The notes beneath the pieces were generated by a model. The model did not search any database and was not told the origin of the DNA. It worked only from the letters and a program-made list of their open reading frames with translations. DNA of 56,484 nucleotides. Source: Alphaproteobacteria bacterium UBA6187 (lineage in GTDB: Bacteria > Pseudomonadota > Alphaproteobacteria > Rickettsiales > UBA6187). Location of the stretch: contig DITJ01000091.1 in assembly GCA_002422795.1 (NCBI GenBank), forward strand, positions 1 to 56,484. The letters run 5' to 3'. The translations under genes and the position numbers were made by a program. This document shows, in pieces, positions 1 through 56,484 of the stretch (its first letter is position 1; every line of letters starts with the position of its first letter).

Positions 1-101
1 AGGTTTAGCAGTTGGGATAATTATGTTATTTTGGTTATAATGTAACCGCTAAATAACATAATTGACTATTAAAATACTGCATAATCCATAGCAAGTGACA
101 C

Positions 102-437
102 TTAATAAACGCTCAGCCCAAGCTGCAACTTTATAGCCCTTTCAATATCGGATATTTCAATATTTGTTAGTGAAGTGATTTTATCTTTAATTCTTAACTT
201 GCTTACAGTGGTAAGCTGGTCAGCCATTGCTTTGGCTTTTTTTGAGCCAATGAAAACCATAGTTTCTGTAGGATAAATTTTCTCAGTATTACTGGTTACA
301 GGCACAACCTGCACGCGGTTAGCATAGCGGTTATTAGCATTATTACTAATAACAACTGCTGGCCTAATTTTAGTTATTTCCCCACCAATTGAAGGATCAA
401 AATTCACCCAGTAAACGTCGCCACGCTTTAATTCCAT
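102..437 (-). CDS. mazF: Type II toxin, MazF/PemK-family endoribonuclease
   Basis: 111-aa ORF. The N-terminus KRGDVYWVNFDPSIGGEITKIRPAVVISN matches the PemK/MazF signature. Its ATG overlaps the stop of the upstream small ORF (TAATG). Confidence 0.85.
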   Translation of the reverse strand: MELKRGDVYWVNFDPSIGGEITKIRPAVVISNNANNRYANRVQVVPVTSNTEKIYPTETMVFIGSKKAKAMADQLTTVSKLRIKDKITSLTNIEISDIERAIKLQLGLSVY

Positions 438-658
438 TAGAAACCATTTATATCATTTAGTAAATTTTCTGACCACTCATCCGCCATTTTCTCACGGTTT
501 TTATCTAATGCCATTTCACGATAAGCAGCTCCTAATTTAGCCTCAATAAGATAAGGTTTCACCAATTCATTAATAAAATGGCTGATTTTTCCTTTGCCGA
601 TAACTTGGTGCAAACCAGCGTAAATATCATCATCAAGGGAAATAGTAATTTTGTGCAT
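437..658 (-). CDS. Type II antitoxin partner of MazF (small RHH/MazE-like DNA-binding protein)
   Basis: 73 aa, directly upstream of mazF with a 1-nt overlap. Short N-terminal beta-strand (KITISLDDDIY), then helices, then an acidic C-terminal tail. Confidence 0.65.
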   Translation of the reverse strand: MHKITISLDDDIYAGLHQVIGKGKISHFINELVKPYLIEAKLGAAYREMALDKNREKMADEWSENLLNDINGF

Positions 659-764
659 AATGAAAACTCCAATGGTCGTACAATCATACCACTATAATAC
701 CTCCGCCCTATATAATCAAGAAAAAATCTGGCAATTCCCAGTAGTTTAATGTATATAACTAACA

Positions 765-787
765 CCTGAAACCTGAAAACTGAAACC
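765..787. repeat. Single-arm heptamer array (cctgaaa cctgaaa actgaaa cc)
   Basis: Three tandem 7-mers immediately before the cimA ATG. No inverted partner was seen nearby. Confidence 0.6.
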
Positions 788-792
788 TTTAT

Positions 793-2385
793 ATGTCCGA
801 ACGAGTATATTTATACGATAGCACGCTCCGCGATGGCGCGCAAACTGAAGGTGTGGATTTTACCGCCGTTGATAAGCAGGATATTGCTAAAAGATTAGAC
901 CAACTAGGTATTGATTATATTGAAGGCGGATGGCCGGGCGCGAACCCTACTGATGATGAATTCTTTGCTCACCTTCCAAAAATGAAAAAAGCGCGTATCA
1001 GCGCCTTTGGCATGACCCGCCGCCCTGGAACTTCCGCAAGTAACGACCCCGGACTTGCCCCGCTACTAAATAGCGGCGTGGGTGTGATTTGCCTTGTGGG
1101 CAAAAGCTGGGATTTCCACGTTAAAAAAGCACTGGAAACTACGCTGGAAGAAAACCTTGCCATGATAAGCGACAGCATAAAATATGTTGTGCAGCAAGAC
1201 CGTGAAGCCGCACTTGATGCTGAGCATTTCTTCGATGGCTATAAAGCTAACCCCCAGTATGCACTAAAATGTGCGAAAGCCGCCTATGAAGCAGGTGCGC
1301 GCTGGGTGGTGCTATGTGATACTAACGGCGGCACACTGCCCCATGAAATTGAAGCAATAGTTGGGGAAGTTACTAAGCATATACCAGGCTCCCACCTTGG
1401 CATACATTGTCATAACGATACCGGCAATGCGGTTGCCAATTCACTCGCGGCAGTGCGCGCTGGCGTACGCCAGGTGCAGGGCACGGTAAATGGCGTGGGT
1501 GAACGCTGCGGCAATGCCAATTTAATAAGTATAATCCCTACCCTTATTTTGAAAATGGGTTTTACAACCGGGATAAAAGAATCGGAACTTCAACACTTAA
1601 CTAAAACCTCGCATTTCCTAGATGAAAAGCTGAATAAGGCTCAAGATAATTTCGCGCCTTATGTCGGCAAATCTGCATTCGCCCATAAAGGCGGCCTGCA
1701 TGTTTCTGCAATCATGAAAAACCCGAAATCCTATGAGCATATAGATCCGGCAACTATCGGCAATGTACGCAACATTCTGGTTTCCAGCCAGGCAGGACGC
1801 GCCAATATATTATCACGCCTTGAATCAGCAGGCTTTAAAACAGAAAATTATAGCAAGCATCTTATCAAAAAACTGGTGGATGAAGTAAAGCAGCGCGAAA
1901 GTGAAGGCTATGCGTTCGAGAATGCCGATGCCAGCTTTGAAGTGCTTGCCCACCGCATACTTGGCGACATTCCCACATATTTCCGCGTGGCTATATTCCG
2001 CGTTATTGATGAACGCCGCTGGGATAACGATGAAAAACTTATCACATTATCAGAAGCCACCGCCACCGTGCTGGTGGGCGGAGAAGAAGTGCTTACCGTT
2101 GCGCGCGGCAATGGCCCTGTAAATGCGCTAGACCAGGCCGTACGCAAAGCTTTGCAGAAAAAATACCCTATGGTAAATGACTTAAAACTGGTGGATTATA
2201 AAGTGCGTATCGTTAATTCCGGCGTTGGCACTGAGGCTATCACCCGCGTACTCATCGAAAGCGAAGATAAAGACGGCTCAAGATGGGTAACAGTTGGAGT
2301 TTCCGCAAATATCATCGATGCATCTTATAATGCCCTGCGCGATAGTATAACTTATAAACTTATTAAGAGTGGGTGTGTAGCCTAA
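793..2385 (+). CDS. cimA: (R)-citramalate synthase / LeuA-family aldolase
   Basis: LYDSTLRDGAQ N-terminal motif, GIHCHND metal site, and a C-terminal LeuA-type regulatory domain. The 530-aa length and EGGWPGANP are typical of the CimA clade. Confidence 0.8.
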   Translation: MSERVYLYDSTLRDGAQTEGVDFTAVDKQDIAKRLDQLGIDYIEGGWPGANPTDDEFFAHLPKMKKARISAFGMTRRPGTSASNDPGLAPLLNSGVGVICLVGKSWDFHVKKALETTLEENLAMISDSIKYVVQQDREAALDAEHFFDGYKANPQYALKCAKAAYEAGARWVVLCDTNGGTLPHEIEAIVGEVTKHIPGSHLGIHCHNDTGNAVANSLAAVRAGVRQVQGTVNGVGERCGNANLISIIPTLILKMGFTTGIKESELQHLTKTSHFLDEKLNKAQDNFAPYVGKSAFAHKGGLHVSAIMKNPKSYEHIDPATIGNVRNILVSSQAGRANILSRLESAGFKTENYSKHLIKKLVDEVKQRESEGYAFENADASFEVLAHRILGDIPTYFRVAIFRVIDERRWDNDEKLITLSEATATVLVGGEEVLTVARGNGPVNALDQAVRKALQKKYPMVNDLKLVDYKVRIVNSGVGTEAITRVLIESEDKDGSRWVTVGVSANIIDASYNALRDSITYKLIKSGCVA

Positions 2386-2395
2386 ACCCTCACCC

Positions 2396-3325
2396 CTAAA
2401 CCAACTTCTCGATTTCAGGAATTGATGTAAATAAATCCGCAACCAAACCATAATCAGCTACTTCAAAAATCGGAGCGTTTTCATCCTTATTAATGGCAAC
2501 GATGATTTTGCTGTCTTTCATGCCTGCTAAATGCTGGATAGCACCGGAAATTCCCACTGCAATATATAATTCAGGCGCAACAATTTTGCCGGTTTGCCCA
2601 ACCTGGTAATCATTGGAAATATAGCCCGCATCAACTGCCGCGCGGGATGCGCCAATTGCGCAATCATTAATTTTAGCAGCCAGCGATTCCAATATTTTGA
2701 AATTATCTTTGCTACCTAAGCCGCGCCCGCCGGAAATTACCACCCTTGCGCTGGAAAGATCAGGCCCTTTTGCAGCCGCCCCTTCATTCCTTACGAAAGA
2801 TACTGAATTAGTTGCACCTTTGCCGCTAATATTTTCCACCGCTGCATTTCCACCAAGTTCTGCTTTTGCAAATTTAGTGGTGCGGATGGTCATGATTTTT
2901 ATTTTATCAAGCGATTGTACCGTGGCTATTGCATTGCCTGCATATATCGGGCGCTTGAAACTATCTGGTGATATAATTTCCATAACATCAGTGATTTGCG
3001 CCACATCTAGGATAGCCGCCACGCGCGGCAGAAAATTCTTACCAAACGTATTTGAAGGGGCAAGAATATACGAATAATTCACCCCTAATTCTATAACCAG
3101 GGAAGCAATATTTTCTGCCAGGAAATGTTCATATGCAGAATCATCAGCACTTAAAACTTTTGTAACGCCGGAGATTTTAGCAGCCTCTTGTGCAGCACCG
3201 CTACAGTCTTTCCCCGCAACCAGAATGTGAATTTCTCCACCGATTTTCTTTGCCGCTTCCACTGTGTTTAATGTGGATGGGCTTATTGCGGTGTGGTTAT
3301 GTTCGGCTATTACTAGTATTGTCAT
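2396..3325 (-). CDS. etfA: Electron transfer flavoprotein alpha subunit
   Basis: 309 aa. C-terminal FAD-binding block [23 protein letters not shown]. Lies downstream of etfB. Confidence 0.95.
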
Positions 3326-3401
3326 CTTTATTCCTTCTTATTTATAACCTGAGTTCTGGATAACATCGCTAAAAACTTATTTGCAAGAAAGAATGTCTGG
3401 C

Positions 3402-3428
3402 GCTCCCTCTCCCTGAGGGAGAGGGAGC
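3402..3428. repeat. Palindromic REP-like element (ccctctccct family)
   Basis: gctccctctccctgagggagagggagc in the etfB-etfA spacer. The same motif occurs at 41033-41060 and 41185-41210. Confidence 0.8.
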
Positions 3429-3484
3429 TTTCTTTCCTAATTCTCACTATAAGATAACAACTTAACCTTTCACTACCAACGCAC

Positions 3485-4231
3485 CTACAAAACCCCAGCT
3501 TCCTTCAACTTCCCTACCAACTCCTCAACGCTTGCAACCTTCGCCCCGCCTTTGCGTTTTGGTGGCTCTTCCACTTTTATGGTTTTAAGCCTTGGGGTTA
3601 TATCAACACCGTAATCTTCTGGCTTTTTGGTAGCAAGGGGCTTGGCGCGCGCTTTCATAATATTCGGCAGTGCCGCATAACGCGGCTCATTCAGACGTAA
3701 ATCGGTAGTTATTATTGCGGGAAGTTTTACATTTATAACTTCGGTGCCGGAATCCACCTCGCGGGAAACCTCGGCGCTATCACCATTTATAGTAACTTTG
3801 GATGCAAATGTTGCTTGCGGCCAGTTAAGGAGCGCAGCCAGCATTTGCCCGGTCTGGTTAAAATCATCATCAATGGATTGCTTACCCATTATCACCAGGC
3901 CAGGATTTTCTTCCACAATAATGGCTTTTAATAATTTGGCAACGGCAAGCGGCTGTAATTCAGCATCTGTAAGCACATGGATTCCGCGGTCTGCGCCCAT
4001 TGCCATGGCAGTGCGGATTACTTCCTGCGCTTTATCAACTCCTAAAGATACCACTACAATTTCTGTAGCTACGCCTTTTTCTTTAAGCCGGATGGCTTCT
4101 TCAACGGCAATTTCGTCAAAAGGGTTCATCGACATTTTAACATTGGCAGTTTCCACGCCGGAATTATCAGATTTTACGCGCACTTTAACGTTGTAATCAA
4201 CCGCGCGCTTTACTGTTACTAGGATTTTCAT
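3485..4231 (-). CDS. etfB: Electron transfer flavoprotein beta subunit
   Basis: 248 aa. [19 protein letters not shown] start and [11 protein letters not shown] motif typical of EtfB. Confidence 0.95.
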
Positions 4232-4244
4232 TTTTAACCTTTTT

Positions 4245-4313
4245 AGAGTTCAGAGTTCGGAGTTCAGAGTTCAGTAATTAAAGAAGTATACTGAACTCTG
4301 AACTCCGAACTCT
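4245..4313. repeat. Heptamer-arm hairpin, gagttca family
   Basis: The arm agagttc agagttc ggagttc agagttc ag pairs with ctgaactctgaactccgaactct across a 16-nt AT-rich loop. Confidence 0.85.
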
Positions 4314-4318
4314 GACCA

Positions 4319-4504
4319 CTATCTTTTCACATAAAAATACATAAACGCAAGCATTATTATCGCCAAAAACTGGAACACAACACGCGCTATCATAAGCTTG
4401 TTGCTATATTTTTTATTTATTTTCCCACCCTTGGCAAGAACGAAGATACCTGCAATAAGGATTAAAATGGTGATAAATATAAGTATCAGTGGGATTGTTT
4501 GCAT
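4319..4504 (-). CDS. Twin-transmembrane-helix small protein (HIG1-domain-like)
   Basis: 61 aa with two hydrophobic helices separated by a basic loop (KGGKINKKYSNKLM). This is the usual alphaproteobacterial small-protein architecture. Confidence 0.6.
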   Translation of the reverse strand: MQTIPLILIFITILILIAGIFVLAKGGKINKKYSNKLMIARVVFQFLAIIMLAFMYFYVKR

Positions 4505-4540
4505 AAATTTTTATAGTTAGGGATTAGGTAACATCTCGTT

Positions 4541-4702
4541 TTGTATAGGTTGCTTAAAGTGCAACGTCATTGCGAGGAGTCGGCCTCTTGGGAGTACGAC
4601 GTGGCAATCCATCGCATCGATGTTGCTAACACTGGATCGCCACTTCGTGCTCGCTTCGCTTCGACTCATCGCGATGACGTTGCACTTTAAGTAACCAATT
4701 AC
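4541..4702. repeat. Multi-hairpin palindromic element, gtcat...atgac family
   Basis: Outer inverted repeat ttgtataggttgcttaaagtgcaacgtcat / atgacgttgcactttaagtaaccaattacaa. Inner pair gacgtggcaatcca / tggatcgccac. It creates a spurious 65-aa ORF. Confidence 0.8.
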
Positions 4703-4824
4703 AAAACTATACATTACACAGTCAATTCTTCAACATGAAGCATAACAAATAATTTTATAAAAACATATTTATAAAATATAGCTTATATTATATTCTGGTA
4801 GGAACCACATAAACAGGTAATGTT

Positions 4825-5904
4825 ATGAAAGGTGAAGTAGTTTATCTATATGCGTTTGATGTAGCCAATGGAATAATAATTGGCAAAGTTGGAGAGGTGC
4901 TTGCAAGCAAGCCGGTTCCCCTTGAAATAAATATCGACCACACCATCCCTAAAGACACCCCATTATACAAACCGTTATCAATTGAGCTTGCTCCCCTTAA
5001 CACTTTAATTACCGGGCATTTAATCCGCCCCATGATTCATGTTTATGAAATAGGCGCTATTTCAATTGCTATGCGTGTATCGGTTGAAATAGAAAATCTG
5101 AATGAGCTCATGCCATTCCACATGCCAACACTTGAAAATGGCAAAAGCTTAAGTGAAGCCGCCAAGGAAATATGTATTGATGCCTGCAAAAGCCTGAAGG
5201 ATGTTATGGTGCAGCCTTCCGATTTTTCTGAGCCGGAAGCCTATACTGTGTTTTGCCTGACTGATATTGGAAATCAGCCTGATTTAGATGAATGGCTGGT
5301 TAATAACCGTACTGCAATTGCAGAATTACTTACAGAAAGTAAGCCGGGCCTGCTGGATGAAATGCAGGTTGATGAAGTTATGCGCATTCAATATGCCTAT
5401 GCAAAGGGTGATTTAACCATTATCGACTGGGATGCGGCTTTCGTAGTAGACCTTACAGGCTATGTGGATGATGTTCTATATGTGCTGGAACTTGCTAATT
5501 TGCAGTTGGAAGAATATCTGGCAATGGACAAAAAACTTGATGGCTACCTGAACAAAGCCTATGAGGATGTGAAATCCCACAATTTACGCTTATTCCGTTC
5601 TTATCCGAAAATACTGAAGACTTTACGCGTTTTAAGTGTTGATGTAATCAAGCTTAATGATGAAGTTACCAATATCACAAAATTCTTCGGAGATTGGTAT
5701 CTGGCAAGGGTTTACTTAGGTGCGCATGAGCGCTTTCACCTGGAACAATGGCGAAATAGCGTAGGTGCGCGCCTTAAGCAACTTGATTCCATTTATACGG
5801 TTGTGCATTCGGAAATTACAAATTTCAGGATGCTATCGATGGAGGCATTAATAGTAATATTCTTTGCCATTGATTTACTTATGCTGTTCTTTCTCAGGCA
5901 TTGA
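4825..5904 (+). CDS. Hypothetical protein with a single C-terminal TM anchor (possibly DUF155/RMD1-like)
   Basis: 359-aa ORF with coding-like composition. The C-terminal EALIVIFFAIDLLMLFF helix after a long soluble domain resembles the RMD1/YagE family layout. The family call rests on weak motif memory only. Confidence 0.55.
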   Translation: MKGEVVYLYAFDVANGIIIGKVGEVLASKPVPLEINIDHTIPKDTPLYKPLSIELAPLNTLITGHLIRPMIHVYEIGAISIAMRVSVEIENLNELMPFHMPTLENGKSLSEAAKEICIDACKSLKDVMVQPSDFSEPEAYTVFCLTDIGNQPDLDEWLVNNRTAIAELLTESKPGLLDEMQVDEVMRIQYAYAKGDLTIIDWDAAFVVDLTGYVDDVLYVLELANLQLEEYLAMDKKLDGYLNKAYEDVKSHNLRLFRSYPKILKTLRVLSVDVIKLNDEVTNITKFFGDWYLARVYLGAHERFHLEQWRNSVGARLKQLDSIYTVVHSEITNFRMLSMEALIVIFFAIDLLMLFFLRH

Positions 5905-5921
5905 TAAAAAAGAAATATGTA

Positions 5922-6084
5922 TATACTCATTCTGTCTCAAACTACCGATTATAATGCCTCGTCTTTATTTGTTATATAAAAAAATTAAATCTTTGAAATA
6001 GAGCCGCTATTACTTCAGATTTAACTTTTCCCTATAACAAAAAATACTTGATTCTAATAGGCAGTTTGAAACAGAATGAGTATA
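5922..6084. mobile_element. MITE-like element, full-length copy (tatactcattct termini)
   Basis: 163 bp with terminal inverted repeats tatactcattctgtctcaaactaccgatt / ggcagtttgaaacagaatgagtata. It is near-identical to the reverse complement of 36283-36445. Confidence 0.85.
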
Positions 6085-6129
6085 GTTTTAATTGCACTTC
6101 AGAAGCCTATATGTATATTATAGCTTTGA

Positions 6130-7467
6130 ATGAGCAATGGTGCACGCGTGATATATTTAGAAGTTCTATTTATTTTATTTTTGATTTTTCTTAATGGCAT
6201 ATTTGCCATGTCAGAACTTGCGATTGTCTCCGCGAAGAAAGTGCACTTGAAGAGGTTAGCTGAAGAAGGCAGCAAATCCGCCCGTCTTGCCCTTGATTTT
6301 TCTCAGGACACAGGTCGGTTCCTTCCTACTGTGCAAATAGGAATTACACTTATTGGCGTTCTATCTGGTGCATTTAGCGGTGCAACACTGGCCACTCCAC
6401 TCACGCATTATCTGGAAGCGCTAGGCCTTAATACCGATACGGCGGAATTTATTTCCGTTACCGGCATTGTGGTTGTGGTAACTTATTTTACCCTGATTAT
6501 CGGTGAGCTGGTGCCAAAGGAACTAGCACTTAGAAATCCTGAAGGCCTTGCCCTATTCATATCGCCGATAATTTATTGGCTCTCACGCGTCACTTCGCCT
6601 GTGGTTTCATTGTTGGATGTATCTTGCCGCACAGTGCTTAAAGTTATTGGGGCTGGAGAAAAACCCAAAACAACCGTTACGGAAGAAGAGGTCCGTTCAA
6701 TGATTGATGAGGGAACCGAGCATGGACTTTTTGAAGAGGCTGAACGGGATATGATTTCAGGAATTATGCTTCTTGCGGATAAACCTATCAGCGCATTCAT
6801 GCTGCCGCGCATAGATGTAATTTCTATCAGCCGCAGTGCTTCTTTAGATGAAATAAGGCAGACACTTGCAGAACATCCTTATTCACGTTACCCGGTTTAT
6901 GATGGGCCTCACCGCGATATTGTGGGAATTTTGCAAGCCAAGGATATGCTGAATTATTTACTCAGCGGCAAACAACTAGACACAGAAGCTTTGCTGGTTG
7001 ATGTGCCGACATTCGCTGAAATAACTTCTACCATGAAGGTAATTGAGTATTTGCGAACCGTACCTGTCCACATGGCAATTATTGTAGATGAATATGGCTT
7101 ATTTGTAGGAATTATTACCTTAACCGATTTAGTTGAAGTTATTACAGGTGAATTATATGAGCATGGCGATACCGGCATGGAGATGGTACAGCGTGATGAT
7201 GGCTCTTGGGCTATTGATGCCAGCATTTTGCTGGAGATTGCCTTTGAAGAGATTGGTATTACATCTATGCCAAAGAATGCTAATTACCACACCCTTGCAG
7301 GATTCATGTTACAGAAATTTGGCATTATACCAAAAGTTGGTGATAAATTTCACTATAAAGGCTACCGCTTTGAAGTAATCGATATGGATGGCAATAGGAT
7401 AGATAAAGTATTAATTAGGAAGATTGTAAAATTTAAAAAGTCTGCGCCACTTCCAATAGCTGGGTAA
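6130..7467 (+). CDS. tlyC: Hemolysin-C/CorC-family membrane protein (DUF21 + CBS pair + CorC_HlyC)
   Basis: 445 aa. N-terminal 4-TM DUF21 region, a tandem CBS region (PRIDVISI...IVDEYG), and a C-terminal transporter-associated domain. Confidence 0.9.
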   Translation: MSNGARVIYLEVLFILFLIFLNGIFAMSELAIVSAKKVHLKRLAEEGSKSARLALDFSQDTGRFLPTVQIGITLIGVLSGAFSGATLATPLTHYLEALGLNTDTAEFISVTGIVVVVTYFTLIIGELVPKELALRNPEGLALFISPIIYWLSRVTSPVVSLLDVSCRTVLKVIGAGEKPKTTVTEEEVRSMIDEGTEHGLFEEAERDMISGIMLLADKPISAFMLPRIDVISISRSASLDEIRQTLAEHPYSRYPVYDGPHRDIVGILQAKDMLNYLLSGKQLDTEALLVDVPTFAEITSTMKVIEYLRTVPVHMAIIVDEYGLFVGIITLTDLVEVITGELYEHGDTGMEMVQRDDGSWAIDASILLEIAFEEIGITSMPKNANYHTLAGFMLQKFGIIPKVGDKFHYKGYRFEVIDMDGNRIDKVLIRKIVKFKKSAPLPIAG

Positions 7468-7561
7468 AACCATGGCAAACGCATTTAAAATCAACCACCC
7501 CCATCATAATCACAATCGGTATTAGTTCCAAACTTATGCCACCATTTCTTTAAAAACAGGC

Positions 7562-8941
7562 TCAAAAAAATTCAAACTTCACCGAAAATACAGCCTCTAC
7601 CTTCTTAACCATGCTTGCCTGGCAAAGGATAATAATGCGGTCTTTGGCCTGGATAACGCTATCATCATCCGGCAAAATAACTAAATCACCCCGGAGAATC
7701 AATCCAACTATTATGCCATGCGGAAGATTAAGTTCGCCAATATTTTTGCCGACAATATGCGATAACTCCACCGCTTCCGCCTCAATAATTTCAGCCTTAC
7801 CTTTGCAGATAGAATGCGCAGAAAGTATCCTGCCGCTCCTGATATGCTGTAAAATGCCAGATACGGTAATTTCGCGTGGGTTTACCGCAACATCAATACC
7901 AAGGGAAGAAACCAGCGGTGAATATGAGGCGGTATTATTTACCAGCGCAACCACCCTTTGGCAGCCAAAACGCTTGGAAAGAAGCGATACCAGAATATTT
8001 ACTTCATCATCATTGGAAACGGCTATAACTGTTTCTGATACTGCAACATTGGCTTCATCAAGTATTTCCTGAGATAAAGCATCACCATTAATAACAGTGG
8101 TGCGCTCAAGGTTTTCTGCAATATATTCCGCCCTTTCGCGATTTAACTCGATAAGTTTTACTTTAACATCAGGGGCTTCTTTTTCAAGATACTGCGCAAG
8201 GAACAAACCTATATTGCCGCCGCCCACAATTATAATACGCCTTGCCTCGCGCTCCTCATGGCCAAACATAGCCATCGCGTCCTGGACGTTTTTAGTATCA
8301 CAGGCAAAATATAATTCATCATCTTCAAGAAGTTCAACCCCATCACTGATAACCATGAAATTATCACCGCGCATCACGCCAAGAATAGAAACATTTATAG
8401 GGATAACTTTATTCTGTATCCTGTAAAGCAGCATATTAACCATAGGGCAATCCAGCGTGCAGCGCATCCCCACAACTTTAATCCTGCCATCGGCAAACGG
8501 GATTGTATCAACCGCGCCAGGCACATGCAGGCGGTGGATTACAGCCTCGGCTACTGCCTGCTCTGGTGATATGATAAAATCTATCGGTAAATGATCGTGC
8601 CTGTATAATTTCTTCCACTCAGGTTGCAGGTAATTCTGGTTACGGATACGGGCAATTTTGGTGGGGATATTAAACAGGGAGTGCGCAACCTGGCAGGCGA
8701 CCATATTTACTTCATCAGATTTTGTAACCGCGATAATCATATCGGCACTTGCCGCGCCCACCTCTTCCAATACGGTGGGGTGTGATGCAAAGCCTACATA
8801 CACTTTTACATCCAGATTATCACTGATTTTACTGATAAGTTCAGGAGATTGGTCAATAACAGTTACGTCATTACCCTCCATAGAAAGATACTTTGCTATA
8901 GAAGTGCCTACCTGACCTGCGCCGCAAATAATTATTTTCAT
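7562..8941 (-). CDS. trkA: Trk potassium-uptake system NAD-binding protein
   Basis: Two Rossmann motifs (MKIIICGAGQVGT and IIIVGGGNIG). I start it at the MKIIICGAG ATG (8941). The 15 upstream codons of the tracked ORF lie in a heptamer repeat. Confidence 0.9.
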   Translation of the reverse strand: MKIIICGAGQVGTSIAKYLSMEGNDVTVIDQSPELISKISDNLDVKVYVGFASHPTVLEEVGAASADMIIAVTKSDEVNMVACQVAHSLFNIPTKIARIRNQNYLQPEWKKLYRHDHLPIDFIISPEQAVAEAVIHRLHVPGAVDTIPFADGRIKVVGMRCTLDCPMVNMLLYRIQNKVIPINVSILGVMRGDNFMVISDGVELLEDDELYFACDTKNVQDAMAMFGHEEREARRIIIVGGGNIGLFLAQYLEKEAPDVKVKLIELNRERAEYIAENLERTTVINGDALSQEILDEANVAVSETVIAVSNDDEVNILVSLLSKRFGCQRVVALVNNTASYSPLVSSLGIDVAVNPREITVSGILQHIRSGRILSAHSICKGKAEIIEAEAVELSHIVGKNIGELNLPHGIIVGLILRGDLVILPDDDSVIQAKDRIIILCQASMVKKVEAVFSVKFEFF

Positions 8942-8956
8942 TTTTCTTAAGTGACA

Positions 8957-9066
8957 GGTAATGGGTGATGGGTGATGGGAATCCATCGCCTTACCCTACC
9001 TTCTTATCACACAACCTCTTAATATATACAACCCTAAAACCCATTACCTAACACCCATCACCCACC
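8957..9066. repeat. Heptamer-arm hairpin, gggtgat family
   Basis: ggtaatg ggtgatg ggtgatg gg pairs with cccattacctaacacccatcacccacc across a ~60-nt loop. Lies between the ntrX stop and the trkA start. Confidence 0.75.
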
Positions 9067-10473
9067 TTAAGCTACACAAAGCTCAACATCATGCTCACGC
9101 AGCTCTTTGCTTTTTACGCCCAGGCTTTTTAATTTCCTGTGGAATGCAGAGCGCTCCATCCCTACAAATGTTGCAGTTTTAGATACATTACCGCCAAATC
9201 TTTCTAACTGCGTTGTAAGATATTCTTTTTCAAATAATTCCCGTGCATCCTTAAGCTGCAAACCCATTATATCCGCGCCAGCACCAAATCCTGATGCCAT
9301 CGGGTTAGATGATAATAATTCAGGAGGGAGCATGTTAGAGGTAATCTGGTTGCCTCCTTCATCATTAGTCATTATAAGCAGCCACTCAACTACATTCCGA
9401 AGCTGCCTTATGTTCCCCGGCCATGAATATACTTCCATTGCCGCTATAGCACTTTCGTTTAATTCCCTTTGCGGTACAGAAAGGTTTTCCGCATATTTTT
9501 TGATAAAATAATTAGCAAGCGGCAAAATATCGCCTTTACGCTCTTTTAGTGATGGCACTTTAAGGGGAACTACATTCAGGCGATAAAACAAATCTTCCCT
9601 GAAACGTCCTGCGGATATTTCATTTTGCAGGTTCTTATTTGTGGAAGCAATTATCCTTACATCAACATTTACACGTTTATTCCCGCCAACCCTTTCAAAA
9701 CTGTTTTCCTGTAATATACGAAGGATTTTCCCTTGCGTACCAAGAGGCATATCGGCCACCTCATCAAGGAATAATGTGCCGCCATGTGCACGCTCTAAGG
9801 TTCCGGTTTTACCCTCCCCGCCTGCGCTATATTCTTTTCCGAATAATTCCTCTTCAACTTTATCCTGCGATATACTGGAGGCATTAAGTATTACAAACGG
9901 CCCGGCATGTCGTTTTGATTTCTGGTGTATAAGCCTGGCTACCATTTCCTTACCACAACCGGCAGCACCATTCAGCATGATCCGGCTTTCTGTAGGGGCC
10001 ACTTTTTCTATAGCCTGGCGCAGCGCGAGAACAGCGTGGGATTCGCCAATCAGGTGATTTTCATATACACCTTTTTTTAATTCTTCATTTTCATTTTTTA
10101 ATTTTGCAGTTTCTACAGCGCGTTTTACAAGCCTTAATATCCTATCTTCCTTAAAGGGCTTTTCTATATAGTCATACGCGCCAAGCCGGATAGAATGTAT
10201 CGCCGTTTCTATATTGCCGTGACCGCTTATCATGATAACAGGTAAATTCGGGTATCTTTTCTTTACAGCCTCAAGTATACCAAGCCCATCCATATCGCTG
10301 CCTTGCAGCCATATATCCAGCACAACAACCGCCGGCACACGCTCTCTTATCGCCTCAATAGCGCCTGTGCTATCACTTGCTACCCTTGGGTTATAACCTT
10401 CATCACGCAATATATCCGATATAAGGTCCCTTATATCCTGCTCATCATCTACTATAAGTACATCAAGTGACAT
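9067..10473 (-). CDS. ntrX: NtrX-type response regulator (receiver + AAA+ + HTH)
   Basis: Receiver domain (DDEQDIRD...VLDIWL), AAA+ Walker A GAAGCGKE, C-terminal Fis-type HTH. Sits downstream of ntrY. Confidence 0.85.
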   Translation of the reverse strand: MSLDVLIVDDEQDIRDLISDILRDEGYNPRVASDSTGAIEAIRERVPAVVVLDIWLQGSDMDGLGILEAVKKRYPNLPVIMISGHGNIETAIHSIRLGAYDYIEKPFKEDRILRLVKRAVETAKLKNENEELKKGVYENHLIGESHAVLALRQAIEKVAPTESRIMLNGAAGCGKEMVARLIHQKSKRHAGPFVILNASSISQDKVEEELFGKEYSAGGEGKTGTLERAHGGTLFLDEVADMPLGTQGKILRILQENSFERVGGNKRVNVDVRIIASTNKNLQNEISAGRFREDLFYRLNVVPLKVPSLKERKGDILPLANYFIKKYAENLSVPQRELNESAIAAMEVYSWPGNIRQLRNVVEWLLIMTNDEGGNQITSNMLPPELLSSNPMASGFGAGADIMGLQLKDARELFEKEYLTTQLERFGGNVSKTATFVGMERSAFHRKLKSLGVKSKELREHDVELCVA

Positions 10474-10510
10474 AAGTTATATCCTAAAGTTAAGTTCTGG
10501 GATAAGATAA

Positions 10511-10591
10511 TTTAAGATTTAAGATTGTAAATTTAATATTTGAATATGGCTTCTTCTTTAAATCTTAAATCTACAATCTTAAATCTTAAAT
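10511..10591. repeat. Heptamer-arm hairpin, taagatt family
   Basis: tttaaga tttaaga ttgtaaa tttaa pairs with tttaaatcttaaatctacaatcttaaatcttaaat. Lies between the ntrY stop and the ntrX start. Confidence 0.85.
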
Positions 10592-10594
10592 CCC

Positions 10595-12457
10595 TTATTT
10601 CTGCTGTAAAGGAAAACTAAGGTAAACGCAAGCCCCACCGCTAACATTTTTAAATTCAACCATACCGCCATGGTCTTCAACTATTTTCTTAACTATAGCC
10701 AAACCAAGCCCGGTTCCTTTACTTTTTGTAGTAACATAAGGCTCGGTTATGCGTTCCTGCATTTCCGGGGAAAAACCCTTACCGTTATCATGTATAGCAA
10801 TCGCGCATTTATTCATTATTTTAGAGACAGTTACCTTAATTATACCGTTGGTAAAGTTTTTATCATGGGCTATTCTATCAAGAATTGACTCTTCTGAATT
10901 CTTGATAATATTTGTAAGTACCTGGGTTATCTGGCCTGCATCACAATTTACCATTATCGGGTATTTAGAAATTTTCGCTTCAAATTTTATCCCCTCAACC
11001 ATCTCGTTACGTGCGAATATTATATCCTCAACTATCTCGCACATATTATTATTTGTAAATACCGGGGCTGGAATCCTTGCAAAGCTGGCAAATTCATCCA
11101 CCATAGAACCTATGGAATTGGCGTTCCTTACTATTGTATTTACATATCTATCAAATGTTTCATTATCCTCAACCTGGCCGCTATATATACGTTTTAACCT
11201 TTCCGCGGCAAGTTGTATAGGGGTAAGCGGATTTTTTATTTCATGGGCTATACGCCTTGCCACATCCGACCAGGCCACACGCCTTTGCACCGCCATAAGT
11301 TCACTCCTTTGGCGGTCAAGCTGCTCTGTCATACGGTTAAAGGCACGGGAAAGAGCGGCCATTTCATCATTTGCATGGCCTTCTTTCACCCTTGCACTTA
11401 AATCACCTTTTTTCACCTTTTCTGTAACTTCCAAAAGGGCGCTTATCGGTTTTACCAGGTAAATTGCAAAAACAAAGCCCATCCATGCTGTAGATAAAAG
11501 CAGCAAAAGAGCAACAATAATAAACACGATAAAGAATTTTATCTGTATCTTTGATATATTACGTTTTAAGTGGTTATATTCCGTTGCCGCACCCTGGGTT
11601 GTTTCTATATAATTTATAATTTTATTATCTACAAACCGCCCTACAAGTAAGTAAGTATCAAAGAAATTATCGAGTTTTGTAATTGCAATAACGCGGTCAT
11701 CCGAATCACTGGTGAGCGTTACAAGCTCTCCCTTTTCTGTCCTTGCAAGTATATCTTGGGGTAAATCTTCCAAATCCAACTGCAAAGAAAAGCTTAGGCT
11801 GGTTGCCGCTAATATATTAATTTTTCCATAACCGCTTTTTTGGAATACTATGGCTTCAGGTATTTTCCTTATAGCTGCCACAAAAGAAAGCTTTTTGCTG
11901 AATGAGCCAGGGTCTTTCCTTAGATTAAGCGCATCGCGGTTTATATCGCTAGCCATGCTTATCACATCCACCCTGATAACTTCCTTATGCCCTTCAAGAT
12001 ATGACCTTGCTATCTGCACAGAACCATCAATTGCTTCCCCTACCTTATGGTTAAACCAGGATTGTATGCCATAATTAAAAAATACCGCCGATGAAATTAC
12101 CATGATAATGGTAGGAACCATTGCAACCAGAGAAAACATGAAAACAATACGGGTTTGCAAGCGCGAGCCTATTATGCCCTGGCGCCTTTGTATTATTAAC
12201 TTGAATACATGCTTTGAAATAATAGCTGCCAGAGATAATAACAGGATAATATCTATAATAATCAGCACTATTACATAACGGGGTTCAACATCAACTGAAG
12301 CATGGCTGCCTGCTATTGAAAAATATGTGGCAATAATAGAAACGCTACTCGCAACCGCGAATAATATCGCAAGGTTCCGCGACCTGCCAAGCTTGAAAAA
12401 AAGCTTAGAAAACCTTGCCGGCATTATCTTCTTAAACTTTGCTTTTAGTGAGGGCAT
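10595..12457 (-). CDS. ntrY: NtrY-type sensor histidine kinase
   Basis: N-terminal TM helices, HAMP and PAS domains, H-box AHEIKNPLTPI and G-box GTGLGLAIV. Start set at MPSLKAKF (12457), because the upstream codons lie in a palindromic repeat. Confidence 0.85.
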   Translation of the reverse strand: MPSLKAKFKKIMPARFSKLFFKLGRSRNLAILFAVASSVSIIATYFSIAGSHASVDVEPRYVIVLIIIDIILLLSLAAIISKHVFKLIIQRRQGIIGSRLQTRIVFMFSLVAMVPTIIMVISSAVFFNYGIQSWFNHKVGEAIDGSVQIARSYLEGHKEVIRVDVISMASDINRDALNLRKDPGSFSKKLSFVAAIRKIPEAIVFQKSGYGKINILAATSLSFSLQLDLEDLPQDILARTEKGELVTLTSDSDDRVIAITKLDNFFDTYLLVGRFVDNKIINYIETTQGAATEYNHLKRNISKIQIKFFIVFIIVALLLLLSTAWMGFVFAIYLVKPISALLEVTEKVKKGDLSARVKEGHANDEMAALSRAFNRMTEQLDRQRSELMAVQRRVAWSDVARRIAHEIKNPLTPIQLAAERLKRIYSGQVEDNETFDRYVNTIVRNANSIGSMVDEFASFARIPAPVFTNNNMCEIVEDIIFARNEMVEGIKFEAKISKYPIMVNCDAGQITQVLTNIIKNSEESILDRIAHDKNFTNGIIKVTVSKIMNKCAIAIHDNGKGFSPEMQERITEPYVTTKSKGTGLGLAIVKKIVEDHGGMVEFKNVSGGACVYLSFPLQQK

Positions 12458-12469
12458 ATTGTTATCCTG

Positions 12470-12594
12470 GTCATCCTGAACTAGTTTCAGGATCCATCTA
12501 GCAAAGTAATAGAAGACAGATTTGTATGCAACCACTTAATAAAAAGTTCTTTCTTTGTATTTCAAAATGGATCCTGAAATAAATTCAGTATGAC
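12470..12594. repeat. Palindromic element, gtcat...atgac family
   Basis: gtcatcctgaactagtttcaggatccat ... atggatcctgaaataaattcagtatgac. Overlaps the false 5' extension of ntrY. Confidence 0.7.
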
Positions 12595-12595
12595 G

Positions 12596-13570
12596 CTAGT
12601 TGATAGCCTTCTCAAAAAACTCCGTCAGTAAATCCTTCACAACTACCGAGTTGTTTTCCCTATTCATTTTATTCCTGAATTCTGCGCCACCCGACATTCC
12701 GGCGCTATACCAGCCCAAATGCTTACGGGCAAATTTAACGCCCACATCCTGCCCATAATGCTCTATCATTTCATCGTAATGCGCAAGGGCAATGGTTAAT
12801 TTTTGCTCAACATTCGGATCAGGCAATTTCTCCCCGGTTTTAAGATACTGGGTTGCCTGGTTTATAAACCACGGCCTGCCATACGCGCCTCTTCCTATCA
12901 TCACGCCATCTGCGCCAGACTGCGCAAGCGCATTATCCACATCTTCATAGGTTTTAATATCACCATTTACTATAACCGGAATTTTCACAGCATCCTTTAC
13001 ATTGCGAACGAAAGCCCAATCGGCGCTACCATTATACATCTGGCAGCGCGTGCGACCATGCACCACCACCATTTGTATACCGATATCTTCCGCAGCCTTT
13101 GCAAGCGAGGGGGCATTTTTATTATCCATATTCCAGCCAACACGCATTTTTACGGTTACCGGAATTTTCACTGCATTTACAACAGCTTCCAATATTTTCT
13201 TGGCAGTGCATTCATCCTTCATAAGCGCAGAGCCAGCATAGCCGTTCACAACTTTCTTTACCGGGCAACCGAAATTAATATCTATTATCTTTGCGCCTAA
13301 ATCTTCATTCAGTTTGGCGGCCTCCGCCATAACATCCGGCTCATTGCCTGCAAGCTGCACCGAGGTTAAATCTTCATTATCCGCAACTTCGCATTTCATA
13401 AGGCTTTCGCGGGTTTGCAATATCATTGCGCGGCTGGCAATCATTTCAGAAACAAGCAGGCCTGCCCCAAACCCCTTCACCAGCTTGCGGAATGGCTTAT
13501 CTGTAACCCCCGACATAGGCGCAAGGATTACATTTTCTTCAATTCTAAAATTACCGATTGTTATTGCCAT
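12596..13570 (-). CDS. dusB: tRNA-dihydrouridine synthase B (NifR3 family)
   Basis: [14 protein letters not shown] and INFGCP motifs. Start set at MAITIGNF (13570), because the upstream codons lie in a heptamer hairpin arm. Confidence 0.9.
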
Positions 13571-13573
13571 ATT

Positions 13574-13708
13574 AGAGTTCAGAGTCCCAAGTTCAGAGTT
13601 CAGAATATAGTGTAAAAACTTAACCATTAAAAATATTGCTACCTATACTCGTTACGTTATATATACTAATTATTGTATTTTTACAACTGAACTCTGAACT
13701 CTGAACTC
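13574..13708. repeat. Heptamer-arm hairpin, gagttca family
   Basis: agagttc agagtcc caagttc agagttc ag pairs with ctgaactctgaactctgaactc across an ~83-nt AT-rich loop. Lies in the divergent dusB/ispDF region. Confidence 0.8.
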
Positions 13709-13720
13709 CGGCAACTAAAC

Positions 13721-15031
13721 ATGAACCAATACAACACCATCTGCCTTATAGTCGCAGCCGGAAGCGGGGCAAGGCTTGGAAATGAAATTCCAAAGCAATA
13801 TCTTATGCTTGGCAATAAACCAATACTCAGGCATTCCGCAGAAGCATTCCTGAATCATCCGCAAATTGATGCAGTTTGCGTTATTTATAACCCAGCCCAT
13901 CAAGAATTTTATGATAATGCGGTAGGGGATTTAAACTTATACCGAGTTGCATTCAAAGAACGAGTAGGAGTGCTAGGCGAGGAGGGCGCAAGCGTAGGCT
14001 TACTACGTGCGCACCGACAAGACCGCTGCACGACAACCTCTTTCAAAGAATGCAACTCGGTATTACTCCCTCCGGTTGCGGGAGGCGCTACCAGGCAGGA
14101 ATCCTCCCGCCTTGGGATTGAGGCAATTGCAAAACATAACCCAAAAAAAGTGCTGATACACGACGGTGCGCGCCCATTTGTAGATAGCCGCATTATAACT
14201 GATATAATAAATGCACTTGATGAAACATGCGCCGCCATCCCTGCCCTGCCTGTGGAAGATACTATTAAGGAAATAGAAAATGGCAGGATTATAAAAACTA
14301 TTCCAAGGGAAAATTTGTTCCGGGCGCAGACTCCGCAGGGGTTTGTATATAGCGAAGTTAGAAGTGGCGAGCATACTTCTAACTTCTCACTCCTAACTTC
14401 TCACTTCACCGATGATGCCTCCATATTCGAACACTTACAAAAAGAAGTCCGCATCATTCCAGGCTCACAAAACAACTTTAAAATCACCACCACAGAAGAT
14501 TTACAAAGGGGAGAAATTCTTATGTCACAAAATGTTGAGACAAGAGTAGGAATGGGTTTTGATGCCCATAAATTCTGCGAACCAAAAATGGATGAAAATA
14601 ACTTCATAATGCTTTGCGGAGTGGCAGTTCCACATGATAAAAGCCTGGAGGGGCATTCCGATGCTGATGTTGGACTGCATGCGGCGGTGGACGCAATACT
14701 CGGCGCAATCGCAGCAGGCGATATAGGCACGCATTTCCCGCCAAGCGATATGCAGTGGAAAGGCGCTGATTCCAGTATTTTTCTAGCACATGCCGCTAAA
14801 CTTTTAAAAGAACGTGGTGGAGAAATTATTAATATTGATATAACCATTATTTGTGAAAGACCAAAAATATTACCGCACCGCGATAAAATGTGTGGGACAA
14901 TTGCAAAAATACTTGGTATTGAGCAATCACGTGTTAGTGTTAAAGCTACTACTACTGAAGGAATGGGCTTTACCGGGCGGAAAGAGGGAATTGCCGCGCA
15001 GGCAATTGTTAGTATAAGGATTAAGGAATAA
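13721..15031 (+). CDS. ispDF: Bifunctional MEP cytidylyltransferase / MEcPP synthase, carrying an in-frame palindromic insert
   Basis: IspD motifs (VAAGSGARLG, GGATRQES) and IspF motifs (RVGMGFDAHKF, GHSDADVGLHA). A ~41-aa insert is encoded by a palindromic repeat at 13939-14063. Confidence 0.9.
   Translation: MNQYNTICLIVAAGSGARLGNEIPKQYLMLGNKPILRHSAEAFLNHPQIDAVCVIYNPAHQEFYDNAVGDLNLYRVAFKERVGVLGEEGASVGLLRAHRQDRCTTTSFKECNSVLLPPVAGGATRQESSRLGIEAIAKHNPKKVLIHDGARPFVDSRIITDIINALDETCAAIPALPVEDTIKEIENGRIIKTIPRENLFRAQTPQGFVYSEVRSGEHTSNFSLLTSHFTDDASIFEHLQKEVRIIPGSQNNFKITTTEDLQRGEILMSQNVETRVGMGFDAHKFCEPKMDENNFIMLCGVAVPHDKSLEGHSDADVGLHAAVDAILGAIAAGDIGTHFPPSDMQWKGADSSIFLAHAAKLLKERGGEIINIDITIICERPKILPHRDKMCGTIAKILGIEQSRVSVKATTTEGMGFTGRKEGIAAQAIVSIRIKE
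13939..14063. repeat. RPE-like palindromic element, copy 1 (in frame within ispDF)
   Basis: Outer inverted repeat ataccgagttgcattc / gaatgcaactcggtat, core taggagtgctaggcgaggagggcgcaagcgtagg, central hairpin cgtag-gctta-ctacg. No stop codon in the host frame. Confidence 0.85.
14354..14407. repeat. Heptamer-arm hairpin inside the ispD coding region
   Basis: gaagttagaag-tggcgagcata-cttctaacttc, extended by the 7-mers cttctca ctcctaa cttctca cttc. Confidence 0.6.
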
Positions 15032-15035
15032 ACAA

Positions 15036-15725
15036 ATGGAAAATAAAGAAATACAATCAAGCCACCCGGCATATATAATCGCAACATGGTTTGGCATAGG
15101 AAAAATACGCTTTGCGCCTGGAACTTTCGGCAGCATGTTTGCATTTCCGTTATTTATCCTTTCCCACTATTTACTCTGCTTTGGAAAAAGTGAAAGCTCT
15201 TTTAATTACATATACTTATCTTTCCTGTTGGTTTTATTTTTTATAGGTCAGTGGGCAAGTAATGTTTATATGAATAAAACCGGCAAATCCGACCCTGGCG
15301 AAATTGTAATAGATGAAGTGGTGGGACAATTAATAGTATGGTTTGCAGCCTTTTCCGCCCTTGCACCATCACTTGGGATTTTTGATGTATTATACGGCTC
15401 TGTTTCTGAAAATTCTCAACAGGCTACAGTTGAATCTTTGCATGAACTTTTTACAACGCCCGCAATTCTTTCAGGATATATAATCATCCTGTTCCCCGCC
15501 TATTTACTGGGTTTTATTTTATTCCGTATTTTTGATATATGGAAACCATGGCCTATAAGTTGGTGCGATAAAAACATGAAAGGCGGCTTCGGCGTTATGT
15601 TTGACGATATTTTTGCATCCGTATATGCCTCTATTGCGTTATATCTGCTGATAATGGCATTTGTTTTATTTTTTGTACCGGCACCTGAACCAATAGTGTT
15701 ACCTGCAACTGAAATTATACAATAA
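15036..15725 (+). CDS. pgpA: Phosphatidylglycerophosphatase A
   Basis: FGIGKIRFAPGTFGS, IVIDEVVGQ, FRIFDIWKPWPI and GGFGVMFDDI motifs. Confidence 0.85.
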   Translation: MENKEIQSSHPAYIIATWFGIGKIRFAPGTFGSMFAFPLFILSHYLLCFGKSESSFNYIYLSFLLVLFFIGQWASNVYMNKTGKSDPGEIVIDEVVGQLIVWFAAFSALAPSLGIFDVLYGSVSENSQQATVESLHELFTTPAILSGYIIILFPAYLLGFILFRIFDIWKPWPISWCDKNMKGGFGVMFDDIFASVYASIALYLLIMAFVLFFVPAPEPIVLPATEIIQ

Positions 15726-15726
15726 T

Positions 15727-16230
15727 ATGCTTAATGATAAATTAGCAAAAACCGCAAATGAATTATTAAAAAGCTTGCGTAAGAAAAAAATGCGCCTTGC
15801 AACTGCGGAAAGCTGCACTGGCGGGCTTATTGCAATGGCTATTACTGATATTCCAGGCTCCTCTGAAGTTTTCGAAAGGGGCTTTGTTACATACTCAAAT
15901 GAATCAAAAATTGATCTTCTAACCGTCCCTACTTTTTATATGGAAGATTATGGCGCTGTAAGCATGGAAGTGGCCGTGGCGATGGCGGAAGGTGCGCTTC
16001 TTATGTCCCGCGCTGATGTTAGTGTATCCGTCACCGGCTGCGCAGGCCCTGGCGGTGGCACAGAAGAAAAACCTATCGGCACTGTGTTTATCGGTTGCTC
16101 ACTTAAAAACCATGATACTGTTTTTGAAAAATTCTTATTTAAAGGCAACCGCCAGGAAATAAGGGAACAATCGGCAGAAGCGGCTTTGAAGATGGCGTTG
16201 GAAGTGATTAGTGTTATTCAAAACAACTAA
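15727..16230 (+). CDS. pncC: CinA-C-terminal-domain protein / nicotinamide-nucleotide amidohydrolase
   Basis: 167 aa. LATAESCTGGL and VTGCAGPGGG motifs of the CinA/PncC family. Confidence 0.8.
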   Translation: MLNDKLAKTANELLKSLRKKKMRLATAESCTGGLIAMAITDIPGSSEVFERGFVTYSNESKIDLLTVPTFYMEDYGAVSMEVAVAMAEGALLMSRADVSVSVTGCAGPGGGTEEKPIGTVFIGCSLKNHDTVFEKFLFKGNRQEIREQSAEAALKMALEVISVIQNN

Positions 16231-16240
16231 CAACTAATTC

Positions 16241-16269
16241 TTGACTCCCACCACGCATTTATATATAAA
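16241..16269 (+). promoter_or_regulatory. Putative sigma70-type promoter of rpmH-rnpA-yidD-yidC
   Basis: TTGACT, a 17-nt spacer, then TATAAA, ending ~37 nt upstream of the rpmH GTG. Confidence 0.45.
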
Positions 16270-16305
16270 GCTCACGTTAACTGAATAGCTAAGAGGATTA
16301 AACCT

Positions 16306-16440
16306 GTGAAACGTACATTTCAACCAAGTAATTTAGTAAGAAAACGCAGACATGGTTTCCGCTCAAGAATGGAAACTGTAAATGGCAGGAAAGTTCTTGC
16401 TCGTCGTCGCGCACGTGGCCGTAAGCGCCTTAGCGCATAA
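16306..16440 (+). CDS. rpmH: 50S ribosomal protein L34
   Basis: Absent from the ORF track (GTG start, 44 aa). Translates to [44 protein letters not shown]. An AAGAGGA ribosome-binding site lies 8 nt upstream. Confidence 0.95.
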
Positions 16441-16445
16441 ATCAC

Positions 16446-16796
16446 ATGCCAAATGTTCTGCGTCATAGGAAGCGGGAAGATTTTTTAAGGGTAAGGAACG
16501 CTAATAAAAGCGTTTCTGCCGCAGGTCTGGTGCTGCAGGTTGCAACCAGCAATATAGATGACGCCTCATCTATAAGGGTTGGCTTTACAGCAACTTCCAA
16601 AATCGGCAATGCAGTAGTAAGAAACCGCATTAAAAGAAGATTACGCGCCGTTGTGCGTGAGGTCATGGGCAAATCTGCTATTCCTGCACATGATTATGTT
16701 ATTATCGGCAGGTTTCGCACCGCAGACCGAGAATTTACCAGCCTGGTAAAAGATTTAAAATACGCACTCCATAATACAGGCACTTTTAAAAAGTAA
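16446..16796 (+). CDS. rnpA: RNase P protein component
   Basis: 116 aa, basic, VRNRIKRRLR motif. Conserved position after rpmH. Confidence 0.85.
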   Translation: MPNVLRHRKREDFLRVRNANKSVSAAGLVLQVATSNIDDASSIRVGFTATSKIGNAVVRNRIKRRLRAVVREVMGKSAIPAHDYVIIGRFRTADREFTSLVKDLKYALHNTGTFKK

Positions 16797-16856
16797 GATT
16801 TAAGATTGTAGATTTAAGATTTAAAATCTTCAATCTTAAATCTACAATCTTAAATC
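16794..16856. repeat. Heptamer-arm hairpin, taagatt family
   Basis: taagatt taagatt gtagatt taagatt taaa pairs with aatcttaaatctacaatcttaaatc. Lies between the rnpA stop and the yidD start. Confidence 0.85.
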
Positions 16857-16867
16857 AGCATAATCCC

Positions 16868-17113
16868 ATGTTTGCAAAACTAGCCATAATCCTGATAAAT
16901 ATCTACAGATACTGCATTTCCCCGCTCAATCCTCCCTGCTGCCGCTATGTCCCGACATGTTCGGAATATGCAATTGATGCCTTTAAGCGTTATAACCTTG
17001 CAAAAGCTGTATTTTTGACTATAAAGCGCATAGGCAGTTGTAATCCGTGGGGCGGAAGCGGTTTTGACCCAGTTCCGGAAAAACCTGTAAAAAACAAAGA
17101 CGAAGCGTTGTAA
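16868..17113 (+). CDS. yidD: Membrane protein insertion efficiency factor
   Basis: 81 aa. YRYCISP...CRYVPTCSEYA signature. Confidence 0.9.
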   Translation: MFAKLAIILINIYRYCISPLNPPCCRYVPTCSEYAIDAFKRYNLAKAVFLTIKRIGSCNPWGGSGFDPVPEKPVKNKDEAL

Positions 17114-17127
17114 TCGACAGTTTTAAT

Positions 17128-17140
17128 AAGAATGAGTATA
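17128..17140. repeat. Solo MITE terminus
   Basis: aagaatgagtata two nt before the yidC ATG. Matches the right terminus of the MITE family. Confidence 0.4.
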
Positions 17141-17142
17141 AC

Positions 17143-18879
17143 ATGCATAACCAGAAAAACCTTATCTTAGCAATTGTGACCTCATTGGCAATATTGCTAT
17201 TATGGCAGGTATTTTATGTAACACCACGCCTTGAGCAGGTGAAGAAACAACAGGAAATGGCCCTGAAAGCAGCTTCCGAGCATAAAGCTGCCATTGTGAA
17301 AGATACTGCTGATAAAGCAGAGGCTATAGTTAGCCGTGAAAGTGCAATATCCAGCAGCGTGAGGATAAAAATTGACGCTCCCCGTGTACATGGCTCCATT
17401 TCACTTAAAGGCGCAAGGTTTGATGATTTAACTTTAGCCAAATATAAAGTAACCCAAAAGCCGGATTCGCCAGAGGTTGCCCTGCTTGCACCAAGCAATA
17501 CAAAGGATTTATATTTCGCAGAATTCGGATGGGTGGCCGGGGATAGCTCCATTCCGGTTCCTGATTCAGATACAATCTGGCAAAGCCAGGATACAGTCCT
17601 GACGCAAGATAAGCCAATAACATTATTTTGGGATAATAATGAAGGGCTGAAATTCTATCTTACGATTGCTATTGATGAGAATTATATGTTCTCTGTAACC
17701 CGCAAAATAGAAAATTATGGGCAGGAAGCCTCTTCTGTATTGCCATACGGCATAATAAGCCGTACAGCCGATGCAGAGCACCAGACTTTTGCAATATTGC
17801 ACGAAGGCGCACTAGGTGTGTTTGAAGGGGTATTGCATGAAACCCGCTGGGCAGACATAAAAAGCAATAAGAAAGTTGAATTTAAGCAAAGCAGCAATGG
17901 CTGGTTAGGCTTTACTGATAAATACTGGATTACAGCAATTATTCCTGGCAAAGATAGCGAAGGAAAGAATAATATTTTTGACGGAAACTTCACCTATTAT
18001 ACAGCTAACGGCCAGGATCGCTTCCAGGCAGATTACCTTGGCCAGAAATATGATATAGCACCTGGCACAACAGTAAATGTTGAAAGCCGCTTCTTTGCTG
18101 GCGCAAAAGAAGTTAACCTGCTTGATTCTTATGCGAAATCTTTTGATATAACATTGTTTGACCGCGCAGTTGACTTCGGAAGCCTATATTTTATTACCAA
18201 GCCAATTTTTAAACTACTTGCATTATTCCACGCAATGGTTGGTAATTTCGGTGTAGCAATCTTGCTACTTACTGTAATTATAAAACTTATAATGTTCCCG
18301 CTTGCAAATAAATCTTACCGGAGCATGAACCAGCTGAAAAAATTACAGCCGCAAGTGAAGGAATTACAGGAACGCCACAAAGATGACAAATTAAAAGCCA
18401 ATAAATCCATAATGGAATTATACAAGACCGAAAAGGTTAACCCTATGTCTGGCTGTATGCCTATGCTGATACAGATTCCAGTATTCTTTGCATTATATAA
18501 GGTGTTGTTTGTTACGATTGAAATGCGTCATGCGCCATTCTTCGGTTGGATAAAAGATTTATCTGCACCAGACCCTACAACTTTATTTAACCTGTTCGGG
18601 CTTATTAACTTCACCCCTCCAACTATGCTGCATGTAGGCGCATGGCCAATTATTATGGCCTTCACCATGTATTTGCAGCAAAGCATGAACCCTGCCCCAT
18701 CTGACCCCGTTCAGGCAAAGGTAATGAAATTCCTGCCTTTGATATTCCTATTTATGTTTGCATCATTCCCTGCAGGGCTTGTAATTTACTGGGCATGGAA
18801 CAATATCCTTTCCGTTGCGCAACAATGGATGCTTATGAAGGAAAAGCCTGCGGGAAAGAAAATAGCAAAAAGTAAGTAG
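17143..18879 (+). CDS. yidC: Membrane protein insertase YidC
   Basis: 578 aa. N-terminal TM helix, large periplasmic domain, and a conserved C-terminal 5-TM core (PLANKSYRSM...GCMPMLIQIPVFFALY). Confidence 0.95.
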   Translation: MHNQKNLILAIVTSLAILLLWQVFYVTPRLEQVKKQQEMALKAASEHKAAIVKDTADKAEAIVSRESAISSSVRIKIDAPRVHGSISLKGARFDDLTLAKYKVTQKPDSPEVALLAPSNTKDLYFAEFGWVAGDSSIPVPDSDTIWQSQDTVLTQDKPITLFWDNNEGLKFYLTIAIDENYMFSVTRKIENYGQEASSVLPYGIISRTADAEHQTFAILHEGALGVFEGVLHETRWADIKSNKKVEFKQSSNGWLGFTDKYWITAIIPGKDSEGKNNIFDGNFTYYTANGQDRFQADYLGQKYDIAPGTTVNVESRFFAGAKEVNLLDSYAKSFDITLFDRAVDFGSLYFITKPIFKLLALFHAMVGNFGVAILLLTVIIKLIMFPLANKSYRSMNQLKKLQPQVKELQERHKDDKLKANKSIMELYKTEKVNPMSGCMPMLIQIPVFFALYKVLFVTIEMRHAPFFGWIKDLSAPDPTTLFNLFGLINFTPPTMLHVGAWPIIMAFTMYLQQSMNPAPSDPVQAKVMKFLPLIFLFMFASFPAGLVIYWAWNNILSVAQQWMLMKEKPAGKKIAKSK

Positions 18880-18898
18880 TAACTATATCTGTAAATAA

Positions 18899-20521
18899 CT
18901 ACAACCCAAACCCGCTGGTAATCGGGTATCGCCTGTCACGCCCGAATGCAAGTGCGGTAATTTTAGTTCCGGGGGCGGCCTGCTTTCTTTTATACTCGGA
19001 AAGCCTTACCATACGCGCTACTTTTTTAACAATATCCGGTGCAAAGCCGCTATGGGCAATATCTTCCGAAGATTGCCGCAGTTCTATCAGCCTGTGCAAT
19101 ATTTTATCCAATATTTCATAAGGCGGCAATGTGTCTTCATCCTTCTGGTCTGGTCTTAGCTCTGCAGTTGGGGCTTTTGTGATGATGTTTTCAGGTATCA
19201 CTGCGCTTTGCAGGTTGCGCCAGTGGCTTAAATGAAATACATCAGTTTTATATACATCTTTCAGTACATTAAACCCACCGCACATATCGCCATAAAGCGT
19301 TGCGTAACCTACCGCCATTTCAGATTTATTGCCGGTGGTTAGCACCATTTGCCCGAATTTATTGCTTATCGCCATTAAAATATCACCACGGATGCGCGAT
19401 TGCAGGTTTTCCTCGGTTGTGTCTGGCTTTGTATTTTTGAAACTATCGTGAAGGGTTGCAGAGAAACTATCCACAATATCCCTTATTGGAATATTCTCTA
19501 AATGCACGCCCAGCAAAGCAGCGCAATCCTGTGCATCCTGTAAACTTTCAGCAGATGTATATTTTGAAGGCATCATGATAAGGCGTACATTTCCTGCGCC
19601 CAGCGCATCAACTGCAATAGCGGCAGAAAGGGCGGAATCTATACCACCAGACATGCCGATTACCACCCCCGGAAAGCCATTTTTCTTTACATAATCAGTA
19701 AGGCTAAGGGTTAGTGCGTGATAAATAGCGGCATGTTTATCATACCCGATTGTAACTTCCCCAGGCTGGCAGTGCCATATATGGTTTTTGTGCCAGTACG
19801 ATATTGCCACATCTTCAGCAAAATGCGGCATAGTAAATAGAATATCGCCTTTTTCGGATAATATAAAAGAGCCGCCATCAAAAACCAGTTCATCCTGGCC
19901 GCCAATCTGGTTAAGATATATTATCGGCAAATCAGTATCTTCTACATTCTGCCGGGCGTGAAGCAGCCTTTTATTATGTTTATCCTGCTCAAAAGGTGAG
20001 GCATTAATGCTTATAAGTAGCTCTGCACCAAGATTTTTAAGGTGTGTGCTGGTGGTATCATTCCACATTTCCTCACAAATCAAAACACCAAGCTTTATTC
20101 CCCGAAATTCCAACGGCTCAGGCAGGCAGGCGGTGTGGAATATCCTTTTTTCGTCAAATACTCCATAATTTGGCAGGTCAGATTTACAGGAAATATGCTT
20201 TATCTCCCCGCCATCAAGTAGAATTGCTGCGTTATATAAATGCTCCCCTTCCCGCCACGGGCTGCCGATTAATATTGCTGTACCATTTTTTGTAAGCGGT
20301 TCTAATTTGCGTACTATTTCCATTGCTTTTTCCTGGAAATCTTTACGCAAAATTAAATCTTCCGGGGGGTAGCCAGTAACAGCAAGTTCTGAAAAAACCA
20401 CTAAATCGGCATGTTGTTCATGTGCATTTTTATGCGCAGCTACGATTTTATTATAATTGCCATCCAAATCACCAACGGTGAGGTTTAGCTGGGCAAGTGC
20501 TATAATCAGTTTTTTTTGCAT
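18899..20521 (-). CDS. nadE: Glutamine-dependent NAD+ synthetase
   Basis: N-terminal CN-hydrolase domain (IALAQLN...VFSELAVTGY...ICEEMW) plus an NAD-synthase domain (GMSGGIDSALSA). The tracked ORF begins at a TTG (20566). I prefer the ATG at MQKKLIIALAQ. Confidence 0.88.
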   Translation of the reverse strand: MQKKLIIALAQLNLTVGDLDGNYNKIVAAHKNAHEQHADLVVFSELAVTGYPPEDLILRKDFQEKAMEIVRKLEPLTKNGTAILIGSPWREGEHLYNAAILLDGGEIKHISCKSDLPNYGVFDEKRIFHTACLPEPLEFRGIKLGVLICEEMWNDTTSTHLKNLGAELLISINASPFEQDKHNKRLLHARQNVEDTDLPIIYLNQIGGQDELVFDGGSFILSEKGDILFTMPHFAEDVAISYWHKNHIWHCQPGEVTIGYDKHAAIYHALTLSLTDYVKKNGFPGVVIGMSGGIDSALSAAIAVDALGAGNVRLIMMPSKYTSAESLQDAQDCAALLGVHLENIPIRDIVDSFSATLHDSFKNTKPDTTEENLQSRIRGDILMAISNKFGQMVLTTGNKSEMAVGYATLYGDMCGGFNVLKDVYKTDVFHLSHWRNLQSAVIPENIITKAPTAELRPDQKDEDTLPPYEILDKILHRLIELRQSSEDIAHSGFAPDIVKKVARMVRLSEYKRKQAAPGTKITALAFGRDRRYPITSGFGL

Positions 20522-20620
20522 TACGCTTACTCTTGGGTTTTTCATTTCTCCAGTAACATAAGGCAATATAGAATTAAATGCACATAAAAATTAATAGTGA
20601 GTTAGCTGAAATTGTATTTC

Positions 20621-21460
20621 TCAATGCCTCTCAGCAAGCCCTTGCAAAGCTTCCCAATTAAAAATCCTGGTGCATTCTTCAGGTAGCTGGGGATATTTGC
20701 GCGGTTCTTTTTTACCTGATTTAGGTTCATCAGAAAACCACCATGCAAGTTCCCCGCCGCAACCATCACCTTCGGGAAGAGGAGACTGCATTTTGCAATC
20801 TTGATTACCCTCAGGGCATTTCAGCCTTACATGGAAATGGCTTGTATGACCCCACCATGGCCTGATTTTTTGCATCCACTTCTCGCCTTGGTAATCTTTG
20901 CATAATTCTTTTTTAATAACGGAGTTTATGAAAATCCTGTCCACCTCATCAAATGAGGCAGCAGTTTTAAGAATTTCCACGTTAGTTTCATTCCAATGTT
21001 GCTTGTTTATTTTTGTCCAGGTGGAATCGAGCATATTTGCCTGTTTTATCTTTCTGGCATTTTCAGATTCTTTTGCAGCGCGGAACCATATATCAACATC
21101 CAGCCCGGTCTGGTGGCTTTGGTGCAGGGAACTATTGATTGGCGCAGGGCCGCCGCGCGCATTGGCAATATCGCCTATTATAAGGGTGCGGCCTGTAATG
21201 CTATTAACTTTTTCTCCTAATTTGGAGATATAATTAATCATTTCAGGCTGGCCGTACTCGCGGTTATCCTTAACAGCCCCAAGCACATAACCTGCGCCAC
21301 TACCGGGAAGTTTTATTCCGCCATCCATGCAGCCAGCAGCGTATGCGCCATAAACTTTTGATGGGTTGTTGGTGGGCGTGCGTACATTGTGCCAGTCGAG
21401 CATTTGCGCTGAGGCAATATTGGGGATGATAACAATCAATAAAATTAAAATTCTTTTCAT
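20621..21460 (-). CDS. mepA: Penicillin-insensitive murein endopeptidase (peptidase M74)
   Basis: Signal peptide MKRILILLIVIIPNIASAQ, HQSHQTGLDVDIW and HFHVRL zinc-site motifs. Confidence 0.8.
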   Translation of the reverse strand: MKRILILLIVIIPNIASAQMLDWHNVRTPTNNPSKVYGAYAAGCMDGGIKLPGSGAGYVLGAVKDNREYGQPEMINYISKLGEKVNSITGRTLIIGDIANARGGPAPINSSLHQSHQTGLDVDIWFRAAKESENARKIKQANMLDSTWTKINKQHWNETNVEILKTAASFDEVDRIFINSVIKKELCKDYQGEKWMQKIRPWWGHTSHFHVRLKCPEGNQDCKMQSPLPEGDGCGGELAWWFSDEPKSGKKEPRKYPQLPEECTRIFNWEALQGLAERH

Positions 21461-21601
21461 GCTATAATCCAACATCTTAATTGCAATACCATTCATAACA
21501 TTGATATTTCAATATAATCCCTTAATTTGCGGTTGCAAGTATATATGTTTTTCGGATATAATTAAACGGTCCATGTATTGTAAATAAAATATTTTATTAT
21601 T

Positions 21602-21847
21602 ATGAATGCGCTTACTTTAAAAATTGATACATATAAAATGGCTCAAATCCTTAAAAGTAAGGGATTTACCAAAGAGCAAACTGATGGCATTATTGAGGTG
21701 GCACGTGAAATAGACATGGAATCTATAGTAACACGTGATTATCTTGATACAAAACTTACACTTCTTGAGCAGCGCCTCACCATTCGCCTTGGAAGCATGA
21801 TAATGGCTCTGGGTGCTATACTCGTTGCTATAAAATATCTTGGTTAG
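21602..21847 (+). CDS. DUF1640-like coiled-coil protein with C-terminal TM helix
   Basis: 81 aa. Paralogous to the ORF at 25178-25450, with the same layout: FDT/IDT, K.L...G..EEQA., a coiled coil, then a TM helix. Confidence 0.6.
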   Translation: MNALTLKIDTYKMAQILKSKGFTKEQTDGIIEVAREIDMESIVTRDYLDTKLTLLEQRLTIRLGSMIMALGAILVAIKYLG

Positions 21848-21884
21848 AATCTTCTTTCTTATAAGAAAACTTTTCGATATTATA

Positions 21885-21925
21885 TATACTCATCCTGACT
21901 CAAACTGACGATTAGAATGAGTATA
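21885..21925. mobile_element. Collapsed mini-copy of the MITE family
   Basis: tatactcatcctgactcaaactgacgattagaatgagtata: both termini are present and the ~120-bp interior is missing. Confidence 0.7.
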
Positions 21926-21949
21926 GTTTATTCCAACTAAGGTATAGTA

Positions 21950-23719
21950 ATGAGCAAAAAACCCGCCAAAATTCCAACCTGGAACCTTGCTGATCTTTAT
22001 AAATCAACAGATTGCCTTGAACTGAAAAACGATCTTAGTGAGACCACTGATTCGGTGCAACGGTTTGCCAATCTTTATAAGGGCAAAATAAAGCAACTTC
22101 ATGCTGATATGCTAGCGACAGCCATAAGCGAATATGAAGAAATCCATGATGTGCTGGGACGGCTTTCTTCCTTTGCTTATCTGCTTTATGCGGAAGATTT
22201 ATCAAAGCCGGAAAACACCGCTTTTTATCAGGATATTTCTGAAAAAGTAAATGCTATTTCCACTTCTATATTATTCTTTAGCCTTGAGATTAATAAAATC
22301 AGTGATAATGAGCTAAAAGAAAAATTAAACGCTTCAAAGAAATTACAGCATTACCAGCCGTGGCTGCGCGATATACGCGTTATGCGCCCTTACCAGCTTT
22401 CTGATGAAGTGGAGGAAATACTGCACGAAAAGAGCATCACCAGCCACCATAGCTGGAGCAGGTTTTTCGATGAAACCCTTGCTGGCCTTGAATTCCATGT
22501 AGGCAAGAAAACGCTCTCCACGGCAGAAGCCTTCCACATGCTTTCCTCACCAAAAGCGGATAAACGCGAAAAAGCTGCAAATGCCATTGGTAAGACCCTG
22601 AAAGCTAACATTAAAACCTTCACTTTCATAACCAACATACTTGCAAAAGATAAAGAAATTGAAGATAAAAAGCGCAATTTTCCACAACCAATTTCCGCGC
22701 GCAATTTAAGCAACCTTATTGAAGATGAAGTAACCGAGGCTTTAATAAGCACGGTGAAAGCCAATTATCCTGATCTTTCCCACCGTTATTATAAAATAAA
22801 AGCCAAATGGTTGGGCATGAAAAAGCTTAATTCTTGGGATAGGAACGCGCCAATTCCAGGTAAAAAGAACCAGGAAATTCCGTGGAAAAAAGCTGTGGAT
22901 ATCGTGCTTGAATCATATAATGATTTTTCACCCCAAATGGCAACTATCGGCAAACGGTTTTTTGATGAAAAATGGATTGATGGCGGTGTACGTAAAGGCA
23001 AGGAATCCGGGGCGTTTTCGCACCCTACCGTTCCTTCCGCTCATCCTTATATATTAATGAATTACCAGGGCAACACCAGAGATGTGATGACGCTTGCGCA
23101 TGAACTTGGCCACGGTGTACATCAGGTGCTGGCTGCAAAGCAAGGCGCGCTAATGTCTGATACCCCGCTTACACTCGCTGAAACCGCATCAGTATTTGGT
23201 GAGCAACTCACTTTCCGCAACCTGCTTGCGCGTGAGAAAAACGAAAAGCAACGCAAAATCATGATTGCCGGAAAAGTTGAAGATATGCTGAACACGGTTG
23301 TAAGGCAGGTGGCTTTCTGTGAATTTGAAAGGCGCGTGCATGATGCACGAAGAAGTGGTGAAATTCCCACTGCTGCCATAAGTAAAATCTGGATTGACGT
23401 GCAGAAAGAATCCCTTGGCTCTGCCATAAAATTTGAGGATGAATATAAATATTACTGGTCATACATTCCGCACTTTATCCACTCACCATTTTATGTTTAT
23501 GCTTATGCATTTGGTGAATGTTTAGTGAATTCGTTATATAAAGTTTACGAAGAAAAACCAGATGGCTTTGCAGAAAAATATATAAAAATGTTAGAGGCTG
23601 GTGGCACGCTACGCCATAAAGAACTGCTTGCACCATTTGGCCTGGATTCCAGCAACCCTGATTTCTGGCAAGGCGGGCTGGATGTGATTTCAGGGTTTAT
23701 TGATGAGCTTGAGGGGTAG
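21950..23719 (+). CDS. pepF: M3-family oligoendopeptidase F
   Basis: 589 aa with the HELGHGVH zinc motif in the expected position. Confidence 0.85.
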   Translation: MSKKPAKIPTWNLADLYKSTDCLELKNDLSETTDSVQRFANLYKGKIKQLHADMLATAISEYEEIHDVLGRLSSFAYLLYAEDLSKPENTAFYQDISEKVNAISTSILFFSLEINKISDNELKEKLNASKKLQHYQPWLRDIRVMRPYQLSDEVEEILHEKSITSHHSWSRFFDETLAGLEFHVGKKTLSTAEAFHMLSSPKADKREKAANAIGKTLKANIKTFTFITNILAKDKEIEDKKRNFPQPISARNLSNLIEDEVTEALISTVKANYPDLSHRYYKIKAKWLGMKKLNSWDRNAPIPGKKNQEIPWKKAVDIVLESYNDFSPQMATIGKRFFDEKWIDGGVRKGKESGAFSHPTVPSAHPYILMNYQGNTRDVMTLAHELGHGVHQVLAAKQGALMSDTPLTLAETASVFGEQLTFRNLLAREKNEKQRKIMIAGKVEDMLNTVVRQVAFCEFERRVHDARRSGEIPTAAISKIWIDVQKESLGSAIKFEDEYKYYWSYIPHFIHSPFYVYAYAFGECLVNSLYKVYEEKPDGFAEKYIKMLEAGGTLRHKELLAPFGLDSSNPDFWQGGLDVISGFIDELEG

Positions 23720-23958
23720 GCATAAATGTGCCATTAACCTGACAAATGGATTTATTGCATTATAATCCGAACATTAATAATTTAGACAGGTGATAATGTA
23801 ATGGCTACAATAAACTCTTCTGCGGCTATAAGCCCGGAAGTAATTATACTTAGAAAGATTTCCGCTTCTATTAAAGAAAATAATATCGAACAGTTTATCT
23901 CATACGTAGAGAATAACCCTACCATTGAATAGCGTCGCGATATCGCTACATATAATGC

Positions 23959-23986
23959 TTGACAATAGTAGCAAACAAGCTATAAT
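23959..23986 (+). promoter_or_regulatory. Near-consensus sigma70-type promoter upstream of the family-less ORF at 24027
   Basis: TTGACA, a 16-nt spacer, then TATAAT, ending ~40 nt upstream of the ATG, with an AAGGA ribosome-binding site in between. Confidence 0.5.
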
Positions 23987-24026
23987 TAAAAAATTAATAA
24001 CTACAATTTAATTAAGGAATTATAAT

Positions 24027-24593
24027 ATGCCTTCACATACAGAAATTCAAACTAAATTTTTGTCCGCAGCTGCAAGTGGCCGCGTTAATGGCCTGTTCAA
24101 AAAGGATACCACGGACGAAACGAATAGCATGGTAAGCATTCTTTGCCATAATCCGAAGGAAATTACTCCTGATATTAAGAATGAAGCAGTAGAACTATCT
24201 GTGTTCAAACCAAAGTCACTCTCTTTTTTATTGACTAACTTTCTAGGGGATATAACACCAAAAACCCTTGTTAAGACTTTGGAGCTTTTAAATACAGCTT
24301 ATAGTGGCAAGCCTGAGTTACAGGAACCAAATCGTCATTCTGGTATAGAGCATTATACAGATTACGGGTCTGCAAAAAGTATATTAACAGATGCCATAAT
24401 AAAAAAAGACGAGGCTATGGGGAGGAGTACGAAGCTGAAGCGCGACGCCATTGGTAACGCACCGGTTGGAAGCGAAGAATATATGCAATTTTCTGACCGA
24501 TGCTCTACGAAAGACTTAGCTATGAGAGAACTCAAAGAAACCTTCACTGAACGTTTAAATAGCCAGAGAGATTCTTCTGAACACTCAAGATAA
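24027..24593 (+). CDS. Hypothetical protein (no recognisable family)
   Basis: 188-aa ORF preceded by an AAGGA ribosome-binding site and a near-consensus sigma70-type promoter. No signal peptide and no recognisable motifs. Confidence 0.55.
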   Translation: MPSHTEIQTKFLSAAASGRVNGLFKKDTTDETNSMVSILCHNPKEITPDIKNEAVELSVFKPKSLSFLLTNFLGDITPKTLVKTLELLNTAYSGKPELQEPNRHSGIEHYTDYGSAKSILTDAIIKKDEAMGRSTKLKRDAIGNAPVGSEEYMQFSDRCSTKDLAMRELKETFTERLNSQRDSSEHSR

Positions 24594-24616
24594 TTAGCTT
24601 TGTTGCATTAATTCAC

Positions 24617-24641
24617 ATACCACCGGTAAAACCGGTGGTAT
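24617..24641. other. Perfect 11-bp hairpin between the ORF at 24027 and the IS200 relic
   Basis: ataccaccggt-aaa-accggtggtat with no flanking T-run. Could be a terminator or an IS200-type end hairpin. Confidence 0.4.
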
Positions 24642-24677
24642 AGTAGTGGACAGCTTAAAACGGTTCGGGCTAACGCC

Positions 24678-24830
24678 CTACAGATTAAACAAAACCATCT
24701 GATCAATGCGCTTATCCTCAGCCTTTTGGTTCTGGATATACTCCCTGATCACTTTTTCATCCCTACCAACAGTAGAAACAAAATATCCCCTTGCCCAGAG
24801 CTTGTGTCCAGTAGCATGTTCGCAAAGTAT
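24678..24830 (-). pseudogene. tnpA: C-terminal relic of an IS200/IS605-family Y1 transposase (TnpA)
   Basis: The minus-strand translation is ILCEHATGHKLWARGYFVSTVGRDEKVIREYIQNQKAEDKRIDQMVLFNL*. It matches the IS200 TnpA C-terminus (FWCRGYYVDTVG...IQDYIKHQLEEDKMGEQLSI). An in-frame stop lies directly upstream, and no N-terminal part is present. Confidence 0.7.
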
Positions 24831-24839
24831 CTACCAAAA

Positions 24840-25172
24840 CTATACAGCAAAGCTATTACCACAGCCGCATTTAGCCGTTGCGTTCGGGTTCTTTATTACA
24901 AACATAGCACTGCCTAATGTTTCCACATAATCAAGCACGCTACCTTTTACAAGCTCCAGCGATGTTTCATCCACGATTGCCTGGGCTCCATCTGTTGTAA
25001 AAATATGGTCATCATCATTCTTTGCGGCATCAAATTCAAATTTATACTGGAAACCTGAGCAGCCGCCGCCAAGTACGGAAATGCGCATACGCACGTTTTT
25101 ATCTTCCTCATCGGAGATAAGGAACTCTATGCGTTTAGCGGCATTTTGTGTTACGGCAAAATCTTGGGTCAT
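24840..25172 (-). CDS. erpA: Iron-sulfur cluster insertion protein (IscA/HesB family)
   Basis: 110 aa. GGGCSGFQY motif and C-terminal CGCGNSF. Confidence 0.9.
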   Translation of the reverse strand: MTQDFAVTQNAAKRIEFLISDEEDKNVRMRISVLGGGCSGFQYKFEFDAAKNDDDHIFTTDGAQAIVDETSLELVKGSVLDYVETLGSAMFVIKNPNATAKCGCGNSFAV

Positions 25173-25177
25173 TTTGA

Positions 25178-25450
25178 TTAATTGATAAACTTAATTAAGG
25201 CGACGATAAAACCAGCCTGAAGGAATAGGGAACCTAACATCCATTTGATAATATCTGCCTTATGACCATGCATTTCAGCCTGAAGCTTTAATTCAAGTTC
25301 ACGCAAATCGCCCTTTGTTGCGGCCATGCTAAGATCAGTCTCGCGTGTTTCTCGCACAAATTCAACTATGGATTCGGCCTGTTTTTCAGGAATGCCGTCC
25401 TTCATTAGTTTCTTAACAAAAAAATGTGTATCAAATGTTAATGTTGTCAT
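25178..25450 (-). CDS. DUF1640-like coiled-coil protein with C-terminal TM helix
   Basis: 90 aa. TFDTHFFVKKLMKDGIPEKQAE, then a coiled coil and a TM helix. Paralog of 21602-21847. Confidence 0.6.
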   Translation of the reverse strand: MTTLTFDTHFFVKKLMKDGIPEKQAESIVEFVRETRETDLSMAATKGDLRELELKLQAEMHGHKADIIKWMLGSLFLQAGFIVALIKFIN

Positions 25451-25576
25451 GGCAATTATTATATCTTTATCAGGCTATTATTGCAATTTAAAAAATCAAC
25501 AAACCTGCAAATTATCCTTTAACTTTTACACTAATGCCCTTATACTTTCCGCTATATTAAACATAAGGTTTTCCAA

Positions 25577-26839
25577 ATGGCAAAAGAACTATCCGTGAAT
25601 GATTTACAAAAAATGGTAAAAGTTCCACTTGAATATGAAATAAATACCGAACACCATAAGCGCGCATCTTATGCGTCCGACCCTGAAAAAAGCCGTGGCC
25701 GCCTACATAAGGAAGAAGGCAGTGTTACCAGGTCTGAGTTTCGGCGCGATTGCGACCGCATTATCCACTCAGCAGCATTCCGCCGCCTGGAATATAAAAC
25801 CCAAGTATTCGTAAACCATGAAGGCGACCATTACCGCACCCGCCTTACCCACAGTTTAGAAGTGGCGCAGATTGCGCGCTCTGTTAGCCGCAACCTTTGC
25901 CTGAATGAAGATTTAGCCGAGGCGATGGCACTGGCACATGATTTAGGCCACACACCATTTGGCCATGCCGGTGAAGATGCGCTGAATGACGCTTGCAAAG
26001 ATTTATGCGGGTTTGACCATAATGCGCAATCAATTAAAATTGTTACCAGCCTGGAACAGAAATATGCAGCCTTTAACGGCCTTAACCTTACGTGGGAATT
26101 ATTGGAAGGTCTTGCCAAGCATAATGGCCCACTAACAGGCGAGCGCCGCAATAAGGAATTATATGACGGCACAGTGCCGGAAGTTATTGAAGAATACAAC
26201 AAACTGCATAACCTGGAACTGGATAAATTCCCTTCTGCTGAAGCGCAGATTGCCTCAAATGCAGATGATATTGCCTATAACAACCACGATATAGATGATG
26301 GCCTTCGCGCTAAATTATTCAGCCTTGAAGATGTAAAAAAATTGCCTATGGTGGGCAATATTTTCCGCGAACTTACCAATGAATACCAGGGTTTGGATCA
26401 TGCAAGATTAGTGCATGAAGCCAACCGCCGCATGATTGGGCGTATGATTGTCGACCTCACCCGCCAAACATATAAAAACATCAAGGAATTTAATATCCAG
26501 ACTACGGATGACATCCGCGAATTAAGTATACCATTGGTTACATTCTCATCTGGCATGACTGAAAACATTAAAACCATAAAGCAATTCCTGAATGAAAATA
26601 TGTATAAACACTACAAGGTTTGCCGCATGACCAGCAAGGCAAAACGTGTTGTCGCTGATTTATTCAATATGCTTTATAACGAGCCAGAATGCCTGCCAAC
26701 TGAATGGCGCAATAAAGCCAAAGCTTCAAAAACCGATAAAGAACGCTCAGAAGTTGTGGCAGATTTCATCGCTGGCATGACTGACCGTTTTGCAATGGAC
26801 GAGCATAAAAAATTATTTGATTTAGAGTGCAGGTCTTAA
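25577..26839 (+). CDS. dgt: dGTP triphosphohydrolase-like HD-domain protein
   Basis: RSEFRRDCDRIIHSAAFRRL, HSLEVAQIARS and HDLGHTPFGH motifs. Confidence 0.9.
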   Translation: MAKELSVNDLQKMVKVPLEYEINTEHHKRASYASDPEKSRGRLHKEEGSVTRSEFRRDCDRIIHSAAFRRLEYKTQVFVNHEGDHYRTRLTHSLEVAQIARSVSRNLCLNEDLAEAMALAHDLGHTPFGHAGEDALNDACKDLCGFDHNAQSIKIVTSLEQKYAAFNGLNLTWELLEGLAKHNGPLTGERRNKELYDGTVPEVIEEYNKLHNLELDKFPSAEAQIASNADDIAYNNHDIDDGLRAKLFSLEDVKKLPMVGNIFRELTNEYQGLDHARLVHEANRRMIGRMIVDLTRQTYKNIKEFNIQTTDDIRELSIPLVTFSSGMTENIKTIKQFLNENMYKHYKVCRMTSKAKRVVADLFNMLYNEPECLPTEWRNKAKASKTDKERSEVVADFIAGMTDRFAMDEHKKLFDLECRS

Positions 26840-26863
26840 AATTTCTTCGATTTATACATAAAA

Positions 26864-26891
26864 GAACCTCTTCGTTTGAAGGGGTTTTTTT
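26864..26891 (+). terminator. Rho-independent terminator after dgt
   Basis: Stem gaacctcttc / gaaggggttt (one G-T pair), loop gttt, followed by a T-run. Confidence 0.7.
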
Positions 26892-27145
26892 ATGATTATA
26901 GTGTTTTCGCTTTTCAATAATGATAGGAAATCGAGTCGATGTGTAGGTGAGCTACATGAGACGATGATCGACGCATCATTATTGAAAATGGGAAATACTA
27001 TATTTATTAACTGGTTCTTTGGCAATTACAGTACGTATTACGTCCAAAACTCAGGTGAAATAATCTATATCTCTACATATACATTACATCTTAACCAATT
27101 ATTAATATATTCGCAGTAGAATGTGATAAATATTGAGGGGTTAGT

Positions 27146-29398
27146 ATGAAAAAGATATTTATCACAACTACATTTCCATTATTCGCTTCGTTGCTATTTT
27201 CAGAAGCAAAAGCAATTGATTACTCAATACAAAACACCCTAAATGGTGCTTTTAAAGCACAAAGCGACTCAGGCGTATATGGAAAAGGCGTTGTGTTTGG
27301 AGTTATAGACACAGGCATAGCCCCGGACTGGATTGGCTTTAACGGCAATATTGATACAGCAGCCAGCAAGTGCATGATATCAGCATGTAAAAGTTCCTTT
27401 GATGACCATGGCCACGGCACATTTGTAGCCAGTGAAATAATTGGCTCTGTAAATGGCACTACTATGAAGGGTATAACGCCTGAGGCAACAGCTTTCGGTG
27501 TTAAGGTATTGAATGCCAAAGGCTCCGGCACAGCAACGGATGTTGCCAATGGCATACGTTATGCTGCGGATAACGGCGCTAATATACTGAACTTAAGTTT
27601 AACATTCTTACCCACCACTGACATTGTAAATGCAATTAATTATGCTGCGTCAAAGAATGTTATAACTGTATTTGCCGGTGGCAATAGCAACAAGATATTA
27701 CTAAATGGCGCTACCACCACAGGCTTTACCGATGCAGCCTTGCGCCGCCTTATGTTTGCAGGCTCCACCAACGATAAAATGGCTATAAGCAGCTTCAGCA
27801 ATAAACCAGGTACAACCGGAAAATTTACCGCAAAAGATAGTAAAGCGTCTTATTTATATAATTCACTATGGATAATGGCAGATGGTGAAAATATCTGGGG
27901 AGCAAGCACCTACAATACATCACAATATGGTTATAGCTACGTTACGCAGATGTCCGGCACTTCCATGGCTGCCCCGCAACTAGCAGGCGCTGCCGGTATG
28001 CTGGTATCACGCTGGCCATTTTTACTTAATACCGGCAATGTAGTTACAATCCTAACCAAAACCACCCAGGATTTAGGCGCAAAAGGCATAGATGGAATTT
28101 ACGGCACGGGCTTCCTTAGGATTGATACGGCAATGCAGCCTATCGGCGCACTCACAGTTCCGGTAAGCGGCAAGATGGTTCCTGTAACTAATGTGCAGAT
28201 AACCACAAGTGGCCCGGTTGGTAATCTGGGTAATTTATCCTCTGCTTTGCAAAAGGCGGTGGCTTACGATAGCTATAACCGCGATTATAATGTGGCACTT
28301 GCCGCCGCAATATCGCCAAAACCTGCAACATCGACAAGTAGTTCCGCAGCATCAAAAGTAGACAAAAAGAAAGCTAAGAAAGCTAAAAAATTTACTGCAA
28401 CAGGTGAAGATTCATGGATGCTATCTTCTTTTGAAAATGCTCCTGTGAATCCATCGGAAATTCAATCTGCATCCCCACAAAGCAGCTATGGTTTAGTGCA
28501 GGATCCTACACAGCCCAACCAATATGAATGGTCGGTGGGCTTTTCAAATGATGGTAACTATTCTGGCGCAGGGCAAGGTACTGGCGCGGCATCAATGTTC
28601 AACGATGCCCGCTGGAATGAAAAAACCGCCTTTGCCAGTGGTGATTCCGCAGGTGCAGGGGAAGTATTCGGCTTAATACAAAATGCAAATTTTTCTGCAA
28701 AGGCCTTTAATATCACACCTTCTTCACGCCTTTCATTTGAAATGATGACCACCCAAAATATGGGGGCGACCGATTCAGTTAATGATAGCTCCGCCCATGG
28801 TATTGCTATGGGATATACCTTCAACCCTACCAAGAAAATCGCTGTATCGCTTACAAGCTCTATACTTGATGAAAATAATATGTTACTCGGCTCTACCGCT
28901 TCTGGGCCTTTATCACTGGGCAAATCCAGCTATACAACATCTTTTGGCGCCGGAACTAATATTAAGCTTGGTAATGGCTACCAGCTTGGTTTCGAGGCCA
29001 GTTATTTTACAACAGGAGCATCAAGCAATAATGATAGCCTGATTACCAGCATTTCCCCTCTTTCTGGCGCAAGCTTCAACCTTGCCTTAAGCAAAGAACA
29101 ATTATTTGATAAAAACGATGAAATAAGTATCGCGCTTAGGAAACCCTTACGCATTTATTCCGGTACTGCTAATGTAGCCATACCAGTTGGTACGGATATG
29201 GACGGCAACCCTATCATACAGAATGAACTTGTAAGCGTAGTTCCAACCGGAAACGAAACAAATTTCGACCTTGGATACAGCCTTGCCTTAAGCGACTATA
29301 CACAAACAGGTTTTAACCTTTCATACCGGAATGATGCCGACAATATTGCAGGCTATAACGATAGCGCTGTTATGGTGACATTCGACTTTAAGTTCTAA
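27146..29398 (+). CDS. Subtilisin-like (S8) serine protease autotransporter
   Basis: Signal peptide and the S8 catalytic triad blocks VIDTGI / HGHGTFVAS / GTSMAAPQLAG. A Lys-rich linker is followed by a C-terminal beta-domain with alternating hydrophobic residues ending VTFDFKF. Confidence 0.8.
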   Translation: MKKIFITTTFPLFASLLFSEAKAIDYSIQNTLNGAFKAQSDSGVYGKGVVFGVIDTGIAPDWIGFNGNIDTAASKCMISACKSSFDDHGHGTFVASEIIGSVNGTTMKGITPEATAFGVKVLNAKGSGTATDVANGIRYAADNGANILNLSLTFLPTTDIVNAINYAASKNVITVFAGGNSNKILLNGATTTGFTDAALRRLMFAGSTNDKMAISSFSNKPGTTGKFTAKDSKASYLYNSLWIMADGENIWGASTYNTSQYGYSYVTQMSGTSMAAPQLAGAAGMLVSRWPFLLNTGNVVTILTKTTQDLGAKGIDGIYGTGFLRIDTAMQPIGALTVPVSGKMVPVTNVQITTSGPVGNLGNLSSALQKAVAYDSYNRDYNVALAAAISPKPATSTSSSAASKVDKKKAKKAKKFTATGEDSWMLSSFENAPVNPSEIQSASPQSSYGLVQDPTQPNQYEWSVGFSNDGNYSGAGQGTGAASMFNDARWNEKTAFASGDSAGAGEVFGLIQNANFSAKAFNITPSSRLSFEMMTTQNMGATDSVNDSSAHGIAMGYTFNPTKKIAVSLTSSILDENNMLLGSTASGPLSLGKSSYTTSFGAGTNIKLGNGYQLGFEASYFTTGASSNNDSLITSISPLSGASFNLALSKEQLFDKNDEISIALRKPLRIYSGTANVAIPVGTDMDGNPIIQNELVSVVPTGNETNFDLGYSLALSDYTQTGFNLSYRNDADNIAGYNDSAVMVTFDFKF

Positions 29399-29477
29399 GA
29401 GCCTGTTATTAAGTTCATGAGAATAACTTTAATAACAAGTAGTTATACTCATTCTACAAGAATGAAAATGGGAAATG

Positions 29478-30008
29478 CTACTTTATAACAGGATATTTTC
29501 TCGGTTCAAATAACTGATAATGCCACCATTCATTACGATAAAAATCCCACCCTGCAGTAGTCATAATGCCCATAAGTAAATGACGGTTCTTTTGCGCCTC
29601 GGCTGAGATTTCCATATTGCCATGATATGAAAGCGGGGAAAATTCATCGAACGCAGTTCCCATATCAAGTTCTTTGCCATTTTTATCTATCAGGGTTAAA
29701 TCAATCGCAACACCACGGCAATGTGGTACTGCACCGGTTTGCGGATTGGAAAGGAAATTTGCATCGGGGCAATCATCCCATAATTCCTGCTGTGTTTCTA
29801 TAGGGCGGAATGCGTCGAATATTTTAAAGCGTAAGCCTAATGCGGCGGCCATGCCTATAGATTTTTTAAGGCACGCGGCTGCATCCTCATGCAGGAAACA
29901 GCGTGCATTTTTGTATAATGGCCTGCCGGTGAAATTATCACTGGTGGCATATGCAATATATAAATCTGTGTCGAATTCAGGTTGTTTTATTTCTATAAGG
30001 TTATTCAT
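29478..30008 (-). CDS. ddpX: D-alanyl-D-alanine dipeptidase (VanX/DdpX, M15D)
   Basis: FDAFRP, HCRGVAIDL and EWWHY motifs. Start set at MNNLIEIKQ (30008). The longer tracked ORF would run through the upstream gene. Confidence 0.8.
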   Translation of the reverse strand: MNNLIEIKQPEFDTDLYIAYATSDNFTGRPLYKNARCFLHEDAAACLKKSIGMAAALGLRFKIFDAFRPIETQQELWDDCPDANFLSNPQTGAVPHCRGVAIDLTLIDKNGKELDMGTAFDEFSPLSYHGNMEISAEAQKNRHLLMGIMTTAGWDFYRNEWWHYQLFEPRKYPVIK

Positions 30009-30333
30009 TAGTAATTCCGTCAATTTTTGCCGCCACAATAAAATCATTCTCGTGCAATCCGCCGATAGAGTGCGTGCTAAGGCGGATTTTACAATATCCC
30101 CAGCCAAATTCAATATCTGGGTGGTGGTTTTCTTCTTCGGCAATTTCGCCCACTTTATTGACAAATGCAAGCGCCTCGGCAAAATTCTTGAATTTATAGG
30201 ATTTCTCTATCTCGGTTTCTTCTTTTATCGCTTCCCAAGCCAAAACGCTGGCAATATATTTATTTAAATCTTCATAAGGAATCGGGCTTACACCTCCTTC
30301 ACATGGGATACATTTTTTATTTGTTAGGTTCAT
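30001..30333 (-). CDS. phhB: Pterin-4a-carbinolamine dehydratase
   Basis: CIPCEGG...EENHHPDIEFGWG signature. The first in-frame ATG is at 30333, whereas the tracked ORF starts at a TTG (30354). Confidence 0.85.
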   Translation of the reverse strand: MNLTNKKCIPCEGGVSPIPYEDLNKYIASVLAWEAIKEETEIEKSYKFKNFAEALAFVNKVGEIAEEENHHPDIEFGWGYCKIRLSTHSIGGLHENDFIVAAKIDGITNE

Positions 30334-30402
30334 TTTCTTCTCATAATTTGACAAAACGCTTTTTTAACAATATTCATAATTTCCCTTTATAAGAAGTAAA
30401 AA

Positions 30403-31077
30403 ATGAAAATATTATCAATAGATACTTCCCACGGAATTTGCTCAACTGCCCTTGCGGAAAATGGCAAGCTTATTTCTGTAAAAACCGATCCTGAACCATC
30501 CAGGCAAGCCGAAAGGTTATTCCTTAACATAGATGATATCCTAAAGGAAAATCAATTAACATATATTGATATAAATGCGATTGCTGCAGATATTGGCCCT
30601 GGCAGCTTCACCGGGGTTAGAATTGGGCTTGCAGCCACGCGCGGCATTGCCCTTGCGGCAAATATCCCTGTAATCGGCGTTACTGGTTTTGAAGCGCTTG
30701 TCTATGCTGCAAAACATCAAGGCATTATTGATGATTTACTTGTAGTGTTGGATGCAAGGCGCGGCCAGGTATTTGCGCAATTTTTCAGTAATGATGCCAA
30801 TAGCGAAGAATTATTGCTGGATTATAGTGAAATAACAGAAATCCTGCCTAATAAAAATATAACAATAATTGGTGATGGCGCGGCATTGGTGGAGCCAATA
30901 TTGCAAAACCATAATATCAATTATTCGGTTATAGATAATTTAAAAATCCCTGATGCCGGGATGGTGGCGATGGCAGCTTTTGAAAAAATAAATAGTGGAA
31001 ATTATAGCAAAAACCCTGCACCTTTATATATAAGGAAGCCGGATGCTAAACTGCCAAAACAAGCTGGTGTCGAATAA
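30403..31077 (+). CDS. tsaB: tRNA t6A biosynthesis protein TsaB (YeaZ)
   Basis: ILSIDTS...GPGSFTGVRIGLA motif, 224 aa. Confidence 0.85.
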   Translation: MKILSIDTSHGICSTALAENGKLISVKTDPEPSRQAERLFLNIDDILKENQLTYIDINAIAADIGPGSFTGVRIGLAATRGIALAANIPVIGVTGFEALVYAAKHQGIIDDLLVVLDARRGQVFAQFFSNDANSEELLLDYSEITEILPNKNITIIGDGAALVEPILQNHNINYSVIDNLKIPDAGMVAMAAFEKINSGNYSKNPAPLYIRKPDAKLPKQAGVE

Positions 31078-31228
31078 GAATCTATGAACCCTTTTCTTTC
31101 AGTAGCTTAGATAACCCTCCTATCAAAAACTCAGTTTAAATTGCAAAACATGCCTTTTCGTTAACTCTTTAGTAACACTTATTTGATAATATTTATCTTA
31201 TAGGGGAAGCATCAAATGCCAACTTATA

Positions 31229-31624
31229 ATGGAGAGAAATATTATGGAACATACTGAAGAAAAATTTGAAAATTATTTTCATTTCCTTTCTACAAGAAAG
31301 AATTGGGATATTTCGAAAACTAAGGATGCCAGAGTGCATTCCAATGGTTACCCCCAGATGTATGCTGTTTGTATTATGAAGAATAATGAAGCTTCAAATG
31401 ATTTCCTGGTAGCGTTAATTAAGAAGTTTTTTCATAAAAGTACCAGCCAGGCAGTAAAAATTGCTATGGAAATTAATAAGGAAGGTAGGGCCTTATGCGA
31501 AGTTTATACACGTGATGCTGCGGAAACAAAGGTGATGCATGTTCTTGAGTTTGCTCAAGGCCAGCAACAGGAAATTAAATGTATAATGCAAAAAAGTGAA
31601 TCAAATGCTGTCAAAAAACCTTGA
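31229..31624 (+). CDS. clpS: ClpS-like Clp protease adaptor (divergent substrate pocket)
   Basis: The core aligns colinearly with ClpS (MYAV...FLVALIKKFF...EGRALCEVYTRDAAETKV). Lies immediately upstream of clpA and overlaps it. Confidence 0.7.
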   Translation: MERNIMEHTEEKFENYFHFLSTRKNWDISKTKDARVHSNGYPQMYAVCIMKNNEASNDFLVALIKKFFHKSTSQAVKIAMEINKEGRALCEVYTRDAAETKVMHVLEFAQGQQQEIKCIMQKSESNAVKKP

Positions 31625-33941
31625 ACTTAGCCTGCACAGGGCGCTTACTATAGCGCATAAATGTTCGCATGAATATGCAACATTGGAACATTTGTTGCTG
31701 GGGCTAACAGAAGACCCAGAAGCTTGTGAAGTCCTCAATGGCTGCGGTGCCAACATCCCCGAATTATGCGATGAATTAAAAGTTTTCCTTAGCACAAAAC
31801 TTACTGCACTTGTTGTGGAAAGTAATGTGGAAGTAAAGCCCACCGCAGGTTTCCAAAGGGTTATACACCGGGCGGCCATAAATGCCCATTCAACCAGCAG
31901 AAAACAGGTAACGGGTGCAAATGTTTTAGCCGAAATGTTTGGTGAGCATGAATCCCATGCAATATATTTCCTGAAAGAGCAAGGTATAACCTATCTTGAT
32001 GTGGTAAATTACATAGCAAGCAACCGCGACCTTAAAAAGGTTATCCAGCAGAAAAATGATATAGATAATGCAGGTTATGATGAAAATGAAATTATCATGC
32101 CACAAAGCGTGTTCGAGCGCATCAGCCAGCCTACGCCTTTGAATTTAAGTGGTGAAGAACAAAAGCCCAAAGATAAAAATAGCGCCCTTAATACTTATTG
32201 CGTAAACCTTAACAAACGTGCATCCGAAGGCAAGATTGATGTACTTATAGGCCGTGATGAGGAAGTGGAGCGCACTGTAGAAATATTATGCCGACGCAGC
32301 AAAAATAACCCACTTTATGTAGGCGAGCCAGGGGTTGGCAAAACTGCGCTGGTGGAGGGGCTGGCATACCGTATCGTGCGAGGCCAAGTGCCAGATAGCC
32401 TGAAAAAATCCATTATTTTCAGCCTTGATATGGGCGCTCTGCTAGCGGGTACAAAATACCGTGGCGATTTCGAAGAGCGCATGAAGGCTATAATAACCGA
32501 AATAGAAAAACTGCCCCATGCCATATTATTTATTGATGAAATCCATACAATAGTAGGGGCTGGTTCCACCAATGGCGGCTCGCTTGATGCCAGCAACCTG
32601 CTTAAACCAGCACTTGCACGCGGTGAATTTAAGTGTATAGGCTCAACCACTTACACCGAATACCATAATAGCTTTGAGAAAGACAGGGCGCTGATAAGGC
32701 GCTTCCAGAAAATTGATATAGATGAGCCTTCGCGCGATGTTGCTATAAAAATATTAAAGGGTCTTAAGCCTTATTATGAAGAGCATCATAATGTAAAATA
32801 TACAAGTGATGCAATTGAAGCTGCCGTTGACCTTTCAATCCGTTATATGACTAACCGTAAGCTCCCAGATAAAGCCCTTGATATTATTGATGAGGCGGGC
32901 GCAAATTATAAAATGCGTGCCACTGATAAATCCACAAAAACTATTACAATCAGGGATATAGAAAACATTGTTGCTAAAATTACTAAAATTCCAACAAAAT
33001 CCCTGCAATCGGATGAAGCTGAACAATTACGCTTCTTAGAAAGTAAATTAAAGAAGGTAATATTCGGACAGGATAAAGCCGTGGAATCACTGGCAACAGC
33101 TGTAAAACTCTCCCGCGCCGGGCTTCGTGATGCAAAAAAACCTACCGGTTGTTATTTATTCTCCGGCCCTACAGGGGTTGGAAAAACCGAACTTGCTGCC
33201 CAGCTTGCAGTGCAGATGCATATGGAACTTATCCGTATAGATATGTCTGAGTATTTAGAAGCACATTCGGTGGCGCGTCTAATCGGTGCGCCTCCTGGCT
33301 ATGTTGGTTTTGAACAGGCAGGTATATTAACAGAAGCTATCGAAAAAAACCCTTATTCTGTTTTACTATTTGATGAAATGGAAAAAGCCCACCCGGATGT
33401 ATATAATATATTGCTGCAAGTGATGGATTATGGCCAGCTAACTGATAACAACGGTAAGTCGCTGAATTTCAGGAATAGTATTATAATAATGACCACTAAT
33501 GCCGGGGCAAGTGATTTCAGCCGTAATACCATAGGCTTTGGTGATCATGAAAATGCAAGCGACAATAACGATGCAATTTCGCGTGTGTTTACGCCGGAGT
33601 TCCGTAACCGCCTTGATTCAATAATACATTTTATGCCACTTAACGAGGAAGTGGTGGAACTTGTGGTTGATAAGTTTATAGATGGTATGCAGGCGCAGTT
33701 AGCAGACCGAGGCGTGAAAATAGAGGTCTCCAAAAAAGCGCGTAAATATCTCTCTGAAAAGGGCTATGACAGCAAAAATGGAGCACGTCCACTAGAGCGG
33801 ATAATCAGTGATGAAATAAAAAAACAGCTAGCGGATGAAATATTGTTTGGCAAATTATCTAAAGGTGGTAAAGTAACCGTAGATATCAAACAGGATAAAC
33901 TTACTTTCCTGTTTGCTGAAAAAGAGGCGCTAGTAAGATAG
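31605..33941 (+). CDS. clpA: ATP-dependent Clp protease ATP-binding subunit ClpA
   Basis: Clp_N repeats and two AAA+ modules (GEPGVGKTA, GPTGVGKTE). The ATG at MLSKNLELSL is preferred over the GTG at 31596. Confidence 0.95.
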   Translation: MLSKNLELSLHRALTIAHKCSHEYATLEHLLLGLTEDPEACEVLNGCGANIPELCDELKVFLSTKLTALVVESNVEVKPTAGFQRVIHRAAINAHSTSRKQVTGANVLAEMFGEHESHAIYFLKEQGITYLDVVNYIASNRDLKKVIQQKNDIDNAGYDENEIIMPQSVFERISQPTPLNLSGEEQKPKDKNSALNTYCVNLNKRASEGKIDVLIGRDEEVERTVEILCRRSKNNPLYVGEPGVGKTALVEGLAYRIVRGQVPDSLKKSIIFSLDMGALLAGTKYRGDFEERMKAIITEIEKLPHAILFIDEIHTIVGAGSTNGGSLDASNLLKPALARGEFKCIGSTTYTEYHNSFEKDRALIRRFQKIDIDEPSRDVAIKILKGLKPYYEEHHNVKYTSDAIEAAVDLSIRYMTNRKLPDKALDIIDEAGANYKMRATDKSTKTITIRDIENIVAKITKIPTKSLQSDEAEQLRFLESKLKKVIFGQDKAVESLATAVKLSRAGLRDAKKPTGCYLFSGPTGVGKTELAAQLAVQMHMELIRIDMSEYLEAHSVARLIGAPPGYVGFEQAGILTEAIEKNPYSVLLFDEMEKAHPDVYNILLQVMDYGQLTDNNGKSLNFRNSIIIMTTNAGASDFSRNTIGFGDHENASDNNDAISRVFTPEFRNRLDSIIHFMPLNEEVVELVVDKFIDGMQAQLADRGVKIEVSKKARKYLSEKGYDSKNGARPLERIISDEIKKQLADEILFGKLSKGGKVTVDIKQDKLTFLFAEKEALVR

Positions 33942-33947
33942 GTGGCA

Positions 33948-34015
33948 GGTATTGGGTGATAGGTGATAGGGAAGAACCTTAATCCCTAACACCCATTCCC
34001 TAACACCTAATACCC
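33948..34015. repeat. Heptamer-arm hairpin, gggtgat family
   Basis: ggtattg ggtgata ggtgata ggg pairs with ccctaacacccattccctaacacctaataccc. Lies immediately after the clpA stop. Confidence 0.75.
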
Positions 34016-34027
34016 ATAGGTTACCAT

Positions 34028-34945
34028 ATGAAATCTGCAATTCATGCCAAAAGAAAAACCGATGCGATAATTTCCATAAGGCAGGATAACACCTCCCAAT
34101 CCCTGACCATCCTTAATATGAATAAAGCTGCAGAAAAGCTTACAGGATATAGCGCACAGCAAGTTGCAGGAAAAAGTTTTAATAATATTTTATCTCCACG
34201 CGTTAATGAAATCCTTATGGGATATATTGAATTTGGTGCAAGTGGCAGTGACTTCGCGGCTGTTGCGCGCAAGATTCCTAATTTCCAGGTGCTGAGTATT
34301 AAAGGTGAAATTGTCCCGGTAAGCGTTAAAGTATTTAACCTTGTAGGGCTGAATGGTAATATCCAGGAATATGAGATTTTAATGCGTGATATAACACTCA
34401 TTAAAAAGCTTGAGGAGCTAAAAGAAATTATCCTGCAAAGCCAAAACCAGCTTGAAGAAAAAGACCCCGATACTGGATTGCCAAGTATAAATAGTGTCGT
34501 TTATGCGCTTGATACATCATATTCATTTACCACTCAATATAGCTCGATAGAGGTGTGTTTTGCCCTAATAGAAATAACTAACCTTGGTTATTATGGTGAA
34601 ACTTACGGTGATTATATAGCTTATGAAATTATCGGGCTGCTTGGAAATGTTGTAAAGAAATGCTGCCGCACTGAAGATGTGATAGGTTATATGGGAGAGG
34701 GCGTTATTGGTGTGGTGCTGATTGATTGTAACCTTGAAAGTGCAAAAAATGTAATAAACCGTATAAAAACAAAAGTTGATTCTGCAAAGATAACATTACA
34801 AAAAGGTACGGCTATAAGCCTTTCACTCAGCCTTGCATATACCGAAGTTCGCAAAGAACGTAATATGGTAGCTATGATTGACGCTTGTGAAGAGGGGCTG
34901 AACCGCAATATTGAGCGTGGTGGCGAAGGGATAGTGCAGGTATAA
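34028..34945 (+). CDS. PAS domain protein with degenerate GGDEF domain
   Basis: N-terminal PAS-like region (LNMNKAAEKLTGYSAQQVAGKSFNNIL). The C-terminal domain is colinear with GGDEF (DPDTGLPS...), but the signature reads YMGEGV. Confidence 0.65.
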   Translation: MKSAIHAKRKTDAIISIRQDNTSQSLTILNMNKAAEKLTGYSAQQVAGKSFNNILSPRVNEILMGYIEFGASGSDFAAVARKIPNFQVLSIKGEIVPVSVKVFNLVGLNGNIQEYEILMRDITLIKKLEELKEIILQSQNQLEEKDPDTGLPSINSVVYALDTSYSFTTQYSSIEVCFALIEITNLGYYGETYGDYIAYEIIGLLGNVVKKCCRTEDVIGYMGEGVIGVVLIDCNLESAKNVINRIKTKVDSAKITLQKGTAISLSLSLAYTEVRKERNMVAMIDACEEGLNRNIERGGEGIVQV

Positions 34946-35063
34946 GACTATATCCATCTTGGTTTTACAAATTGTACATCAATAGGCTTTATAGCAACTT
35001 AAAATTCCACTTTTCTTTCCGTTTTGGGAGTTTAGCCCAGTTAATGACTAAAATCTATAGATG

Positions 35064-36206
35064 TTAACATCTTGAAATTGCCTTCTTATTTCCTACAAGG
35101 TTTTGAAATAATTTGGCTTCCTCTTGGTCACTATATTTATAAGATGGTTCCTGAATTTCATTTGGAACTTGTAATTCTGTATCGGAAGAAGCTATATTTC
35201 TTGCAGCACGGCTATTTTTATCACTACCTTTATCAGATGATTCTCTTGCAAGTTCTAAAGTAGAGAAAGGGTTAAATGCAATTACACCAATAGAAAGTGA
35301 GCTAGCATCATAATTTTTAGGTTTCAAAAACTCATCTGATATAGAAAAGGCAATGCAGCTTTTAAGATCTACAGTTTCATTTGGAACTTGCAACTTTGTA
35401 TCTGCCTTGGGATGTAATGGACTGTAAGCAATAGTATAAAAAAGATCTATACTAGGTTCATAAGAATGAGCTACATTATGTGCACCACTATCTTTAATAA
35501 CGCGAATTTCATTCAAAGCTTCTGAAAGTGGCGTTGTAACATTTCCCAAACTTCTAATTATATTAACATTGCTTATAATTAAATCACTTGGAATATGCCT
35601 CTTAGCATCTAAATAAGCTGTGGTTGTTATGCAAGTAGCAACACCACACCCCATTAGTGCTGCTAAAAACGGGTTAACACTTGTTAGAGCGCTAATTAAG
35701 CTTCCTGCACCTATTCCAGATATAGGAGACATGCCAAAGCGCATATAATCCAGGTAATTAACTTCATCAGGATACTTCTTTCCACACTGGTAAGACGCAA
35801 TAGTCGCATATAAAAATATACCGCAATATAAACCAGCACCACCACCTAAAGGTAAACTACTAGAAAGAGGAAGAGTTGGGTCACATCCCGATGCGCATAT
35901 TCCCCAGAAAAGGCCATTTACACCCCAGGTGCCAGAAAGTATAGCACATTTATCTATGCCTACAATTTGCTCCCTTGCCATTAATTGACTTTCTTGTTCC
36001 TGGACTATTGCAGATAATCTATTTGCTCTTGTATATTCTCTTTCATACTGTGGCGGCAATATTACGGGTTGTTCTGTTGCCATTTCATGCAGTGGTGACG
36101 ATACTGGTTGCTCTGTTACAACTCCGTTCAAACTTGGGTGTGGCTGTAACTCTATTTCTTTATATTCATTATTATCTTTTGAATTGTGAGCTGCTCTTTC
36201 TTGCAT
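35064..36206 (-). CDS. Hypothetical membrane protein (no recognisable family)
   Basis: ORF with Gly/Cys-rich hydrophobic segments and short internal repeats (TEQPV x2, LQVPNE x2). The ATG at 36206 has an AGGA 8 nt upstream. The tracked ORF extends to a TTG at 36251. Confidence 0.5.
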   Translation of the reverse strand: MQERAAHNSKDNNEYKEIELQPHPSLNGVVTEQPVSSPLHEMATEQPVILPPQYEREYTRANRLSAIVQEQESQLMAREQIVGIDKCAILSGTWGVNGLFWGICASGCDPTLPLSSSLPLGGGAGLYCGIFLYATIASYQCGKKYPDEVNYLDYMRFGMSPISGIGAGSLISALTSVNPFLAALMGCGVATCITTTAYLDAKRHIPSDLIISNVNIIRSLGNVTTPLSEALNEIRVIKDSGAHNVAHSYEPSIDLFYTIAYSPLHPKADTKLQVPNETVDLKSCIAFSISDEFLKPKNYDASSLSIGVIAFNPFSTLELARESSDKGSDKNSRAARNIASSDTELQVPNEIQEPSYKYSDQEEAKLFQNLVGNKKAISRC

Positions 36207-36282
36207 TTCTTCGTTCCTAAAACTTCCTGGGTTTTTCCTGTAGCCTTTCAATATTTAGTTGCACAGGAAAATAAAATTTTCT

Positions 36283-36445
36283 TATACTCATTCTGTTTCA
36301 AACTGCCGATTAGAATCAAGTATTTTTTGTTATAGGAAAAAGTTAAATCTGAAGTAATAGTGGCCCTATTTCAAAGATTTAACTTTTTTATATAACAAAT
36401 AAAGACGAGGCATTATAATCGGCAGTTTGAAACAGAATGAGTATA
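36283..36445. mobile_element. MITE-like element, full-length copy (inverted relative to 5922-6084)
   Basis: 163 bp with the same termini and interior as the first copy, a few mismatches by eye. Lies just upstream of the family-less ORF at 35064. Confidence 0.85.
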
Positions 36446-36523
36446 TATAAAAGATATCTAATTTTTGCAAGCCCCACGCCTCTTTGATTGGCTTCTGCTA
36501 TACATGCGGAAGTTCGTCAACCA

Positions 36524-45849: not shown

Positions 45850-46839
45850 TTACGCAAAAGTCCTTGCAAATTGCCAATTCCAGGCAGTTTTTATTATATC
45901 TTCCAGATTGGTAAATTCAGCCTCCCATCCCAATATTTGTTTTGCCATAGAAGGGTCGGCAATGAGTATTGGAGGATCACCAGCGCGGCGGGGCGCAACT
46001 TCCGCTGGTACCTGCTTTCCGCTTATAGATTCCACTATATCAATTACCTGCTTAATCGAATAACCTTTCCCTATTCCAAGGTTAAGGGCAACACTTGCGC
46101 CGCCTTTTAAAAGATAATCCAAAGCCAGCACATGCGCCCTGGCAATATCAGATACATGGGCGTAATCCCTTATTGGCGTGCCATCTTCAGTATCATAATC
46201 AGTACCGAATATCTGTAACTTATCCTGCCTGCCCGATTGCACATTCATGAGTATCGGCACTAAATTATGCGGCTTTACATGCTCACAGCCTATTTCACAT
46301 GAAATATCAGCGCCTGCCGCATTAAAATACCTGAGCGCAACATATTTTAGTTTACCTTCCGCAGATAAATCCCTCAGCATTTGCTCAACGATAAGCTTGC
46401 TATGCCCATAAGGATTAATTGGGTTTGTGGAGGAATCTTCTGTTATAGGGTGCTGCTCTTGCACGCCATACACCGCAGCAGTGCTTGAAAAAATGAAATT
46501 ATCTATTCCATATTTTGTTGCCGCCTCTATCACATTAAACCCGCCTGCGCTATTATTGCGGTAATATTTCTCCGGGGATGATACCGATTCACCAACTGAT
46601 ATATATGCCGCGAAATGCAGGATAGCCTTGGGTGAATATTTTTCTATAACCTTATAGAGCGCCGCGCTATCTAATATATCACCATATTCAAACGGCCCCC
46701 ATTTTACTGCATGTTTATGGCCATTTTCCAGATTATCATACGCAATAGGCAAATAACCAGCCTCTTTCAAAGCTTTACATGCGTGCGAGCCTATATATCC
46801 AGCTCCGCCTGTGACTAAGATAGGAATTTGGTGGGTCAT
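45850..46839 (-). CDS. galE: UDP-glucose 4-epimerase
   Basis: VTGGAGYIGSH Rossmann motif and the catalytic YGHSK (YxxxK) motif. Confidence 0.95.
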   Translation of the reverse strand: MTHQIPILVTGGAGYIGSHACKALKEAGYLPIAYDNLENGHKHAVKWGPFEYGDILDSAALYKVIEKYSPKAILHFAAYISVGESVSSPEKYYRNNSAGGFNVIEAATKYGIDNFIFSSTAAVYGVQEQHPITEDSSTNPINPYGHSKLIVEQMLRDLSAEGKLKYVALRYFNAAGADISCEIGCEHVKPHNLVPILMNVQSGRQDKLQIFGTDYDTEDGTPIRDYAHVSDIARAHVLALDYLLKGGASVALNLGIGKGYSIKQVIDIVESISGKQVPAEVAPRRAGDPPILIADPSMAKQILGWEAEFTNLEDIIKTAWNWQFARTFA

Positions 46840-46867
46840 ATAGTTCCAGTTATAATGTTTTAAGAGC

Positions 46868-47095
46868 CCGTAGCGGATTATCTGATATTGTCATTCCAGA
46901 ATTTAGAAAACATTGGATTTACGCGCTTAGTAAATCCTAGGTTTTATTAATATCTGGAATCCAGTTTCTTATAAAGAAAAGTGGTTGGATTCCAGATAGC
47001 AAGTTCGGCTAACTTCACAAAGCGGCTGAAGTAGCCGATTTGTGAAGCAGCCTCCCTAGCTTCTGGAATGACAATATCCAACAATCCACTACAGA
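46868..47095. repeat. Three-hairpin palindromic element, gtcat...atgac family
   Basis: Outer gtagcggattatctgatattgtcattccag / ctggaatgacaatatccaacaatccactac. Inner ctggaatccag / ttggattccag and cttcacaaagcggct / agccgatttgtgaag. Confidence 0.8.
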
Positions 47096-47105
47096 TTTTT
47101 AGTAT

Positions 47106-47867
47106 TTATGTTGATATAAATTTTACAAAATTATCTTCAAGCACTGCAGCCGTTAATTTTCCAGTTGCATAAGCACCTGTATCAATTGCTACTTTCCCTG
47201 TTGTATAAAACGGCTCCTCAAAAATAGTATGGCCAAAGACAATTGTTTTTAATTTTGAGGGATAATCTGAAAAGAGGAATTCCTCCCTTATCATCATCAT
47301 GTCTGTATCTGTTTGTTTTTCTATATCCACATTTGGCTTGATGCCTGCATGGACGAATAAGTAATCCCCCTCTGTATGCTGCACTTTTAAATTGCGGAAA
47401 AATTCCAAATGTGAATCCGGCATTGCCGCCTTAAAAGCTTCGCATAATTCTTCTAAATTTAATTTCCGCCCTTTTTCATTATTATTTACACCATAGCTAT
47501 GCATGGTTGCAAGGCCTCCCCAGGAAAGCCACACTTGACCAGCAATAGGATTATCCAGAAAATTAAGCATAGCATATTCGTGGTTGCCCATAATAAATAT
47601 ATGCTCAAACCCTTCTAGCTTATTATTTATAAAGGAATCTATAACCTGCCTGCTTTCCAAGCCCCTATCTATATAATCACCTATATAAATTATTACTTTC
47701 CTGATTTCATCCGGGCAAGATATTGCATCTGCTACTATAAGATTTTGTATTTCTTTCAGTAGGTCAAAGCGCCCATGTATATCACCTACAGCATATATCC
47801 TGGTATTATCAGGGGCATATGCAGTGTGGTTATTATTGCTGACCTGTTTTTTAAGCCAGGGAAACAT
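47106..47867 (-). CDS. PPP-family metallophosphoesterase (Ser/Thr/Tyr protein phosphatase, PrpA/lambda-PP-like)
   Basis: GDIHGRFDLL, GDYIDRG and GNHE motifs, with later HAG and GHT motifs. Confidence 0.8.
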   Translation of the reverse strand: MFPWLKKQVSNNNHTAYAPDNTRIYAVGDIHGRFDLLKEIQNLIVADAISCPDEIRKVIIYIGDYIDRGLESRQVIDSFINNKLEGFEHIFIMGNHEYAMLNFLDNPIAGQVWLSWGGLATMHSYGVNNNEKGRKLNLEELCEAFKAAMPDSHLEFFRNLKVQHTEGDYLFVHAGIKPNVDIEKQTDTDMMMIREEFLFSDYPSKLKTIVFGHTIFEEPFYTTGKVAIDTGAYATGKLTAAVLEDNFVKFIST

Positions 47868-47936
47868 TGGTTTGCCTATTTTAATTTATTAAGATTTAAG
47901 ATATAGCAGTTTTACTTCATGCCTAGATGATAACAC

Positions 47937-50147
47937 TTACCCAGAATAATACTCACTATAGTTTGTATAGTAATATCCTTTGTCCCCATATCCATACTTG
48001 CTTTGTTTTTTTATGTCCACACGGGTAAGGACTACACCAGCCATATTTATATTAAATGACTTTAGTTGCTTTATAGCTGTTTTTACAATCTCACGTGATG
48101 TTTTTTGCCACCTTACTACAAAAATTGTAGTATCAACTATTTTGGCAAGAACTATAGAATCTGATATTGCCATAATGGGCGGGCTGTCTATTACTATCAT
48201 ATCGTATTTATCATGCATTCTGCCTAATAATTCTTTCATTTTATTAGAACCAAGCAAATTATGCGAATTTACAGTATTCGGATGCGCAGGTATAAAATCC
48301 AGCCCGGTTTTTTCTTCATGGCATATAACCTGGCTTTCAGTCGCCCTATCTGCTAGCAGGTCACTGAGGCCAAATTCAAATTCCCGTTTAAGCGCTTTGG
48401 CAATTGTTGGCCTTTTTAAATCACAATCTATTAAAAGGACTTTCTTTCCTGAATTCGCTGCAAGTGATGCAAAGGTAAGTACAAAAGAGGATTTCCCTTC
48501 TTTTGGTACAGAAGAAGTAACCATTATAACCTTAGGGGTTTTATCCGGATTCGAAAAATGCACAGCCGTAAGCACCGACCTAAGTGATTCTGCAAAAACT
48601 GAGGATGGCTTTTTGATAAGGTAATTCATTATATTAGATTTCTTTTCCAATTCCGGTATCATACCTATTGAACTAATGCCGGTTACTTCTTCAGCCTGCT
48701 TACTGCTGGTTACTGCGTTATCAAGATGTTCCATCATCAAGATAACTAAAGTTGCTATACTAATCCCGATAATAAATGCCACCAGAATAACTATGCCAGG
48801 AACTGGATATGACGGGCTTACAGGCTCTTCTGCATTTGAAATTACAAAGGCATCTGCATTTTCTAGGCCATGCCCTTCTGAAGTTTCCTTTGAACGCTCA
48901 AGGAATGATTCATATAGAGATTTATTGGCCTTCCACAGCCTTTCCAGCTCCCCTAACTCAATCTTCGCTTTGGTTGAAAGCCCGGTTTTATCCTGAAGTT
49001 CATCCAGGCTCCTTTTCAAAGAATCCTCACGTGCCGTTGCTACGCTAACTTCATTTTGGATACTTTCCCTTACCTTCTTTATTTCAATGTCTATTTTAGC
49101 CCTTAAATCACTTAATTCTGCACTAACATTTATCATTTTCGGGTGTTTTGGGCCATACTGGTTACTTAAATCTGATTTTTTCCTTAAAACCTCGGTTTCC
49201 TGGTTCCTTAAATTTTGGATAAGGGGGGAGCGAAGCACATCTGCCGAAGATTCATCCTCACCAGTAGCATTTAACCTGGCTTCAGCTTGCGCCTTTTCAG
49301 TACGCGCAAGTATTAACTGGGTATTTAATTCAGAAAGCTGTTGGTCAGTAATTGTGCGGCCTGATGTTTCTATTAAGCCATGTTTTTCACGGAAAGCCTG
49401 CACAAGCATTTCTGATTGCCGCACTTTTCCCTGCAAATCGATAAGTTTTTCAGTAAGCCAGCTATTTGCACGCTCTGTTGCATCAAATTTTGCGGTTAAC
49501 TGGCCTTTCAAATATTCAGATACAAAAGCATTTGCTATTAGCGCAGCTTTTCCAGGGGATTTAGATGTATATTTTAATACTATAGTATAAGACTTTGGAT
49601 TACGGACAACTTTTAGCCTATCAAGTACATTGGTAACAGTTTTTGATCGTATTTCCTGTTTTTCTTTTTTATCATTTTCTGAATCCGCATAATCTTCACC
49701 TTTTATTTTACTAACGGCCCATTTTATTATCCCGCCTTTATTTACATTTGGGCTGAATTCAGAATCATTGACAAGATTCAGTGCATCAACAACCCTGCCT
49801 GCAAGGTTGCGCGAGCTTATTATATCAAGCTGGCTTTGGATTTGCGATTCATCCGATGTAATACCGGACATTACCGATTCAATATTAACAATATTGCTTT
49901 TCTGCACATTAATCTGCAACACTGCCTCAGCAGTATATAGAGGTGTTGAAATTAGAAGAAATATTAATATGCCTAATATAGTAAGGATTGATATCCCACC
50001 TAAAATTCTGGAGCTGCGCTGCAGAACCAACCATAACTCCCTCATATTTAAACCGCTTAAGGAAGGAAGCTCAGGAAGCGCAGCTTCATGTGAAGTTGAT
50101 TTGACACTACCGGTGGTAATATATTGCTCAGGATTATTTACAGACAT
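47937..50147 (-). CDS. Polysaccharide co-polymerase / BY-tyrosine autokinase (Wzc/ExoP-like)
   Basis: Two TM helices flank a long periplasmic coiled coil. The cytoplasmic P-loop domain has Walker A SVPKEGKS, A' LLIDCDLKRP and B MIVIDSPP motifs. The C-terminal tail is Tyr-rich (KYGYGDKGYYYTNYSEYYSG). Confidence 0.85.
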   Translation of the reverse strand: MSVNNPEQYITTGSVKSTSHEAALPELPSLSGLNMRELWLVLQRSSRILGGISILTILGILIFLLISTPLYTAEAVLQINVQKSNIVNIESVMSGITSDESQIQSQLDIISSRNLAGRVVDALNLVNDSEFSPNVNKGGIIKWAVSKIKGEDYADSENDKKEKQEIRSKTVTNVLDRLKVVRNPKSYTIVLKYTSKSPGKAALIANAFVSEYLKGQLTAKFDATERANSWLTEKLIDLQGKVRQSEMLVQAFREKHGLIETSGRTITDQQLSELNTQLILARTEKAQAEARLNATGEDESSADVLRSPLIQNLRNQETEVLRKKSDLSNQYGPKHPKMINVSAELSDLRAKIDIEIKKVRESIQNEVSVATAREDSLKRSLDELQDKTGLSTKAKIELGELERLWKANKSLYESFLERSKETSEGHGLENADAFVISNAEEPVSPSYPVPGIVILVAFIIGISIATLVILMMEHLDNAVTSSKQAEEVTGISSIGMIPELEKKSNIMNYLIKKPSSVFAESLRSVLTAVHFSNPDKTPKVIMVTSSVPKEGKSSFVLTFASLAANSGKKVLLIDCDLKRPTIAKALKREFEFGLSDLLADRATESQVICHEEKTGLDFIPAHPNTVNSHNLLGSNKMKELLGRMHDKYDMIVIDSPPIMAISDSIVLAKIVDTTIFVVRWQKTSREIVKTAIKQLKSFNINMAGVVLTRVDIKKQSKYGYGDKGYYYTNYSEYYSG

Positions 50148-50735
50148 TTAAAAGAACCTTTCCGTAACTCTAATAACATCTCCCGGCAAAACCTTTCCAT
50201 CTTCATCGGCTTCAAATTCTTCTTTATTCTTATCATTGCCATGTCTTATCATTACCTTGTTAGTACGCGCCCTATGGGTATATCCACCAGCTAAAGCTAC
50301 CGCATTTAAAACCGTAAGGCCATTTACATAAGGATAACTTCCTGGTTTTTTAACTTCACCCAATATAAAGAAAGGTCTAAAATTAAGCACTTCAATGCTT
50401 ACCCTTGGGTTTACAAGATAGCCATCTTTGAGCTTAGCAGACACATCCTTTTCAAACGCCCTTACATCATTGCCACCTGCTTTCATATTCCCCAGTAACG
50501 GTAAAGCCACCATTCCCTGGCCATCAATTTCAAATTCGCCTGATAAGGATTCCTCACCAAATACATTAACTTTTAACCTATCGCCAGCGCCAAGCTTATA
50601 TGAATCACTGGCGGCATGCCCTTCCTGGATTTTATCAGGTGCTTCCTGTGCGTATGCGCATGAGAAAAAAGAAACCAACACTACAAAGAGTAGATTTCTT
50701 ATGGTATTAAAGTTACTTAAGTTTAAAAGTGACAT
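50148..50735 (-). CDS. Short outer-membrane polysaccharide export (OPX, Wza-like) protein
   Basis: 195 aa. Signal peptide, Poly_export motif (YKLGAGDRLKVNVFGEE) and one SLBB-like domain. No long C-terminal region. Its stop abuts the kinase gene start. Confidence 0.8.
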   Translation of the reverse strand: MSLLNLSNFNTIRNLLFVVLVSFFSCAYAQEAPDKIQEGHAASDSYKLGAGDRLKVNVFGEESLSGEFEIDGQGMVALPLLGNMKAGGNDVRAFEKDVSAKLKDGYLVNPRVSIEVLNFRPFFILGEVKKPGSYPYVNGLTVLNAVALAGGYTHRARTNKVMIRHGNDKNKEEFEADEDGKVLPGDVIRVTERFF

Positions 50736-50792
50736 ATTTGTTTTCTATAGTATATTATATAGCATTTCCAAAATTTCTGCTGCTACCAATCA

Positions 50793-52118
50793 CTACATCT
50801 CTATTCTTATCCCTATCATCACTACACTCTGGTTATAATCCTGACCTGCCTGGTTTGAATCCCGGTTTGTGTAATTATATGACGTTAAAACAGAGGCGTG
50901 CCTATTAAGTAAATATTTAAGTTCTACACCTGTACCTACTATATCATCAGACCTATCTGTACCACTTGTGCTTTCATAATCATTAACATTATATGAGGCT
51001 TTTATTCCAGCTAGCAAATTATATAGAATTTCATGTTCAACACGTGCAGAATATAACGTAGATATATAGCCTGAAGAACCTGTCTGCACAGTTTCCTGTA
51101 CTTCCCTTGCAACACCTAATTTAACAGATGTAAGGCCGGTTACGCTCCAAAGCACATCAGCACCATACTGAACCCCACCTATATCTTCCAATGCGGCGGA
51201 ATCATAATTCTGTTGCAGGTAACCTGCAAAAATTTCTCCCTTTGTTTTGCCGCCTAAATTCAGTGCGGTTCCAGCTACCACCTCATAACCTTTTGAGTCG
51301 CGGTTTGTACCGCCTACACTTACTTCATTATTGTAATCACGTTCATTAAGAGATGTTCTTAAAAATGCTTCATATTCAGGTATTATCTCATAACCAATAC
51401 GTGCGGTAGCCTTATATTCATTACGGTCGCGGCCACTATTATCTAAAACCGTACCTGCATCAGTTTCATCATTTTCAAAATTATACTGGTTAAAATCGCC
51501 ATCCAGTTTCAATGAAACTTTACGCAAATTACGTATCACTGAAACACCGGCATTATTATGTGTATATTCCGTTGGCTCATTTGCAGCAGCATTAGAGTTT
51601 GGGTTTCCCCTGTCTTCATGCAAATGTGCAGACGATGCCGTTCCAAGCAGGAAAGTTTCCCTTAAGATATCAAGCCTACCTGAAACACCGGCACTATAAT
51701 CACCATAATTTTCATCCTTATTATCAGCATAATAACCAAGGTCACTCGACGCATTAAAACCTAATGCGTGCCTGCTCCAATCTGATTGCACACTCAAAAG
51801 CGGCCTTATCTTGGTAATGAAATCCTCTTGCTTCGAAGTGCTGGTAGCATAGATATTACTATCAAAAGATTCGCTTAAATCTACAGAAGGCTTTATTTTA
51901 AAACTGCCTACACTTACCCCATCATTCGCATACTCAGAACGCGGCCTTTCAAATATTGTTTTGCCATACCATGAATCTGAATCTTCAATTGTATTTTGCA
52001 CAGTATCTTTATTTTGAGATAAAGCCCCTTCAGTTGCAGCAAAGGCCGCTCCTGCGAGCACCACATAACCTGAGCATAACGCACTGAAAAATAAAGCTTT
52101 ATAACGACCACTTAACAT
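50793..52118 (-). CDS. Outer-membrane beta-barrel protein associated with the polysaccharide export locus
   Basis: Signal peptide (AGAAFA-ATE), followed by about 400 aa of alternating hydrophobic/polar strands rich in Y, G, N and D. Confidence 0.6.
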   Translation of the reverse strand: MLSGRYKALFFSALCSGYVVLAGAAFAATEGALSQNKDTVQNTIEDSDSWYGKTIFERPRSEYANDGVSVGSFKIKPSVDLSESFDSNIYATSTSKQEDFITKIRPLLSVQSDWSRHALGFNASSDLGYYADNKDENYGDYSAGVSGRLDILRETFLLGTASSAHLHEDRGNPNSNAAANEPTEYTHNNAGVSVIRNLRKVSLKLDGDFNQYNFENDETDAGTVLDNSGRDRNEYKATARIGYEIIPEYEAFLRTSLNERDYNNEVSVGGTNRDSKGYEVVAGTALNLGGKTKGEIFAGYLQQNYDSAALEDIGGVQYGADVLWSVTGLTSVKLGVAREVQETVQTGSSGYISTLYSARVEHEILYNLLAGIKASYNVNDYESTSGTDRSDDIVGTGVELKYLLNRHASVLTSYNYTNRDSNQAGQDYNQSVVMIGIRIEM

Positions 52119-52181
52119 AACAACAAACCTTCCAATATATATTTATAAATAAATGTAAGCCTTCTTAATTTTGTATTATAA

Positions 52182-52706
52182 TTAATTTGCGCTGACTTTG
52201 CCCGGCTCTTCTTTTTCAATTATTTGACCAGAACCTTGATTTCCACCTACTACTCCTGCAGTTGGTAATGCGGGAGGAAGCTTATCATCCCCTGCTTTTT
52301 TAGCTTCACCACCAGAAGCTGGCGTATAGGAATTCAAAATAGCAGCCACAAGGGTTTCATTGCCTGGCTGGCTTTGCAAGCTGGCAATAACATTATTTAT
52401 AATTGAAGCTATATTTACAGTGCTGTTTTTTGGGTTTGAAGAAATTACCGATTGGCTTTCAATAAAAGATGCAACTATTTTATCGGCAATTTTTGGGTTA
52501 GATTTAATTGCTGAATTAAGAAGTTTAGCAACCAACTGCTCATCCCCAGACTGGGCTGCGGCTGCTATTTCTTCGATTATCGCTTTAACCGATGAAGCAT
52601 TTGTTACAGAAGCTTCATTACCTGAAGACGCCTGCTTGTTTTCAGCAAAAGATGCATTTGCAGATAAAATACCTAAAATAGCCACGGCCAGTATACTTTT
52701 TTTCAT
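52182..52706 (-). CDS. Secreted/periplasmic hypothetical protein
   Basis: 174 aa. Clear signal peptide MKKSILAVAILGILSANASFA, then an Ala/Ser/Ile-rich helical region and a Gly/Pro-rich tail. First gene of the export cluster. Confidence 0.55.
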   Translation of the reverse strand: MKKSILAVAILGILSANASFAENKQASSGNEASVTNASSVKAIIEEIAAAAQSGDEQLVAKLLNSAIKSNPKIADKIVASFIESQSVISSNPKNSTVNIASIINNVIASLQSQPGNETLVAAILNSYTPASGGEAKKAGDDKLPPALPTAGVVGGNQGSGQIIEKEEPGKVSAN

Positions 52707-52995
52707 TGTTTAACCCCTATACTTATATTTTCTACTAACAGTAATCAACTTATGATAAATAACTTATATTTTTTTTTACTCAAGAAAATTTTTATAAAAT
52801 TTTGAAGTTACAGTTTAAATCAAGCTATTAACAAAACAGTATTTATTTATCCAACAGCTGTTGGTCATCAATATTTGTTAATTAAAAGATGGTTTTCCTT
52901 AGAACTTAAATTTTCACTAAAGAACCAATATTTACCCCAGGTTGCATAATTATTTACAATGAAAAGCTACATATCTAAAACGTCCATAAGTCCGT

Positions 52996-53478
52996 TTAGC
53001 ATATTGAGATAATTTCATATTCTTTCTTAATGCCATCTATATGGATTGTAATGCAATCACCAGCCTCACGGCCTAGCAATTTTCCTCCTAAAGGGGATGA
53101 TGGCGTAATTAAAAGCACCCTAATTCCATCATATTCCACTTCTGTCCCGCCACTTTTGGGGCCCAGAAAATAAAAACTACGGCTACCGTCTGCCGATTCA
53201 AGCTCGATCAGGGCAGTTAATGCAATTCGTGATTCCGGGGAAAATTCTTTCAGTTCTATATTTTTATAACATGCAAGGTTCTGAAGTGATGAAGCAGCCA
53301 TTTTAGCCTGCGCCCCGGCAAGATATGAAGCTTCCAATCCCCTTGTATCATATTTATTTTCCGCTTTACTTTCAGCATTAGTGGCATCAGCATGGGCAGT
53401 TTTTGCAGCACGCGCTAAATTTTCAGCCTCACAGCTTAACGATTCTATAATATGCAGCACAAGTTTCTGTTTATTCAT
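52996..53478 (-). CDS. GreA/GreB-family protein (atypical N-terminal coiled coil)
   Basis: The C-terminal domain carries the GreA_GreB-type motif ITPSSPLGGKLLGREAGD. The N-terminal region is helical and Ala/Glu/Lys-rich. Confidence 0.7.
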   Translation of the reverse strand: MNKQKLVLHIIESLSCEAENLARAAKTAHADATNAESKAENKYDTRGLEASYLAGAQAKMAASSLQNLACYKNIELKEFSPESRIALTALIELESADGSRSFYFLGPKSGGTEVEYDGIRVLLITPSSPLGGKLLGREAGDCITIHIDGIKKEYEIISIC

Positions 53479-53560
53479 TATTCTTATTACTAAAAAAAAT
53501 ATACATTATGATGTCTTTATTGGTATTATCATACAAAGTTATATAACATAAGACCTCATT

Positions 53561-53683
53561 CATAATGAGAATTTTTTTGAGTGAGTTCTAGGAACGCCAG
53601 CCCGCAAAACCGCAATGTACATAGACGTACATGAGGATTTGAGGACGGACGTGACAACGAAATCACAAAAAAATACCATTATG
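53561..53683. repeat. RPE-like palindromic element, diverged intergenic copy
   Basis: Outer cataatgagaatttttttgagtga / tcacaaaaaaataccattatg, core ctaggaacgccagcccgcaa, central hairpin atgtac-atagac-gtacat. The architecture matches copies 1 and 2. Confidence 0.7.
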
Positions 53684-53733
53684 CAGAGGTGTTAGCATTA
53701 AATTAAACGCAATAATATAGAATCAGGAATGTT

Positions 53734-55128
53734 ATGGAACTAATTTGCAATAAAATATTTGATGAAATTAATATTGGCGATTCCGCCAGTCTTTCCCGCA
53801 CACTAAGCATGGGTGATATTACTGCTTTTGCAGCCATTACCGGTGATTATAATCCGGCGCATCTGGATGCAGAATATGCTAAAAGTGATATGTTCCACAA
53901 AATTGTAGCGCATGGCATGTGGGGCGGTTCATTATTTTCCGCCTTGCTAGGCACTGAACTTCCTGGGCCCGGGACAATTTATTTAAGCCAGACTCTAAAG
54001 TTCTTAAAACCTGTTTCCCTTGGTGACAGGATTACAGTAACTGTAACAGTTACACAGAAGAAGGCAGAAGGGCATAAAATAATATTAGATTGCGCTTGCG
54101 TGAACCAAAAGGATGATAAGGTTATAGCAGGCACCGCAGAAGTGATAGCGCCAATAGAAAAAGTCGAGTACAAGAGAGTGGCATTATCACAAGTGGAATT
54201 GCGTGAGCCGCGCCGCACTTATTATCAGCAAATAATTGATAAGAAACATGGGCTTGCACCACTTATTACCGCAGTTGTGCATCCGGTAGATAGGAATTCT
54301 CTTGAAGGCGCGATAGAGGCCGCTAAAGAAGGGTTGATTATACCAATACTTATAGGACCGGAAAATAAAATCCGCGCAGTAGCTGCGGCGGAAGGATTAG
54401 ATATTTCCCCTTATGAAATTATAGCAACTAAGCATAGTAATGCAGCAGCAGAAAAAGCCGTGGAACTTGCCCGCCAAGGTAAGGTGGAAGCTTTAATGAA
54501 AGGTAAAATCCATACGGATGAATTAATGCACCCGGTTGTAGATAGAGTAACAGGGCTTCGCACAGGCAGGCGCATGAGCCATGTTTTCATGGTGGATTCC
54601 CCCAATTATCATAAACCATTTTTCATGACAGATGCAGCAATTAACATTGCCCCCAACCTCATGGATAAAAAAGATATTACACAAAATGCGATTGATTTAT
54701 TCATAGCACTTGGACTTGGCACTCCGAAAGTTGCTATTATTTCTGCGGTAGAAACTGTAAATGAAAAAATCCCATCAACCCTGGATGCAACCGCCTTGTG
54801 TAAAATGGCAGAGCGCGGGCAGATAACCGGCGGAATCCTTGATGGCCCTCTGGCACTTGATAATGCTTTTTCTAAAGAATCTGCGGCAGCAAAAAATATA
54901 GTATCTTCCGTTGCTGGAGATGCTGATATTATCATAGTTCCGGATGTTGAATCTGGAAATATGCTATATAAGCAGCTTTCCTTTTTATCTGGTGCGGAAG
55001 CCGCAGGAATTGTGCTTGGTAGCCGGGTGCCGATTATCCTTACCAGCCGCTCCAGCAAGGTTTTAACACGCAAAGCATCCAGCGCAATTGCCCTTATTTA
55101 TGCGCGCTCTAAAAAGAAAATTGTATGA
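53734..55128 (+). CDS. pta: Bifunctional MaoC-dehydratase / phosphate acyltransferase (PTA_PTB)
   Basis: N-terminal hot-dog fold (FAAITGDYNPAHLD...VAHGM) fused to a ~300-aa PTA_PTB domain (VPIILTSRS). ATGA overlap with ackA. Confidence 0.85.
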   Translation: MELICNKIFDEINIGDSASLSRTLSMGDITAFAAITGDYNPAHLDAEYAKSDMFHKIVAHGMWGGSLFSALLGTELPGPGTIYLSQTLKFLKPVSLGDRITVTVTVTQKKAEGHKIILDCACVNQKDDKVIAGTAEVIAPIEKVEYKRVALSQVELREPRRTYYQQIIDKKHGLAPLITAVVHPVDRNSLEGAIEAAKEGLIIPILIGPENKIRAVAAAEGLDISPYEIIATKHSNAAAEKAVELARQGKVEALMKGKIHTDELMHPVVDRVTGLRTGRRMSHVFMVDSPNYHKPFFMTDAAINIAPNLMDKKDITQNAIDLFIALGLGTPKVAIISAVETVNEKIPSTLDATALCKMAERGQITGGILDGPLALDNAFSKESAAAKNIVSSVAGDADIIIVPDVESGNMLYKQLSFLSGAEAAGIVLGSRVPIILTSRSSKVLTRKASSAIALIYARSKKKIV

Positions 55129-56408
55129 AAATTATACTCACCATTAATGCAGGCTCATCCAGTATAAAATTTGCCCTATACCAATTCATTATCAAAACAA
55201 CACTAGGAGTGCAAGGCAAAGAGGGCGTAAGCGTAGTTAATCCTACGTGCGCACCGATGCGCCGCAGCACAACAACGTGTTGTGAAGATAATGGATTGGT
55301 ATTATATGAGAAGGAAGGATGCAGGCTGCTATATAATGGTTCTATAAATAATTTATTGGAAGCCCCAATATTTAAAGTGCGGGATGATAAGCACCAGAGC
55401 GTTATTGAAAAAAGCCTGCCCGGTACAGGGCATATAAGTGCCTTAGAAGCATTGGTGCAATGGATAGGGGTAAATGCTAAAGGAATAAAAATATCAGCAA
55501 TAGGCCACCGCGTTGTGCATGGCGGCAAAAGTTATTCACAGCCGGTTATAATCACACCGGAAATAGTTACGGAACTTGAAAAACTAATTCCCCTTGCGCC
55601 ACTACATCAGCCTTACAATGTGGAAGCAATAAAAATTATGATGGCTTTATTTCCTTCGGCTCCGCAAATTGCCTGTTTCGATACTGCTTTCCACAGCACT
55701 GGAAACCATCTTGCCCGGCTTTATGCCATGCCGCGCAAATATATGGAAGAAGGCATTATCCGCTATGGCTTTCACGGGCTTTCTTATGAATATATTGCAT
55801 CCATGCTGCCTGAATTTGCAGGAGAAAAAGCCGATAGTAAAGTAATAGTTGCCCATTTAGGCAATGGCTCCAGCATGTGTGCTATGTATAAGCGTAAATC
55901 TGTTGCAACCACTATGGGGTTTACAGCCCTTGAAGGGCTGGTGATGGGTACAAGGGCTGGCAGCATTGACCCTGGCATTATATTATATCTACAGCAACAC
56001 CATAAATTAAGCGTGGGTGAGGTTGAGCATTTACTTTATAAGGAATCCGGACTGCTTGGTGTATCTGGAATCAGCCATGATGTGGAAGTGCTGCAAAAAA
56101 GTGATAGCCCCAACGCCAAAGAAGCGCTGGATTTATTCTGCTACCGGGCTAGCCAGGAGCTTGCAAAGCTTGTATCATCACTGCAAGGCATTGATGTTTT
56201 GGTATTTACCGCAGGTATCGGCGAGAATTCTATTTTAATACGCAGACAAATATGTGAATTAACAGCATGGCTGGGAATCAAAATTGATGAGGACGCGAAT
56301 GCCCTGCATAAACCACAGATAAGCCTGCCGACAAGCCCTGTTGCAGTTTATGTAATTCCTACCAATGAAGAATTAATGATAGCTAAGTATGTATTAAACC
56401 TGCTTTAA
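55125..56408 (+). CDS. ackA: Acetate kinase carrying an in-frame palindromic insert
   Basis: INAGSSSIKF, GFHGLSYEY, HLGNGSS and FTAGIGENS motifs. A ~40-aa insert after the first strand is encoded by the repeat at 55181-55299. Confidence 0.9.
   Translation: MKIILTINAGSSSIKFALYQFIIKTTLGVQGKEGVSVVNPTCAPMRRSTTTCCEDNGLVLYEKEGCRLLYNGSINNLLEAPIFKVRDDKHQSVIEKSLPGTGHISALEALVQWIGVNAKGIKISAIGHRVVHGGKSYSQPVIITPEIVTELEKLIPLAPLHQPYNVEAIKIMMALFPSAPQIACFDTAFHSTGNHLARLYAMPRKYMEEGIIRYGFHGLSYEYIASMLPEFAGEKADSKVIVAHLGNGSSMCAMYKRKSVATTMGFTALEGLVMGTRAGSIDPGIILYLQQHHKLSVGEVEHLLYKESGLLGVSGISHDVEVLQKSDSPNAKEALDLFCYRASQELAKLVSSLQGIDVLVFTAGIGENSILIRRQICELTAWLGIKIDEDANALHKPQISLPTSPVAVYVIPTNEELMIAKYVLNLL
55181..55299. 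repeat. RPE-like palindromic element, copy 2 (in frame within ackA)
   Basis: Outer ccaattcattatc..caacac / gtgttgtgaagataatggattgg, core taggagtgcaaggcaaagagggcgtaagcgtag, central hairpin cgtag-ttaatc-ctacg. Confidence 0.85.
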
Positions 56409-56460
56409 GCTATATTTTCTATAGTGATTTTACTTTTAAATTCCCCATTATTTTGTTATG

Positions 56461-56484
56461 AGCACGTGTCCCCGCGCAGGCGCA
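56461..56484. repeat. Start of another palindromic element, cut by the window edge
   Basis: agcacgtgtcccc resembles ggcacgtgtcccc at 42382. Confidence 0.3.

Follow-up and report, generated by a model that had tools for sequence, protein, structure and literature searches.

Hairpin-type inverted arrays of seven-nucleotide repeats at gene boundaries of an uncultured Rickettsiales-like alphaproteobacterium

Bacterial tandem repeats with a heptanucleotide unit go back in the literature to the reports from Calothrix (cited in PMC4692102), and a heptamer rule for such repeats has already been published (PMC4692102, citing Mrazek et al., 2007). As presented in that source, the single idea published on the 7-nt unit, a hypothesis of Mrazek et al. 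(2007), ties it to the length of DNA at the polymerase active site. In Xanthomonas, GGGAATC repeats form 70-75 convergent array pairs per genome and their length varies between species (Rehm et al., 2015; PMC4692102). TAACTGA repeats are found in Beggiatoaceae, cyanobacteria and some Bacteroidetes (MacGregor, 2015; PMC4679880). At the hmw locus of Haemophilus influenzae, a 7-nt simple sequence repeat (SSR) is one arm of an RNA hairpin in the 5'-UTR that is cleaved by RNase III, expression shifts with the number of repeats, and both the control of expression and the change in repeat number need transcription, the hairpin and RNase III (PMC12721329). No other heptamer-repeat hairpin has a mechanism that has been worked out by experiment.

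We have analysed a metagenome-assembly contig of 56,484 nt (the whole stretch is called the window hereafter) from an uncultured, Rickettsiales-like alphaproteobacterium. Its gene content is alphaproteobacterial (dusB-ntrY-ntrX-trkA, a bifunctional ispDF, rnpA-yidD-yidC, clpS-clpA, etfAB, cimA and dapB). By NtrX, the nearest representative species, at 68-71% identity, are known from MAGs with the label Rickettsiales or Rickettsiaceae, and metagenomic relatives reach 78-82%. The sequencing runs found to contain the window sequence were DNA runs only, from a freshwater and a hydrocarbon metagenome, with no RNA run among those searched. The hairpins described below can be ruled out as assembly artefacts because independent assemblies contain them: a second assembly of the same population (contig L081; 99.99% identical, with two differences in 20 kb and none in the hairpins) carries the same structures, and so do Logan contigs from four other runs. 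The hairpins leave their mark on routine annotation and assembly, gene callers having extended trkA and dusB into them and short-read assemblies tending to break there.

The window was scanned for tandem repeats of periods 2-21, with 50 Markov-1 shuffles as the baseline. A preliminary description of this DNA had proposed a strict 7-nt period, and the scan bears this out: period 7 gave seven arrays against a shuffle mean of 0.06, period 14 gave six against 0.14, and all other periods gave never more than one array each, so that 7, with its multiple 14, is the sole enriched tandem period in the window and other periods are not equally common. TRF returned 17 rows with period 7 (copy number 2.1-5), covering every site named in that description; the inverted build that it had assumed throughout fails at one of them, the array at 764, which is direct-only. 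An outgroup of 73 other alphaproteobacterial loci (1.28 Mb) contained three period-7 arrays, and the rare arrays in its GC-rich loci are GC-rich too. Ranked by strength, the top 22 stem-loops of the window include about 8 with heptamer-periodic arms and only one whose arms have another period (6). Eight arrays are inverted pairs, with stems of 13-33 bp.

Heptamer elements sit in 9 of the 42 intergenic spacers and make up 9.5% of the intergenic DNA of the window; besides these, one lies in a coding loop and one across a stop codon (Table 1). The placement at gene boundaries, with a single exception inside ispD, had therefore been described correctly. The units are AGAGTTC, TAAGATT, GGGTGAT, GAAGTTA, TGAAAAA, AAACAAC and ACCTGAA, all of them different from the described heptamer families (GGGAATC, GGGGAYT, TAACTGA); the sole near-match is the AAACTGA of the 764 array, one base from TAACTGA. 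They had been taken for unrelated heptamers, and several unit sequences are indeed present, but the 764 array, read as GTTTCAG on the other strand, is only two changes away from AGTTCAG. The construction is also not confined to the window, the same build being found in contigs L092, L109, L115 and L070. Rfam 15 at gathering thresholds gave no match over the whole window, and promoter-like matches (63, versus 54.5 +/- 6.4 in shuffles) are not above expectation.

Table 1. Heptamer-repeat elements of the window, with their gene setting and predicted RNA folding (energies in kcal/mol)
Element	Position	Strand	Structure	Gene setting	Predicted fold
AGAGTTC hairpin	4244-4321		arms 4244-4276 and 4289-4321, 33 nt, 94% complementary; loop 12-16 nt, AT-rich; arm 4245-4274 AGAGTTC AGAGTTC GGAGTTC AGAGTTC AG, partner CT GAACTCT GAACTCC GAACTCT at 4291-4313	12 nt upstream of etfB ATG (minus strand, 4231)	4240-4325: -49.7, z -11.8 (+ strand); -51.3, z -10.7 (- strand)
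AGAGTTC hairpin, second	13574-13711		~80-nt loop	fills divergent dusB(-)/ispDF(+) spacer; 3 nt from dusB ATG (13570), ~10 nt from ispDF ATG (13721)	13571-13720: -39.3, z -5.7
GGGTGAT/ATCACCC hairpin	8957-9064		G-rich arm 8957-8979, C-rich arm 9033-9064	between ntrX stop (9067) and trkA ATG (8941), both genes on minus strand	-37, z -2.2
GGTGATA/TATCACC-type hairpin, second copy	33937-34020		degenerate	overlaps clpA stop codon (33939-33941); 3' end 7 nt before start of PAS-GGDEF protein gene (34028)	-35.8, z -4.2
TAAGATT/AATCTTA hairpin	10510-10592		arms 32-35 nt	2 nt past ntrY stop (10595), 36 nt ahead of ntrX ATG (10473), minus strand	10505-10597: -31.1, z -8.5
TAAGATT/AATCTTA hairpin, second copy	16794-16856		perfect 25-bp stem	rnpA stop codon within first unit; 3' end 11 nt before yidD ATG (16868)	16790-16860: -31.1, z -11.1
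GAAGTTA/ACTTCTA hairpin and array	14354-14407	+	in ispDF frame	codes for a section of an IspD surface loop of variable length (protein alignment)	z -4.2
Asymmetric pair	38525-38586		TTTGTCGTTTATA with TATAAACGACAAA, then (AAACAAC)n	upstream of glycosyltransferase gene at 38669	-15.9, z -4.9
TGAAAAA/GTGAAAA hairpin	41108-41165		nested in larger GGGAGAGGG-type inverted repeat, 41032-41210	between flavin reductase stop and dapB start codon	z -3.4
Direct-only array	764-788	+	ACCTGAA ACCTGAA AACTGAA ACC; no inverted partner	4 nt before citramalate synthase (cimA) ATG (793)	
Short direct array	16222-16237	+	(AACAACT) x 2.3	overlaps pncC/cinA stop codon	

The pairing of the AGAGTTC arm with its inverted copy over an AT-rich loop, from which the preliminary description had started, can be read directly in the sequence, and the second member that it had placed at 13574-13708 was found there. 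Its gggtgat pair at 8957 and 33948 and its acaaaca and tgaaaa(a/t) pairs are present as well; the first two are degenerate copies, and the last two are asymmetric and weaker. The hairpins nearly fill their spacers. The 5' arm begins 0-3 nt past the stop codons of ntrY, ntrX, rnpA and clpA, and 7-36 nt separate the end of the 3' arm from the start codon that follows. Between the two AGAGTTC hairpins and the start codons of etfB, dusB and ispDF there are 3-12 nt. Variant units are mirrored across the arms (GGAGTTC/GAACTCC, GTAGATT/AATCTAC), and a single AATCTAC variant is common to both TAAGATT copies (10510 and 16794). Beyond the arms, the copies of one family have nothing in common: the loops, from 4 to ~88 nt long, and the flanks are unrelated. 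RNA stems of 25-33 bp are predicted at 4240-4325, 10505-10597 and 16790-16860, and apart from these and the second AGAGTTC hairpin the remaining five folds have z-scores of -2.2 to -4.9.

The orthologous junctions of the relatives look different. Relatives with 78-82% identity in NtrX have 9-28 nt (139 nt in one) between ntrY and ntrX and between ntrX and trkA, with no heptamer array in any of these gaps, and in a relative at 71% identity ntrX abuts trkA. The same two gaps are 121-125 nt long and hairpin-filled in the window. Because the gaps of the relatives are short and free of arrays, the hairpins are lineage-specific additions. The relatives carry few heptamer arrays elsewhere. One of them is in contig L084, where (TAAACGA)n encodes NDKRQTINDKR in the very IspD loop that carries the coding hairpin of the window. 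The presence of two different heptamer arrays in one IspD loop of two relatives suggests that such arrays may persist wherever they are tolerated.

A sister strain from a freshwater metagenome, 95-98% identical to the window, gives a much closer view. In the spacers flanking ntrX, its contig L088 differs by two substitutions in one spacer and by none in the other, besides two indels. One of these is a clean deletion of 14 nt (2 units) in the C-rich arm of the 8957 hairpin (9050-9063), the other a clean deletion of 21 nt (3 units) in the AATCTTA arm of the 10510 hairpin; both have direct repeats on either side, and the partner arm is unaltered in each case. Losses of two and three whole units show a generating process that works unit by unit. 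As the arms are repeats, a stem can survive the loss of units in a shifted register, and after the 14-nt deletion it re-pairs in this way with a predicted energy of -32.5 versus -37 kcal/mol. The 21-nt deletion shortens the stem from ~32 to ~13 bp, and the predicted energy goes from -35.7 kcal/mol (z -6.8) to -14.8 kcal/mol (z -0.8). Such shrinkage speaks against a function that is conserved at this site, and individual sites do not hold their stems tightly to one length.

Other sites differ more drastically between the two strains. In ispDF, the sister has 85 nt in place of the 58-nt segment at 14346-14403; the difference is 27 nt, so the reading frame is kept, and another sister-strain contig reads AAGTTTGAAGTTTG at this segment. 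At the TGAAAAA hairpin, 41109-41170 is replaced by 22 unrelated nucleotides, and at the 16222-16237 array the sister skips 31 nt. No indels were seen in the sister at the 33937 and 38525 hairpins, and its contigs break at three further hairpins. Taken together, the indels and replacements show that the arms behave as hypervariable microsatellites that are prone to slippage. The 14- and 21-nt indels could alternatively be recA-independent deletions and not replication slippage.

We favour, with moderate confidence, a reading of these structures as heptamer-microsatellite hairpins: inverted 7-nt arrays that colonise non-essential DNA, with slippage acting at the DNA level and any effects on RNA as a by-product. 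This reading has support in the 7-nt period, the inverted layout, the whole-unit indels, the absence in relatives, the predicted stability and the lack of terminator tails. Units would be gained and lost by slipped-strand mispairing between repeat units, and the arms would be held as mirror images, with intrastrand template switching, or copying from arm to arm, as the probable means. Arrays of one family would also seed new sites, which we infer because two loci share the order of their units while the orthologous junctions of the relatives are empty. Most of the hairpins are probably transcribed, within operons or in 5' leaders, and would fold into duplexes of 13-33 bp; they are likely to be read through because of this position and because they have no U-tract. 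Such duplexes would most likely be RNase III substrates or barriers to exonucleases, and their processing may alter the stability and translation of the adjacent cistrons, whose stop and start codons are 0-36 nt away. Gain or loss of units might then change expression heritably. Should this RNase III-based tuning hold, operon expression would have in these arrays a widespread source of variation that is both heritable and reversible. The hairpins are not essential, and any regulatory effect would probably be incidental to a repeat that propagates itself, and not what the repeat is for.

Simple slippage in situ leaves two observations unexplained, the first of which comes from outside the lineage. 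Public metagenome contigs were searched for the AGAGTTC pattern (arms of two units each around a 4-34-nt loop) and yielded 34 loci in contigs of 34-72% G+C, a count for this pattern alone. One of the loci is from a Cytophagales genome, with a ThrRS ~85% identical to that of Siphonobacter. The array has a GC content of 43%, yet it occurs in contigs of 67-72% GC; there it is a compositional outlier, because the arrays of GC-rich outgroups are themselves GC-rich. Loops and flanks are different at each of the 34 loci, and arrays nearby are variants that differ in one or two bases (ATTTCAG, GGTTCAG and AATTCAG, for example). One contig, L092 (51% GC), is multi-family like the window, with two AGAGTTC hairpins next to GGGGATA/TATCCCC and GGGGCGA/CTCGCCC inverted arrays. 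The 47 genes flanking these hairpins are unrelated housekeeping genes, among which Pfam revealed neither a shared function nor a transposase; 36 flanks are at stop codons versus 18 at starts, by crude ORF calls. The pattern had no match in viral contigs, and BLAST against the PLSDB plasmids gave none either, possibly through low-complexity masking. A full-text literature search with AGAGTTC repeat strings returned unrelated primer sequences only.

The second observation is the polarity of the arms. The 5' arm has more G than C and the 3' arm more C than G in 11/11 independent heptamer-hairpin families (two-sided binomial p ~0.001), a small sample in which six families belong to the window and five to L092, L109, L070 and L115. 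The opposite, C-arm-first arrangement is defined as CTGAACTCTGAACT-N(4-34)-AGTTCAGAGTTCAG. As a hairpin arrangement is identical on both strands, this polarity is an intrinsic property. Among the inverted repeats of the window that are not heptameric no clear polarity emerges: 7 are G-first, 4 are C-first and 4 are neither. One possibility is that co-transcriptional folding never leaves the C-rich arm single-stranded, another that a generating step is polar. The idea that polarity is set by the arm that bears a stop triplet was rejected, as AGAGTTC arrays are without a stop triplet and it is their complement that has TGA. The polymerase active site, invoked for the 7-nt unit, fails to explain the polarity.

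The compositional outliers and the uniform polarity hint at sequence-specific selection or transfer. They could mean that all these hairpins belong to one cross-phylum class, G-arm-first and with a shared vocabulary of units (AGAGTTC, for instance, spans genomes of 34% to 72% GC in Alphaproteobacteria and Bacteroidota), produced or maintained by one conserved process, probably coupled to transcription, or by one trans-acting factor. We put this forward tentatively, as a proposal that is rather unlikely to be right as it stands. It would, if true, account for both the 7-nt unit and the polarity, which slippage on random sequence would not.

The same observations lend themselves to a related explanation that we judge unlikely, namely that the hairpins are sequence-specific cis-regulatory elements through which a conserved trans-acting factor (e.g. 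of cold-shock-domain or S1 type, with one heptamer per monomer) would recognise the units in 5' leaders and control translation, with particular heptamers such as AGAGTTC/GAACTCT under selection across phyla. The identical AGAGTTC hairpin at 34 loci spanning 34-72% GC and including Cytophagales, an outlier in GC-rich hosts, would fit such a factor, and so would the uniform polarity in 11/11 families and the GAACTCT or CTGAAAC arm that stands in sense 3-14 nt ahead of the starts of etfB, dusB, ispDF and cimA. There are also precedents, since TAACTGA repeats are likewise placed in Beggiatoaceae and CspB binds heptamers (PMC4679880), and Nostoc heptamer repeats near starts affect reporter expression (bioRxiv 10.1101/2022.06.06.494920). 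However, at least six different heptamers within 56 kb are awkward for one specific reader, the flanking genes have no common function, and in other taxa stop codons are abutted twice as often as starts. The elements are moreover missing at the orthologous sites of relatives and unstable between strains, and AGAGTTC may not be over-represented among heptamers in the first place.

Somewhat less probable still is mobility of the REP/REPIN or MITE type, in which a transposase encoded elsewhere in the genome, for instance a RAYT/IS200-like Y1 enzyme, would move the hairpins as single-stranded, non-autonomous elements. Three families have two copies each within 56 kb, the copies are insertions relative to the relatives, one hairpin is nested within another inverted repeat, and the breaks of the sister contigs at hairpins are what a multi-copy sequence leads one to expect. 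Neither a target-site duplication nor a conserved core is visible at the hairpins; the missing duplication counts against mobility, although REP/BIME elements too are placed at gene ends without target-site duplications (PMC3333891). Nothing internal or terminal is shared beyond the repeat units, the loops ranging from 4 to ~88 nt and being unrelated; because loops and flanks differ between copies, these are not classical MITEs. No transposase was found among the Pfam families reported for the window proteins (the top 25 families) or beside the 34 other hairpins, and a transposase is no explanation for six unrelated sequences with one period. The preliminary description had concluded that a single REP or MITE family does not produce such a set and that it points to a common generating mechanism or structural requirement, and we arrive at the same view from the enrichment of period 7, the restriction of similarity to the arms, the unit indels and the uniform polarity.

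A role at the DNA level, with the arrays acting as cruciforms, G-quadruplexes or protein-binding sites with effects on replication, recombination, supercoiling or access to promoters, appears improbable to us. Cruciform extrusion is conceivable for the perfect inverted repeats of 25-33 bp, a hairpin reads identically from either strand, one hairpin covers an entire divergent promoter region, and the GGGTGAT arrays are similar to GGGAATC and GGGGAYT, G4-forming repeats that have been tested in vitro (PMC4692102). G-tracts are, however, absent in most families (AGAGTTC, TAAGATT, TGAAAAA). Set against the four or more G3 tracts with short loops between them that mark G-quadruplex formers, the 8957-8979 array has just three GGG runs and one GG, the tracts at 33937-33970 are interrupted and the other families have none. 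The 7-bp unit is also out of step with the helical repeat, no protein is known to bind the arrays, and the data do not require a DNA role. Intrinsic or U-tract-independent terminators or attenuators, the activity suggested in the preliminary description, are very improbable, for in spite of the strong stem-loops right behind the ntrY, ntrX, rnpA and clpA stops and the many hairpins between convergent genes in other taxa, no T-run follows the heptamer hairpins and none of them is among the 28 terminator-like sites called by a consensus scan of 1-20000 that does recover canonical terminators (e.g. 3402-3428), several stand in conserved operons that are nearly gapless in relatives (ntrY-ntrX-trkA, rnpA-yidD-yidC), two are upstream of the start codons of divergent genes and one lies within an ORF.

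We return thus to heptamer microsatellites and to the systems described at the outset. Head-to-tail units in at least 2-3 copies, an excess of period 7 relative to the other periods of 4-11 nt (here seen over 56 kb), intergenic placement, variation by unit lengths and convergent pairs define the heptameric SSRs, and since all of these features are present the hairpins are classed with them. They share the general class of the heptameric SSRs of Nostoc/Calothrix, Xanthomonas and Beggiatoaceae. Like REP/BIME (REPIN) elements and MITEs they are intergenic palindromes at gene ends or in operons, lineage-specific and polymorphic between strains. In those elements, however, the copies have a conserved sequence, often with defined termini or a cognate transposase, whereas the copies described here have nothing but unit and period in common, and their arms are internally repetitive. 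A palindrome conserved in all copies together with a RAYT, as in REP/BIME-REPIN systems, was not found (for the RAYT, among the window proteins), and the hairpins likewise lack the defining features of MITEs, of intrinsic terminators and of Rfam families.

The cyanobacterial short tandemly repeated repetitive (STRR) sequences of Calothrix and Nostoc/Anabaena resemble the window in having several heptamer units per genome, in tandem, intergenic and near starts or promoters (cited in PMC4692102; for Nostoc recF/recO, preprint 10.1101/2022.06.06.494920). They differ in being mostly direct arrays, with few inverted pairs in Nostoc (PMC4692102), in their units and in their photosynthetic hosts. The TAACTGA repeats (MacGregor, 2015) are similar in that a heptamer occurs across distant phyla without an evident transfer mechanism, that the arrays end a few nucleotides before starts, and that the corresponding spacers of relatives are shorter and repeat-free (PMC4679880); the AAACTGA-containing array at 764-788 is even placed forward as they are (PMC4679880, Table 3). 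Among 170 TAACTGA repeats a single inverted case is reported (PMC4679880), whereas the window has mostly inverted pairs and other units. With the hmw leader, our hairpins have in common a heptamer array as the arm of a long RNA duplex, here predicted from sequence (PMC12721329). The hmw repeat is a single locus whose second arm is a non-repeat G-rich tract and which serves phase variation in a pathogen (PMC12721329).

The GGGAATC repeats of Xanthomonas offer a likeness in tandem 7-nt units, intergenic position, strong over-representation of period 7 alone, stem-loop potential, extensive variation in length among close relatives and convergent pairing (PMC4692102). We read their 'convergent' arrangement as the same G-arm-first polarity as here. 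Xanthomonas has one G-rich type of unit, a G-quadruplex former, whereas the window has at least six types, mostly without G-tracts, in another host phylum, at a local density that we estimate as roughly ten times higher, and with one coding copy. The whole-unit indels in a sister strain, the cross-phylum AGAGTTC hairpin and the uniform polarity of the arms appear to be unreported in the searchable literature. What the window adds to the described systems is a very dense, multi-family heptamer case in an unrelated and uncultured alphaproteobacterial lineage, direct evidence for the gain or loss of whole units between near-identical strains, one exact heptamer hairpin in hosts of very different base composition, and, in the G-rich-arm-first rule, a constraint on any mechanism proposed for these repeats.

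Several classes of repeats crowd the intergenic DNA of the organism represented by the window (see table), and the heptamer hairpins, i.e., inverted pairs of tandem 7-nt repeat arrays found mostly in the gaps between genes, share this space with them. One of these classes is a MITE-like inverted-repeat family whose sequence starts with TATACTCATTCTG and that carries a second inverted repeat nested inside. This family is multi-copy, since the read depth over its copies is 5-15 times the local value. The copy at 5919-6079 is missing from the sister strain, a freshwater-metagenome strain 95-98% identical to the window, and 5 nt at the joint match either side. The same strain has 66 different nt in place of the inverted repeat 12510-12567 and mostly lacks the region 42033-42333.

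Repeat elements and toxin gene located in the window
Feature	Position	Remarks
MITE-like inverted-repeat family	5922-6084; 36283-36445; 38151-38197	
Further long inverted repeats, several other families	4545-4699; 12470-12594; 42137-42240; 42398-42575; 46861-47101	Larger spacers
GGGAGAGGG/CCCTCTCCC palindrome motif	3402-3428	Canonical terminator-like hairpin with T-rich tail
GGGAGAGGG/CCCTCTCCC palindrome motif	41032-41056/41186-41210	Outer arms around the TGAAAAA heptamer hairpin
Palindromic element, ~125 bp	13939-14063	Within ispDF, in frame
Palindromic element, ~125 bp	55178-55302	Clearly homologous copy; within ORF 55125-56408, in frame
MazF/PemK-type toxin gene	102-437	Left end of window

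On the sister contig, an ORF of 73 aa, probably coding for the antitoxin, lies ahead of this toxin gene.

The heptamer hairpins also affect the reading of the neighboring genes. The longest ORFs of trkA (7562-8986, 474 aa) and dusB (12596-13627, 343 aa) both have their start ATG inside a heptamer hairpin, and both were called in the same way on the sister contig (L081), which is from a second assembly of the same population. Family profiles and relatives favor starts at 8941 for trkA (459 aa) and at 13570 for dusB (324 aa). The over-extension of the start codons of these two genes is due to the hairpins.

Heptamer arrays were found in other organisms as well. A metagenomic relative (contig L084) has (TCGTTTA)x5 at 6409-6443 within its bifunctional ispDF gene, translated as NDKRQTINDKR, and this array and the coding heptamer hairpin of the window are located in the same variable loop of IspD. 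In a hydrocarbon metagenome (runs X2-X4), in which the organism of the window is present at ~3x, a contig covered at ~118x matches the window in nothing but the TAAGATT array (window ~10504-10526) and then continues into unrelated sequence; a far more abundant organism there may carry the same TAAGATT family.

The ispDF gene of the window is also host to one of the two in-frame palindromic elements, which have arms of 26 nt spaced by 73 nt. Its presence adds 42 aa to the ispDF product, and these extra residues are missing in four relatives. The element resembles the palindromic elements of Rickettsia, which are known for entering coding regions.

Follow-up and report, generated by a model that had tools for sequence, protein, structure and literature searches.

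An in-frame palindromic repeat in ispDF of an alphaproteobacterium, probably a copy of an RPE-like element of a new sequence family

The window, that is, the whole stretch of 56,484 nucleotides analysed here, contains an ispDF gene whose IspD half is interrupted by a long palindrome. The question raised by this locus is what such a hairpin is doing inside a gene that keeps its reading frame, and whether it could be a mobile repeat comparable to the Rickettsia palindromic elements (RPEs), as a sequence-only reading had proposed. The explanation that we favour, to which we assign a probability of about 0.8, is that the palindrome represents one copy of a small repeat, non-autonomous, MITE-like and RPE-like, that belongs to a sequence family new to description.

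The insertion in ispDF

The host gene (13721-15031, forward strand) encodes an IspD/IspF fusion of 436 amino acids, recognized by its Pfam domains, by the PDB structure 1w55 and by the alignment with orthologues. The element (TACCGAG...CTCGGTA, 13940-14062, forward strand), which was delimited by sequence, fold and covariance model and belongs to the subtype that we call type I, is a 123-nt unit forming a near-perfect hairpin, and it encodes residues 74-114 of the protein (YRVAFKERVGVLGEEGASVGLLRAHRQDRCTTTSFKECNSV). The outer inverted repeat, ATACCGAGTTGCATTC...GAATGCAACTCGGTAT, spans 13939-14063, and the apical hairpin is formed by CGTAG (13983-13987) and CTACG (13993-13997) on both sides of the loop GCTTA. 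The palindrome within the IspD half and its central hairpin were thus confirmed as first described, and the open reading frame of 13721-15031 likewise shows that the host frame crosses the element with no stop codon. Folded as RNA, the 125 nt reach a minimum free energy (MFE) of -60 kcal/mol vs -32 +/- 3.6 for shuffled sequences (z -7.9), none of the 200 shuffles being as good, and the covariance model gives this copy 127 bits. The inner part is a conserved core of about 73 nt (TAGGAG...CGTAG-loop-CTACGTGCGCACCGA...ACAAC, 13965-14037, forward strand), which holds the apical hairpin (13983-13997) and is common to the copies of other organisms; 13965-14037 is also the stretch matched by BLASTN when the copies of metagenome Ga0206831 are compared with the ispDF element. 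The unit is flanked by the same triplet on its left (TTA, Leu73, 13937-13939, forward strand) and on its right (TTA, Leu115, 14063-14065, forward strand).

The comparison with orthologues shows that this segment has been inserted. A clean block of 42 columns is missing from all 21 IspDF orthologues (380-422 aa, identity up to 73%), the closest included, and none of them carries a homologous segment. When the block is removed, the window protein reads AVGDLN followed directly by LLPPVAGG, as does the orthologue consensus in the alignment of 22 IspDF sequences. Since the block absent from all 21 orthologues comprises 42 columns, the protein has gained a net 42 residues (126 nt, the 123-nt unit plus one extra Leu codon) and not about 41, as had been estimated from the sequence. 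The BLASTN match with the syntenic relative L006 is interrupted at 13933/14066, and at the protein level the insertion site is empty both in L006 and in a second syntenic relative, L010. The gap coincides with the boundaries of the repeat in ispDF (21 orthologues, L006) and, as described below, in ackA (PDB 2iir).

The host gene is intact. The window IspDF conserves all positions that do not vary among the aligned orthologues, and in its AF2 model the confidence profile falls below a pLDDT of 50 only at residues 76-109, being above 85 elsewhere. Foldseek searches with this model matched 1w55/1w57, 5hs2 and 1t0a, with TM values of 0.89 to IspD structures and 0.95 to IspF structures. It could be argued that the interrupted genes are pseudogenes, or that the insertion is an artefact of assembly or amplification, considering that the window derives from an uncultured organism and that library preparation can generate palindromes. 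However, the ispDF and ackA open reading frames are full length, with neither frameshift nor stop, and the conservation of the invariant columns also speaks against a pseudogene. Artefactual palindromes duplicate local sequence and do not produce a conserved foreign core, and the same family recurs in no fewer than four independent datasets (Ga0206831, SRR30923180, SRR33375159 and JGI 3300032269). We therefore regard this explanation as highly improbable.

A dispersed family of hairpins

A second type I copy (TACCAAT...ATTGGTA, 55179-55301, forward strand) was identified by BLASTN and by the covariance model (121 bits) inside ackA, where it encodes residues 19-59. This gene (55125-56408, forward strand; 427 aa) was assigned from its open reading frame, from the Pfam family Acetate_kinase and from the alignment with the acetate kinase structure PDB 2iir; the latter presents an offset of 42 residues, so that 42 codons have been gained, and the Pfam match is broken at the N-terminus of the window AckA. 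The ackA and ispDF copies are 76% identical across 96-114 nt (BLASTN, E 1e-13 to 1e-14), and the ackA copy folds with a z of -8.2. It had been claimed that the core is read in ackA in the same frame as in ispDF. This holds for the orientation and, at either end, for the codon phase; in between, a +1/-1 indel pair shifts the reading of about 8 codons by one base.

The covariance model also detected a third member of the window (26899-27000, forward strand; 57.5 bits, E 2e-12), with type II arms TAGTGTTT...AAATACTA and a match spanning 26893-27006. About 20 nt of its core have been deleted, and according to the ORF map it is intergenic, between a dGTPase-like gene and a subtilase gene. This member had not been spotted before, and it is clearer than the diverged intergenic copy that had been proposed at 53561-53683. 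The latter hairpin (53557-53687, forward strand) folds with a z of -4.8 and is a doubtful member that we could not support: BLASTN finds no similarity to the ispDF and ackA copies, its covariance score of 30.7 bits is similar to those of unrelated palindromes, the purine/pyrimidine polarity of its arms is inverted and the strand asymmetry of its folding energy is reversed. Only two to three copies are thus visible within the 56 kb of the window, those of ackA and 26899-27000 being further copies of the core besides that of ispDF, and this low number counts somewhat against the favoured explanation.

Outside the window, metagenome Ga0206831 carries four intergenic copies that are nearly identical, and the R1 matches of the covariance model include L010 12411-12543, L095 277-408 and three sites in L121, L010 and L121 being related genomes that carry copies. 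In L095 the copy lies in frame inside the leader peptide of a prepilin gene (product P0121), with the orientation and phase of the ispDF and ackA copies, and the corresponding 42-residue block of P0121 is absent from 11 orthologues. One of the L121 sites (1955-2087) is a decayed intergenic type I copy in antisense. Altogether, the family comprises at least 13 copies across 5 datasets, both intergenic and intragenic, which corroborates and extends the proposal that the element is repeated.

The members of this family share a defined anatomy. The seven intact copies measure exactly 123 nt from TA to TA, and this dinucleotide is present at the start and at the end of all of them and of the truncated copy of the window. 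The outer arms (about 25 nt) diverge between copies while keeping their complementarity; the inner core of about 73 nt is conserved and imperfectly paired. In an alignment of nine copies, 28 of 48 pairs are compensatory, with changes on both sides, and 94.8% of the cells are paired vs 78% for shuffled and 31-53% for slid controls; the MFE of the family ranges from -55 to -64 kcal/mol, with z about -8. It should be noted that the conserved part is the middle and not the termini, which is atypical of a transposase-mobilised MITE.

Two subtypes could be distinguished by their arms. Type I (TACC...) is the source of all three coding copies and the frame that it uses is open, frame 0 being free of stops in the three of them and also in the decayed intergenic copy of L121. 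In type II (TAGTG...), the first codon of that phase is a stop, frame 0 holds 2-4 stops in all copies, and every copy seen is intergenic. The flanking triplets of the ispDF unit may represent a 3-bp target duplication. Nevertheless, a simple duplication, either of TA or of 3 bp, does not fit the flanks of all copies, which are TTA/TTA in ispDF, CTA (55176-55178) and TTA (55302-55304), both Leu codons, in ackA, TA/TA in the type II copies and CCC/TCA in L095; the empty sites were compared at the protein level only.

These flanks bear on the idea that the hairpin does not reach the protein, either through programmed translational bypassing from Leu to Leu or through an intron- or intein-like removal. 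The identical codons that border the ispDF copy, the two Leu codons that border the ackA copy and the position of a very stable hairpin right at the possible take-off codon would agree with bypassing. On the other hand, neither bypassing nor splicing requires a unit length of 3n or an open frame 0, and the type I copies have both, even the intergenic copy L121-1955. Furthermore, the codons match only in ispDF, those of the prepilin copy being unmatched, the putative take-off codon is not followed by a stop, and 123 nt far exceed the known bypass gaps, that of T4 gene 60 being 50 nt. As regards splicing, Rfam presented no intron match at E up to 10, the 42 residues are far below the size of an intein and there are no intein junction residues. 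We consequently rejected both a bypass element and a self-splicing intron or intein as candidates, and consider removal of the hairpin to be extremely doubtful.

A functional RNA deserves more attention, even though we consider it unlikely. According to this explanation, the element would be mainly a strand-specific structured hairpin module that influences in cis how stable an mRNA is or how it is processed or translated, its spread and conservation would reflect function instead of selfish mobility, and the coding copies would be tolerated side effects or regulatory insertions. In agreement with this, the RNA of the plus strand is more stable than that of the minus strand in all nine intact members (in the Ga0206831 copies, for instance, -62 vs -35 to -46 kcal/mol), one G.U pair (columns 59/76) is kept in the nine copies, and the core, with its internal loops and its purine-rich 5' arm with GGAG motifs, is more conserved across organisms than the arms. 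In addition, six of the seven copies with informative orientation are sense to the neighbouring genes; this bias, however, is not significant (p about 0.06), and the strand asymmetry of folding is equally compatible with a single-stranded DNA intermediate of transposition. Against this explanation, the contexts of the copies are unrelated and the orthologous sites of relatives are empty, decayed and internally deleted copies exist, and Rfam yielded nothing even when E was raised to 10. The hairpin lacks a T-run behind it, and therefore it is not an intrinsic terminator.

Comparison with known elements

The favoured reading, a mobile repeat of a new sequence family, was confronted with the known elements by several searches. 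The element had no match in Rfam, whether the gathering thresholds were applied or E was relaxed to 10, nor by BLASTN in plasmids or (word size 11) in 5,426 complete E. coli genomes. Three core-signature patterns were scanned against one genome per species in 185,579 species. The two strict patterns had no matches in these species-representative genomes; the loose one had 22, in unrelated and mostly high-GC genomes, none of which scored with the covariance model, and the only match of a viral scan was rejected by the same model. A profile of four insert peptides, run against a word-indexed protein database, retrieved no candidate with three 5-mers in common. When 1.84 billion cluster representatives were instead searched exhaustively with the two insert peptides, P0121 was the only true match, a second hit (P0122) being a spurious repeat protein; the clustering of the searched protein set at 50% probably hides members that bear the insert. 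With respect to mobilization, Pfam revealed no transposase among 40 scanned ORFs of the window nor in the fetched loci, and neither of them contained a parent insertion sequence whose ends match those of the element. Because of this, mobility is deduced only from the distribution of the copies.

In-frame palindromic MITEs are documented in Rickettsia, Wolbachia, enterobacteria, Neisseria and Coxiella (PMC2229807, PMC10969869, PMC5896051). The closest parallel is with the RPEs (Ogata et al. 2000, 2002, as summarised in PMC2229807 and PMC10969869), elements of 105-146 bp that occur as in-frame fusions within conserved genes and that, in gmk, are translated. The likeness comprises the size class (105-146 bp vs 123 nt here), the single long stem-loop, the presence of intergenic and intragenic copies with coding competence in some subfamilies only, and the insertion, in frame and invariably in the open phase, into housekeeping genes that are conserved and unrelated to one another, in an alphaproteobacterial host. 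Here, the unrelated protein genes reached in a stop-free phase are ispDF, ackA and that of the prepilin leader. There are also differences. No sequence relationship was detected by the core-signature scans, whose genome collection probably includes Rickettsia, a distant homology being conceivable, and the host is not Rickettsia. The family described here has a conserved centre and arms that vary by compensatory changes, and TA is present at both ends of all intact copies, whereas RPEs present it only sometimes. Retention in mRNA and protein has been demonstrated for RPEs and would be expected here. The proposal of RPE-like behaviour with a different sequence therefore stands: the element is palindromic, repeated and in frame, and its core signature, in its strict form, is absent from the genomes scanned, as the element is from Rfam, plasmids and E. 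coli. The in-frame palindromic behaviour itself was already known for RPEs, and the novelty lies in the sequence family.

In Wolbachia, another alphaproteobacterium, protein-coding palindromic repeats represent the same phenomenon outside Rickettsia (Ogata, Suhre and Claverie 2005, cited in PMC2229807); the host clade is different and the likeness is one of description. ERIC/IRU (127 bp) and the 107-bp Correia/NEMIS elements resemble the present family in length (about 107-127 bp), TA termini and long hairpin transcript, and Correia elements present a coding-competent subtype of 107 bp beside a non-coding one of 155 bp, which parallels types I and II (PMC2229807). Nevertheless, they have gamma- and betaproteobacterial hosts and a clear TA target duplication (PMC2229807), while the flanks vary between copies here, and identity with ERIC/IRU was discarded by the lack of similarity in the 5,426 E. 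coli genomes. Identity with REP/BIME was also discarded: these RAYT-associated palindromes have 20-40 bp and carry a tetranucleotide, GTAG or CGTC, at one of their ends (PMC3733652), and in the 123-nt unit the sole GTAG is at the apical stem beside the loop. The QMITEs of Coxiella burnetii, an intracellular bacterium, are likewise small and palindromic MITEs that have inserted in frame into ORFs (PMC5896051); their host is a gammaproteobacterium and their sequence is probably unrelated. Finally, the coding palindromes of Nematomorpha mitochondria are also long hairpin inverted repeats in frame in conserved genes, but they are mitochondrial, perfect and up to 284 bp long, and they do not form a dispersed family that shares a core (PMC6649704). 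The length of 123 nt, the arms of about 25 bp, the dispersed copies (at least 13) and the TA at both termini are those of a bacterial MITE. The host range of the family is a clade of uncultured alphaproteobacteria, outside Rickettsia.

Proposed scenario and implications

According to the scenario that we propose, the element would be mobilised by a trans-acting enzyme, and type I copies would enter ispDF and ackA in sense orientation and in the open phase, each insertion producing a net gain of 126 nt. Both genes remain in frame because of this gain. They would be transcribed and translated straight through the element, and IspDF and AckA would acquire an excursion of 42 residues between conserved secondary-structure elements; the length of 3n and the open frame suggest that the insert is retained in mRNA and protein. 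Copies that break the frame of essential genes would be lost, and the effect of the retained ones on the host enzymes may be neutral or mildly harmful. As a more speculative extension, which we consider improbable, the asymmetric core of about 73 nt could be a strand-specific RNA or single-stranded DNA signal for a dedicated factor, the family having split into a non-coding type II and a coding-competent type I suited to invading essential genes within their coding sequence, and the ispDF and ackA hairpins also modulating translation or decay.

For annotation, in-frame inserts of this kind inflate protein length and break domain matches, as in the lost N-terminus of the Pfam Acetate_kinase match, and they can cause the over-extension of ORFs by gene callers. 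The family also constitutes a natural experiment, in which one 41-codon module has entered proteins that are unrelated to one another, namely a Rossmann-like cytidylyltransferase, an ASKHA kinase (in its N-terminal beta-hairpin) and a prepilin (in its cleavable leader), and it is useful for asking how well conserved folds tolerate foreign loops. The combination of a conserved core with co-varying arms, and of open with closed subtypes, offers a handle on how such elements are recognized and how they invade genes. Protein-coding palindromic repeats, long deemed a peculiarity of Rickettsia, would thus extend to uncultured alphaproteobacteria, in a clade with relatives in other environmental metagenomes, and to a family of unrelated sequence.

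A palindromic insertion in ispDF

The palindrome that the sequence-only reading described at 13939-14063 was found in the sequence: its outer inverted repeat is perfect over 16 nt (ATACCGAGTTGCATTC / GAATGCAACTCGGTAT), and CGTAG-GCTTA-CTACG makes up the apical hairpin. The full stretch forms a single long imperfect hairpin, with an RNA fold of -60 kcal/mol (dinucleotide shuffles, -32 +/- 3.6; z -7.9; 0/200 as stable). Its host ORF (13721-15031, + strand) encodes an IspD/IspF fusion of 436 aa, identified by Pfam (PF01128 and PF02542), by PDB 1w55 (E 6e-48) and by Foldseek matches to 1w55/1w57, IspD 5hs2 and IspF 1t0a. A homologue search with this protein gave thousands of IspDF proteins of ~356-422 aa. 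In an alignment with 21 homologues, whose closest orthologues share 65-73% identity, varying with the measure used, a block of 42 columns that fits the repeat was filled solely in the window protein; without the block, the window protein reads AVGDLN/LLPPVAGG, the orthologue consensus. The gene order ntrY-dus-ispDF-pgpA-cinA is common to the window and two syntenic relatives, and the nucleotide alignments of both relatives stop at window 13933/14066. The inserted DNA reads aac TTA / TACCGAG...CTCGGTA / TTA ctc, and is composed of a 123-nt unit (13940-14062, residues 74-114) and one extra TTA codon. The insertion proposed earlier is thus real, but the ~41 added residues are in fact 42 (126 nt).

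The possibility that the host genes are pseudogenes, or that the insertion is an artefact, is argued against by the ispDF and ackA ORFs, which are both intact and conserved, and by the presence of the element family in independent datasets. The window IspDF keeps all the columns that are invariant in the orthologue alignment. Its AF2 model has a mean pLDDT of 85.6, with values <50 only at residues 76-109, within the insert, and is confident at the flanking helix (58-68) and at the strand toward the GGxxRxxS motif. The model superimposes on IspD structures with TM 0.82-0.90 over ~267 columns, while the targets have 220-232 residues, so that the insert was taken up as extra columns. On the IspD fold, the insert site would be the N-terminal end of the strand that bears the cytosine-binding GG motif at its C-terminal end; as this is the opposite end of the strand, the insert would point away from the active site.

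At the ispDF locus of the closest species-representative genome (MAG MFD06435.bin.2.166, 54% identity; locus L001, 3001-4132), the frame is broken near the window's insertion position, and the longest ORF begins only at 3136, with an unrelated N-terminal sequence. A frameshift, some other insertion or an error of assembly could each account for this break.

Further copies of the element and other repeats of the window

A second copy (55179-55301) is located in the ackA ORF (55125-56408; Pfam Acetate_kinase; PDB 2iir, E 3e-79). It presents 76% identity with the ispDF copy over 96-114 nt (BLASTN, E 1e-13 to 1e-14), folds with z -8.2, and measures 123 nt from TA to TA between the codons CTA and TTA, both Leu. 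In the alignment with 2iir, residues 4-21 of AckA match chain residues 3-20, and residues from 61 onward match the chain from 18 onward, an offset that implies a 42-residue insertion there too. The insert lies two residues ahead of the turn in the first beta-hairpin of the ASKHA fold. The same core had been reported in ackA in the same frame: the copy is confirmed, and orientation and codon phase are identical to those of the ispDF copy at both ends, but ~8 central codons are out of register (RAHRQDR against TCAPMRR), because of a loop 1 nt longer and a 1-nt deletion further on. The phosphate acetyltransferase encoded upstream of ackA (53734-55128) carries an N-terminal MaoC-like dehydratase domain (PF01575 + PF01515), and its gene ends in a stop codon that overlaps the start of ackA.

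The intergenic region 53561-53683, formerly taken as a diverged copy, forms a hairpin (z -4.8). Its match to the family covariance model, which was built from six copies, consists mainly of structure plus CTAGGA...GACAACG, and its score of 30.7 bits is in the range of unrelated window palindromes. It shows zero BLASTN similarity to the ispDF and ackA copies; its arms are C-rich at 5' and G-rich at 3', opposite to the family, and the strand energy asymmetry is also reversed. For these reasons the region was dropped as a family member. This hairpin (53557-53687, 123-131 nt), upstream of pta and of opposite purine/pyrimidine polarity to the ispDF family, may be a separate family, with no further copies in the fetched loci.

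A third member in the window, overlooked before, was recognized at 26893-27006 (unit 26899-27000; covariance model 57.5 bits, E 2e-12); it is intergenic, with a dGTPase-like gene on one side and a subtilase gene on the other, and its core has lost ~20 nt. A metagenome scan with the core signature retrieved four contigs, all from JGI dataset Ga0206831, with one nearly identical copy each. All four copies lie between gene ends (a Q-rich ORF and facing iscU; lpdA and facing thiD; tandem genes), and the organism, judged from its IscS relatives, is also an alphaproteobacterium. One of them is placed between two small tandem ORFs, candidates for what might be a toxin-antitoxin pair. With the covariance model, another copy was found directly after cinA in the syntenic relative L010 (83 bits), and three copies decayed to varying degree in the related genome L121 (50, 28 and 27 bits). 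When a profile of the two insert peptides was searched against 1.84 billion cluster representatives, the prepilin-type protein P0121 matched at E 8e-7; its locus, L095, holds a copy that scores 108 bits with the covariance model. The eleven closest homologues of P0121 have a short leader ending in SGFTLVEL, and P0121 alone carries a 42-column block between leader and SGFTLVEL. By this alignment, P0121 has a third independent in-frame insertion, with the orientation and phase of the other two. Given the way type IV pilins are processed, the insert would be cleaved off with the leader by the prepilin peptidase. Core copies therefore exist elsewhere, both intergenic and in ORFs, and the three in-frame ones share one phase. 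A PIN / RHH pair adjoins the prepilin gene, and a MazF/PemK-type toxin ORF (102-437, - strand; PF02452, E 6e-26) is situated at the window edge.

Hairpin-forming repeats are unusually abundant in the window, with one in nearly every larger intergenic spacer. A second small palindrome inside ispD (14354-14402) has a perfect 12-nt inverted repeat (GAAGTTAGAAGT / ACTTCTAACTTC) around a 9-nt loop, and next to it a tandem duplication of 14 nt (ACTTCTAACTTCTC / ACTCCTAACTTCTC); the site is a loop of widely varying length among the closest orthologues (alignment columns 262-290), and the feature has the look of heptamer-repeat DNA translated in frame. Intergenic tandem-heptamer palindromes, with (GAGTTCA)n in one arm and (TGAACTC)n in the other, or (TTAAGAT)n and (ATCTTAA)n, occur at 4242-4321 and 13573-13720, and also at 10510-10591 and 16794-16856; one heptamer pair flanks the spacer between dus and ispDF and reaches into the annotated dus ORF start. 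Another family consists of an element of 165 nt whose ends are inverted (TATACTCATTCTG...CAGAATGAGTATA) and whose full copies (5920-6084 and 36283-36447) are 30 kb apart and 96% complementary to one another, with partial copies at 17088-17140, 21870-21932 and 38136-38186, all copies being intergenic. Further long palindromes (100-240 nt), intergenic and with no sequence relationship to the ispDF element, are present at 4545-4699, 12470-12594, 42137-42240, 42410-42563 and 46861-47101.

Anatomy and subtypes of the element

The seven intact copies measure exactly 123 nt and have TA at start and end. The inner ~73 nt (window 13965-14037: TAGGAG...GAGGGCG.AAGCGTAG-loop-CTACGTGCGCACCGA...ACAAC) are conserved across organisms, including internal loops and a purine-rich 5' arm, and the outer ~25-nt arms vary in sequence from copy to copy but keep their complementarity. 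Among nine copies, standard pairs occupy 94.8% of cells versus 78.4% in column shuffles and 31-53% with slid partners, a margin that is large even though the alignment was fitted to the covariance model and so favours the structure. The hairpin shows covariation: among nine copies, both partners changed in 28 of 48 pairs, and 21 of these 28 belong to the outer helix of 27 pairs; RNAalifold on six copies gave 19/48 such pairs.

The + strand fold is more stable than that of the - strand in 9/9 intact members, owing to G.U pairs, one of which is retained in all nine copies. This asymmetry and the core conservation, together with the sense orientation in 6/7 copies (suggestive, not significant), could suggest that the primary role of the element is at the RNA level; against such a role are the orthologous sites without the element, the decayed and deleted copies, a hairpin without a terminator T-run and zero Rfam matches.

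Two arm subtypes could be distinguished. Type I (arms TACC...) comprises the ispDF, ackA and prepilin copies and two decayed L121 copies (1955-2087 and 19188-19322), and is stop-free in phase from the first base, even in the intergenic L121 copy at 1955; the three coding copies are all of this type. Type II (arms TAGTGTTT...) comprises the four Ga0206831 copies, window 26899-27000 and L121 9849-9982, with the L010 copy related; it has TAG at the start and 2-4 stops in the phase that is open in type I, and every copy seen is intergenic. The window genome and L121 each contain both types. For RPE (Rickettsia palindromic element) families and for the 107-bp and 155-bp Correia species, coding-competent subtypes are likewise reported side by side with non-coding ones (PMC10969869, PMC2229807). 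On the reverse strand, every intact copy (window 13940-14062 and 55179-55301; L011-L014; L095) has one stop-free phase, which in the ispDF copy feeds a spurious-looking 109-aa antisense ORF (13909-14238).

The matching Leu codons that flank the ispDF copy would suit translational bypassing or splicing, by which the element would be removed from the product. However, the unit length is 3n, the phase is stop-free even in one intergenic copy, the take-off codon has no stop after it and the L095 flanks are unmatched, all of which argue against removal.

Proposed spread of the element and its relation to known families

We propose that a non-autonomous palindromic repeat spreads, or formerly spread, inside the clade, and that copies in essential genes would survive only with the frame kept and no stop. 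Type I in sense and phase 0 would satisfy both, and the intragenic copies (3/3) are type I, sense and phase 0. The insert would then be transcribed and translated, and the loop tolerated. Because no transposase turned up in 40 window ORFs scanned with Pfam, nor in the loci that were fetched, we count mobility as inferred; we also infer the retention of the insert in mRNA and protein and its fitness effect. The copies are flanked by TTA/TTA and CTA/TTA in the window, TA/TA in type II and CCC/TCA in L095, so that no single target duplication, whether TA or 3 bp, accounts for every copy. A conserved centre with variable ends is unusual for a MITE recognised by its termini; together with the strand asymmetry, it would allow for a central hairpin that is recognised in single-stranded form, be it DNA or RNA.

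The element resembles RPEs in size class, long hairpin, intergenic and intragenic copies, in-frame fusion, open phase and unrelated conserved genes as hosts (PMC2229807, PMC10969869), and is RPE-type in behaviour. In sequence, so far as scans with the core signature can tell, it does not belong to the RPEs. The signature was absent from one genome for each of 185,579 species, and the element from plasmids, from Rfam and from 5,426 E. coli genomes, the latter indicating that it is not ERIC. In general terms the element can be grouped with those bacterial MITEs that have TA termini, and in-frame behaviour like its own has been described for Wolbachia repeats, ERIC and the 107-bp Correia species, and for Coxiella QMITEs (PMC5896051).

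The observation in ispDF is confirmed, and its earlier interpretation, RPE-like behaviour with a different sequence, is supported. The element is a new family within an already known kind of element, by which specialists are unlikely to be surprised; the points of note are the exact 41-codon unit, the open/closed subtype split, the conserved core with co-varying arms, and three independent in-frame insertions, one of them within an essential isoprenoid gene.

Follow-up and report, generated by a model that had tools for sequence, protein, structure and literature searches.

A palindromic repeat, probably a MITE-like mobile element, lies in frame within the ackA and ispDF genes of an uncultured alphaproteobacterium

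The ackA and ispDF loci and their insertions

The window, i.e., the whole stretch of DNA analyzed here, is a metagenomic contig of 56,484 bp with a GC content of about 41%, whose genes are ordinary for an alphaproteobacterium: cimA, etfAB, trkA, ntrYX, dusB, ispDF, yidC, nadE, clpA, genes for EPS export, and pta-ackA. The proteins nearest to those of the window are 67-75% identical to them and lie on metagenomic contigs, its nearest relatives being uncultured alphaproteobacteria. Other palindromic repeat families are abundant in the intergenic spacers of the window, and none of them was found in 21 kb of the syntenic sequence L008.

The ackA gene, whose translation begins MKIILTINAGSSSIKFALYQFIIKTTLGVQGKEGVSVVNPTCAPMRRSTTTCCEDNGLVLYEKEG..., lies directly 3' of a gene that encodes a fusion of MaoC and Pta domains (Table 1). 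The ackA start overlaps the maoC-pta stop by 4 nt (ATGA), the same gene pair is also present in relatives, and the two genes are probably expressed as one operon. The best PDB match of AckA has an E-value of 3e-79, and the closest solved structures are the acetate kinases of T. maritima and M. thermophila. The host ORF is intact and, judging from its translation, appears to be functional: it contains no stop or frameshift, it retains 52 of the 52 columns that are invariant among 80 homologues, and in the alignment with the acetate kinase of M. thermophila its residues N8, R129, D186, H217, N247, R277, and E415 stand opposite the catalytic N7, R91, D148, H180, N211, R241, and E384.

In AckA, beta-strands 1-2 (MKIILTINAGSSSIKFALY) are followed by an insert (QFIIKTTLGVQGKEGVSVVNPTCAPMRRSTTTCCEDNGLVLY) and then by EKEGCRLLY. 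The DNA of the element (TACCAATTCATTATC...GATAATGGATTGGTA) is a near-perfect palindrome of 123 nt (55179-55301). A palindrome of about 119 bp had been proposed at 55181-55299; its palindromic nature is confirmed, but its extent had to be corrected, since the proposed ends fall slightly inside the true boundaries. The RNA fold of the region 55170-55310 reaches -56.6 kcal/mol (z = -7.0), a stability that was equalled by 0 of 200 shuffled sequences. Folded as DNA, the ackA 123-mer gives z = -4.8, and z = -5.4 was also obtained for the element. Such a hairpin, placed 55 nt into the ORF, could reduce the expression of ackA.

The possibility that this segment is common to other acetate kinases was not borne out by the seven closest AckA homologues (385-395 aa, 59-75% identity over alignable columns), which lack the 42 residues and join ...FA(I/L)Y(E/Q) straight to ...C(R/K)L(L/I)Y at the place of the insert. 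The nearest of them is 75% identical to AckA over the alignable positions. At the nucleotide level, the empty site of the relative L011 reads TTT ACC CTA TAT GAG CAA AAA GGA TGT, and the same site in the window reads TTT GCC CTA (126 nt) TAT GAG AAG GAA GGA TGC. This comparison, with the junction at CTA/TAT, sets the length of the ackA insertion at exactly 126 nt, which corresponds to the 123-nt palindrome plus a TTA (55302-55304), preceded by a CTA (55176-55178). The insertion can be explained either by a TA duplication with an element of 124 nt or by a 3-nt duplication with an element of 123 nt. In ackA the element stands between CTA and TTA, and in ispDF between TTA and TTA; a plain TA duplication suits the Ga0206831 copies described below, while both window copies require one extra T or a duplication of 3 nt (TTA).

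The AlphaFold (AF2) model of AckA has a mean pLDDT of 90.6 and can be superimposed on 1G99 with a TM score of 0.90 and an rmsd of 2.2 A. Confidence falls below 50 only at residues 32-61, a coil that forms the beta2-beta3 turn between the strands 13-21 and 66-75. This model suggests that AckA has probably gained a disordered surface excursion of 42 residues at the far end of its N-terminal sheet, and that the enzyme may tolerate it. The beta2-beta3 turn appears to be a permissive site, since two homologues (P0012 and P0022) carry unrelated insertions there. The P0012 insertion was considered as a further palindromic element and rejected, because its DNA (L013) forms small local hairpins and no long palindrome.

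A sister copy of the element is located in ispDF, and low-stringency BLAST searches as well as the family model indicate that these are the only two copies in the window. It had been claimed that the same element is found twice in frame, and this was corroborated by our analysis: both copies have equal orientation and codon phase in their hosts, and each insertion measures 126 nt. The junctions are ...(C/T)TA TAC C.. on the 5' side and ..G GTA TTA on the 3' side of both copies. The 33-nt core at 55204-55236 is identical to the ispD copy (13965-13997) in 29 of 33 positions and, as had been reported, it is read in one frame in both hosts, i.e., as GVQGKEGVSV in ackA and as GVLGEEGASV in ispD. 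All 4 nucleotide differences in this shared-frame core alter the amino acid. Opposite the IspDF insert there is a 42-aa gap in 13 of 13 aligned orthologues. Moreover, the L008 sequence, which is syntenic with the window along trkA-ntrX-ntrY-dusB and ispDF-pgpA-cinA...yidC at about 75% nucleotide identity, contains an empty ispDF site, with 6 nt in place of 132 nt of the window (BLAST). The AF2 model of IspDF (pLDDT 89.3) has low confidence only across the insert, where residues 88-108 are below 50. Among the strong hairpin elements of the window, only the ackA/ispDF family is intragenic (2/2 copies). Other hairpins within genes, in etfA (3027-3119), orf395 (35231-35393), orf293 (39936-40056), and the S8 protease gene (27600-27662), were unconvincing (z from -0.8 to -2.9).

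Table 1. Coordinates of the host genes, the two element copies, and the parts of the ackA copy in the window.
Feature	Position	Strand	Evidence
maoC-pta fusion gene, directly 5' of ackA	53734..55128	+	Pfam MaoC_dehydratas plus PTA_PTB
ackA ORF, 427 aa, host of the element	55125..56408	+	Pfam Acetate_kinase, E = 1.7e-111
Palindromic element, ackA copy, 123 nt (TACCAATTC...GGATTGGTA)	55179..55301	+	Folds; nhmmer family model, E = 1.5e-27
Whole insertion as compared with orthologues, 126 nt / 42 codons, AckA residues 19-60	55179..55304	+	Protein alignment and L011 empty site
5' basal arm, 25 nt, pairs with 55277-55301	55179..55203	+	Folds, pair counts
Conserved core with invariant apical hairpin GCGTAG (55231-55236) / CTACGT (55243-55248)	55204..55276	+	
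Apical loop TTAATC, 6 nt (+1 indel)	55237..55242	+	
Patch with -1 indel (base missing between positions 55261 and 55262) and 3 substitutions	55249..55262	+	Alignment, DNA fold
3' basal arm, 25 nt	55277..55301	+	Folds, pair counts
ispDF ORF, 436 aa, host of the sister copy	13721..15031	+	Pfam IspD plus YgbB; PDB 1W55
Sister element copy, 123 nt (TACCGAGTTGCATTC...GAATGCAACTCGGTA), flanks TTA/TTA	13940..14062	+	BLAST, nhmmer, alignment
ispDF insertion, 126 nt, IspDF residues 74-115	13940..14065	+	Orthologue gap, L008 empty site

Copies outside the window and architecture of the family

When the apical core (AAGCGTAG N3-9 CTACGTGCGCACC) was used as an exact search pattern, it had three matches among 185,579 GTDB species representatives, each as a single copy: two in MAGs titled 'Alphaproteobacteria bacterium' and one in a 'Rickettsiaceae bacterium' MAG, none of them being titled Rickettsia. 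The core pattern was also found on four contigs of the JGI metagenome Ga0206831, and it had 0 matches in IMG/VR. The Ga0206831 copies (L004-L007) lie between genes at four separate loci, have 1-2 differences over 127 nt, and show TA at both flanks (4/4). Such a pattern is what a recently active MITE leaves, in an organism other than that of the window. Read in the frame of ackA and ispDF, these copies contain 2-3 stops. The copies L001, L002, and L003 are located outside credible ORFs and have different overall lengths. In the nhmmer family model the E-values range from 1e-27 to 1e-38, the window copies scoring 7e-29 and 1.5e-27, and a long single hairpin is predicted in every lineage (z = -4.5 to -6.2). 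With this model no further copies were detected in about 190 kb of sequence. The organism of the window thus contributes two copies from 56 kb, both intragenic, and the intergenic ones have been seen only in other organisms.

A BLAST search of the element against the PLSDB plasmids gave no match. The search of the whole window against Rfam gave no match at the gathering level and, in E-value mode, a chance-level one (E = 8.4) near the site. When the peptide translated from the element was used as query, a word-indexed profile search returned 18 candidates, none with E <= 10, and phmmer, run exhaustively over 1.84 billion representatives, returned two weak matches to unrelated repeats; this negative result is a weak one, because representatives at 50% identity could conceal members that bear the insert. 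Neither a transposase nor an autonomous parent IS was found among the window ORFs, to which the scan was confined. Since no transposase was found in the window, the mobility of the element is deduced only from the distribution of its copies.

The alignment of the copies revealed that the inner 73 nt share 77-81% identity between lineages and the two terminal arms of 25 nt share 36-50%. Within each copy, 96% of the arm cells form standard pairs, a value that drops to 35-52% if one arm is offset against the other by 1-3 columns. Both sides have changed in 16 of the 25 arm pairs, and 0 of 500 shuffles match the observed values, in an alignment of three independent lineages and with a shuffle control that ignores relatedness. 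The 6-bp apical stem is invariant across copies. Ordinary MITEs have conserved ends; in this family it is the ends that turn over, and the center that is kept. A conserved core with co-varying arms would be an unusual architecture, which we present as a lead rather than as a result. It might even be that these copies belong to an undescribed superfamily of alphaproteobacterial palindromes, where the apical hairpin together with the core (GCG-Y-AAGCGTAG, 5-nt loop, CTACGTGCGCACCG) is probably the module that is recognized and the subfamily of the window is pre-adapted to coding sequence, but we regard this proposal as rather doubtful. If true, the superfamily would point to the mobilization of a folded single strand by a hairpin-recognizing enzyme, or to a correction from arm to arm, and the subfamily of the window, stop-free and with a length of 124 + 2 = 126 nt, would be pre-adapted for colonizing coding sequence. 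The core/arm architecture could inform on the recognition and movement of such elements, including the palindromic elements of Rickettsia (RPEs).

Paired indels and reading frame of the ackA copy

The alignment of the two window copies with the four Ga0206831 copies is gapless over 123 positions except for two indels in ackA. The apical loop of the ackA copy is TTAATC (6 nt) and that of the ispD copy is GCTTA (5 nt); about 20 nt after the loop, at CGATGCG-CCGC, one base is missing in the ackA copy. The first-pass annotation had described a loop 1 nt longer and a following segment 1 nt shorter than in ispD, and both differences are visible in the alignment. As it had also pointed out, the peptides diverge between the indels (VVNPTCAPMRR in ackA and GLLRAHRQDR in ispD) and rejoin at ..TTT ((S/C)TTT). 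Because of the +1/-1 pair, nine codons of ackA are read in a different register.

The loop has 5 nt in all six other copies compared, and the lineages besides ackA are five (ispD, the Ga0206831 family, L001, L002, and L003), with a search pattern that permitted loops of 3-9 nt. All lineages with an alignment in the downstream part (3/3) have the additional base, which is absent only in the ackA copy. Both indels are thus derived in the ackA copy. When the loop change alone was undone in silico, a stop appeared at residue 74 of AckA, and when the deletion alone was undone, the stop appeared at residue 54. With both indels undone the frame is open (...GVSVVNLRAHR...), in the register of the other lineages, and thus neither indel is needed for an open ackA. 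The -1 patch combines three substitutions and one deletion within five positions, and creates a perfect local palindrome, GCGCA-CCGA-TGCGC (55249-55262), found only in the ackA copy; it looks like the product of a single template-switch mutation.

The paired indels had been taken to suggest selection to keep the host ORF open and not to conserve the inserted peptide. Part of this claim holds, because the +1/-1 pair is real and derived and the peptide is not conserved, being free of visible constraint. Purifying selection on ackA is the natural reading when only a balanced, stop-free version is seen. However, a compensation that took place after the insertion is not established, since the register with both indels reversed is also open and there is one event to judge from. 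The argument from selection comes near to a survivorship truism, because in any copy that survives within an ORF that looks essential, the indels have to add up to a multiple of three. Besides, the conservation of length may be a property of the element itself, because the four intergenic copies also have 123 nt. For a comparison of coding with intergenic copies there are 2 coding ones, from the window, and 7 intergenic ones, from other organisms.

It is possible, although we only consider it tentatively, that the element was inserted in its ancestral register, that a frameshift then inactivated ackA, and that a second indel restored the frame under selection. In agreement with such an in-situ compensation, both indels are derived, unique to the ackA copy, and only about 20 nt apart, the intervening register is stop-free, and a single indel truncates AckA. 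On the other hand, the intermediate stage would have had no functional AckA, nothing forced the change since the un-indelled register was open as well, the -1 patch resembles a single template-switch that could have happened in the donor copy, and this single case is inseparable from variation that preceded the insertion. A donor copy that already bore both changes and was filtered at insertion would account for the observations no less well. The length balance might instead respond to a constraint of the element, such as the geometry that the hairpin needs for mobilization, rather than to selection on the host ORF. The ackA, ispD, and four Ga0206831 copies are all 123 nt long and otherwise gapless despite arms with 36-50% identity, but this explanation seems unlikely because the +1 in the loop and the -1 in the arm provide no structural compensation, the four intergenic copies represent one lineage, and the lengths of L001-L003 differ. 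We favor the view that the indels predate the insertion or arose by a single template-switch event.

Origin of the insertions and relation to known elements

Taken together, these data suggest, with a probability that we estimate at roughly 0.85, that the ackA segment is a copy of a mobile, non-autonomous repeat that forms a hairpin, is MITE-like and RPE-like, and was inserted in frame in a surface loop, and that the same applies to ispDF. The element would have inserted at the TA-containing site CTA/TAT, within the codons of the AckA beta2-beta3 turn. Together with the target duplication it would add 126 nt that have no stop codon when read in this orientation and phase, which would leave the gene open, and the sister copy would do likewise in a loop of IspDF. 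In the ackA copy, the +1 in the loop and the -1 some 20 nt further on would then shift the register for nine codons until the frame returns.

There are two other ways to interpret the presence of the element in these genes. It could have been co-opted, either as an mRNA regulator (an RNase III or translational-pausing site in pta-ackA) or as a functional protein loop, as the conservation of the apical core across distant alphaproteobacteria, the maintained complementarity of the arms, and the finding that RNase III can act on hairpins of MITEs (PMC10969869) would allow. Nevertheless, this is very unlikely, given that the element is found in unrelated genes and in intergenic DNA, its peptide is unconserved, relatives manage without it, and Rfam offers no match. 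Alternatively, ackA, ispDF, or both might be decaying pseudogenes in which the element simply has no stop so far. The position of the insertion near the 5' end, the strong mRNA hairpin, and a genome invaded by many repeat families would be compatible with decay. Judged from one 56-kb contig, it is nonetheless highly improbable: ackA is a full-length ORF that keeps the 52 invariant columns and the catalytic residues and is 75% identical to its nearest homologue, the pta-ackA operon structure is conserved, and the AF2 model has high confidence outside the insert.

The reading as a mobile repeat finds its closest precedent in the RPEs. According to PMC2229807 and PMC10969869, RPEs are palindromes of 105-146 bp located in frame inside many conserved genes of Rickettsia. 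In R. conorii, 19 ORFs are interrupted by RPEs (PMC2229807, PMC10969869, PMC1458961), and a guanylate kinase (Gmk) that bears an RPE is translated and active (PMC2229807, PMC10969869). Of the 526 RPEs in the genome of R. bellii, 53 lie within coding genes (PMC1458961). The element of the window resembles RPE-1 and related elements (Ogata et al. 2000, 2002, via PMC2229807 and PMC10969869) in being a stem-loop of 100-150 bp within housekeeping genes of an alphaproteobacterium. Like RPEs, it shows one orientation and frame in its coding copies and an insert at a surface loop, has no known transposase, and shares the TA of some ends. It forms a single long stem-loop of 100-150 bp, it is in frame and absent from orthologues, and the models indicate that the host fold and catalytic residues would be kept, with the insert at the surface. 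Unlike RPEs, its host is not Rickettsia, as indicated by the 41% GC, by the pta-ackA, ispDF, citramalate synthase, and EPS genes, and by the gene content and synteny of a larger genome. Moreover, its conservation is inverted with respect to that of RPEs, with a conserved apical core and variable arms.

The coding palindrome as a mechanism class is thus already known; the host lineage and the two host genes are new, and the repeat family also appears to be undescribed. The phenomenon would extend from Rickettsia to an uncultured alphaproteobacterial lineage, and to AckA and IspDF. The ackA copy offers a clean case, with an indel pair of +1 and -1 that is polarized by outgroup copies within a coding copy, and indicates that such inserts have only to remain open and need not specify a given peptide. 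For genome annotation, these 42-residue insertions should be considered as repeat-derived rather than as lineage-specific domains or misassemblies.

Similar elements have been described in other bacteria. Stop-free intragenic variants are known for the 107-bp Correia element, ERIC, and YPAL (PMC2229807), and for REPs (PMC3733652), and PMC10969869 lists QMITE1 of Coxiella among the intragenic MITEs with ORFs. QMITE of C. burnetii is likewise a MITE, of an intracellular bacterium, that has been reported to affect protein evolution (PMC5896051), but its host belongs to the Gammaproteobacteria and its sequence is unrelated. The GTAG/CGTC-tagged REPs associated with RAYT (PMC3733652) are also palindromes found in frame in genes, with a GTAG/CTAC hairpin. 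The identity of the element with them was rejected, because REPs have 20-40 bp with the tag at the foot of the stem, whereas the element has 123 nt with GTAG in the apical stem, and a RAYT gene is absent from the window.

With the Correia/NEMIS elements of Neisseria, RUP, and ERIC (PMC2229807), the element shares its size, terminal inverted repeats, TA ends, a long hairpin transcript, and the distribution of stop-free variants within genes and stop-containing ones between genes, the latter being represented by the Ga0206831 copies. Typical MITEs have conserved TIRs and a known or suspected parent IS, whereas in this element conservation is lowest in the arms, and the search for a parent among the window ORFs found none. 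The terminal inverted repeats are nonetheless evident as the 25-nt arms with 96% pairing, and near-identical dispersed copies are found in L004-L007, which belong to another organism. The termini of the Ga0206831 copies, TATAGTG..., may resemble the start of the Correia TIR.

Other palindromic repeats in the window

Nearly all of the longer intergenic spacers of the window contain at least one palindromic repeat, and several families further to the ackA/ispDF element are represented, with motifs that include GAGTTCAGAGTTCAG, TAAGATTTAAGATT, GTCATTGCGAGGAG and GTCATCCCGGGAT/CCGGGATCCAT. One of these spacers is a nested cluster of such repeats. The spacer-repeat motifs were absent from the 21 kb of the syntenic contig of a relative (L008). 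There is also a distinct family of 165 nt (TATACTCATTCTG...CAGAATGAGTATA), whose copies and fragments are all intergenic in the window. Directly 3' of the ackA stop codon, the contig stops within a copy of a repeat family (...CACGTGTCCCC...) found as well at two internal positions, and the assembly break at this end probably lies at a repeat.

Palindromic repeats of the window other than the ackA/ispDF element
Repeat	Position	Remark
165-nt family	5920-6084	96% identical to the other copy, opposite orientation
165-nt family	36283-36447	96% identical to the other copy, opposite orientation
165-nt family	17088-17140	partial
165-nt family	21870-21932	partial
165-nt family	38136-38186	partial
Further families	4238-4321	spacer
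Further families	4545-4699	spacer
Further families	10503-10592	spacer
Further families	12470-12594	spacer
Further families	13567-13720	spacer
Further families	16794-16862	spacer
Further families	26889-27010	spacer
Further families	42090-42715	spacer, nested cluster
Further families	46861-47101	spacer
Contig-end family	42325-42390	
Contig-end family	42395-42440	
Contig-end family	56409-56484	contig end

Surroundings of the element and the AckA turn

Upstream of ackA, the window encodes a phosphotransacetylase with a fused N-terminal MaoC-like dehydratase domain (53734-55128), and the same fusion lies 5' of ackA in three related contigs. In metagenome Ga0206831, the element copy of contig L007 is located between two tandem paralogous genes (602-1324 and 1561-2373, minus strand) whose products have lipoprotein-like N-termini.

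Two other acetate kinases, P0012 and P0022, are also interrupted at the beta2-beta3 turn that holds the insert in the AckA of the window, by unrelated segments of about 25-45 aa. The DNA of P0012 (gene at 2519-3826 of L013) does not form a single long palindrome.

An antisense ORF of 139 aa (55109-55528, minus strand) spans the ackA copy because the reverse frame of the element is free of stops, as it is in every lineage (..TLTPS.P.TPS..), and this ORF is most likely spurious. Such a frame would also allow in-frame insertion in the opposite orientation.

Hairpins at ispDF and dusB

Besides its copy of the element, ispDF contains a small hairpin with perfect pairing at 14352-14387 (residues about 212-223; GAAGTTAGAAGT-loop-ACTTCTAACTTC; z = -4.3 for the fold). 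It lies in a region whose length varies among IspDF orthologues and may represent a further palindrome, shorter than the element, that was inserted or that replaced other sequence. In alignment A5, the IspDF homologues P0132 and P0123 end in tails (for example ...SPSPLRGEGRGGGDAVGN and ...ELCHPREGGVDKV) that, by their likeness to common REP-type sequences, look like repeats joined to the 3' end of the gene and translated with it in these relatives. At the 5' end of dusB (13567-13627, minus strand), the longest ORF begins within a GAGTTCAGAGTTCAG palindrome; either the true start is located further downstream or the repeat provides the N-terminus.
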